A stretch of 62,813 bases of DNA, counting the filler, from Collodictyon triciliatum (lineage: Eukaryota), in NCBI GenBank assembly GCA_043381765.1. It is 8 parts of 8 records of this genome, joined end to end, with 100 filler letters (N's around TTAATTAATTAA, not from the genome) between each part and the next. Parts side by side here need not be neighbours in the genome. Positions count along the whole stretch, not along the records: positions 46,756 to 56,212 come from JBHJMP010000380.1; 7 more parts are not named here. One strand, written 5' to 3'. Position numbers and translations under genes: made by a program. This document shows, piece by piece, positions 1-62,813 of the stretch. Within the stretch, counting starts at the first letter, position 1. Every line of letters starts with the position of its first letter. The notes below the pieces were generated by a model. That model was not told the origin of the DNA and did no database searches. It saw only the letters and a list, made by a program, of their open reading frames with translations.

Positions 1-75
1 CTTTTTCTCTCTCTTTTTTTCTCTCTCTTTTTTCTCTCTCTCTCTTTTTTTTTTTTTTTTTTTTTTTTTTTCTCT

Positions 76-133
<58 letters not shown>

Positions 134-136
134 TAG

Positions 137-3100
137 CCGATGAACTATGACGAGATATTTGTCAGCGTTGTCGTATCTGAATTCTTATTACTAGGCCGAG
201 ACATCCTCTGTATATTCGGGATTGTATGTTTTTTTTAGTTTTCTGTTTTCTGTTCTCTGCATTCTGCTTCTCTCTTCACTTATATAACTAGTAGAGCGTG
301 CTTTTAGCTCCGTCTGATGCTTCTCTCCCCTTGGAATCTTGTGCCACTGACAATCAAATTATTTGAGGTTTGAATCACGGCAATATTATGAAGTACAGAC
401 AATAGATGGCAGACGACATTACTATTTAAGGAAATCAGGGACTAAAAACATTTCTTTCAGAAAATAACCAAATAATGCTTTTTAACTCAACTTCTAGAGT
501 AAAGAACATGCGACCCAAAGACAACTGAAAGAACAAATGACCTTACTTCAAACCCTGGACTCTCATATGACAGTAAACAGAAATAACACTATGCTCAATT
601 CTTTTCCTAATATGCCCATTTGGGAATGTGTATTGTTATCATTCTTTGAATGACTATTTATTTCAAAACTGCAGTACGTTCAGAATATGAAAGATGATTA
701 TCTTGAGAAATCCTTGAGCAGCAGGGTGAAATCTGGTATTTTAAGTCCTTTATTTTCTATAATTTTTTAGATTCTTTCTGATAAATTTATGACTGATATA
801 TACTCTGTGATGCGTTTATGAAAATCACAATAAAGCAATCAAGCACTCGCTGGCATCTATGGCTGACCCCGAAGACCCTCATTTTCAAGAAAAGGAAGAG
901 AGAAAAGAAGAAGTAATTTAGAAACTTAACCACATATACATAACATTAATTGAACTCGTCAGACAATTAACCCGGCTGAAACCATAGGTATTTAAAAAGA
1001 TTTATACGCTCGATGAAGGAGAGGTTTCAAATTCGATTAAAAGATATTCCGCTCTCGATAAAATCTTGGATGAACAAAGAGACGCCTTGCTCGATTTTTA
1101 CAAACAAGTTAGTAATACACACCCGAACAGTCTGCTATCACGTTCTCTTCGCTCTCCTCCTCCTTTTTTTTTTCTTTTTTTTTTTAATAAGTATTATTTC
1201 AACTGATATTGGCTCACTTATGTCCTTAAATTTTGGGGGAAATGATAGGTTAACTTTGCCCATCTCCCACTTCCGAATGCAGAAAAAAACGAAAAGGGAC
1301 AGCTAGTGGAAGCAGACCTTGCATCCTCAAGAAAGGAATGGGACCTGCTTCATCGAAAATTGATGGATACGAAGGTTTCCCATTATTTGCTCTATATCTC
1401 TAAATAAATGACCTCGACAGAGTTGCAGCGTAGCCTTAATAATGAATGAGAAGGTTATATCTTAACATTGTTCCGTTTGGTGCTACACCAAACCTTATCT
1501 TAGATTGACGTCCCTAACTTCTTCCGAGGTGCGGGTTGGGGTAATAGAAATTGGTCTGATAAGACAGTAATAAGTAAGACCCTGTTATCATGCTTCCATT
1601 TGGAAATATTCTTGTAATTTATTTGTCAATATTAGTTTTTGGAGTACTGAAGAAATCCACGATGGACGCTATTGCCGGGATTTGCACAGTTTTTGTTGTC
1701 TTGACGATTGTGAGAATCATTCCCTTAGTTCGCAGCATCAAGAAGGCGAGTTTTAATTCGAAATCATAAATATTGAAAATGGAAGCTAGACATTTATGAA
1801 ATGTAATAAAATCACCATCTAACCGACCAATTGGAATAAATTTTTCAGAGAGGAGCTGATTGGCATAAAGCTTGCTTCAGACAATTGAAGGAGTTACTGA
1901 TTGATTTTATATATCTTCTAATGTTTGTCGTTGTTATTTGTCTGGTTCGACATTCCGTTGCATTGATAGCTGAATGTTTATCAGTAAGTCTATGGACATT
2001 AATGAGTACCTTTTTTTTTCCTTTATTCGATTCAAAGGACATTAATGAGTACCTTGATATATTGGTTTATTTATTTTGGAATTTTCTCAATTTTTTTTAT
2101 TTGGTTTCCATTTTTTTGTTTAATTATACATTTATCTTTAAAATGGAATTGCCCAGGCCATCTACGTTGAAAGGAGCATTACAGTTGTTCGAGAAAAGAT
2201 CGACCAACGATTCCGTCAAACCAGAGAGGATTTTCTATATCTTCTCTCCTTCATTACGCTCGCAAGAACATATCTATACATATTGGTAAACGAACTCATA
2301 TCTTATTACCAGTATGTTATGTGGAAAAAGAATCTTCCATGGTTCTTACTCCCTGAACTACTACAATAACCACTATTCATTGTGGTGCTATATTCCCTCT
2401 ACACGAAAAACATAAGCACGTTTCATTATGCCAGGCCATCTCTGTATGGGGGTTATTGGGTCCTGCTGACTCCATAGCCCAGATGATGAGAGACGTGGGA
2501 TTTGGGAGCTGCACACGAAAGACTTTCTCGGTCATGTTCTGGCTTTTCTTGATAATCTTCCCATTTATCATGGTATTTCAATACGACATGAGTGAGGTAT
2601 ATCGACCCATTTCCATGATTTAAATCAATTATGCATAACTACTATGTAGATTGATTATCATGGCCTTGATATGCGGCTGCTCTCTCATTGTATACGTGGA
2701 AAAAACCAAGAACCGCGCTCACTCTTTTTTTTCCATGCAAAAAAAAAAAATGATTATCGCTATTAGAGTGCTGACGAAGCGGAAAAGCTTTTAGCAATCT
2801 ACTTCAGCCTTCTCTTTTTGATTGGCATAATTACCGCGGTTTATTCGATGAAAGTTGGAAAGAACCTAGACAAAGTTCAAAATGCGGTTGAAATTCACTG
2901 GAATGCTGCGAACGCTGGGGCCAGTAATCATTTAACAGATTGGTTCACTTTTTTTTTAAAAAAAAAAAACAAACAAAAACAACAACAGAATAATGATTTT
3001 ATAAAATCAGAAAATTCATATATATATCCTACAACCATTCAAACAATGTAGTCTTCCAGTTGCTTGTAGAGATCTACCAGAATATATCCTTTGTTCTAAG

Positions 3101-4636
3101 CTCAAATACTGATGACGATAATGTAGAAAAGTATGACTCTCTTGCTCAATCCAAGCATTTACCATTCACCTCACCAGTTTACCCGATGCTGTCTTAACTG
3201 ATACGTATTCCTTCTGTTTTCGTTTCCTTCTTCTCAATAAGGTCATCATCTTTTGCTTTCTTGACATTCGATGGGGATGAAGCTTGGCAGGTAAAATAAA
3301 TAATTGACCCAATATCTATCTTGGTTCCTGATGTATTTTGAAGATGCACTTACCCTGAGAACTCTTTACTAGATACCATTCTGGTTTACTTTTGGACTGT
3401 TTAGCGTCTGGTTTTTCCTGTCCAGTGCACCTGTTGTGATCGAGGAATTGTTGAAATTCAGGAGTCGAGGATACTTTGAAGAGAACGGACTTTGGAATGC
3501 CTGCATGCTTCACCTCAGCACCACATTTATGGTAACTCATGCATCTTGTTTTGTTATCTCAGATGCATAAAAGAATAATATCATGTATTCATACCAATCT
3601 TGAAATGAAGATAAAATTGCTCATCAAATTAAAACTGTGGCCCTCTAGTTGACAATAATTGTGAACTTTATGAAAGTACTCGATTGCGTCGAAATAGACG
3701 GTGTTCTAGTATTGAGTGACTATCCCGAGATTGAATGCTACGCAAGTGATTCGGGTCACAGGTTTCACTACCTGCTTACACTTTTTTCTTTAGATGTTAC
3801 TGTCTCTTATTGCTCGGCAACTTTATTTGTTCACTGCATCTTTACGACTGCAGGACGGTCGCTCTTCTGGCGTTGTTAGGCCTTGCTTACTATACTACCA
3901 CGGCTTGTATGACCGGGGTTCAGTATATACTGCAAATGTCCAAGGTTAGTTTGTCCCATTAAAATTTCCCCCAATCATACAAATAATAACAATAATAATA
4001 TTAATAACAGTGATAGTGATAGTAATAGTAATAGTAATAGTAATAGTAATAGTAATAGTAATAGTAATAGTAATAGTAATAGTAATAGTAATAGTAATAG
4101 TAATAGTAATNNNNNNNNNNNNNNNNNNNNNNNNNNNNNNNNNNNNNNNNNNNNNNNNNNNNNNNNNNNNNNNNNNNNNNNNNNNNNNNNNNNNNNNNNN
4201 NNNNNNNNNNAATGTGTATATTACAATATAAAAATTCTTATTGTTTTGAAATGTAGAACAAGGAGAGGCAGCAACAAATTGATATTGTTTTTACTGTGTT
4301 TTACTCGACAATCATCATTCTGTACAAGCTTCTGGTTAGGTGAATATCATCACACACAGTTATCAAACTATCAGCATAAAATATATCGCTAATTTTATGT
4401 GTGAATTGCAGCTCCATCCAAGTGTTTTCCAACGACAAAAGTAGAGACTTTGCCTTTTACATCGCCTTGAACACCTTTATGGCGTTGTTTGGTCTATTGT
4501 ACAAGAAGTTTACTGGCTCAAATATGGCTTCCATACTTACTGCGGGTAACGAAAAATATTTTAAATGCATTTGAGGCAATTATTATCATATCAAACTATC
4601 TCGTAGAAGCTTGTATTTCTCTAAATTAATCACCCA

Positions 4637-4728
<92 letters not shown>

Positions 4729-6821
4729 AAAAGGCGGACTTAGAACTGGAGGGTTTGTGATGGCCGCGTACACCGCTATCGTATCGTTGGTGATTGACTC
4801 ATCTGAAAATAAGTACAATTTATTCTATCTATTTTTTTCTTCTTCGCACATCCTAGTACAACTCATTATGCGATGATGAAAGTTTTCACCTCATGATATT
4901 TCCTTTGCCGATTAGGTATTAATTACATTCTAATTCATGAAAACTTCTTGTCATAAAGCACTTCATATTGGATTTCTTTAGTCGTGGGTTGGGGAATAAT
5001 TATGATTCTGTCAGGCACCTATGGATATGCTTTGTCTGTTGCTCGTGATCGAAGTGCTGGATTCGTTCGAGTTCCCAGAGCAGAATTGAAGAAAAGTATG
5101 ATCTATCTTCAAAAAAATCAAAGAAAAAGACACATAAAAACTAAGCAATAAATCAAGCATGTTACAACCAGATAACATTTTGGTAATTGAAAAAATCCGT
5201 AGTATTGGTTGCTTTTAAGGCATTAGCAGAATCTGTTCCTGACGAGGCGATGTTATTTTCTTGGGCTGATGATAAAAAGGCATGGATTCGAAAACTTTCC
5301 ACCTTTCAGAAGCCGCCTCATCCACTCTGCCAACGTGTAATACTGATAGACAAAAACCTCTTCTTTTTTTTTTTTTTTTTTTTTTCTTTTTAAATTTTTT
5401 TTTTTTGAAAATTTTTTTTTTTTTTTTTTGGGGTAAATTGTTCAATTTTTTTNNNNNNNNNNNNNNNNNNNNNNNNNNNNNNNNNNNNNNNNNNNNNNNN
5501 NNNNNNNNNNNNNNNNNNNNNNNNNNNNNNNNNNNNNNNNNNNNNNNNNNNNTTTTTTTTTTTTTAAAAGAAAATTTAAACATTTTTCCCACTTTTATTT
5601 TTTTTTTTCCCCCCCCTCTTCTTTTTTTTTTTTTTTTTTTTTTACATTCTAGATACATTTTGTAGGAGAATTTTCATAATTCATCTTTGGGTAAATATGT
5701 GAAATCATTTTGGTTTAATATAAGATTTTTACAATTGAATAAGTGCAACCGTCTGACCGGACTGGCCGACCATTTAATTGATTTCGAGCAAAACGTCAAG
5801 TGGCACTACCTGAAGCCCGAGTTTTTCAAAATACTACCAAACTGGATTTCAAAGACCAAAGGGTATGCCACATTCCAATTGCTTAGTCCATCGTGTATGC
5901 ATTATGTGCTCAAAATGAGTAAATTGCTTTATCATTTATTTCGGATTCGTTTAGTTCGTCAAACCTAGTTCATCTTGCACAATCACTTCAAATCCTATCG
6001 AATGGGATATCGAATAGCAAGCCGATTCAAGCGCCGTCATTAGCCACAAATATGGATTATGCGCCGATGGCTGCCCAAATTGAAGGTAATGCTTGATTTT
6101 ATTATCATTATTGCTGACGTTCTATTCCTATCCATCAGCACCTTTTCCTGATTATTTATTTTAATACATTGTCACATATCCACCATCCCGCACAAAATTA
6201 AAAGGAAGAATAAAAAAAAAATACATTGTCACATATAATTCATTCTTTGTGAAAAATTTAAACAGCACGCTATGTTAAAATGAACCTTTCACTGAATTCG
6301 TTCAGATAATACTTGCAAGCGATTCGCTTAAAAAAGAAAATGAGTTATCCAATAGTAAGTGTTTTGCTTAATGGTTGACTGATTGTCGGTCTTCTTTTCT
6401 TTCTTTTTTTTATTTTATATTAATAGAGGCGATCCAAGAAGACGTCCACGCCCAAGGTAGTCATTACCAAAGTCAAGCCCAAGGCATCCATTCCAGTGCT
6501 GTCTTACTTTCGATTGAGTCACAACACAACATATCGAGCCTTAGCATGGACCAGATTATGGACAAGTTGATTGAATATGGAGTTTCCCGCAACGTCATTT
6601 CTACCATTCTAGAGTACAATATTCCAAGTATGCGACTGATTGAACTAATTTCACTCCTCTAAGCAAAAGCATGTTTTCTTATCCATTCATGTAGGCGATA
6701 TAATATTAATACTTTTAAAACAGAATCTGAACTTGTGTCCATGACTTTGGAATCGTGCAACGGCTTGTTTGGAAGTGACGGACAACTGCTTTACGAGGTC
6801 CTTCATGCATACTTCAATTAG
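137..6821 (+). CDS. Multi-exon multi-pass membrane protein with putative C-terminal SAM-like domain (5' partial)
   Basis: About 25 short exons with mostly GT-AG boundaries give many hydrophobic segments (e.g. IAGICTVFVVLTIVRIIPLV, LLIDFIYLLMFVVVICLV), an extracellular loop FMKVLDCVEIDGVLVLSDYPEIECY and the tail SMDQIMDKLIEYGVSRNVISTILEYNIPKSELVSMTLESCNGLFGSDGQLLYEVLHAYFN* (TAG 6819-6821). A few exon junctions are unresolved. Confidence 0.7.
4009..4110. repeat. (AGTAAT)n intronic microsatellite running into an N gap
   Basis: Directly visible tandem hexamer. Confidence 0.95.
4637..4726. repeat. (ATT)n intronic microsatellite
   Basis: Directly visible. Confidence 0.95.
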
Positions 6822-6986
6822 CTGATACTTCCTTAGCTCACCCAATCCATGTCTCCCTTTTTAAAAATAACAAAAATTGAGAAGCACGGGTCGTCTGGAA
6901 ATCTTATTACTTGGATGAGTTCATAACTTAATCCTTGAACTCTCAAGGAAATTAGATGGGCGCTAATAAAGCATAATGAATGGACC

Positions 6987-6987
6987 A

Positions 6988-7082
<95 letters not shown>
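6987..7082. repeat. (GAAA)n microsatellite at scaffold end
   Basis: Directly visible. Confidence 0.95.
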
Positions 7083-7182
7083 NNNNNNNNNNNNNNNNNN
7101 NNNNNNNNNNNNNNNNNNNNNNNNNNTTAATTAATTAANNNNNNNNNNNNNNNNNNNNNNNNNNNNNNNNNNNNNNNNNNNN
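7083..7182. other. Artificial scaffold linker (N44-TTAATTAATTAA-N44)
   Basis: Palindromic six-frame stop cassette between N runs, identical at seven sites. Confidence 0.97.
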
Positions 7183-7289
7183 AATGACGGGCACAATCTC
7201 CCTTCCGCCCCACATTCGCGACATGCGCGGCATCCTCTCCGAGATTCAACCGCAGGAGGAGCTCAACACGTCTTTCTAAGACGCCTTGC
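7183..7289 (+). repeat. 107-bp exact direct repeat, copy 1 (3' end of a coding exon, stop TAA 7277-7279)
   Basis: Identical to 14006-14112; the copies diverge immediately after gacgccttgc. Confidence 0.92.
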
Positions 7290-7589
7290 GTCCATTGAAG
7301 TCGCCAGTAAAAAAAAAAGGAAAGAGAAAAAAAAATATGACACAGGAACAAAGTAAGGATGAGCCCATTCACTGCAAACATTTAGAGATACGGGCACGCT
7401 CCTTTGCCTCTTGGTTTATTCACAAAACTATGTACTGGAAGACACTTCATCATTCTGCGTGCAATATCCGAATTAGTTAGTGCTAGCCTCCACACGGAGA
7501 TACAAACAGGTACGAATATGCAAGGACTCTCGACGACCACGATGTGAAGCGCCGAACAGCGTCTCCCTCAAAAAGCCAATATCCGGTTC

Positions 7590-10500
7590 TCAGCTTGGCA
7601 AGCCCGAGTTGCCGGGTCTGGACAGGCTGGCTCGTCGGACGGGCTGCGTAGCAGATGCTGGGCGGCGAGGCTTTGAAGGAAGCGGGTCGACCAGGGCGAG
7701 TTCCATGCGCATTTGGGCCGGAAGGCGCGTCGGTGCGTCTGCCGTGGAGGTGATGACGAACGAAAGAGGAAAGGGATGGTTTCTTTTTGTGAGGGATGAT
7801 GATGGAAAGAATTGGAAAGAGGAGGTTTTTTTTCCTTTTTTTTTTTTTTGTAAGATGGGCGTATCACGCACTTGTGTCCTCGAACCGGCGCGACAAAGGG
7901 ATTGGGGCTTGCAGAAACTGGTTGATGTGGTTCATGGCGAGTCTGGATGCGTGGCTGGATTTCCCGCCTGGATTGTTAACGCGGTGGTCAGCTGTGCGGG
8001 GAAGGTGGGTCGGTGTGGACTTTTTGGCCTTATTACCCGTTGTTGGCGTGAGGGATGTGGAGAGGCGAAGCGGCCTTGGATTGTAGCGTTTCTTGGGGAA
8101 CTGCTTCCCCTGGGTGCCGTTCGACTCCGGCTTTTGTTTCGGCTGTTGGACCTCAAAGAACTTGGCAAACAGGCCACGGATTTCTTGGCGTCCGATTATA
8201 GGAGAGTCATTTAGTTCGCGGTGTGTTGGTTACGATAACAATAAAATAAATATGAAAAAAAAATTCATATTACATATTCGCATCATTTCTTATTGGTTGC
8301 TGTCGCTCTCAACCTCTGGCATTACTTTCATGTCCATGTTGTGTCTATGTCTATGTCTATGTCTATGCCTATGTCTATGTCCATGTCTATGTCTATGTCT
8401 ATGTCTATGTCTATGTCTATGTCTATGTCTATGTCTATGTCTATGTCTATGTCTATGTCTATGTCTATGTCTATGTCTATGTCTATGTCTGTGCGTGCAT
8501 GTGCTTTTGAATCCCACTACCATGAAATACATTAAGGGTATTACCTTTCTCAACTTTGATTCGGTGCTGGTAGAATGATATATACTCTTCTCTCTCTTGG
8601 AGAACTTCTCTGGGAATTTCCCTGGAAAAGAGTCTTTGATGGAAGATGTATGTGATTATGTGAATATGTGATTATGCGAATATGTGAATGTGTGAACATG
8701 TGAATAAAATTTATTTTTTGGTATATTGGGATGCCTTAGCGACAAAACCCTTCAAGTTATTGTGTCATACTCACTGTGCGTCAGAACTTGTCCGGTATAT
8801 GCAAGCAAATAAATAATCGACCTCCTTTTCAGAAAGTGGAGTGGCCTCTGACTCATGAAATATTTTCTGGATGACTATTGTCCATAAAGAAAGAAATAAA
8901 GAAAACAAAAGCGACGCAACATACAATTTTGTACATTATTTATTCATGAGTTGACAATAATCTGCTTATCTCAATCTTAATTTCATTAGCAGATTTACAA
9001 ACCTTGATGCCTGTCATCATTTGTGCCATGGTGGTAGAATTCTAGAAAATCCATATATTCTTCAAACTGAAGCCGTCCGTTTCCATCTGTGTCGAAACAT
9101 TGAAGAATCAACGCAGAAATTTTGCTGCTTTCAGTCTTGAGGTGGCACATGTTATCAAGAACCTCACTAAAACCCTAAAATACGATAATGATTTTATAAA
9201 AAAAAGTACTGAACATTATTTTAGTTTGTCTCAATTTAATTTGAGCATATTGCACTTTTCAGTTCAACAGCCATCCCTTAAATACTTATCCTTTTTTCTC
9301 ATGATTTCACATCATGTATGCACTTTTATTTTTTGTTTGTTTGTTTTTGTATGTTTTTTTTGTATGTTTTTTTTGTATGTTTTTTTGTATGTTTTTTTTG
9401 TATGTTTTTTTTGTATGTTTTTTTTGTATGTTTTTTTGTATGTTTTTTTGTATGTTTTTTTGTATGTTTTTTTGTTTGTTTTTTTTTTTGTTTTTTTTTN
9501 NNNNNNNNNNNNNNNNNNNNNNNNNNNNNNNNNNNNNNNNNNNNNNNNNNNNNNNNNNNNNNNNNNNNNNNNNNNNNNNNNNNNNNNNNNNNNNNNNNNT
9601 TTTTGTTTTTTGTTTTTTGTTTTTTGTTTTTTTGTTTTTTGTTTTTTTGTTTTTTGTTTTTTTGTTTTTTGTTTTTTGTTTTTTGTTTTTTGTTTGGTTA
9701 TTAATAATGAGCGGGAATCTTGTGTATTATTTACCATCAAATCAAGAGAACTTGTCGATCTACTGAACGTGCGGAAAAGGTCGATGAGAACCTGAAGCTC
9801 CTGTATTCCGACTAAGAGCATGTTGTCAAGTTACTAATGTCGCAAAATATTCGCAAATATTGCACATAATGCTCTCATTTTGCTTAGAATTATGGTAATA
9901 TCAATAATAATAAATTATTTCAAAAAATAAAATCATAAAACATCACAGCATAAAAATATATGCACATATCATTAAGTTACATCGTGTGCCAACTGCTTTC
10001 TTGAAGTTGATGAGGTTAAAAGTTGGAACGCGCACAGTCTTAACCTCAGTGAACTCGTTTGGAACATATAATGCCGATTGCTTCGGAAGATACTTTTTCC
10101 GTGGATCCAGCCGCGGAGGAATAGTATGGAGTCCGGAAATCTGATTTGGTGGTCCTCCTCTTTCTATTGGTTAAAATTTTCGATGCAGTATATTATTTTG
10201 TATCGCAGGGGAAACCCAATTAAAAGTAGGTGTACTAGATGTAAGCACGTTTTAACAAACACAAATACAATTATATCTTGGAGAATTGAATATTTTTTTT
10301 GATGATAAGTCTGTTATAGTTCAAATAACAAACGTAATGATATGCTGGGGCGATGTCGCATTCTTATATCGGATATCTGTATCTAAATCGTCCATTATAC
10401 ACGGCAGTATTTATTCCATTAACGTGAGCCATCAATATCACTCATAGAGGCATACTAAGAAAAAAATAATGAAACTTTTGTAAACCTGAGAGCTCTGTCT

Positions 10501-13500
10501 TCGATGTGAGGTATTTTCAATGTCTATCTTTTCCTGACCGATCGAAGTGTCATTGTGAACCTTTTGAAAGAAAGAAAAAAGCAGTAATGTGAGTAAAATA
10601 GTCAAAGAATAAAAGAACATTGACTAGAGCGACGAAGAAAACGAAGAATTTTGAATAATAGAAAATTGTATGCGATTCGGTGACACAAAAATGAGTCATT
10701 AAACTTCAGCTCTCACCACAGTTGCAATTAGCTGGCTATATGGGCTTGGAGGAGAGAGCTTCTGGCTAATATGATTATCAGAGGAAGATTTTGGCAGAAC
10801 CGAGGGGTCTTTAGTCTTGTTTAAAACAGGCTCTGGTTCTCTTTTCGACATGGGTGAATCTTGGCTAGTGTTCGCTATCCCATCTGATGATTCACTGGTG
10901 GATGCAAAGTAAATGTTTTTTGGATTTAATTGTGGTCGCTTCGGTGCAAGTTGATGATTCGGTTTAGAACTCAGAGCGTGCTTCTTTCTAGACAGCTGAA
11001 GTGCCTCAAAATACGGAATATCAGGTCGAATGTTGGCTGGAAAATAAGGCATTGTCTTAGGTATCACTGATTATACACCTTACAAAGGTTTAAATAGTGT
11101 ATACTGAATTCAGTACAAACAAAGTAAAAAAATAAAAGTATAGAAGAAAAGGAAAAGAACTCAAGGGAAATATGGTATAAAATGAATCATTCGTACGGTC
11201 GTTCAAAGTGGGGTAAATCTTGCTTTGAGTAGATTCTTCACCTTTCAAGGTTTTTTGTTGTCTGTAAAAAGAAAAAAATCAATGTACAAGTGAATACTCA
11301 TTAAAATTGATACATGTGATGAACGAAAGGAGCACATGTGTTTTGGTAATAACCCATTCGAAAACGGATAAAATGAATATCAAATAGTTCCAAAATATAT
11401 GGATTGCCTGTGCGCGCTTGGTTCCCTCCAATCCGGCCCCAACACATTATTTCCATGCCTACTTGAATTGGTTGTGCCTTCTGAGGTCGGTTCATGCTTG
11501 ACCAAACCCTGTGATATCTTTTCGCCCATTTTTGGGTGATTTGGTTTTGTATTGTCTGGCTCTGGCGGTTCAATAATCTGGTACTTCGCATCAAAATCAG
11601 TCTCATTGAGGAACGTGACATCACTGGGCACTCCCTCCAACTGAAAAGTGATGCGCTCAGGTCCTTTTCCTTCCGTGTGATTAGGTGTTTGTATTTTAGA
11701 GTCTGGTTTATCCTGTGCATAGGTTAGTTTTTCTGGTGATGTGATGATTGCTTGCGCCTCCATTACGGCTGCAATATTCAAGTCACTAAGTCGCTCTTGG
11801 AGTTTTTGTATTCGCGAGGATATATAGGTCTGCTCGAAACTCTGTGTCTCTGGTTTGAGAGGTGATTCTGGGTTCATGGTGAGGTGTGTTTCTAGCCTGC
11901 GAAGTCTTTGTAGGATGTTTTGACGTGTTTTCTTGTGAGTCGTTCCTTGCTGGTTGTTGCTGCCATCCAGTATCCTGTGATCCGATTTGCTGGCCTTTGA
12001 ATGTGTCTCCTCCAAAACAAAATGATTTTCTTTTAGCAGATCTTTTGCATGTGTCTCAGTTGGTCTAGTCCCCTCCTGAGTGCACGGGGCGGCTGTCTCG
12101 AGTGCTGCGTGCGTTATTTCTTGCGTTTCGTGGAGCAAGAGCGATTGTCTTCGGCTTCTTGCCTCTGGTTTTGCCATCTTCGAAGGATATGCTGCAAGTG
12201 GCTCGATTGAAGGCTCTTTAACAAGTTGGGTTGTGACGTCGGCGTGTGCTTCTGAATATATGGGAGAAAAGCACTCTAATGAGGATGAAACGTGGCGGCT
12301 GTCCTGCGGTACTTGTGGAAGATGAAGTTTGAACGAAGTGTGCGCCACAGGCGTGCTTGGATTGTGTGCGGAGGATTCGTATGCGTCAGTCGACTCTGTC
12401 TCCTCAAGATCCTGGTAATGCAGCGCAGCATCCGCCTGCGTAGATGATTTTGAGGCTGCATTACCTGATGATGCAGGCAGCTGCGGCCTTGGCGAGGAGC
12501 TCCCGTCAATCCAGCTGCTGTGTCTGTGTTGGTGTTGTGCATCGATATGAAAAGGTCCACACGGAAAGTATACCCAGCGATGCAACATTTTATAATGATA
12601 ATGATAATGATAATGATAATAGTAATAATAATGATAATGATAATGATAATAGTAATANNNNNNNNNNNNNNNNNNNNNNNNNNNNNNNNNNNNNNNNNNN
12701 NNNNNNNNNNNNNNNNNNNNNNNNNNNNNNNNNNNNNNNNNNNNNNNNNNNNNNNNNNNNNNNNNNNNNNNNNNNNNNNNNNNNNNNNNNNNNNNNNNNN
12801 NNNNNNNNNNNNNNNNNNNNNNNNNNNNNNNNNNNNNNNNNNNNNNNNNNNNNNNNNNNNNNNNNNNNNNNNNNNNNNNNNNNNNNNNNNNNNNNNNNNN
12901 NNNNNNNNNNNNNNNNNNNNNNNNNNNNNNNNNNNNNNNNNNNNNNNNNNNNNNNNNNNNNNNNNNNNNNNNNNNNNNNNNNNNNNNNNNNNNNNNNNNN
13001 NNNNNNNNNNNNNNNNNNNNNNNNTAATAATAATAGTAATAGTAATAGTAATAGTAATAGTAATAGTAATAGTAATAGTAATAGTAATAGTAATAGTAAT
13101 AGTAATAGTAATAATAATAAAAAATTTTCCTTTATTTGATTCAAATAATAATAAATTAATAGATCAGAAGAGCTTTAATAACAGGGAGGAAAATAAGAAA
13201 AGAGAAAAATCTATGTGGGAGGTCATGGCTACACCTGAGTGAAAGATCAATAGTTGAACATATAGTGGGCACTCACGGGTCACTAACACCAAAGCGAGAT
13301 TGGCTGCGTGACATGGCACTAAACCCGGCGTGTCTGTTTCACAAAAGCCGATCAGTCTACCTACCACAATTCCCATCAGTTTTAGAGTGTTTGGCACACC
13401 CGTAACACAAGTCTCTAATTGCAAGACTGTTGTTACCCTTCCAACTCTAGCTCTCTGTGTTTGTTCCCAATGTTCTTTTCTTGAAAGAAAAAACGAAAAA

Positions 13501-13732
13501 TAAATATTAAAAAAAAACTATATAAAAATGAACGAAAATGAAGTACTCAGAGAAAAGAAATGGTGGGATAACGGATTTGGTTATCGATTTGCCTGCAAAT
13601 ATATTATTGTATAAAGTAGAAGGGGTATACCAATCGAAAGATTGGTAAACTTCATCCACTAGTATCCAAGGTCTCACCACTTTTTTCACTATGGCCGTGT
13701 AGTGGTGAAGGTTGTCAGGAGAGAGCCACAGC
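7590..13732 (-). CDS. Multi-exon EF-hand-containing protein with long disordered central region (5' end uncertain)
   Basis: The 3' exons splice in frame (..SSDAQ/EIPREVLQ..VEK/EIRGLF..; TGA at 7590-7592). There is a canonical EF loop DTDGNGRLQFEE at about 9058-9093 and large exons within ORFs 10699-11067 and 11380-12588. Two upstream exons (13732-13547 and about 13480-13276) lie beyond an N gap. The gene may alternatively start at ATG 12588. Confidence 0.6.
8343..8490. repeat. (ATGTCT)n intronic microsatellite
   Basis: Directly visible. Confidence 0.95.
12592..13118. repeat. (AATGAT)/(AATAGT)n microsatellite spanning an N gap
   Basis: Visible on both sides of the gap. Confidence 0.85.
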
Positions 13733-13913
13733 CTGTTTTTTAGAGGAAGGTGTATGCATGTTTTGAAGAGAGAAGAAGAAAAAAAATGAAGAAAAAATGA
13801 AAAAAAGACAAAACTCTCGTCAATGAACCGTTCCCAAAAAAGAAAAAGAAAAACACCCCCTTTTTAAATAATAAACATTACTTATGTAATGGTTGTATCC
13901 AACGACATTACAG

Positions 13914-14102
13914 GTGGCAAAGAACGAGTCCGAAGCCAAACTACTGAGGGACGAAGATGCAAAGCGCGAGATAAGCAAGAAGCGGATGCTGGCTGCTCTT
14001 CACGCAATGACGGGCACAATCTCCCTTCCGCCCCACATTCGCGACATGCGCGGCATCCTCTCCGAGATTCAACCGCAGGAGGAGCTCAACACGTCTTTCT
14101 AA
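13914..14102 (+). CDS. Orphan terminal exon of an unknown gene (VAKNESEAKLL...QEELNTSF*), containing repeat copy 2 (14006-14112)
   Basis: Acceptor ttacag|GTG and an open GC-rich frame to TAA 14100-14102. No convincing upstream exons or start codon were found. Confidence 0.45.
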   Translation: MAKNESEAKLLRDEDAKREISKKRMLAALHAMTGTISLPPHIRDMRGILSEIQPQEELNTSF

Positions 14103-14248
14103 GACGCCTTGCCTTCCGTTGAAAAGCCAACGCCTCTTCTCTCCCTCGGTTTCCCAGATGACAAGCAAGCAATACAATTGAGAGCGTGCATCTCACGAGC
14201 AAAGCTGCTGCTTTTTGTAGCAGAGGAAGTAGGAGCGCACTTGATTTA

Positions 14249-16906
14249 TTATTTTATAGATTTCCACATGGTTTCAGCTGACGACTGCTGAATCGCAGAC
14301 GGAGCGTTTGACAGCTCCTTCCACGCATCCAGAGTTGAATCCAGGACACGGCGCGGGACGGTAATCTGCAAGCTGCGAATATGCGTCAGACACACAAGGA
14401 AGCGATTGAGGCTGTCGTGTGCTGGTGAGCGTTGTCCGCCTGACTCGCTTCTTGAGCCGCCGACCACTCGACCGGCAGAGCTGTCCCAACGTGCTATCTC
14501 TCTCAGAAAAACATGTTCCACCAAGGACGCGCGCAACTCCGCCTCTTTCTCGCGAGACAGCAGCGCCACCAACTGAACCGCAGTAGCCGGAGAGCAGTAC
14601 GGATACACCCACGAGAAAAGGGCGGTGATGCGCTGCGTCTGCTTCAAGGCGCCGAGGCACACATCCAGCTTGGGCGACTCAAACTCGGGCTTTGGCGTCG
14701 GGTCTGACAGATGCTCGTCGAGTCCGAGCTGCATGTGCAGATAATCTGATTGCTGATTGCTTCCTGATGGCAGGGAAGAGGGAGAGGCTCGTGCACGCCT
14801 ATGAGCGACAGCTCCAGATAGACCGGACCCCACCTTGTCTATCTGCACCAGAATGACACGCGCCAAAGTCTCTGCATCGGAGTGGCGGGCGAGGGTGCGC
14901 ATGACCATGGTTATGGTGTAGGAAGACAAGTTGGGGCTTTCTTTCAGGTATTTCAGAAGGAGCTCGCTGCTTCTGAGTCGAGCCATACAGCGAAGAAGAT
15001 AGTCGTATGTGTATGCGTCTGGCTGGATTTCCTTTGTGACCATCTCGCGTGTGAGTTGCAAGGCCTCCGAGAGTGCCTCTGTTGTGTTTTGCTTGCAGAG
15101 GACGTGAACCAGCATGTTGTAAGACGTGCGATTGGGTGGAGTTTTATTCGTGTACATCATGGAAAATACCCGTTTGGACTGCGTCACATCTGATGCCTGG
15201 ACCCAACTGTACAACAAAGCATTGAGGAAGAAATGGGACAGACGTACTCCTTGCGCCTGTGTCTTGACTAAAAGTTCGTTTGCAAGTTGTGGTTCTCCGC
15301 CTTTGCCGAAAGCTCGCGCTGCATAAGTCAAGCAGCGGTCGTTCGGAACAAGTCCATCAGCACGGATCTGCTGGAGGATGGAGCGGGCGCTTCGGACATC
15401 CCCATGAACTGTAGTGGCCTCTAAAGCCAAAGAATAGTGGAATAGCTGAACTGGCTCGTTGGACTCTCGGATATGCCTCAAGATGGCCAGGGATAGCTCC
15501 GAGTTTCCGGCACGAGCGCATGGCAGAAGAAAAGCAGAATATGTATGGGGGTTGAAAAAGAGGCCGCGCTGATGTATTTGACGCAGTGTGGTAAGTAATA
15601 ACGTTGGTCTTCTGCTCGCAATGCACATTTCGAGAATCATGTTATATACTGCGATGTCGGGCGTAATTCCGTCTTCTTGCATCTCATGCATTATACGTTG
15701 AACCCCATTCAAATCCCGCTCCATTGTGCATGCCCGTATTAATACCGTGTACGTAGCAAGTGATGGCTTTAACCCTTGTATCTCCATTTCTCTTAAAAAT
15801 GACAATGCTTGCCGAGTTTGACCTGATTGAATAAATGCATCAAGGATGGCCGTATATAAAATTACATGATGGACAGCGCCTTTGGGCCCTCGACTCGATT
15901 TATCACCCATCTCAGGGAACTCTGCATTGTCGAGTCTGTAAGGATCTGCAGATGAGAGCCACTCCAAGTCACTTTTACCTGCTGAGTCCTTTCTCTGGGA
16001 TATTCCCTCCTCTTTCTTTTGATTAGCCCCAACTTCTTCAGGGTCTCTTTTGCCGGTGTAGTTAAAGTCAAAGTCTGCGGGTGATGCAAAGCTGCGAATA
16101 AAATCTATTTGCGAATGATTTGATTTACTGAACCTCTCCCGGTCTATCTCGTTCTGTTTATTCGACGCAATATCATTTCTACCCCGGCTGACATCCTCCT
16201 TCCCTTCACTCTGCTCCTTATAACGCAGATTCACCTTGCTCTGTGCATGGCGGAAAAGCGACTCAGCGTGGTCAAGTCGACCGGCCTTCCCATAAGCCGA
16301 AATGAGGACAGCATATGAAGCTGGCAAAGGCTGGATGGAAAGTGCTGGGAGAGTATCAAACACTTTGGCTGCGTGCTGCACAAGACCTTCGGCGCAAAAC
16401 AATCGCACCAGACGATGAATTGCGATAGCAGATGTGTAGTTTGGAATGAGCTCGGTGGAAGGTGAAGCCGAGACGCCGTCCTCTTTGCTGTGTTTTGCTG
16501 CGGCTGTACTTGCCAAGGACTCGAGATACTCTAGAGCGCGGATTGGTTGCTGCTGTTCCATATGATTGCGAAGCATCTGCAAGGGCGTAAGCAGCGGACG
16601 AGAAGGCATCGGCTGCAGCTTGTGCAGAGGTGTTACAGAAGAAGCGTTGTTTGCATAGAGCCCGTGTGGCTTTTGAGAGGTGTCATTGAGTCGATAGCGC
16701 GGCTTCTGCACAATCGGCCGATCCCACTGCCTTTCGGTCGCCTCCTGCTTCGGCCTTTCTGTGGGCCGCCTCTTGTGGGGGACGACAAAGTCATCGACAT
16801 AGGACTCTGTGGAAAAGAGTCTGCCCAGTCTTGTCTCTGTCAGAAAGGCAGGCTTGCCTTGGCGTGTGCAGTGGCAGATGCCGATGGATCGGGCCAGAAG
16901 GAGCAT
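14249..16906 (-). CDS. Pentatricopeptide repeat (PPR) protein, probably mitochondrial, single exon, about 885 aa
   Basis: Tandem 35-aa motifs (YAVLISAYGKAGRLDHAESLF; YTAILDAFIQSGQTRQALSFLREMEIQGLKPS; YNMLVHVLCK..MVTKEIQPD). The N-terminus from ATG 16906 is Arg-rich and presequence-like. Confidence 0.9.
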   Translation of the reverse strand: MLLLARSIGICHCTRQGKPAFLTETRLGRLFSTESYVDDFVVPHKRRPTERPKQEATERQWDRPIVQKPRYRLNDTSQKPHGLYANNASSVTPLHKLQPMPSRPLLTPLQMLRNHMEQQQPIRALEYLESLASTAAAKHSKEDGVSASPSTELIPNYTSAIAIHRLVRLFCAEGLVQHAAKVFDTLPALSIQPLPASYAVLISAYGKAGRLDHAESLFRHAQSKVNLRYKEQSEGKEDVSRGRNDIASNKQNEIDRERFSKSNHSQIDFIRSFASPADFDFNYTGKRDPEEVGANQKKEEGISQRKDSAGKSDLEWLSSADPYRLDNAEFPEMGDKSSRGPKGAVHHVILYTAILDAFIQSGQTRQALSFLREMEIQGLKPSLATYTVLIRACTMERDLNGVQRIMHEMQEDGITPDIAVYNMILEMCIASRRPTLLLTTLRQIHQRGLFFNPHTYSAFLLPCARAGNSELSLAILRHIRESNEPVQLFHYSLALEATTVHGDVRSARSILQQIRADGLVPNDRCLTYAARAFGKGGEPQLANELLVKTQAQGVRLSHFFLNALLYSWVQASDVTQSKRVFSMMYTNKTPPNRTSYNMLVHVLCKQNTTEALSEALQLTREMVTKEIQPDAYTYDYLLRCMARLRSSELLLKYLKESPNLSSYTITMVMRTLARHSDAETLARVILVQIDKVGSGLSGAVAHRRARASPSSLPSGSNQQSDYLHMQLGLDEHLSDPTPKPEFESPKLDVCLGALKQTQRITALFSWVYPYCSPATAVQLVALLSREKEAELRASLVEHVFLREIARWDSSAGRVVGGSRSESGGQRSPAHDSLNRFLVCLTHIRSLQITVPRRVLDSTLDAWKELSNAPSAIQQSSAETMWKSIK

Positions 16907-17277
16907 TGCGGTGGCCTCTTTCAAAGAGTGTGGCCTGCTAGGCCAAGTGATCTGTGTTTCATAGAATGCTTGAGTGGAGGCATTGACTTTCTTTTTTGCA
17001 GTGCCCCGATCCGTTTCTTCGTCTTTATTTTTTTTATTTTATTTTATTGTGTTTTTTCATTAGTATTATTTGATTTGTTAATGTCAGGCACTGACAGAGT
17101 AAAGAGGGAGCTGTCAGGCTTTTATCTTAATCTTGTCTTCATAGAGTTGTGGCATTTTGTTAGTTTAGATCTACACATAGGGATAAAGTCAGGCAATGAG
17201 GACAAAGACTGATGGCGTATTCCGATAAGCCTTTCTGCATTTCCCAACATCTTTCTTTTTTGTTTGTTGCTCTGTTT

Positions 17278-20200
17278 CTATTGCTCAAAGGGCTGTATTT
17301 GGTTGATTTGGCTAAACCTTGGAAACATCTCTCTTACGTTGAAGGCAGGCGGTCGAGGAGAGTCTCCTTTTGAAAACATTTTTGTCCACATCGGCCGTAT
17401 GAATCCAAAAGAAATTGTAACCGCGAACCATAAGATGTTAAAGCCAATTAAAAAGCCCATGACCCATGATTGTGAGTCCAACAGAAAAGAAAGGAGAATA
17501 AGAAAATAGGAGAAGAATATGAGGTATAGACTTGACGCCTCCATCAAGTTTTCCATGTCGGATTTGTAGGGTCGATACTTTTCGTGAATCCAAATGCATG
17601 CCTACACAAAATTATAGATAAGCTCACATTAATGAATAACGAATTAATTCTTCCTTAAATATGCTTTCTCATACAACTAATCAAAAAGAATTAAAATTGA
17701 GGTCGGCTTTTTTTTTTTAAAAAAAAAAAAAGCAAGCACTCACTTGAATCACAATTATAAGAAGAAGAAAGAACACCGATGGTTGATTGTAAGGAATGAC
17801 GCTGATTACAAACGAAAATACCACTCTCCTTATTATTATCACCAGCTCCCAAAACTTCAGATTCTAAAGATTTGTTTGGGTTCAGGAATATTGTTATTTT
17901 GAGTTATTAATTATAAAGATATTTTCTTTCATACCTCTTTATAAGGAAGATAAAGAAATCCGAATCGTTCTCTGCTGTTCCGGCCAGATTCTTCTGTGAT
18001 ATGATTCAATTTCCACCAAATAAAAGCAGGGAGTCCAGCCAAGAAAAATATCAACATCAATACAGACGGAACTAGCATTCTCTTGAACTCGGCCGACACG
18101 GGATTACATTGCACCCACGGGGCATAATTCAGATACCATGCTTTGTCACCCTCGTCATATACTGTGCACCCAAAGACTCCAAATATCTCGCGAGCGATTG
18201 AATAGTACATTAAAAATAGTATTTGCAGCATTATGTATATCGCCTGTTCATTAAAAAAAAAACAAGTTATTTCTATTCAAATAGTAATCATAATCAGTTC
18301 AAACGACTTGAGGAAGAAACATATATTGCCCCAGAAGTATAAAATTACTATCATTCGATTCATTTCGAATGTGCAGAAAAAAAAAAGTCTAACACATGAA
18401 ACATATGAAATTATAGAACTTCTTGTTATTTGAACTTACTTTGTTTTTTAATTTTCCTCTTGCGATGTAAAATAAGCCCATTCCAATCACTAGTACGATG
18501 GGTATTCTGAGAAAGCTTACAATTAACGGATTCAGAGCATTTGTGGATTGAAGGATACAAGAAAGGCTCGGCATTTGGATAGACCCAACCGAATATGATA
18601 TATTTATGAACGAGTTCGCATTTTCATCTTGAATAAAACTGATAGGCAGAATGGAAAGTGTCTGGACGTGGAATAGGATGATTCGAAGCTTGGCTAAAAT
18701 AATATATAACGAAGGGTATTACTATCTGATATGTATTACACACATGTAAACTTGCCCAAATTGATAATAGAATGGTTATGTCTTTAATAAATTTTAACCT
18801 GATGAAGACGAATCCCAATAATAAAGATACGCTAGGAAAAATCCGAATCCAATCAACACGAGGATTACCATCGATATCCTAGCCACACTGTCGCATTTCA
18901 CACAAGACCTTCCCTGGCTCCCATAGCCAACCTCACATTTTGAACATGCATGCCCTTCGTATCCATCCTTGCAAAGTGTAGTGAATGTAGGTATATTCTT
19001 CCAAGTCGAATCTTTAACAGGAATTATCGTGCTGCATGACTCTGGTCGGGGGCATGGTAGTAGTTTTTGTACGCTTTTGACATCAGGGGAAGCATGGCAT
19101 TTTTTGAGTGTTATACCGTCAGTGCAATCGCATTCCCTTGGACACTGAATGCATTTGTCTCCGAAGCCAAAATAGTTAGGAAGGCACTTGCATAAGGCAT
19201 AGTCATAGTATTTTGCATCAAGTTCTACATCTGTTTCCACTAATCCTGTATTTGATATAACCATGGGACACATGTACAACTTAGAATTATCCTCAAGTTG
19301 ATATGAGTGAGTGTAATTCATGAATAAGGGTAGCAAGCTAGAACTCATATGACTCAGACTGGTATTTTTCAAGCCTATGTATTCTAGCTTGGAAAATAGG
19401 TCAAATGACTCTGGTATGCTTCCGAGGATAGGATTTTCAGATACATCTAACTTTGTCCATTCAAGGAGATTGTTTGAATCACCCAAGCCAACAATTCGGT
19501 TACTTTTGAGACTCAGTGTCTTCATATTCCGGGCTAAGGTAAAAATCCGAGTATCAACTCGACCTTGAAATCTATTCCCATCAAGGATAAGGTTTTCATA
19601 CGTATAATTGTAATCAGCGATGTTGTGAGAAAGAAATGGAACGATAAAGTCTCCAACATCCCCAGTGAATTTGTTCCATGACAAATCTATCGTCACCAAA
19701 TTAGGGAGATTCCAAAACAACAGTGGCATTGTCCCTTCGAGTTGGTTGTGGGAAAGAATCAAGTTTTTTAATTGATAGAGGCTCTGCACAAACGCAGGAA
19801 CTTTCCCGACCAGATTATTCCTCGAAAAGTCGACATGCTGGACGTTTGGTGCATCTAGAGTGGCTGAAATAGGCCCAAAGAGCTTGTTTTCTCCAATGTC
19901 TAGACCTTTCAACCGTGGAAGCCTCCACGAAGGGAGTGACCCGTTCAATTGATTGCGATAAAGAGCTAATTTTTCAAGGAGTCCACTTGTCTTAAATGTA
20001 GGAATGTCCCCAGATAATTGATTATCGTAGAGAATTAATGAAATCACAGATGTCATGCTGGAAAACGTTGGGATGGTGCCTTCATATTTTATTTTATTTT
20101 TTTTAAAAAAAAGAATGAGTTCACAAATCATCTGGTGTGACTTGAGTAATCAAAAAGTAATTTCGTAAGAATTATATTGCGCACCTGTCAACTTATTTCT

Positions 20201-21133
20201 GGCGACATTTAGTTCCCTTACTCTTCGAAAGCTTTCAAAATTTGGTAAGGTACCTGTGTCGCGGTTCGATTTTTAATAACTTCAAAATAAAGTTATCCAA
20301 TTTCATATTATATGCTTAAAAACAGCAAATCTTTCATTCAAAGTTAAAGAAATATCGTAATATCTTGAAGTATTTGACCTTCAAGAAAATTATTCGCCAG
20401 GTATAGATAAAGCACATTCGGGATGCCCTCGAAGCTCGGTATCGTTCCTATTCAAAATAATAAGGTGGTAAATACATTATACTTTTTTTTTAAAAAAAAA
20501 ATTGTAGTGTTTTAATTTCTAATTGCAAAAATTTCTGTTTCAAGAGCGAGAGGTAAAAGGAATACCATTTAGTGAGTTGACAGACAAGAATAAATAGTTT
20601 ATCGATGGGATGTTTGAGAAATTGGGTATTGTTCCTGTTGAGAAGTAGTAGGTTAAATGAGAGATTTTTTTTTATTAAATTGTGACAACTCAAGTTGTAC
20701 CAGTGAATTGGTTACTATATAAGAAAAATATCTGGACTCTTGGAATTTTGTCAAAGTTTGGAATCGTTCCTGGTGCGTAAATAAAAAAATTAAGAATTCG
20801 ATACCCACTTGTGGCAACCTGAATGCTATTTATAATTTTTTTATGCTAAAGTGAGGATATTAACCTGATAACCGGTTGTTAGATATGTATAACTCTGTAA
20901 TGAATGGCATGCTGGAGAAATTTGGTACAGTTCCTGAATTTATTCATATGATATTTAATCATGTATCTACTAGGTGAATAAGCATACTCAGATATTAGAA
21001 AAAAATCCTTCATTTGATTCAAAGCATGTATTAGAAAATGTACATATAGAGAAATGGTGTTTACCCGTGAAGTTGTTACTTGAAATGTAAAATATGGACA
21101 TGTATCTTATATTTGAGAAGTCGGGAACGGAGC
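17278..21133 (-). CDS. LRR - cysteine-rich - multi-pass transmembrane receptor-like protein (5' partial)
   Basis: Six 69-nt exons each encode one GxIPxFxxxxxLxxLxLxxNxL repeat. Exon 18799-20079 has further LxxLxLxxNxLxG repeats, a Cys-rich stretch (CKDGYEGHACSKCEVGY) and the first TM segment. Further hydrophobic exons run to TAG at 17278-17280. Confidence 0.85.
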
Positions 21134-21265
21134 CTGCGCAATATTATAGATTTATAGCTTCGACCCTTCGAATTATTATTTTTTTTTTAAAAAAAAAAAG
21201 AGAGAAAAAGAGAGAAAAAGAGAGAAAAAGAGAGAAAAAGAGAGAAAAAGAGAGAAAAAGAGAGA

Positions 21266-21365
21266 NNNNNNNNNNNNNNNNNNNNNNNNNNNNNNNNNNN
21301 NNNNNNNNNTTAATTAATTAANNNNNNNNNNNNNNNNNNNNNNNNNNNNNNNNNNNNNNNNNNNN
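21266..21365. other. Artificial scaffold linker
   Basis: N44-TTAATTAATTAA-N44. Confidence 0.97.
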
Positions 21366-21462
21366 AACAAACAAACAAACAAACAAACAAACAAACAAAC
21401 AAACAAACAAACAAACAAACAAACAAACAAACAAACAAACAAACAAACAAACAAACAAACAA
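21366..21462. repeat. (AAAC)n microsatellite at scaffold start
   Basis: Directly visible. Confidence 0.95.
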
Positions 21463-22595
21463 AAAACGAACCAGGGTGAGCAATGGCCAAGATGTCTGCA
21501 CAGAAAAAGACCCTTGCTTCGCTCACAACCCCCAACCTTCTTGTTCTTCGCATCTTGCGTTCTCCTAAACACCAACATATTATGTCGCACACAGGCACCC
21601 TCATCGCCATCCCGCTTGCGAGCTGATTCCGAACCGCAGACGTAATCTTTGCGCCGTGTCTGTGCGAGGATTTCGTGAGTGTGGTACAAGCCGGGTGTGA
21701 GAGAGAGTCCTTTGTGCTGGGGAATAGGCCCGCCGCACACTCGAAATCATGCCATCACGGCGCAAGTAGACGGCCGCATCCGCTTACCAACACACCGCTG
21801 CAAGTCCACAAAACGCTACGGAGTCGGAGAAGACAAAGGCGGAGGCGAAGGACTCTGGTGGGCGCGAACAGATTATTTCTTGCAAGATGAGATGGCGATG
21901 TCGTTTTCGTGAGGATGCAGCGAAGTAAGCATGGTTTGGATGCAGAAGAATCATCTGGACGAGAGCTTCGCGGTGCGTGGGCGATAGCAGAGAGGGACGC
22001 AGAAGCTGCTTTTGATGGGCGGCGAGGAAAGCTTGGGAGAGTAGATAGGTGTCTGGTGATGATTCGGGTCGAGACTGGTCTGGTCGAGTCTGGTTGGGAT
22101 GGAGCTGGGGCGTGTTGTTTGCTGACAAGCTCCCACAAACGCGAGAGCTACAGAAAAAGCTCACAGCTGAGCGGAGATGGCGTGAGTGCCGGGAGGTGTG
22201 GGAGAGAAGGAGTGCTTATCGATGGAGACATACACATGATAAGGAAATGGTTGAAAGAAGAAAGTAATGCGAGCCTAAGAAAGAATGCAACATATTCATA
22301 AAAAAGAATGATGCAGGGATTTTTTTTGTCATATAAGCATATAACCCCACCCCCACGCCATAAAGCTTTAGATAAAAATTTAAAAAACTTATCATATTAA
22401 GAGCAGCAAAAAGGAACCTGGTGAATGGTCGGGGCATTTATTGGAGAAAAGGGCAAATGCGTGATCTTTATAAATAAAAAGAGGTACTTGAAAAGTTATC
22501 TATGTAATTTGAAAAAAAAAACACAAAGCAAAGGCAATCTAAAAAAAGAATCATCGAGCATCTTCATTGATGTTTGACATGATGAGATGCAGCTG

Positions 22596-25500
22596 TCAAG
22601 TGAAGAAGAGTCTTCGATTCTCTGAATAATGAAACACTTTTCGGTCATATGGACATTTTGTTCTCCTTGTTCCGTCTGTGTTTTGGTCAGTGCATGCCAT
22701 ACAGCACAAATGACCGCTATAGAGGTTTATATGAATCGATTTTAAGGAAATAGTATTTTAAGACGCCTGCCTATTTCAAATGACAATATGAACTATATAT
22801 TTACACAAATTTATAAACAACAAGATAGTTATTCGGTTTACCAAGGGAAGCACACATCCACAGGATTCGTGTAACTAAAATGTTTTTTATATAAAAAAAC
22901 CCCATTAACGTTTTAGACATTTAAAACGCATGACCTATTTCTTAACGTCACATGCCTCTGCTTTAACAATGACCATATCATTTTATCATGATGGAATACA
23001 TAGATGAAATTTTGAAATTCATTTTCCAGCTTTTAAAAAGACTGATTAAAAAGAAGCGAGCACGATATATATAATGAGTCTGATAAATTCTCACCATAAA
23101 TTACATATGTAAACATTATCAAAGTCTTCTTTCTCCTGTCTCAATATTTGACATTCATTAACAACCTGCTCCAATTTTAATTTCAATGTCCCAATCTCTG
23201 ATGCTCCTTCTTTCGATATCTTTTCAGGTGGATCATATATATATCAATGTAAGAAGACCAGGTTGTGAGAGAATTTGTGCAATTGAGAGATGTACGTGAG
23301 AACTTCATTCATTCATTCATTCATACATACATAATCTATTCATACATACATTCATACATACATACATACATACATACATACATACATACATACATACATA
23401 CATACATACATACATACATACATACATACATACATANNNNNNNNNNNNNNNNNNNNNNNNNNNNNNNNNNNNNNNNNNNNNNNNNNNNNNNNNNNNNNNN
23501 NNNNNNNNNNNNNNNNNNNNNNNNNNNNNNNNNNNNTACATACATACATACATACATACATACATACATACATACATACATACATACATACATACATACA
23601 TACATACATACATACATACATACATACATACATACATACATACATACATACACATACAGAAAAAGGAATTAGGGCGTTATTGGTACCGTTCTATATTTCT
23701 CAGCAAAGGACGTTAAGAGGGCAATCTTTATATGTTCGTGATATGAAAGACCCAAAAGTCTTTCAAATTCTCGAGCGAACGAATCTGGGGTCAGAAAGTA
23801 TTTGAACATTAATGAAACCAATCAATCTATGTTTCAATATCTAGTATTTTTCAATTTGGGAATACTTATCCGTATAAAAAATAAATCTCACCTAGATTTT
23901 CCACTGTACCACTTGAGACTAGGAGGATATAATCAAAACAACATCTATTCTTTATTGTGCCATCTACACGAAGAAATAATGTCTGTAAATATTCAACCAT
24001 CTCGATTAAATCAGAGCCTATCCTTTTATCACTAGTTTTTTTTTGAAAAAAAAGGACGAATAAAATACCCTCAGCGTTCGTTATCAATTCTATGTTTCTG
24101 ATTACTTCTCTTCTGAAAGTATTCGAGAATGTTTCCCCCCAGTAACTGTAGAGCTTAGAGAGCAATATTTTTTCTGCTTGTGGCTTTCTTGGGACCCTGT
24201 ATAACAAAAAAAAAATTAACTCATTTGAGCTAATGCTAACATATATAAAGGGCATTTGTTGAGAAAAATCATGAAATAAAGGATGTCATTTTTACCATAA
24301 GGGTTTATGAAAAAGAAACTAACATTCTATGAGTCACAAAAAGGGACAAAGCCATTGTAAATTCCTCACAAAGATCGGCTTCTTCATTAACAAGCTCATG
24401 CATCCTAGGATGTATTGAAACAGTATTGAGCAGCAAATAAAAAAGAAACATAAAAAGGTACTCTATCCCTTCTTTCTAATTATCGAAAACATCACTTTGA
24501 GTTTTCAGATAAAAGGGTCATGGTGTGAAGGGAGAAGTCTTGGACGGCCGAAGCAATCTTCTCAGTGTCTTGTCTGTAATATATTCTCATTATTTCATGC
24601 TATATTTTTCTCTTGGTTTAAAAGTGAAGATCTACTTTCTCGCATTCTCAATGGTTTTTTCCATCATCCTTATGCAAATCTGAACAATTTGTAGTTGAAG
24701 GGTAAAGTCACTAACTTTCTCTAACTTTGGTATAAGTCTCGAGAACACCGTTGATATTCTAACCTAATGATAAAAAATTGAGTCAATATTTTTTTCAATG
24801 GGCGTGCCATCCTTTTCACTCAATAATTAGTGACCATGTGGTATTAGATTCTTCTTACAGTCTTACATTTAAGCGGAATGTTCTTCATAAAAGAATATTG
24901 ACGTACTATGGTATCCAGAAACATGTCTTGATTTGTGGGTTCACAAGAAACTAAGCTTTGAAACGTTATTATAATAAATTTCCATCTAGTGGAAATGTTG
25001 TTGGCCTGAGTGGCTAGCTGAGCCAATGTGTCCAAAATCTACATAATCGGGACAAAAAAAAATAAAACAAAAATCCATACTATTGGCATACAGATACAGA
25101 TACAGATACAGATACAGATACAGATACAGATACAGATACAGATACAGATACAGATACAGATACAGATACAGATACAGATACAGATACAGATACAGATACA
25201 GATACGGATACGGATACGAATACGGATACGGATACAGATACAGATAACACAAAACTGCCTTCAAAGAGCTAAAAAAAAATTAGAGCGAAGGGATAATAGC
25301 GTTCAAAAGAAACTTATATTCACTTGAGAAAGAACGTTTGATGATTTAGAGCCCTGCAAATTGAATTTGTCGAAGACACACAAGATTTCTTCTGCTGCAA
25401 TACCAACTATCAAATCAAAAACAAAGTCTTGTTTCGATTTTATAACTTCGTGGTGTGAAATCAGTTTTTGGAAAAACGACCAAATCACTTCTATTTTGCA

Positions 25501-26984
25501 TAATCTCCGTAAGAATGGCAAAGAATAACATTTAGGATAATTTTGAAAGCTCTATGGCGTCATTTTTTGAGCTTAATATTAAAGAGGAAAGCATTATTAA
25601 GTTACGTTTTTTTTAGATAAAATCAAACACTTTCATAGATGGAAGAAATCACATATTAACAAACCAGCTCCACTATCTTGTACACGCATGTGATGACAAA
25701 GTTTTGAGAAAAACAACACCCCCATCGAAAGAATCCAATCGCAGTCATCAATGGAAATGCTAATGTACCTGTGATATAACTTTTTCTAAAAAAAAAAAAA
25801 AAAAAAAAAGGTTTATATTTTATTTTTGAATTATTTTTTTTTATATTTTTTTTNNNNNNNNNNNNNNNNNNNNNNNNNNNNNNNNNNNNNNNNNNNNNNN
25901 NNNNNNNNNNNNNNNNNNNNNNNNNNNNNNNNNNNNNNNNNNNNNNNNNNNNNTTTTTTTTTTTTTGTTTTTTTTTAAAAAAAAAAAAAAAAAAGAAAGT
26001 GTTCGAGAATGATTCTGAAAGATATATTTATCGAATTTTTTTTGTTACCTGTCTAGTATCAGTGAAATTTTATCGATTTCTTCTGAAGTATTTGCAATCA
26101 TTTCGATAGGGGTGAGTAAACTCTGGTGTAAAAGGAAAGATTAGATACTGTCATAGTTATCTTTCGAAGAATACAAACCGCTATGAATTCCTGGTGCCTC
26201 TCAAATGGTCGGACTCTATAAATTTTCTGCAAAGATTTAATTGAAGCAGAACATATATCCTCGTTTGCCTAAGAATGAATGAAATTTGAGACAACATTAG
26301 GTGCATGGAAGTTTTTTATTTTTTTATTTTTTACACTTGTTCAGTTATCAGAATTAAAGAAGCAGATGCCCATAAGGTAACTCATTGTGATAAAAATGCT
26401 ATCAAAATATTAAATTTAGAACTAAAGTTACGAATGAATGATATCAAGATTACTGAAAAAAGGCCCGGTACAAGTTTGTCGAATGTAAGCTGCATAACTG
26501 ATTCCAATAAGGGATTATCCTCACAAAAATCAAGGGTTACATGTTTTGCTGAATCGCATATAAAATCTGAGAGGTCATCCATTATCAAAGCCTATCAAAA
26601 CGTATTATCTCATTGATTTGCGTTTTGGTTATGCAATAAATGATAAAAAGAAAAAGAAAAAGAAACGTTTCATTAAAACAGCTTTAGGAGGTTCACTATG
26701 CTTTGAATGAATTGGTAATGATAATTTTTTTTGAAAAAATGCACCAGCAACTCCGAAGAAACGTTTCTCATGCCAATCCAATGGCTCATGGAATTTACAA
26801 TCTTTAGAGTTTTTGGGAATAAGTTTTTATAGAAAGAAAAATAGGGTTTAAGCAAAAGATCAGACATGCAGTAAACTTATGTATTGGAAAATTGCTTACA
26901 TAAGCGAAGTCTTTGAGTTGCACTGAAGAATCATGCGATATTCCAGTCGCCAGTTGCTTAAGTTTTTTCACACTCGATTGAGAA
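22596..26984 (-). CDS. Multi-exon helical protein with C-terminal RING finger, putative E3 ubiquitin ligase (5' partial)
   Basis: The last three exons splice to [56 protein letters not shown] (TGA 22596-22598). Upstream exons encode amphipathic helical sequence. Confidence 0.7.
23307..23651. repeat. (TACA)n intronic microsatellite spanning an N gap
   Basis: Directly visible. Confidence 0.92.
25088..25244. repeat. (ATACAG)n intronic microsatellite with degenerate ATACGG units
   Basis: Directly visible. Confidence 0.95.
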
Positions 26985-27210
26985 CTATCCCAATAAAATC
27001 ATCAACTGTAATAATCATAGCTACCCATGCCTTTTCGTGCTTCAAGGCGCTCAATCATCGGAGTAAGTAAATAAGTAAATATATATATAATGAAAACAAA
27101 CCAAGACTCGACAATGAAAAATCAAAAAAAAAAGGAAAAAGAAGAAAAAAGCAAAAAAGAAAAGAAAAGAAAAGAAAAGAAAAGAAAAGAAAAGAAAAGA
27201 AAAGAAAAGA

Positions 27211-27310
27211 NNNNNNNNNNNNNNNNNNNNNNNNNNNNNNNNNNNNNNNNNNNNTTAATTAATTAANNNNNNNNNNNNNNNNNNNNNNNNNNNNNNNNNN
27301 NNNNNNNNNN
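27211..27310. other. Artificial scaffold linker
   Basis: N44-TTAATTAATTAA-N44. Confidence 0.97.
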
Positions 27311-27371
<61 letters not shown>

Positions 27372-27374
27372 ATC

Positions 27375-27452
<78 letters not shown>
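27311..27452. repeat. Compound (TAT)n-(CAA)n microsatellite
   Basis: Directly visible. Confidence 0.95.
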
Positions 27453-27453
<1 letters not shown>

Positions 27454-27470
27454 TCGTAAAACAACGGCAG

Positions 27471-29345
<1,875 letters not shown>

Positions 29346-29571
29346 ACAACAAGATACTCTGGAAACGACAACATTTAAAGTCATGCAGGATGAGACTAAT
29401 CAACAAATAAATAAAGAAAAGAAAAGGAAAACTAATCAAATGAAAAATTAAAAATAAAAATATCAATAGCGTATTGCGCTGATTCATTTCATCGCATGTA
29501 CATAACAGTAATTTTGATTCAGTCGGGTGGTTTATCTACAACCCGTTTTGAGGATGTCACGATGGCTTCGT

Positions 29572-31567
29572 TCAGCTGTTGGGCTCTCGGCCAGCATTCC
29601 CCACCAGACGAAACAACTTGGACTCTGCGTACAGGACTGGGTAAATGTCCTGGAGGACTGGCGCCTCCCAATCAAACTCGACACAAAGCTGCTCGATGGC
29701 CCTGTCGTTTCCATGAAAACGAAGATGTTATCCATTATATGAGAGAAGGAAAAGAAGGCATCAAAAGGAAAGAAAATGAAATGGCGTTGCTGTGACAGTA
29801 GACTTTAAGAAACAATCACAGAGATATCGTTGCGGCAAATCATTGTTGTGCAAGAATAATTAATTTCTTTTTCCAAAGAACAGGGAGGTAAAAAGAAAAG
29901 GAGTATTGGTAAGTTTCATGAAAGCATGTAAATGGATTTGCATGATGTTAAAAGGAAGAAAACCTCAATCGAATCAGAAATGAGCGGATTTCAAATAACA
30001 ATCCTACGTGGTTCATTTCCATGCTTTTCTTTCTGAGCTCTGCAATTTTCATGAATGAATAACATTGAGTCAGACATCACGCGAGAAAATTGTAACTCAC
30101 GAGGGCGATATCAGAATGTTAAAAAGTACATCTTTCATGAACTAACCTGCATCAGAATGGAGGGCCAAAAGCAACGAGAGCCTTCTACTTTGCTCAATAG
30201 ATTTAGATGTGCTGTGGTTTTCATTTGTTAATTTTCCATTAACAAATAAAGTAAAATAAAGTGCGATAAAATATCTCATGGGGAGAAATATCATTACAAT
30301 CGGGTTGTTTATATTGCATTGTGTGCTCCTTGAGTCATCATGTATCGTAAATAAAATAAAATAAATGGCTCATCCTTTATATATTCATCTTCACATGTTT
30401 GGTCTCTTCTTTCATTATTTATTGGATTGTGTCTCAACTCGTGTATTTTATCATTTAAGTGTTTATCATTTTTTGTATACAAATTATTTCAGGATGATTA
30501 GGACTTTCGATAGGCAGGTACTTTTTCCTGGAGACTTCAGCCAGTGCATGAGTGGCCAATAGCCACATATCATCTGTCTGCTCATCGGGCTGGCTTTTCT
30601 GAATTACAGGACTCTTGTAATCCTTCGTTATGCTGCGGTTGAGAATCGGCGATGGCGTGTCATCTTTTGCACTGTTCTGAGCCTGGTTCATCCGATGCCT
30701 TATTAATGGGCTTCGCACGAAGCTTTGTTCGTTTTGGATGCGAGAGAGTTGTGAGCGTTGAAGGTTTCGGTGGATTTGGGATGCTATTTCAGAGTCTGAT
30801 TCGTCGGATTCTGTTGCAAGGTGGGAATATACAAAGATTTTCATCGATATATGTTTGTGTTTTTCTGGGGTTCTTTATTTATTTATTTATTTTTTTAAAA
30901 AAAAAAAAGGATTGCTAATTAGTTTGTATGAATGATGAAGAAGGCAAACCATCTGAACTGATAAGTGTAGCAGAGACTGAGGGAACTTCGGCTCCAGTCA
31001 TGACAGGAAACCGGCCGGACTCATGGCTATCGCGGCTTTCGTAGCTATTTCCGGTTACAAAGTTAGTCGCAGAGGTGGTTAGTTCGGTGCAATAGAGGAT
31101 TGTGAATACAGTTCCTTTCTTTTTCGGTTTTTATTTACCATTATTTTTTGTTTTTTTTTGTTTTTTTGTTTTTTTGTTATTTTGTTTTTTTGTTTTTTTG
31201 TTTTTTTGTTATTTGTTTTTTTGTTTTTTTGTTTTTTTTTGTTTTTTTGTTTTTTTTTTTTTTTTNNNNNNNNNNNNNNNNNNNNNNNNNNNNNNNNNNN
31301 NNNNNNNNNNNNNNNNNNNNNNNNNNNNNNNNNNNNNNNNNNNNNNNNNNNNNNNNNNNNNNNNNTTTGTTTTTTGTTTTTTGTTTTTTGTTTTTTGTTT
31401 TTTTGTTTTTTTGTTTTTTTTGTTTCAGACCAATCGCAACGGACAACGACAAATAGTCATGCGATGGTAAAAGCCGCGTCGACAAAAGAGAAGCAACCCG
31501 CCTCAATGAAAACCAACCTGAAACTGCTGAAGTCGATCGGTTCGAATCTCCGGCTCGGCGAAGTCAT
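29572..31567 (-). CDS. Hypothetical multi-exon protein
   Basis: The first three exons splice in frame (MTSPSRRFEPIDFSSF/SYESRDS..SSD/ESDESDSEIA..). The likely last exon is AIEQLCVEFDWEAPVLQDIY..REPNS*. Internal exons are unresolved and no family was recognised. Confidence 0.5.
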
Positions 31568-32201
31568 CTCTGGATCGTTCTCCCTTTACTTTTTTGCGCC
31601 GCTGTAACACAACCAAAACTCTTCATGGCAATGCCGAAATCGCATTTTAGCCCGCATACATGAAGTTTTTGTGGGGTTGTATTTTGTGAATATAAGCATT
31701 ACATATTCTTTGAATTGTTTTGTCATCTCTACACTGATATTAAACAATCTTATACATCTGTATCATTTTTATTATAAAACCCACATGTGTAGAATGTATT
31801 GTTTAATTTCTATTTCTGGAGTTCATATATCAAGGGTATTAGCTGTATGTTATCTATCAGGATTTCATTTACATACAGCTTTATCGTTTTTGTATTTCGA
31901 GCGGCAACTTAGCGAGCTGTCGGTTAAAGGCTGCCTTCCGGCCAAAATAGCATTCTATTTGATAACTCTATTAAAATAAAAAACTATCTGGTAATAGGAA
32001 GGAGCGTTGGAGGCAACAATTATCAATTCCACATATAAACATACCTTGCTTTTCGACATCTAAACAGAAATTAACGCATTTTAAAATCCGTTCTGGGGCT
32101 TTGATTCATCTCTGTCATTTCTAATTTCACCAGAAGTCAAAAAACAAACAAAAAAACAAAAAAACAAAAAAACAAAAAAACAAAAAAACAAAAAAACAAA
32201 A

Positions 32202-32301
32202 NNNNNNNNNNNNNNNNNNNNNNNNNNNNNNNNNNNNNNNNNNNNTTAATTAATTAANNNNNNNNNNNNNNNNNNNNNNNNNNNNNNNNNNNNNNNNNNN
32301 N
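32202..32301. other. Artificial scaffold linker
   Basis: N44-TTAATTAATTAA-N44. Confidence 0.97.
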
Positions 32302-32459
32302 TTCTTTTCTTTTCTTTTCTTTTCTTTTCTTTTCTTTTCTTTTCTTTTCTTTTCTTTTCTTTTCTTTTCTTTTCTTTTCTTTTCTTTTCTTTTCTTTTTT
32401 TATTGACTCATCGATTGACTGATTCGTCGATTGTCTGATTACGGGCCCTTCAAACCCAG

Positions 32460-33570
32460 ACGAGGTGGAAAGCCTCACTGCTGCCCGAAAAGCTGCGCTC
32501 TCCGGGTCGGAGCCGTCAGATGCCATCCGCGTAAGCATACGACATCAGGAATCGCTCACATCAAACATGATTGTGCACTGTCCCCAGTCTTTGTCTTTTG
32601 ATGCGACACAAACGGTGGCATAGGTGGTCAATGCAGTGCTGACCCAAATCGACCAGCTTCGATCTCGTGACAACGTCCTCATTCTGACGACATCAAACAT
32701 CACCGGGGCGATCGGTAAGCAAACAGACTCGCGTTGATATGTTTTGCTGGGAGATTCATGATCATCATCATCGTCATCATCATCATCATCATCATCATCA
32801 TCGTCGTCCCGCCTTGATGTGGTTTCTCATATTTCAGATGTGGCCTTTGTGGACCGCGCCGATGTGAAGCAGTTTATCGGCCCACCATCTTTGCATGCCC
32901 GCTACGAAATTCTCCGCTCCTGTGCAAACGAACTTATGCGAGTCTCCATCATCCACCCACACGTACACTCAAATCCAAATCCAAACCAAAAAAAAAAAAA
33001 AAAAAAACCCCGCACGAGGGAAACCATACCTTGTTCGGAATGAATCCGGCGAGATTGGAGGATGCAAACCACGAAGAAATCTCGCCCCCTTTTTTTATTC
33101 CCACAATCTTTCTTGGACGAATACTAGGAGCACATTCTCGAGTACAAATCTGTGGATCTGATGAAGCACGCGCAGAACGAGTCCACAAAGAACAGCAGGG
33201 CGCTGTACGAAACCGCCGTCGTCTGCGAGGTTTGCCAGGAAAAAAAAAAAGGTTGCGCATAGCACTGGGCACTCATACTTTATATGGAATGCAATCTGAT
33301 CTATTTCTATATCTGGATTCCACAGAATCTGAGCGGAAGAGCCCTGCGCAAGCTGGCGTTCATGGCACACGCTTTCTTCTCAAAGGTTTCTGTGTGCTGA
33401 CAAAATAGCTGTGCCAAAAGCGACCTCATCCAACTTCATTCCAAGTCTAAGAATGATTATTGGCAACATACCAGGGACAAGATACGGTACCTCTGCACAC
33501 GTTCCTGGACAGCCTCGCCCGCGCAGCCTCTCGCGAAGTTGCCGTCCGCTCGTTGCTGGCCCATGCATGA
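32460..33570 (+). CDS. TRIP13: PCH2/TRIP13 AAA+ ATPase, 3' half
   Basis: Six exons encode [69 protein letters not shown] and a TGA at 33568-33570. These motifs are diagnostic of PCH2. Confidence 0.93.
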
Positions 33571-34256
33571 GCCGACTGCATTGATGCTCTTGAATCTGTT
33601 GTGGATGGAATCTGGATGTACGTAAATAAAGCCCGCCGCTCCGGCCCCAATGACAAAACAACCAGAAAGAAAAAAAAAATGCACACCATCTGGAGATACC
33701 GGCTCCGCCCTTTCCGCCTCTCTACCCAGATTTGGGATTGGGAATGGCCACACACGTCACTCCGCATTTGGAATAAGACCACAAACGGGATATATAAAAG
33801 ACCTATTAATTGGGAACAAATATCCTCCCGTGGTCATAGATTTCGGGAACCGGCCACAAACTCAGTATAGAGTATCGACAGAAAATCACCAAAAGCGCAA
33901 CAGGGCGAAATATATATTGTTTTTTTTTTCGTGATTATATGTCCAGAATTGTGCGCGTCGATTCGCGCCGGACGAACAAACAGCAAAAGCACCAAGCACA
34001 AGAGACAAACAGACAAGATAACAGAAGGACAGAAGAGAGACTACAAACGAATCAGCAAATGGTTGGGGCGATCAAAGAAAGAAAGAAAACAAATGACGAT
34101 TCGACAGCCGCTCGAGGCCTTTGCAGACATGCATTACCTGACTGAACTCGCGCAGCTCACGCAACATCGCAAACACTGGAAACGCAAGCAGACTCATAGA
34201 CTTATTCCTGGCGGCACAGAAGGATATCCACCCACAGAAAAACGCACCGACGGACC

Positions 34257-38922
<4,666 letters not shown>

Positions 38923-39353
38923 AGAGAAAAGGGAAGGGCACAATCTGCCACCCCCAAGAAAACATCGGGGCGGGAGGCAGACACAACGAGGAAGAAGAAG
39001 TGATGGATCGACATTGCAACCCCTCCGTTCTTTTCTTCTTTTTTTAAAAGAAAAATATAATAATATCTGGATATCACGACTGCCTTTTAGCATGGCTCGG
39101 CTTCAAATAGATTCATTAGAGGAAAGGCGCTGAAATTGTGAACGTGACAGAAGCAATTAAAAGCATTATAAAACTTTTTTTTTTTAAAAAAAAAAACAGA
39201 AGGCATTATAATGGCCGACATTGTGCGCTCTGCTTGGGTTGCATTACTGGGATTGTATGTTACAGAATAACGACGAGGGTTCTCTGTTTTATTTTGCATG
39301 AGAATTGTCCTTTTGTTCAAAACCTTTATGTATTGCAAGACAAACAAAAGAAG

Positions 39354-40182
39354 CTAGTCATCTTCTGGATTTATCACCGAGATAATACGAAGCTAGCAGG
39401 AAGATGGAGCGAAATGGAATGCTTTTGTGCTGTTTTCAATTATTATAATTATTCTTACGAAGACGATGGCGGCGGAATCTGTGTGTTTGCTGGAGGCGGT
39501 TTTCTTGGGTTTTTTGGCTCCGGTTTTTTCCGAGGCTTTGCTTGCTGTGCGCGTTAGAAAACATCTTTAGAAATCAAATGAGAGAATAAGAGATGAAAGA
39601 AGAAAATGACATGTAAAATAAAAACAACACACGAACACATCATGCAAAAACAAAAAACAGGCGCAACCAAATAAATATAAATTATTGCCAACTTTCTGTT
39701 GAATAATATTATATACAAGATTTTATGCTGTTGGTTCACCTTTGCAGGTGGCGCGACTGGCCCTTGCGATTGTGCTGCTGCCACGATTTAAAAAGTTAAA
39801 TACGGTTCATATAATCATTCTCTATCCAATTCTCGACGTATCCTTATATACATATATTTTATAGGGGTCGTGAAATATCAAATGTAAAGCGATATTATGT
39901 TGATTACTGGGGTCGTGCATGGATATCCTCTTCGCAAACGGACTTCCCTATTTACAATATATGTATGCCAATTAATCATTTATTTTTTACAACTACTATT
40001 ACTGCTGATGGGATATCGACTCTCTTCCTTGGCGTATCATGAAATAATGCCACGTAGGATATTTTAAAATAGGAGATGTAAAAAAAAAACCATATATCCT
40101 ATTTCATATAATCAGAATTTTATTATTCTTTTTAGTTTGTTACATCGATTGCAAAGTTGGAGCGCTCTACCGTGCCAATCGT
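39354..40182 (-). CDS. 3' exons of an unknown gene (partial)
   Basis: Several short GC-richer blocks with GT/AG ends on the minus strand (e.g. AQSQGPVAPPAK / QAKPRKKPEPKKPKK..). The frame is not fully resolved. Confidence 0.35.
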
Positions 40183-40298
40183 CTAAACGTAAAAGAAATC
40201 TTAATTTTCCATCCAGCATTTCATTGATACATTCCTTCCCTCTTGTACTTTTTTTTTTTTTTTTTTTTTTTTAATTACAAAAATAAAATGTTCTTTTT

Positions 40299-40398
40299 NN
40301 NNNNNNNNNNNNNNNNNNNNNNNNNNNNNNNNNNNNNNNNNNTTAATTAATTAANNNNNNNNNNNNNNNNNNNNNNNNNNNNNNNNNNNNNNNNNNNN
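40299..40398. other. Artificial scaffold linker
   Basis: N44-TTAATTAATTAA-N44. Confidence 0.97.
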
Positions 40399-40616
40399 TC
40401 ACAAGGGTTGGGGTTGTTGGGCGTGACGAAGCGGTTAAGGCAGACGGGGCTTCGCAGGCAGTGGACTCTGAGAGCCTTTGCCGATGTACACCAAACGGTG
40501 CGGATGCAGCAAAAGGAATTTCTTCCTTTGCAATCAGAACAGAACATGCGTACAGCACAGCACAATATCTTCTCATGAGCGCCTCAGAGATCAGTTTGCA
40601 CACGCATTAAAAAAAA

Positions 40617-40619
40617 ATA

Positions 40620-40651
<32 letters not shown>

Positions 40652-40661
40652 CATCATCATC

Positions 40662-40757
<96 letters not shown>
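40617..40757. repeat. Compound (AATCAT)-(CAT)-(AAT)n microsatellite
   Basis: Directly visible. Confidence 0.95.
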
Positions 40758-40806
40758 TAGACAGAGAGAAAGTGAGGGAGAGAGTATGAAAATAAACATG
40801 GTGCAG

Positions 40807-46354
<5,548 letters not shown>

Positions 46355-46621
46355 CTATCATATTCAATAAAAATGCATGAATACACCTTTTACGTAAATC
46401 AGCAGTGGAAAAAAAAACAAATGATTTCAGATTCGTTATTCTTCATGGTTTACACCCTGGGTATATTCATTTTTTTTGTTTTGTTTTGTTTTTGTTTTTT
46501 TGTTTTTTTGTTTTTTGTTTTTTATTTTTTTGTTTTTTATTTTTTTGTTTTTTATTTTTTTGTTTTTTATGTTTTTTATGTTTTTTTTGTTTTTTATGTT
46601 TTTTTTTTTTTTTTTGTTTTT

Positions 46622-46655
<34 letters not shown>

Positions 46656-46755
46656 NNNNNNNNNNNNNNNNNNNNNNNNNNNNNNNNNNNNNNNNNNNNT
46701 TAATTAATTAANNNNNNNNNNNNNNNNNNNNNNNNNNNNNNNNNNNNNNNNNNNN
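46656..46755. other. Artificial scaffold linker
   Basis: N44-TTAATTAATTAA-N44. Confidence 0.97.

Positions 46756-46822
<67 letters not shown>
46756..46822. repeat. (GT)n microsatellite in a squalene epoxidase intron at the scaffold start
   Basis: Directly visible. Confidence 0.95.
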
Positions 46823-46825
<3 letters not shown>

Positions 46826-46827
46826 AC

Positions 46828-49363
46828 CGTCAGAGACTCCAAAGACTCCGTAGAGGCCGGCGGCGAGGATGTTGATGGTGGACGAGAGGGACTTCCGCTC
46901 CGCTTTGAAGGTGTCGAATGCAAGTCGCATGCTGTGGTCATTGAGTAAGTCAAGCCCGTTGAGCACCTTGGATAGCTGGTAGCAGTCGGAGAAGGCAACG
47001 GTCATTCCACCTGGGTTTGTGTCGGTATTTCGTCAGTGTCTGCAGGACATTGTCGTGGGTGGCAAATGGCGAGTAATCCGGGCGGGTGTGTCCTGATGCG
47101 ACAGGGAGTGCCGCATGCAACAACAATGACCAGGAGCGATTAGGGGTGGACTTATTTTACACAAACCTCCGGTGAGTGGGTGGCGGCAGTTGAAGGAATC
47201 GCCAAGGAGGAGGACGCCAGGGGTGAAGACGCTGTCCTATTTGAGTGGATGGCGATTAGGCGGAGCAGCTATGGCCAGACATCATTAAGGGGGAAGGGCG
47301 TGGAGTGGCACACTCTGAGTGAGATGCTGATCAGAGCTTAGATGGCTTGCGAGGCAGACCTGTGGGGGCATGACCGTGGTTTTTCTGGAGCGCATTCTAC
47401 CGGCAGCCATCTCCGCCAGCATGGCTTTCTGTGATTATGCTTAAGGGCTTAGTAGGTGTTGTTGACTGGGTATACTGAAGTTATGTGAGAGCTTTGTGTA
47501 AGACAAGGCAGAGATTGAGGAGTGGGCAACAATAAAAACTGGCCGAGATAGGAGCTCTAATAGTTTTTTTTTTTCGGACCATCAGGAAGAGAGATATCCT
47601 GCAAACCTGCATATCCTCCGGGATGAGGGGCATGACTTTCTCCTTAATGTAAGCCTCGATGCTCCCTGCCGGGACGCTATTTCGAATGTCGACAAAAAGG
47701 CGGGCCTCTGTGGAACTGATGGGGTAGGCGAGAACGATGCATTCTTGAGTCAGAAGGACGTGGCCGTACTTTCTGCAGGACTCGTCACCAGGCAGGCACG
47801 AGACTGGTACGATGAAGCCGATAAACGCAGACTCGCTGGTTGTTTGGGCCTTGGGTGCGACCTAATAAGATGAGAGGAGACTTTTAGAAACCTGTGGTAG
47901 TGGAGAGAGTAGAGTGCTTGCGAGTTCTGTATAGACGAGGGGGCGTGTTGTTCGCTGGGCGAAACGGTGTGAGTATGACTAACTCACGTAGCGGCGAAGG
48001 TTGGAGTAAGACCCGTCACACACGATGGTGAGGTCAGCGTTGAATATCTATGACAAAGGTTGTGTTACAGGGGTAAGTTGAAATGATTAGCACAGAGAAA
48101 AAAAAGCTGTGAGTCTGAGACTAGACATTCACTTACAGCGTCTTCTTCGGTTCCTTGTCTGCGGTACTTCAGACCGGTAACTCTACCTTTCTCCTCTTGA
48201 ATTCCTTTCACAGTGGCCTCCACAATCGTGACACTGAAATAGAGTGTGCGTACGTAGTAATGAGACATTGACAGACAGACTCGTGTGAGCTTCAATAACG
48301 ATTCGTGTAAAAAAAAATCCAGATATTGTCGTTACTTGGGCTCAGCTGCGAGTGCTTTGCGGAGATTCATGACAAAACGGCCGTGGTGGAATCCTCGACC
48401 GAAAGTGACGGCGTCTTCATCGTCAGGATATTCAATAGTTGTCACTTGGCCTCCGTGGTGGACTTGGTAACCGCGTGTAAGACTGGAGTCGATCCCTTCC
48501 AAGCAATCTGCATATTTGACATGGCTTAATTTTTCTCTGGCTAGTGCCTGTCATTGTGGGGCTTACACGCAGTTTCGACCGAGACACTTTTGTGTCTCTT
48601 GCGATTTTTTATAGGGGTAGCCTTTCCAGGTTTTGATACGGTCCAGACTAACTCGCAACAAAGAAGAAATAAACCAGAAGGAAAATAAGTGAGGGAGACG
48701 GTTCCAACCTTGCATCCCAAGAAGACGGAGGTACTTGACACCTCCGGGCTGAAGAAGCTCGCCGATGATCCTGTCGGGCATGGACATGTCGCGCTCAAAG
48801 ACAGTGACTTTCCTTCCTTGCTTGGCCAGGGCAACAGCTTCATGACAGGAAGAGGTTAGGAGACAAGAGAAAGGCCTGCATCTTCAAACACAAGGACAAG
48901 GGCGCTTGGGTGAGGCGCAACACGAAAGGCGGACGGGGGAGGAATGGCTGACTCACCGACTGCAGAACCGGCAATTCCTGCGCCAACAACAGCAACTGTC
49001 TGGGGAAGGTTCTTCTTCGGAGTCACGGGCTTCACGTCCAGAAGCATACCCTAGGAAGGAAACAGAGTCGAAGGCAGAGCACCAAAAAGGTCAGGCTTTC
49101 GTCCTGGTCACGAGTAGATGAAAATGTGGAAAACTGTGGAAGGTAGCCGAGCCGTCTACTTCACAAGGGGGAAAAAAGGAGCCATGGGAAAGTAGGCGAC
49201 TTAGACAGACTTTTCCAGTGAGGAGTCGCCAGGCCTGGACAAACTGGTCTGCGGTCTGGGCTCGCCACTTGGAGTCGAAGAGGCGCACCAGCAGGACGTG
49301 GATGAGTGTGCAGACTGCCGTGAAGGCGAGAATGCCGACAAGGGTGAAAGGCAGCGGCTGCAT
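46828..49363 (-). CDS. SQLE: Squalene epoxidase (squalene monooxygenase, ERG1/SQLE family), 3' truncated by the scaffold end
   Basis: Ten exons splice in frame: N-terminal TM anchor, VVGAGIAG, FERDMSMPDRIIGELLQPGG, GRGFHHGRF, LTIVCDGSYSNLR, GHVLL..LAYPIS, LLGDSFNCRHPLTGGGMTVA and STINILAAGLY. Confidence 0.95.
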
Positions 49364-50529
49364 GTCGTTGGAGCAGGACTGGTCTGTTGATTGTGCAGTT
49401 TGGTAGTGCGTTAGAGGGATAAAGGGGTGAGTTTACGTATAGAGTCTGGTCTTTCGCTTCCCAGAAGGTGAGATATGATTGAACAGCGCCTGTAGGAGTT
49501 TGTCCCTTTCACCCTTGCAATGTCTGCGTTGTGCTTTCTGGCTTCTGCTTGCAGACATAACAACTAATCATACACTATAAGAAAGTATGCCTGGCCAGCC
49601 CAAACTTTAATATGGCCGGGCCATAGCGTCTGCCTGTCGTCATTTCTCGTGTCGGAACGAAACAAAGCCTCACGCTCACCCACACACAACACATCCAGAT
49701 GCACACAATCCGCCCGCACAGGGTTGTTTCTGGACGTTTCCTTTTGGCCCTTTTTCTTTTCTTTCTTGCCCCCGACAGCTGCGCGCTTGCAATCCACGAT
49801 CCGTTTGTCCTTTGTGCTTGGGTGGCGTTGGGGGGTTGTGTGTTCCGTTTTCATCATGCCATATGAGAATTCCCTTGCAATAATTGAATATTTTCCATTT
49901 TCGTCTTTATTCTATTAAAAAACGCATTTAATTTGTGTTTGTCTGCATCGGTTCTTTTTTTTCTTTCTGTTTCACCCAGGCCACAAACGCAGACACACAA
50001 CAGACACAAACCCCGGCCACACAGGAATTCCTGCGTTCGGCTGATTCGTGGGATTGTGGGATTTTCCACATACCGGGAACGCCTCTGTTTGACCATCTGA
50101 ATATGGCGATTCCCTTAAAATTGGGTTTGTAAATGTTCCCGGAACCATATGATTCCGACTGATAAGGAATGTGTACGCGGCTTTAAGTTCAGCGCTTGTG
50201 GGTTGCTCTTTCGCGGCGGCTGATTGATCACTGGGCCACGCCTATGTCATTTGAGCCACACCTGCCTAAGCTCCCCTGTCTGGGTGCCCAAGGCTCCCAA
50301 GTGCGTCTGCCTGCCAAGCGCAATAAACACGCAAAGCAAGCAGCAACGCTGGTCTGTAGTTTGAGGCTCGGTCCAATTCTCCAGGCCCAGAATCAGCTGC
50401 TTGCAAATGCAGTCTGCCTTCGGCCTGGCCGCCTAGAAAAAAAACAAACAAGCAAAGCTTTTGGGAAGAGGAGGGAATAATAATAATAATAAAATTGGAC
50501 TGGGAAGTCTCTATAGATCGAGCCAGAAG
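49364..50529. promoter_or_regulatory. Putative shared/bidirectional promoter region between the SQE and OSC start codons
   Basis: 1166 gap-free bp between divergent ATGs (49363 and 50530) with no credible gene inside. The function is inferred. Confidence 0.55.
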
Positions 50530-50855
50530 ATGTGGCGTTTGCACTCAGACATAGATGGACAGCAAGTGTGGCGCTACCACCCGGTTGCTGAGGATGAGAC
50601 TGAGGCCCAAGCCAGCGTCCGCCGCCAGATCGAAGCCTTCCAACTAGACACGGCCAAGCAACCGGTTTGCCTTGCAGACTCTTTGCATCTTCGACTTAAA
50701 TACAAAGCTGTTGATATCATGCCTTCGCTCTTTCTATACAGTCGTTGCCCTGTGCCTCTGTCGACCTGTTATCCTGTCTCTTTTTCTTTTTTCTTCTTTT
50801 TTCTTCTTTTTTCTTCTTTTTTCTTCTTTTTTCTTCTTTTTTCTTCTTTTTTCTT

Positions 50856-50889
<34 letters not shown>

Positions 50890-53800
50890 TTCTTTTCTTT
50901 TCTTTTTCTTTTCTTTTCTTTTCTTTTCTTTTCTTTTCTTTTCTTTTCTTTTCTTTTCTTTTCTTTTCTTTTCTTTTCTTTTCTTTCCTCCGAACTCTTG
51001 GGCCTTGCTTTACCTTCACCCTCTTAGAACGCCTCGGACGTGCCCTACAGACTCTTTCAAATGCATAAGAACGGACACGAAAGCGTCTTGGGGACCCCCG
51101 CGTCGGATTCCCCTGCAGTAAGTTCCACCCACCTCACTCTCACTCCTCCTCTTCATACCTTCTTCAACTTCTTGTGCAGTTGTCTTTTTGTCAACTCTGC
51201 TTCTGTTGACTTTCTTGTTTTTCTTTTTCTTTTGTGTCTTTCTTTTGTGTTTGCCTTCTGCCCCTTCTAAACACCAGCGAAGCGACGATCCGGAGGTTTA
51301 TCTGGACGCCCTGCGATCGGCCATCGGATATGTCGGGACGGTCCAGTCGGACGGAGGACACTGGCCCAGTGACTATGCAGGCCCCATGTTCCTGATGCCT
51401 GGTTTGCTTTTGGTATATCACAAGGATTCGACATACGTCTCCTGCATATACTTGCTGATATTGCACTATGCAGGTCTAGTCATTGCGACATATATCACTG
51501 AGATCCCGCTCTCTGAGCCCCATAAGCAAGCCATGATCAAATATCTTACAATCCACCAGAATGCAGATGGCGGCTGGGGAATGTGAGTGGGACCGTTTAT
51601 TGGATCTTTTTCTTATCCCAGCATGTGTTTTTCATCAATGCGAGTCAATGTCCTGTATCTTTTCTGTTTCTTTTTTTCATTTTCTTATTTTCTCTTTCTT
51701 ATTTTCTCTTTCTTATTTTCTCTTTCTTATTTTCTCTTTCTTATTTTCTCTTTCTTATTTTCTTTCATTTCCTTACTGTTTGAAAAAAAGTAAAAGTGTA
51801 GAGCTGTACTACGCTGTAATTAATCATAACCATGCGGGCCTAATATTGGGTTTTATTTTGAGCATGGTACTATGTGATAATATTAGCGTCGTTACCACTC
51901 TGTGATTTCACCATGCTCACTCGACCTCGGATTTAGTCACATCGAAGCTCCCTCCTCAATGTTTGGAACTGCTCTCACGTACGTCACATTAAGAATTCTT
52001 GGTCTTGATGTAGATGACGGCCGAATTATCAAGGCCCGTGCCTTCATCCAAGCAAACGGTACTAAATCCTTTGATTTCATTAGGATATCAATTAATAGAA
52101 TTTAAATAACATTTCTTTTCATAACTTTAGCAATTAATAAAAGAAAAAATATAACTTTAAACAAAAAAAAAAAGGCGGCGCTGTTGGAATCCCTTCATGG
52201 GGAAAATTTTGGTTGGCTGTCCTCAACATCTATTCATGGGAAGGCTGTAATCCACTGTCACCAGAACCCTGGTTGGTTTTCGTTAAATCCCTTCAATTTT
52301 CCAGCTGACCCACATAAGTTAGCACATCTCACATATAGCTACACAGTAAACTATATGCTCTTCAATAGCTGCGAGTATTCCCGCATTGTATCTCGTGTCT
52401 ATTCGATATCAGGTTGGTTTCATCAAGAATGACTTGTAATGTAATCTAGGATTCTCCCTGAATGGTTTCCTGGATTCCACCCATCTCGGATCTGGTGCCA
52501 TGCGCGCATGGTCTACCTACCAATGTCCTATTTGTATGGCATACGCGCTAAGTGCAAAGAAACCCCGCTTGTCTTGTCCTTGAGAAAGGTTACACATGGT
52601 CAATTATTTCCTGCCTAACTATGTAATGGTTCTCCTCTTTGTCAATATTTCTCTCTCATCATATTGTTTTCCACCCCTCAAAGTAATAAATTACTACAGG
52701 AAATATACACGTCTGATTACGATAAAATCTCATGGTTTTCGAAGAGGAACCACGTCTGCCCCTTAGATGTTTACCGCCCCCACAGTTTGTTCTTGAAAAC
52801 CGCTCACCGTGAGTTTCATAATTACTCAGTTACATTGACAATTTAAATAAAATGCTTGGCGTATTCTCAAGATCTCGTGTTCCTTATAATTTTACCATGT
52901 CACTTTCAGTTGCATTGGGTGCCTTTGAGTATGTCACTCCTTCCTTCTTGCGAGAAAAGGCTTTGAAGGAAGTTATGTTTCAGATCCACGCCGAGGACGA
53001 AAACACAAACTACATCGATATCGGACCCGTTCGTCTTGCTCTTACGCTAATCATATCACATCAAGAAATAATGGATCCCAGCGTAACCAATATGTAACAG
53101 TGACTTCCTGTCCAGGTTAACAAGATCATCAACATGCTCTGTGTTTGGTTTGAGAACCCAAAGTCCGAACAGTTTACAAAGCACGTTTCCCGCATTTATG
53201 ACTACCTGTGGGTTGCCGAGGATGGGATGAAAATGCAGGTTTGCAATGTCCCATATAGTCAGCCACATTCATAATGCCTAAACCCTGTTTTCACAACAAG
53301 CCTATCAACCAATCTAAACCTCATTTAAATTTAGGGCTACAATGGTTCACAACTATGGGACGTCGCATGGGTCATGCAAGCAATCATCGAATCTGGTATT
53401 TCTCTGTAAAGTAAATTATTCCTCCATCGTTCTTGTCTAAAACTCTTCCCTAGGACTTACTGAAGAGTTCCCAGAGATCATGTCCAAAGCGTATGACTAC
53501 GTCGAATACGCCCAAGTAAGCCACAATCGCTTATCCATCTTAAGGAGCAAATGTGAACCTGTCATTTTTTAAATCAGTGGGATGGTCATCCCCTATCGCC
53601 AAAGTAGTAAAAATTAAATCTTGTGTACAATAAGGTTCGTGAAGATGTGGATATGAGGGAAAGATGCTACCGACACGTTTCCAAGGTAAACCTAGGAATT
53701 TTGGGACTGGTCATAGGCGAACCACTCTCCTACATAAATGAGCAAAATAAAGCATGCATTCTCTTGTGCTTTTTTACTTTTATTTAACTTGACGTTTTGT

Positions 53801-54616
53801 ATCTGATTTGCTCTCCAATTAGGGTGGATGGCCCTTCAGCACCCGTGACCACGGATGGCCCATCTCTGATTGCACAGCCGAAGCACTGAAAGTTGTTCTC
53901 CAAATGCGGCCATTTACGTAATCTTGAGATTTCCCAAGAAAAAAAAACACTTTGACTTTCATCGAAAACAAACTCTTTTGGCTGCCCTCCAACTGCACGA
54001 AGAAGAAAAGGTAGGGAAAATGACTGGAAAAAATCTTCTTCTTTTTACCTAGCTTCCTCCCCAAGCACATCTCTCCTGATCGGCTCTATGACGCTGTAAA
54101 CGTAATTCTTACCCTGCAAAACATCGATGGAGGTATATCCCACAATCTTCAGTCTAAGCTTCTTCACAACAGAGATAGTAGATTGTTAAGTCATTTTTCT
54201 TTTCTTCTTTTACCAAGGATGGGCCACTTATGAGAACACCAGAGGGTCATCCTTTCTGGAGATGCTGAATCCTTCCGAGTGCTTTGGTTTTTGTTTTTCT
54301 CAGAAAAATCACCTTTCATATACCCATATTATTTCCTTAGACTTAATTTATGTGTTGGGGACTGAGTTTGTTGGTAAAGTTATGCTCTTTTGTTTTGTTT
54401 TTCTCTCCGCTTTTTTTCGAGGATACTGATCCAGCGATTCCTCTTCTTGGTTTGACCTAGTTTAATTTCATTCTTACATCGCCAGGCAATATCATGATTG
54501 ATTATTCCTATGTGGAGTGTTCTGCGGCGTGTATGACGGCTCTGAAGAATTTCCGTCATTATTTCCCCAACCACCGCAAGACGGATATCAAGTTTGTAGA
54601 ATCAAACCTCTCTTTT

Positions 54617-54704
<88 letters not shown>

Positions 54705-55948
54705 TCNNNNNNNNNNNNNNNNNNNNNNNNNNNNNNNNNNNNNNNNNNNNNNNNNNNNNNNNNNNNNNNNNNNNNNNNNNNNNNNNNNNNNNNNNNNNNN
54801 NNNNNNTTTTCTCTCTCTTTTTCTCTCTCTTTTTCTCTCTCTTTTTCTCTCTCTTTTTCTCTCTCTTTTTCTCTCTTTCACACACACACACACACACACA
54901 CACCATGTTGACCAAATAAAACTTTGTCTCGAATTTTTCTAGGGAATCCATTACCAGAGGAGCCAATTTTATCAAGAGTATTCAAAGACCCGACGGCAGC
55001 TGGTATGATATCATGCACTCCACTGAACGCGTTGCGATGCCCTTTCTCTTTTCATGAAAACTCACATCTTGTCTTAAGGTATGGAAGCTGGGCAGTTTGC
55101 TTCACTTACGGAACATGGTTTGGTGTTGAAGGTCTTCTTGCCGCAGGAGAATCTCCGTTTGTTTTATTTTACATCATGTCACATTGCAGTGTTTTTCCTG
55201 TTTTTGTGGACGAATAACACAAAACATCACATTCTCGCTCGTGTCATACTCAGTCGCTGGTTCAGTAAGTCCTTGTGATGAACAGTTTCTATAATCAAAT
55301 TTAGTGAATGTGGAGAAATTCAACGTGCCTGTGGATTTCTGCTGACCCGCCAGAACGCAGATGGTGGGTGGGGAGAAAGTTACAAGGTTTTTATAATATA
55401 CCTAAAACACTTCAACATGTTTGTTTTATTTGTGGATTGGGATGTATTTTGTTTCATTACATGGTGATTGGATTACTATGTATCTTCTCATATTCCCAGG
55501 CAAGCGAACAGAAGGTATGGCATGGAACTGAATCCCAAGTTGTCCACACCTCATGGGCATTGATGACACTTTTAGCAGCGAAATGTAGAAAGCACGAAGT
55601 CCTCAGCAAAGCCGCCCATGTAAGGGGCTTTATTATTTTATTTTTTAGAGTAATCACTCGAATATGACTCACAAACTCATTTTCTCTTTTTTCCTGCATC
55701 AATCCTCATTACTGTACCTGATATCTTTTACTGAATTGTACCATCTCTCTTGGTTTCCGCTATCCTGTGGAACGTAGTTCATCAAATCGAGGCAGCTGGA
55801 TGATGGCGACTTCCCACAAGACCGTATCTGCGGAATCTTTAACGGAAACTGCACCATTTCCTACACAAACTATCGCAACTCATTCCCCATTTGGGCTCTC
55901 GGCCGCTACCGCAACTACCTTCTGAGGCGTAGCCAGTCTGAATATTGA
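50530..55948 (+). CDS. CAS1: Oxidosqualene cyclase, cycloartenol synthase type, complete, about 22 exons
   Basis: Motifs [116 protein letters not shown] and [14 protein letters not shown] at 55946-55948. Confidence 0.96.
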
Positions 55949-56212
55949 AACACCTGGTGGCGGCAAAGCGCCTCTGGTGTTTACACTCTAAACAGATCGA
56001 CTTGATGCGCTCGACTGAACTTTTCTATACACCCCACCGGATATACATCTAAAACGATAAATGGAGCATAACAAAACAAGAAACACAAATCCTAAATACC
56101 AGGCAAGGCCTTTCCTACAACAGCCACAATGTGTTTTTGTAAACCCAAGCACAAAGGGAAATGAGAATTATGATAAAAGAATAGAGAAGCTTTGTAGATA
56201 CACAATGGGAGG

Positions 56213-56312
56213 NNNNNNNNNNNNNNNNNNNNNNNNNNNNNNNNNNNNNNNNNNNNTTAATTAATTAANNNNNNNNNNNNNNNNNNNNNNNNNNNNNNNN
56301 NNNNNNNNNNNN
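56213..56312. other. Artificial scaffold linker
   Basis: N44-TTAATTAATTAA-N44. Confidence 0.97.
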
Positions 56313-56324
56313 AATTCTTTACAG

Positions 56325-59300
56325 AGTTTATGAATCGTGAAAAAGGAATCGTTGAGCATGAGAATGCAGATACAATTTTAGATCAAATCTTGCCGGTGAA
56401 TTCTGCACTCTCCTTTTTTTTCTCCTATTTTTAACCAAAAAAATAAATAAGACTACATCATTTATATTTCTATTTAATATACCTCGATATATGAAATGCA
56501 TTTAGTTAGATACAGTGACTATTGACTGAAGTTAGAACGATTGAAAAAGGTTTATTTTACTTTTTTTTTTTGGTGTCTAGAATGAGATATCAACAAAACT
56601 ACGGGATGACCCAGACAAAACGATTGCAACCTCGTTTGAGCATGTCACCGTAATATCATTTCATAATAGAGCTAAAAAAACATTTCATAATCGAGCTGCT
56701 TTCCCACCGTCCTGCACAGAAATTGAAAGGAAGAATTAAAAATAATAGAGCTGCTTCATTAATTTTCTAAGAGATTTCAAAATAAATGGGCTTTTATTAA
56801 AATAAATGTAAATTCATAAATCAGGTTCTTTTTGCAGAAGTGTGTGACTACAACAGGATGGCGAGCGAGCTGCCTCCATCCGAGTTGTTTTTTGTTTTAA
56901 ATAAAATATTTACAAAGTTCGATGTGCTAACAGAATTCTATGATGTCTTCAAAATTGAAACGGTAAAATTTTAATGTTTCATATTCAATTAATTAGATGT
57001 TTAGTCACTCCAAACACAAGTATACTATTTCTTTTCTTGAAGGAGATTCAAACTTGTCCATGCTCAGAGCAGGATTTATATTCTAAGCAATCAATATCCC
57101 ACTATTTTCCTAAGGTTGGTGGGACTTACATGGCTGCCACTGGATTGAAGGGAAAGTCTGACCCATTAGCAGAGAGCAAAATACTTGACTTTGCGATGGA
57201 TATTCTGCAAGTAGCTCAAGTATACTGGGACCATCAGGTTTTTTTTTTTTTTGCCTGGACCATTAAAAAAATATACAAGTTGGTTATAAATTCTATGGAA
57301 GATATCTCACGAGAATCTACACAAAATGAAACTTTAAAGGGAAAGCCAATTAACATTCGGGTGGGCCTGAATACTGGGCCTGTTACTGCTGGAGTCATTG
57401 GAACCAAGCTATTCAATTTTCGGCTTTTCGGGGATGCAGTGAATTTAGCCTCCAGGTTCATATGCGTTTATATTTTTAAAAGATTGTTCATCGCAGATTT
57501 CTTTTATATATACAACATATTTTTGCTGACTTTATCTATGGGCTTGCTCAAAAGGATGCAGTCATCAGCACCCAGAAACAAGATTCAAGTATCTTTGGAA
57601 ACAAGGTTGAGATACATGAGACCTCGTGTCGATCAGTCATAGACCTACATTAGAACTGTTCTACTGTAGTTCATTTCTCTACTATCCAAAACTAACATCG
57701 TATTATACCTCCTTACTTTCCAAACAGGCAATATTTTGCTCCTTACTTCAATTTTCGAGACCGTGGATTGGTGAAAGTCAAAGGAAAAGGAGAATTGTAT
57801 ACTTACTATGTTGCAGGCAGAATTCAGGTATTAACGATATATATATCGATATTTACAGATAACTACTATTATCGATTCTTTGAATCGAATAAAGGAAAAA
57901 AAAAACTACTATTATCGATTAAAATCATAACCATGGAGCACTATGTTTTCCTACATTTCTACGTTTATTATTTTTAAAATTATTGGGCTACTCTGCTACT
58001 TTTCATGGATAAAATATTCCTTCTCCATCCTGGGATAGACATCGATAGTGAATCACAATATAAAAAGAAGCTCCACTGGGTCTTTTATTTCTCGTGGTAG
58101 ATGTAATGCCTTGTCATTTTATAACTATTCTAAAAACTTTTCCCTTACCACATGAAGCATTGGAAAAATTACTATTATATTGACTAATGCATACAATTTT
58201 TTTTTTATTTAATCGTGCTCTACCCTCCAGCTGATTCTCAAAGTAGTCGAGGGAGTATTGTGCGAGCCATAAACGACGCAGCATCCAGCACTCTCGCTCA
58301 AGTTACATCACAAATTCAGGAGGCCATGAAGAAGGAATTTAAGGACATCAGTAATCGCAATGATGGGACTGAGGTTGTCGGTGAAAATATTGAAGATGAG
58401 ACGTTAAATGACAAGTATGAAAAGAGAAGGTATATTTTATTTCAATAAGCAGATAAGCACCGCAAGACCCGACCATAATTGTATTTTCTTACACCATGTT
58501 TTTATTCACTCATACACTCTGCACCAAATAATAGTCACGAGTCCCACAAAAAATTCAAAGAGTTGATACGCCCAGTGTCCCTGATATTTAAAGATAATGA
58601 GCTCGAATACTTGTTTATGTCAAAAACGTTTGGAATTCGAGCAGCATATCATTCGATGAGGTTTTTTTTTTTTTTTTTAATAAAATACTAATTGAAGTGT
58701 TTTAATTCTTGATATCGCATTCTTAAGAACCAAGTTCAAAAATCAACTTTTTTTTTTCCTGTTCAAAAGAATTTCACTGGTTATACTCGCCGGGTTGTTC
58801 ACCCTTTTTGCAATATTGCAAACTCTCAGTGCGGACGATTTCTTGAAACATAAGGTTTTTTTCATTGGCCAAATCAGTGGTTTATTCAATAGAAGTAGTG
58901 AGATTAGCATTTAAGGCCAGCAATGTTTATTACAAATTCAAATGGAGAGTAATATAAATCTAGATTTCTACTGGGCTATATTCTACCACAATAGTCGTTT
59001 CATTGATTGTTTATATGCTGCTATACCTCGAATTTCATGGGAAAATATGTCTTATAAGCGTGCTTGTGATTGGTAATGATGATTCAATCTCAATAACCTC
59101 TTTAAAATTCTTTTGGCTGACTGCTTGATATCGATACATCAACTTCTTGCCAATATTATTCCCTTCATCCGATGGCGATTAACGATGAATATCATATTTG
59201 ATAAAAAAAATATTAATAGCTGGGTGCCTTCAGTCAGTGCATTTTCTTTTTTCAATCTACCTAGCATCACCCCAGAAGGTTTTTTTCTTTGGAAACCTCG

Positions 59301-62300
59301 TTTGGTTGACATGTATTAATTTCACATAAGCATATTCTCGCATTTATGTATATGCCTATGCGGATATGAAAATATTAATTCATAGGTCCTGTTTTATGTG
59401 CACGTTATGCTCATCGCACCCATCACGTTCCACGAGTCAATTATCATCATAATTACCGACTTTTCGCTTTACTCGATTCTGCTCCTGGTTTATCATACCA
59501 ACAAAGGTGATATTTTGGTGTGGCTTTTGGTTCTGGGAAATGCAGTAACTATATGTATTTCTTCATATATGAAGGTTAGATTCCAATTTTAAGAAAACTA
59601 ATTATGATTTCGTGCCGTAGCCATACTTGAAGGCACACATGACATATTCTTCTACTGAGTAAAGATTAAGTATGAAAGCGATTTCCACAAAATTATGACT
59701 TTTCTTATAGGAATCCATGAAACGAGAAGGATTTGTAACGGCAGTCGATTTGGTTCTAGAGCAACAAAGAAGTGAAAGATTGTTGCTTGCATTACTGCCT
59801 GTTCCCGTGGCTGACCAACTCAAACAAGGAAGAGAGCTTATATGGGATGCCTTTGCCGAAGTGACAGGTAAAATTTATGAGACATTTACCAGAGCGATTT
59901 TTTTATTTTACATGGTTTTGATTGTGTTGCTATATAGACAAAATAGAAAACACGAAACAGAAAACACGAAACACAAGAAAACAAAAAAGAAAACAAAAAA
60001 GAAAACAAAAAAGAAAACAAAAAAGAAAACAAAAAAGAAAACAAAAAAGAAAACAAAAAAGAAAACAAAAAAGNNNNNNNNNNNNNNNNNNNNNNNNNNN
60101 NNNNNNNNNNNNNNNNNNNNNNNNNNNNNNNNNNNNNNNNNNNNNNNNNNNNNNNNNNNNNNNNNNNNNNNNNAGAAAATAAAAAAGAAGAAAATAAAAA
60201 AGAAGAAAATAAAAAAGAAGAAAATAAAAAAGAAGAAAATAAAAAAGAAGAAAATAAAAAAGAAGAAAATAAGAAATTAAGACATCGCCATCCTGTGATG
60301 GTAAAAAGCATTTTTTTTTTTAATAAATTGATATCATGTAATTTGCTACACTAATTCGATATACTATTCGTCAATTGATATTAATTCATTATTTGCTAAA
60401 CCCATCAAAACAGTGCTGTTCTCAGATATCGTTGGATTCACTGGCACGTATTTCCTTAACTGCGCGCTCTATTCTGCCCTTTCTATTTCTATTTCGTTTT
60501 GCTCAGCCTTCGATATTGAGTATCTGAGAAATTTTCATATATGTATCCATGTTGATATCGATAGACACGCTTTTGTTAATATGTCTTTATTCTTAACCGC
60601 ACTGTTTCCTTGCAGAACTAGCCTCTCAGATGCCACCAGAAGCCCTGCTTAATTTTTTAAACAGGATATACAGTCGATTCGATCAGTTAACGGATTCTTT
60701 TGGAGTTTACAAAATGTATGTTTTATATTTTGATATTAATTGATTTTAGTAACTAGCTTTTCCGTGAGAAATCTAATTACGTACACATTTCAATAGAGAT
60801 ACCGTTGGAGATGCATTCGTAGTCGCTTCTGGGTTACCGGTAAATAGAATTGACCATGCGTCTGCCATGGTAAGATGCAATCAAATGTATTGCCTTGAGT
60901 GATTGTCCATGTTATCTCTAAATAGCTCCAATTAATAAATTCTTTGGCTCAAATGTAACTGGTTGTTTAATAAAATTATCCTCAGATTGATATGGCTTTT
61001 GGGATGCTTAAAGAAGTGGCCGCTTTCAACGAGGCACGGTTGATTGTGCACATAAGAAAACCATATAATCAGATAGAAATATTTTTTTTGACTTGGAGAT
61101 AAAATATGAATATTGTAAAAAGATATTCACAGCCGAAATCAATACTTATACCGCAAAATTATATACGACAACTAAATAGAATAGCAAATTTGAGGTCAAA
61201 ATAAGGATTGGTATCAACAGTGGAAGATGTGCAGGAGGAATTATGGGCCTCAAAAAGTTCAAGTATTATCCTCGATCTCATAATTTAATCTTTCATGCAC
61301 CTTTTTTCAGGTTTCATTCTGAAGTATTAAGCATTATTTTGTTATTAAATGTTAGATATCACATTTGGGGAGAAACGGTATAACTCACAATTACATACCT
61401 GTTTTCCTATACTTTCTCCTATTTCTGTCCAACTTTCTATTTTCGCTAGGGCAATTTGTCTTCATTGTTTTGAGAAGTGCCTAAATCTCATATATTTCAT
61501 TTTTTATCCGATAGGTTGTTATCGCTAACATGCTTGAATCTAACGGTATTCCTGGAGAGATTGTGATAAGTGAACAAACATATCACTACTTCAAATATGA
61601 AAAGTGAGCCTTATTCACCAAATTTATGCTTCTCAGGCATACAGCCAAATACGTTTCATACTCACCTACATATGGCAATTAGGAATCGACAATTCGATAT
61701 AAATCCATATCTAATAACTGTAAAAACCAGCAATGTGCCGATTGCGGATGGAAAAGGTTCAAATCTATTGCAAACAATATACCATCAACATCCTATGTTA
61801 ACCTGATATACTTAAACCAAGATCAAAACAAAAGTTAAAACAAAAAACAAAAAACAAAAAACAAAAAACAAAAAAACAAAAAACAAAAAACAAAAAACAA
61901 AAAACAAAAAACAAAAAACAAAAAACAACAAACCAAAAACCAAAAACCAAAAACCAAAAACCAAAAACCAAAAACCAAAAACCAAAAACCAAAAACCAAA
62001 AACCAAAAACCAAAAACCAAAAACCAAAAACCAAAGTAAATAAAAAACGAGACCTTATCTCTGCACTTGAAGATTAGTCCAACTCACAACGTAATTGCAG
62101 ATGGTCCGATTTACGCCGACGGAGACGAAAGCAGCACAAGGACGATTAATGCATACCGCATTCGGCCGAAGAAAGAAGACACGAAAAGCGAGCCCGAAGA
62201 AGTGCCAAATAAAAGCCCAGTGGATGTGCGCGATGGTTCGCTTTTACACATAAGAAAAATTCTATAAATACAACACTTCTCATCAAGATAACACATATTG

Positions 62301-62642
62301 CATAGATTTATGTAAAATTATGCTTCGTTTAACATAACAGAAATATTCTGATGATTTCAACCACTGTTGCTTTAATGCCCCGACAACTCTTCTAAGCCAA
62401 AGAAAATATAATAAATATACTCATGGATAACCATTAATTTATTATGTACTGATTTAGAGAAATAAATACGTTTAGCAAGCAAATCTGATGAGTCAAAATC
62501 CACAAGCCCTACCAGCTCGCCAACTAGACCGAAGCATCCGCCTCTTCAACAACGCTCGCCTTCTGTTGTTATAACCAAACCTTCGCTACCTAAAATGCCC
62601 CTCTCTGAAACCGCAGAAACAGATCCCACAGCTACATCTTAG
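56325..62642 (+). CDS. Class III membrane nucleotidyl cyclase with two catalytic domains separated by a TM bundle; probable guanylyl cyclase (5' partial)
   Basis: Domain 1 is VLFAE..[47 protein letters not shown]..VKGKG. Hydrophobic exons lie at about 58770-59575. Domain 2 is VLFSDIVGFT..KIDTVGDAF..IRIGINSG..KYHIWGETVVIANMLES. TAG at 62640-62642. Confidence 0.9.
59973..60270. repeat. A-rich 12-mer/15-mer tandem repeats flanking an N gap (intronic)
   Basis: (CAAAAAAGAAAA)n and (AAAATAAAAAAGAAG)n are visible. Confidence 0.9.
61836..62035. repeat. (ACAAAAA)n grading into (CCAAAAA)n, intronic
   Basis: Directly visible. Confidence 0.92.
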
Positions 62643-62813
62643 AACTTTATGAATAAAGGCAGCAGACTGTTTAGTTTATGTCATCACTTATAAAATAGTG
62701 ATAAAGAAATTTTCTCTCAACGTAAATAAAAATAAAAAAAAACAAAAAACAAAAAACAAAAAACAAAAAAACAAAAAACAAAAAAACAAAAAAACAAAAA
62801 AACAAAAAAACAA

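Follow-up and report, generated by a model that had tools for sequence, protein, structure and literature searches.

A candidate divergent sterol gene unit: squalene epoxidase and a cycloartenol-synthase-type cyclase lie head to head on one scaffold piece

On balance, we lean towards reading two neighbouring genes in the DNA analysed here, one for squalene epoxidase (SQE) and one for oxidosqualene cyclase (OSC), as a genuine nuclear sterol gene pair of eukaryotic type, arranged head to head and presumably transcribed divergently from the interval that they share. The two enzymes catalyse consecutive steps of sterol synthesis. SQE is predicted from its sequence to oxidise squalene to 2,3-oxidosqualene, the product that the adjacent cyclase, of the cycloartenol-synthase type, would convert to the first sterol. 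If both genes are transcribed from the 1,166 bp between them, acting as a bidirectional promoter or as a common region of open chromatin, the levels of SQE and OSC would change in step, which would keep the epoxide intermediate from accumulating.

An earlier note had placed the two genes on opposite strands of one scaffold, diverging across a gap-free interval and both built like intron-rich host genes, and all of this agrees with what we find. SQE (46828..49363, minus strand) starts at an ATG at 49363 and OSC (50530..55948, plus strand) at an ATG at 50530, and the spliced models contain nine and 21 GT-AG introns, respectively. Head to head is one of four possible orientations. SQE, which is truncated at its 3' end, has ten exons (49363-49211, 49050-48957, 48837-48709, 48507-48336, 48233-48137, 48047-47988, 47861-47607, 47428-47360, 47236-47167 and 47010-46829, or to 46828), separated by introns of 89-201 bp. 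Its identity follows from matches of three exon ORFs to PF08491 (46, 24.5 and 44.4 bits at a curated cut-off of 20.1 bits, covering profile positions 24-205 of 276), from the match of one exon to the squalene monooxygenase structure PDB 6c6n, and from the spliced model itself. The closest relative, the transcriptome protein P0001 (533 aa), begins at the same Met and aligns without a gap over its residues 1-425 at 75% identity (blastp). The first approximately 51 residues contain a hydrophobic stretch that is common to P0001 (61% identical). A GxGxxG dinucleotide-binding motif, GAGIAG, is encoded in exon 2 (48967..48984, minus strand), and its glycines (G74, G76 and G79 in P0001 numbering) do not vary across a 13-sequence alignment (A1); we take this motif to bind FAD. 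The translation also carries the block GD(A/S)FN(M/C)RHPLTGGGMTV, at positions that are likewise invariant in that alignment. The part of the gene that is present encodes 427 of about 533 aa and is free of frameshifts and stops. Residues 428-533 of P0001 have no match anywhere in the window (by which we mean the whole 62.8-kb stretch of DNA that was analysed), and the approximately 106 C-terminal residues are missing because the gene runs past the scaffold end; the start of intron 10 (46756..46827) is still visible as a GGTACG donor, after which an (AC)n/(GT)n microsatellite extends to that end.

The cyclase gene, in contrast to the truncated SQE, is complete, with 22 exons (50530-50664, 51028-51117, 51278-51401, 51474-51582, 51937-52058, 52175-52271, 52450-52588, 52700-52808, 52910-53028, 53116-53238, 53335-53395, 53454-53515, 53635-53685, 53823-53917, 54053-54132, 54218-54286, 54486-54591, 54943-55002, 55079-55156, 55305-55386, 55500-55619 and 55778-55948), introns of 58-363 bp, and a CDS of 2,202 nt that encodes 733 aa and ends in a single stop at 55946-55948. 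It matches human lanosterol synthase (PDB 1w6k), and the last exon, scanned singly and not as part of the spliced protein, scores 23.6 bits against PF13243, under the cut-off of 26.1. Exons 1-3, which were picked among 115 candidate splice combinations by their fit to eight OSC N-termini, are the least certain part of the model. The core (exons 3-22, 648 aa) aligns with P0020 along its full length, with short gaps, at 52% identity, and the full model aligns with bacterial OSCs from residue 2 to 724 at 49-51% identity over 721-740 positions. In the alignment with 1w6k, WPISDCTAE of the window OSC lies opposite WIVSDCTAE of the human enzyme (451-459), such that the Asp of DCTAE corresponds to human D455, presumably the catalytic acid. 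The same stretch, H-G-W-P-I-S-D (53850..53870, plus strand), places His at human position 449 and Ile at 453, and a Tyr codon occupies the position of human T381 (53338..53340, plus strand). According to the residue rule set out in PMC4919349, Y381/H449/I453 (human numbering) mark cycloartenol synthases, whereas lanosterol synthases have T381, C or Q449 and V453. By this signature the product would be cycloartenol, and the naming of the gene as a cycloartenol rather than a lanosterol synthase is borne out.

Could the adjacency have been created by the assembly, as a chimeric contig fusing two non-neighbouring loci? The assembly is highly fragmented: the window has 25 N runs, or 18 gaps when each of its seven artificial linker joins is counted once. 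Both genes share a single scaffold piece of 9,457 bp, 100 of them N (46756..56212), with an N44-TTAATTAATTAA-N44 linker at either end, beyond which the flanks are unrelated. The left join (46656..46755) has poly-T on one side and (GT)n on the other; the right join occupies 56213..56312. Such six-frame-stop spacers have been described as a means of concatenating separate contigs, in an order that is sometimes arbitrary. The linked pieces are thus artificial neighbours, so that the rest of the window is no proven neighbourhood of the pair and further sterol genes beside it cannot be sought there. Within the piece, the one gap (54707..54806, 100 N) is flanked by (TTTC)n-type microsatellites and falls in OSC intron 17 (54592-54942), hence no coding sequence was lost; aligned with P0020, exon 17 runs directly into exon 18 with zero residues missing. 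Microsatellites, which also occur in introns, are found at 23 of the 25 N-run gaps, and all real breaks in the window except two lie within microsatellites or homopolymer runs. A misjoin between SQE and OSC would need to sit in a 1.17-kb stretch that is free of N, non-repetitive and devoid of such tracts, and we therefore regard a chimeric contig as highly improbable.

The interval itself (49364..50529; 1,166 bp, zero N) is a candidate bidirectional promoter and would also hold both 5' UTRs. Its GC content of 48% lies between those of the introns (38%) and the exons (52%), and it contains no microsatellite; this composition fits UTRs and regulatory DNA. None of the ten ORFs of 76-116 aa wholly within the interval matched Pfam, and searches for Rfam families and tRNAs returned nothing in the whole window, interval included. 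As judged by these searches there is no recognisable gene between SQE and OSC, although an unannotated transcript could lie there. No repeats above chance were detected in the interval; exact 10-11-mers occur twice in the 1,166 bp, where approximately 0.2-0.7 such pairs are expected.

These features bear on the main alternative, namely that the two genes are real neighbours by neutral accident, with no regulatory or selective meaning and with no counterpart in relatives. The interval is short and its composition is unlike that of the surrounding non-coding DNA, both of which speak against an accident, while it lacks a shared motif above chance, which speaks for one. The earlier note had considered chance adjacency of two consecutive pathway genes unlikely. 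For one pre-specified pair this stands, since simple arithmetic gives exactly SQE and OSC a prior of approximately 2/N in a genome of N genes; it is weaker for a pair that, as here, was picked post hoc, after many windows and pathway pairs had been scanned. With some 20 sterol genes, by the same arithmetic, some consecutive pair would be adjacent in approximately 40/N genomes, so that a scan of hundreds to thousands of genomes should turn up cases. An isolated adjacency that emerges from a scan may be fortuitous. Moreover, this is the single known instance: the literature searched yielded no report of SQE-OSC linkage in a eukaryote and thus nothing to indicate that the pattern is conserved among eukaryotes. 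The earlier note had also described SQE and OSC as lying apart in yeast, human and Arabidopsis. Against an accident, on the other hand, stands the repeated linkage or fusion of the same two steps in bacteria. Weighing these points, we consider neutral adjacency unlikely, and we retain a divergently transcribed eukaryotic pair as the preferred reading.

The bacterial linkage just referred to, which the earlier note had pointed out for sterol-making species, is supported both by section 10 of PMC7306690, which describes the two genes as close together in most bacterial genomes and the trees of SQMO and OSC as congruent, and by our scan of bacterial loci. That scan comprised 80 SQE loci found by the GxGxxG and GD(A/S)FN(M/C)RHPLTGGGMTV patterns, and its reach is accordingly limited to bacteria whose SQE keeps both eukaryote-like motifs. 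Both genes were present in 47 of the 80 loci and divergent in 43 of these 47. Sixteen of the divergent loci have no ORF of at least 150 aa between the genes, which are 119-450 bp apart as against 1,166 bp in the window; among them, locus L008 has a 107-aa ORF between the genes, and in L080 a stop interrupts the SQE ORF. The other 27 have one to three genes in between, usually squalene synthase. Where a single gene separates OSC from SQE (21 loci) it is co-directional with SQE, and it proved to be squalene synthase in all three cases scanned. No OSC was found in the available flanks of the remaining 33 loci, at least 12 of which have full 10-kb flanks on both sides; linkage is thus not universal even among the sampled bacteria. 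The loci are also related to each other: single-linkage clustering reduces the 80 to 25 clusters, four of which contain direct divergent pairs, and the 47 two-gene loci belong to few clades.

Taken at face value, the predominance of divergent bacterial loci, 16 of them with nothing sizeable between the genes, would favour a linkage retained from an ancestor or transferred as a divergent two-gene unit between bacteria and eukaryotes, or a host lineage close to the transfer partner. Gene proximity and congruent trees point the same way, as does the statement in section 10 of PMC7306690 that one bacterial OSC group branches within eukaryotes. In addition, the window OSC matches bacterial OSCs (up to 55% identity over the core) just as closely as it does the alga-like P0020 (52%), and AU tests did not reject a position beside the bacterial clade either for the window SQE together with P0001 (p 0.52) or for the window OSC (p 0.33), in groups that were in both cases named only after the trees had been seen. 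Non-rejection of this kind is not support for a bacterial placement, and the long stem of window SQE plus P0001 invites long-branch attraction. The best trees, moreover, keep both genes apart from bacteria. A 100/100 split separates the window SQE and all 11 labelled eukaryotes from 14 bacteria, and it also holds with 29 bacteria; in the OSC tree the labelled bacteria form a clade of their own (100 SH-aLRT) with the window sequence outside it, grouped with P0020 and P0164 (96 SH-aLRT under LG+G4, 87 under a mixture model). Further points against such a unit are that a matching orientation has a one-in-four chance, that 30 introns argue against recent transfer, and that the bacterial evidence comes from few clades and from a scan confined to SQEs with two eukaryote-like motifs. 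We therefore hold an ancestral or transferred unit to be quite improbable, and its most far-reaching form, in which the pair would be what survives of an original head-to-head unit, made up of the first two oxygen-dependent genes of the sterol pathway and transferred between bacteria and early eukaryotes, to be correspondingly doubtful.

Recent acquisition from bacteria, which would be one way of accounting for the horizontally acquired linkage raised in the earlier note, was considered separately and is unsupported: in trees that include bacterial homologues neither gene is nested in the bacterial clade, and the intron counts of both agree with this. By sequence, SQE and OSC thus appear to behave as ordinary eukaryotic genes rather than as a recent bacterial import.

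Whether sterol synthesis passed from bacteria to eukaryotes or the other way is a debate that still draws only on gene trees, and gene order, to go by section 10 of PMC7306690, has so far been informative on the bacterial side only. Should the linkage prove conserved in relatives, a eukaryotic SQE-OSC pair with the predominant bacterial orientation would bring a physical character into this debate. If the ancestral unit were true, this lineage would be the first known case of a eukaryote that has preserved it, and would physically tie the eukaryotic pathway to the bacterial loci. Whatever its origin, a divergent two-gene unit of core sterol synthesis would offer a compact natural system for the coordinated control of a step with a toxic intermediate. 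If it were confined to one genome and not co-expressed, the pair would be a curiosity only.

Compared with known systems, the pair most closely resembles the bacterial loci (Bacteroidota, Methylothermaceae and others), where these two successive enzymes are likewise linked, mostly in the same divergent orientation. The bacterial genes differ in having no introns, and bacterial SQE matches start no earlier than P0001 residue 64 in 68 of the 80 loci (mostly around residue 70; the others at 26-61), whereas the window SQE aligns from residue 1; in the best trees, as described above, the window genes also stand outside the bacterial clade. The tightest possible coupling of the two steps is found in natural SQE-OSC fusions, which made up seven of 18 long representative proteins scanned (the 18 taken from 150 listed). 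These unlabelled proteins (P0223, P0233, P0256, P0268, P0279, P0280 and P0291; 1,092-1,212 aa) combine, in a single chain, FAD_binding_3 and SE domains at the N-terminus with cyclase domains at the C-terminus; identity to their best comparison matches, most of which are labelled bacteria, is only 24-35% for the SQE part and 31-37% for the OSC part. Being a single polypeptide, a fusion implies a single co-directional gene, in contrast to the two divergent genes of the window. Together, the bacterial divergent loci and the fusions suggest that selection for coupling the SQE and OSC steps exists elsewhere.

Among eukaryotes, yeast GAL1-GAL10 and Aspergillus niiA-niaD are divergent pathway pairs with demonstrated shared regulatory sites and co-induction. 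Like the window pair, they consist of two genes of the same pathway placed head to head over a short shared region; they serve conditional nutrient pathways, however, whereas the present pair, a candidate for such shared control, belongs to core sterol synthesis. Plant and fungal triterpene clusters, such as those for thalianol, avenacin and helvolic acid, make specialised metabolites by means of a diverged OSC together with P450s and transferases. They share with the window an OSC that lies beside another enzyme of the same route. Here two genes are visible before the scaffold ends, and in place of a diverged OSC the window has one with the cycloartenol-synthase signature of primary metabolism, whose partner is the enzyme immediately upstream, SQE.

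In the window, two enzymes that act consecutively in sterol synthesis, squalene epoxidase (SQE; minus strand, ATG at 49363) and oxidosqualene cyclase (OSC; plus strand, ATG at 50530), lie head to head, and the interval separating their genes is short, clean and compositionally distinct. Divergent transcription from these 1,166 bp could provide for coordinated expression of the two genes, and a co-regulated divergent pair is the reading towards which we cautiously lean.

The window comes from a draft assembly of a eukaryote, with 38% GC overall and 25 N runs. Its gaps fall into two kinds. The first comprises 11 plain runs, one of 367 N and the others of 100 N; ten of these 11 have the same kind of microsatellite or homopolymer on both flanks (the exception being 4111-4210), and we therefore regard them as ordinary within-scaffold gaps. 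The second comprises seven composite N44-TTAATTAATTAA-N44 blocks (7083-7182, 21266-21365, 27211-27310, 32202-32301, 40299-40398, 46656-46755 and 56213-56312) with unrelated flanks; the block at 46656-46755, for example, has poly-T on one side versus (GT)n on the other. PMC3019230 and bioRxiv 2023.02.08.527609 describe spacers with the TTAATTAATTAA motif, which provide six-frame stop codons where a pseudogenome is strung together from separate scaffolds or contigs, in an order that is sometimes arbitrary. The window was thus treated as eight separate pieces, and adjacency across the blocks cannot be read as genomic neighborhood. The SQE-OSC pair lies wholly on one piece, 46756-56212 (9,457 bp, 100 of them N).

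The interval itself (49364-50529) contains no N, and its GC content of 48% compares with 52% in the exons of SQE and OSC and 38% in their introns. It holds no microsatellite, in contrast to several of these introns and to 23 of the 25 N-run gaps of the window, which are set in simple repeats. None of the 13 ORFs (76-116 aa) in or overlapping the interval matched Pfam, no Rfam family reached the gathering score anywhere in the window, and a tRNA scan found none. At the level of these sequence scans, the interval bears no sign of a join or a hidden gene. That the two genes were brought together by a chimeric assembly is very improbable; the join would have to lie in an interval free of both N and microsatellites. 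Repeats within the interval are short words in two or three copies, about as numerous as expected by chance, and as motifs they were rejected on this ground.

As for SQE, Pfam PF08491 scored above its cut-off on three exon-sized minus-strand ORFs, and one of these ORFs matched the human squalene monooxygenase structure 6c6n. The nearest protein, P0001, is a complete ORF of 533 aa from a eukaryotic transcriptome set; it is 75% identical and served as the guide for the exon model. This model, with ten exons and nine GT-AG introns (89-201 bp), aligns residues 1-425 of P0001 without a gap from a common start methionine at 49363, keeps the GxGxxG motif and the GDSFNCRHPLTGGGMTV block, and has within its first ~51 residues a hydrophobic N-terminal stretch in common with P0001. 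Beyond 46829/46828 the sequence continues with GGTACG, then (AC)n, then the linker: a tenth intron begins here, and the end of the scaffold falls inside it. Nothing in the window matches residues 428-533 of P0001. What is present of the gene is intact; the lack of ~106 C-terminal residues is a property of the assembly and no evidence of a pseudogene.

The cyclase gene opens with a plus-strand ORF beginning MWRL at 50530 and comprises 22 exons and 21 GT-AG introns (58-363 bp); its coding sequence of 2,202 nt specifies 733 aa and ends with a stop codon at 55946-55948. Least secure in this model are exons 1-3, which were chosen from 115 splice combinations by their fit to eight OSC N-termini; the joint so picked brings back the conserved F-x-[FL]-D...P-N-x-S-D-V-x-Y-R block. 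A 100-N gap (54707-54806) falls within intron 17, and no coding sequence is missing there, as exon 17 runs straight into exon 18 when aligned with P0020, an alga-like OSC named cycloartenol synthase by its source. Aligned to human lanosterol synthase (1w6k), the window OSC carries Y381, H449 and I453, and its DCTAE Asp falls at 455. According to PMC4919349, Y381, H449 and I453 mark cycloartenol synthases, and T381, C or Q449 and V453 mark lanosterol synthases. At the level of sequence, these residues bear out the earlier note, which had called the enzyme a cycloartenol synthase. Matches in the ESM Atlas were generic plant cyclase clusters without protein ids.

The earlier note had also entertained a horizontally acquired linkage. 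No bacterium occurs among the best 120 of 4,118 SQE matches; within these 120, the next best after P0001 are 37-47% identical and mostly from plants, joined by a jakobid and a Mortierella fungus. A collection of bacterial and archaeal genomes was scanned with an alignment of 13 eukaryotic SQE sequences. It yielded 230 matching stretches. Confirmation left 96 of them, and the top 80 were retained; the latter are 33-41% identical to P0001 and come mostly from Bacteroidota, besides Methylothermaceae, one Myxococcales and a few others, in a sample that reaches only bacterial SQEs with two eukaryote-like motifs, so that Methylococcus- and Gemmata-type enzymes probably lie outside it. The 79 sequences no shorter than 400 aa were grouped at 62% identity and one was kept from each group, which left 31 representatives, 16 of which were picked by hand for a careful tree of 34 rows (LG+C20+F+G4). 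In this tree a 100/100 branch parts 14 bacteria from the 20 other rows, namely the window, all 11 labelled eukaryotes, six sequences without a name and two bacterial-bin rows; the same split was recovered in a quick tree with 29 bacteria. The window SQE pairs with P0001 (100/100), the two sharing a long stem for which the careful tree fixes no place among eukaryotes, and an AU test that set the two next to the 14 bacteria gave no rejection (p 0.52, with groups chosen once the trees were known).

The two bacterial-bin rows that the 100/100 branch leaves with the eukaryotes belong to a Myxococcales MAG (locus L031) and to a 12,114-bp contig of a Verrucomicrobiaceae MAG (locus L003). The SQE of L003, matched in two pieces, stands with Mortierella in the quick tree and with a plant-side group in the careful one. 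No OSC lies in the flanks examined at either locus, and the placement of their SQE could reflect eukaryotic contamination of the bin or transfer.

For OSC, identity over the core is 50-55% to cyclases of Bacteroidota and Methylothermaceae versus 52% to P0020, and the top of 150 unlabelled representatives returned by an exhaustive search is 50.5% identical to the window. Two trees were built, one of 67 rows (22 rows standing for bacterial groups, 43 of the 150 unlabelled sequences chosen for near-full coverage, P0020 and the window) and one of 35 rows under a mixture model. P0020 carries the only eukaryote-type name in either, and 43 and 21 rows, respectively, are without taxon labels, so that eukaryotic status is not assignable to the clades near the window OSC. 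In both trees the labelled bacteria other than the Eudoraea type form a clade of their own (100 SH-aLRT), and the window OSC groups with P0020 and the comparison row P0164 (96 with 67 rows, 87 with 35). Placing it next to 11 bacteria was not rejected by the AU test (p 0.33, groups again chosen once the trees were known).

With bacterial homologues included, as the earlier note had envisaged, the trees place SQE on the eukaryotic side and OSC outside the labelled bacterial clade. Judged by their sequences, SQE and OSC behave as eukaryotic genes, with 30 introns between them. Taken as a recent bacterial origin, the acquired linkage is unsupported, given these introns and the position of SQE in the 100/100 split. 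For or against a special ancient tie of either gene to the bacterial clade, the trees and AU tests give no decision; we hold it improbable that the linkage is ancestral, whether retained or transferred.

In the quick SQE tree and the 67-row OSC tree, the SQE and OSC of a 7,386-bp contig labelled Polaromonas sp. (locus L017) fall among Bacteroidota sequences, SQE with Chitinophagales and OSC adjoining a Chitinophagales row, which suggests a binning or labelling problem or transfer.

The other pieces of the window carry fragments of a leucine-rich-repeat protein (18797-20149, minus strand) and of a TRIP13-like AAA+ lid (32762-33040, plus), malic enzyme exons (37166-37844, plus), a Gln-rich ORF (45693-46442, minus) and an adenylate/guanylate cyclase catalytic domain (56959-57639, plus); no sterol gene is among these five. 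An uninterrupted ORF of 929 aa with strong pentatricopeptide-repeat matches (14252-17038, minus) lies where the window is richest in GC (52% across 14001-16000) and has no introns, in contrast to the intron-rich sterol genes.

To our knowledge, SQE and OSC are unlinked in yeast, human and Arabidopsis. A full-text search of literature outside subscription journals listed no title or abstract on eukaryotic SQE-OSC linkage, synteny, adjacency or a bidirectional promoter, and the available portion of PMC10794256 mentions neither squalene nor sterol. The value of the pair hinges on synteny in other genomes.

In bacteria, an OSC lies within the flanks examined at 47 of the 80 SQE loci; at least 12 of the other 33 have full 10-kb flanks on both sides. 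The two genes are divergent at 16 of the 47 with any intervening ORF shorter than 150 aa (119-450 bp between ORFs), divergent with one, two or three genes between them at 21, five and one, respectively, and co-directional more than 5 kb apart at four. Directly adjacent divergent pairs are of the Eudoraea type or from Methylothermaceae. The loci are not independent: single linkage at 62% identity gathers all 80 into 25 groups, only four of which contain direct divergent pairs. Where a single gene intervenes, it is squalene synthase (PF00494), co-directional with SQE, in all three such loci scanned, and squalene synthase also adjoins SQE in two loci with more genes between. According to section 10 of PMC7306690, sqmo and osc are near each other in the majority of bacterial genomes and give globally congruent trees, and one group of bacterial OSCs branches inside the eukaryotes; that section makes no statement on eukaryotic gene order.

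Among the Bacteroidota loci scanned, L025, L010, L064, L021 and L040 share one order, with OSC diverging from squalene synthase followed by SQE; L021 and L040 also contain other genes. L044 (Fluviicola type), the only co-directional locus scanned, has HMG-CoA reductase, mevalonate diphosphate decarboxylase, a GHMP kinase and a polyprenyl synthase among the genes that separate SQE from OSC. One directly adjacent divergent pair has an SQE ORF of ~868 aa with an internal stop codon (L080:8885-11491), which could represent squalene synthase and SQE run together in a single ORF, a sequencing error or a pseudogene.

SQE and OSC also occur as a single chain in seven of 18 long representatives scanned, from 150 returned (P0223, P0233, P0256, P0268, P0279, P0280 and P0291; 1,092-1,212 aa, 42-51% mutually identical). 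These proteins have FAD_binding_3 and SE domains at the N-terminus and cyclase domains at the C-terminus, are rich in Ala, Arg and Gly, and are without the eukaryotic N-terminal extension; no description of natural SQE-OSC fusions was found among the literature matches listed. Two further chains, P0205 (1,022 aa; a squalene synthase domain and a full OSC) and P0215 (1,430 aa; cyclase domains and a C-terminal fatty-acid-hydroxylase domain), may be real fusions or merged models of neighboring sterol genes.

Linkage and head-to-head orientation are thus common to the bacterial sqmo-osc loci and the window pair, the match in orientation being a one-in-four coincidence if orientation is random. That the two genes are neighbors by neutral adjacency, with no bearing on their expression, we consider possible but rather unlikely. 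Independently of the co-regulated pair that we favor, the SQE-OSC fusions illustrate the functional appeal of coupling these two steps, and the window pair has known parallels both in divergent gene pairs of a single pathway and in sqmo-osc loci where the genes are linked.
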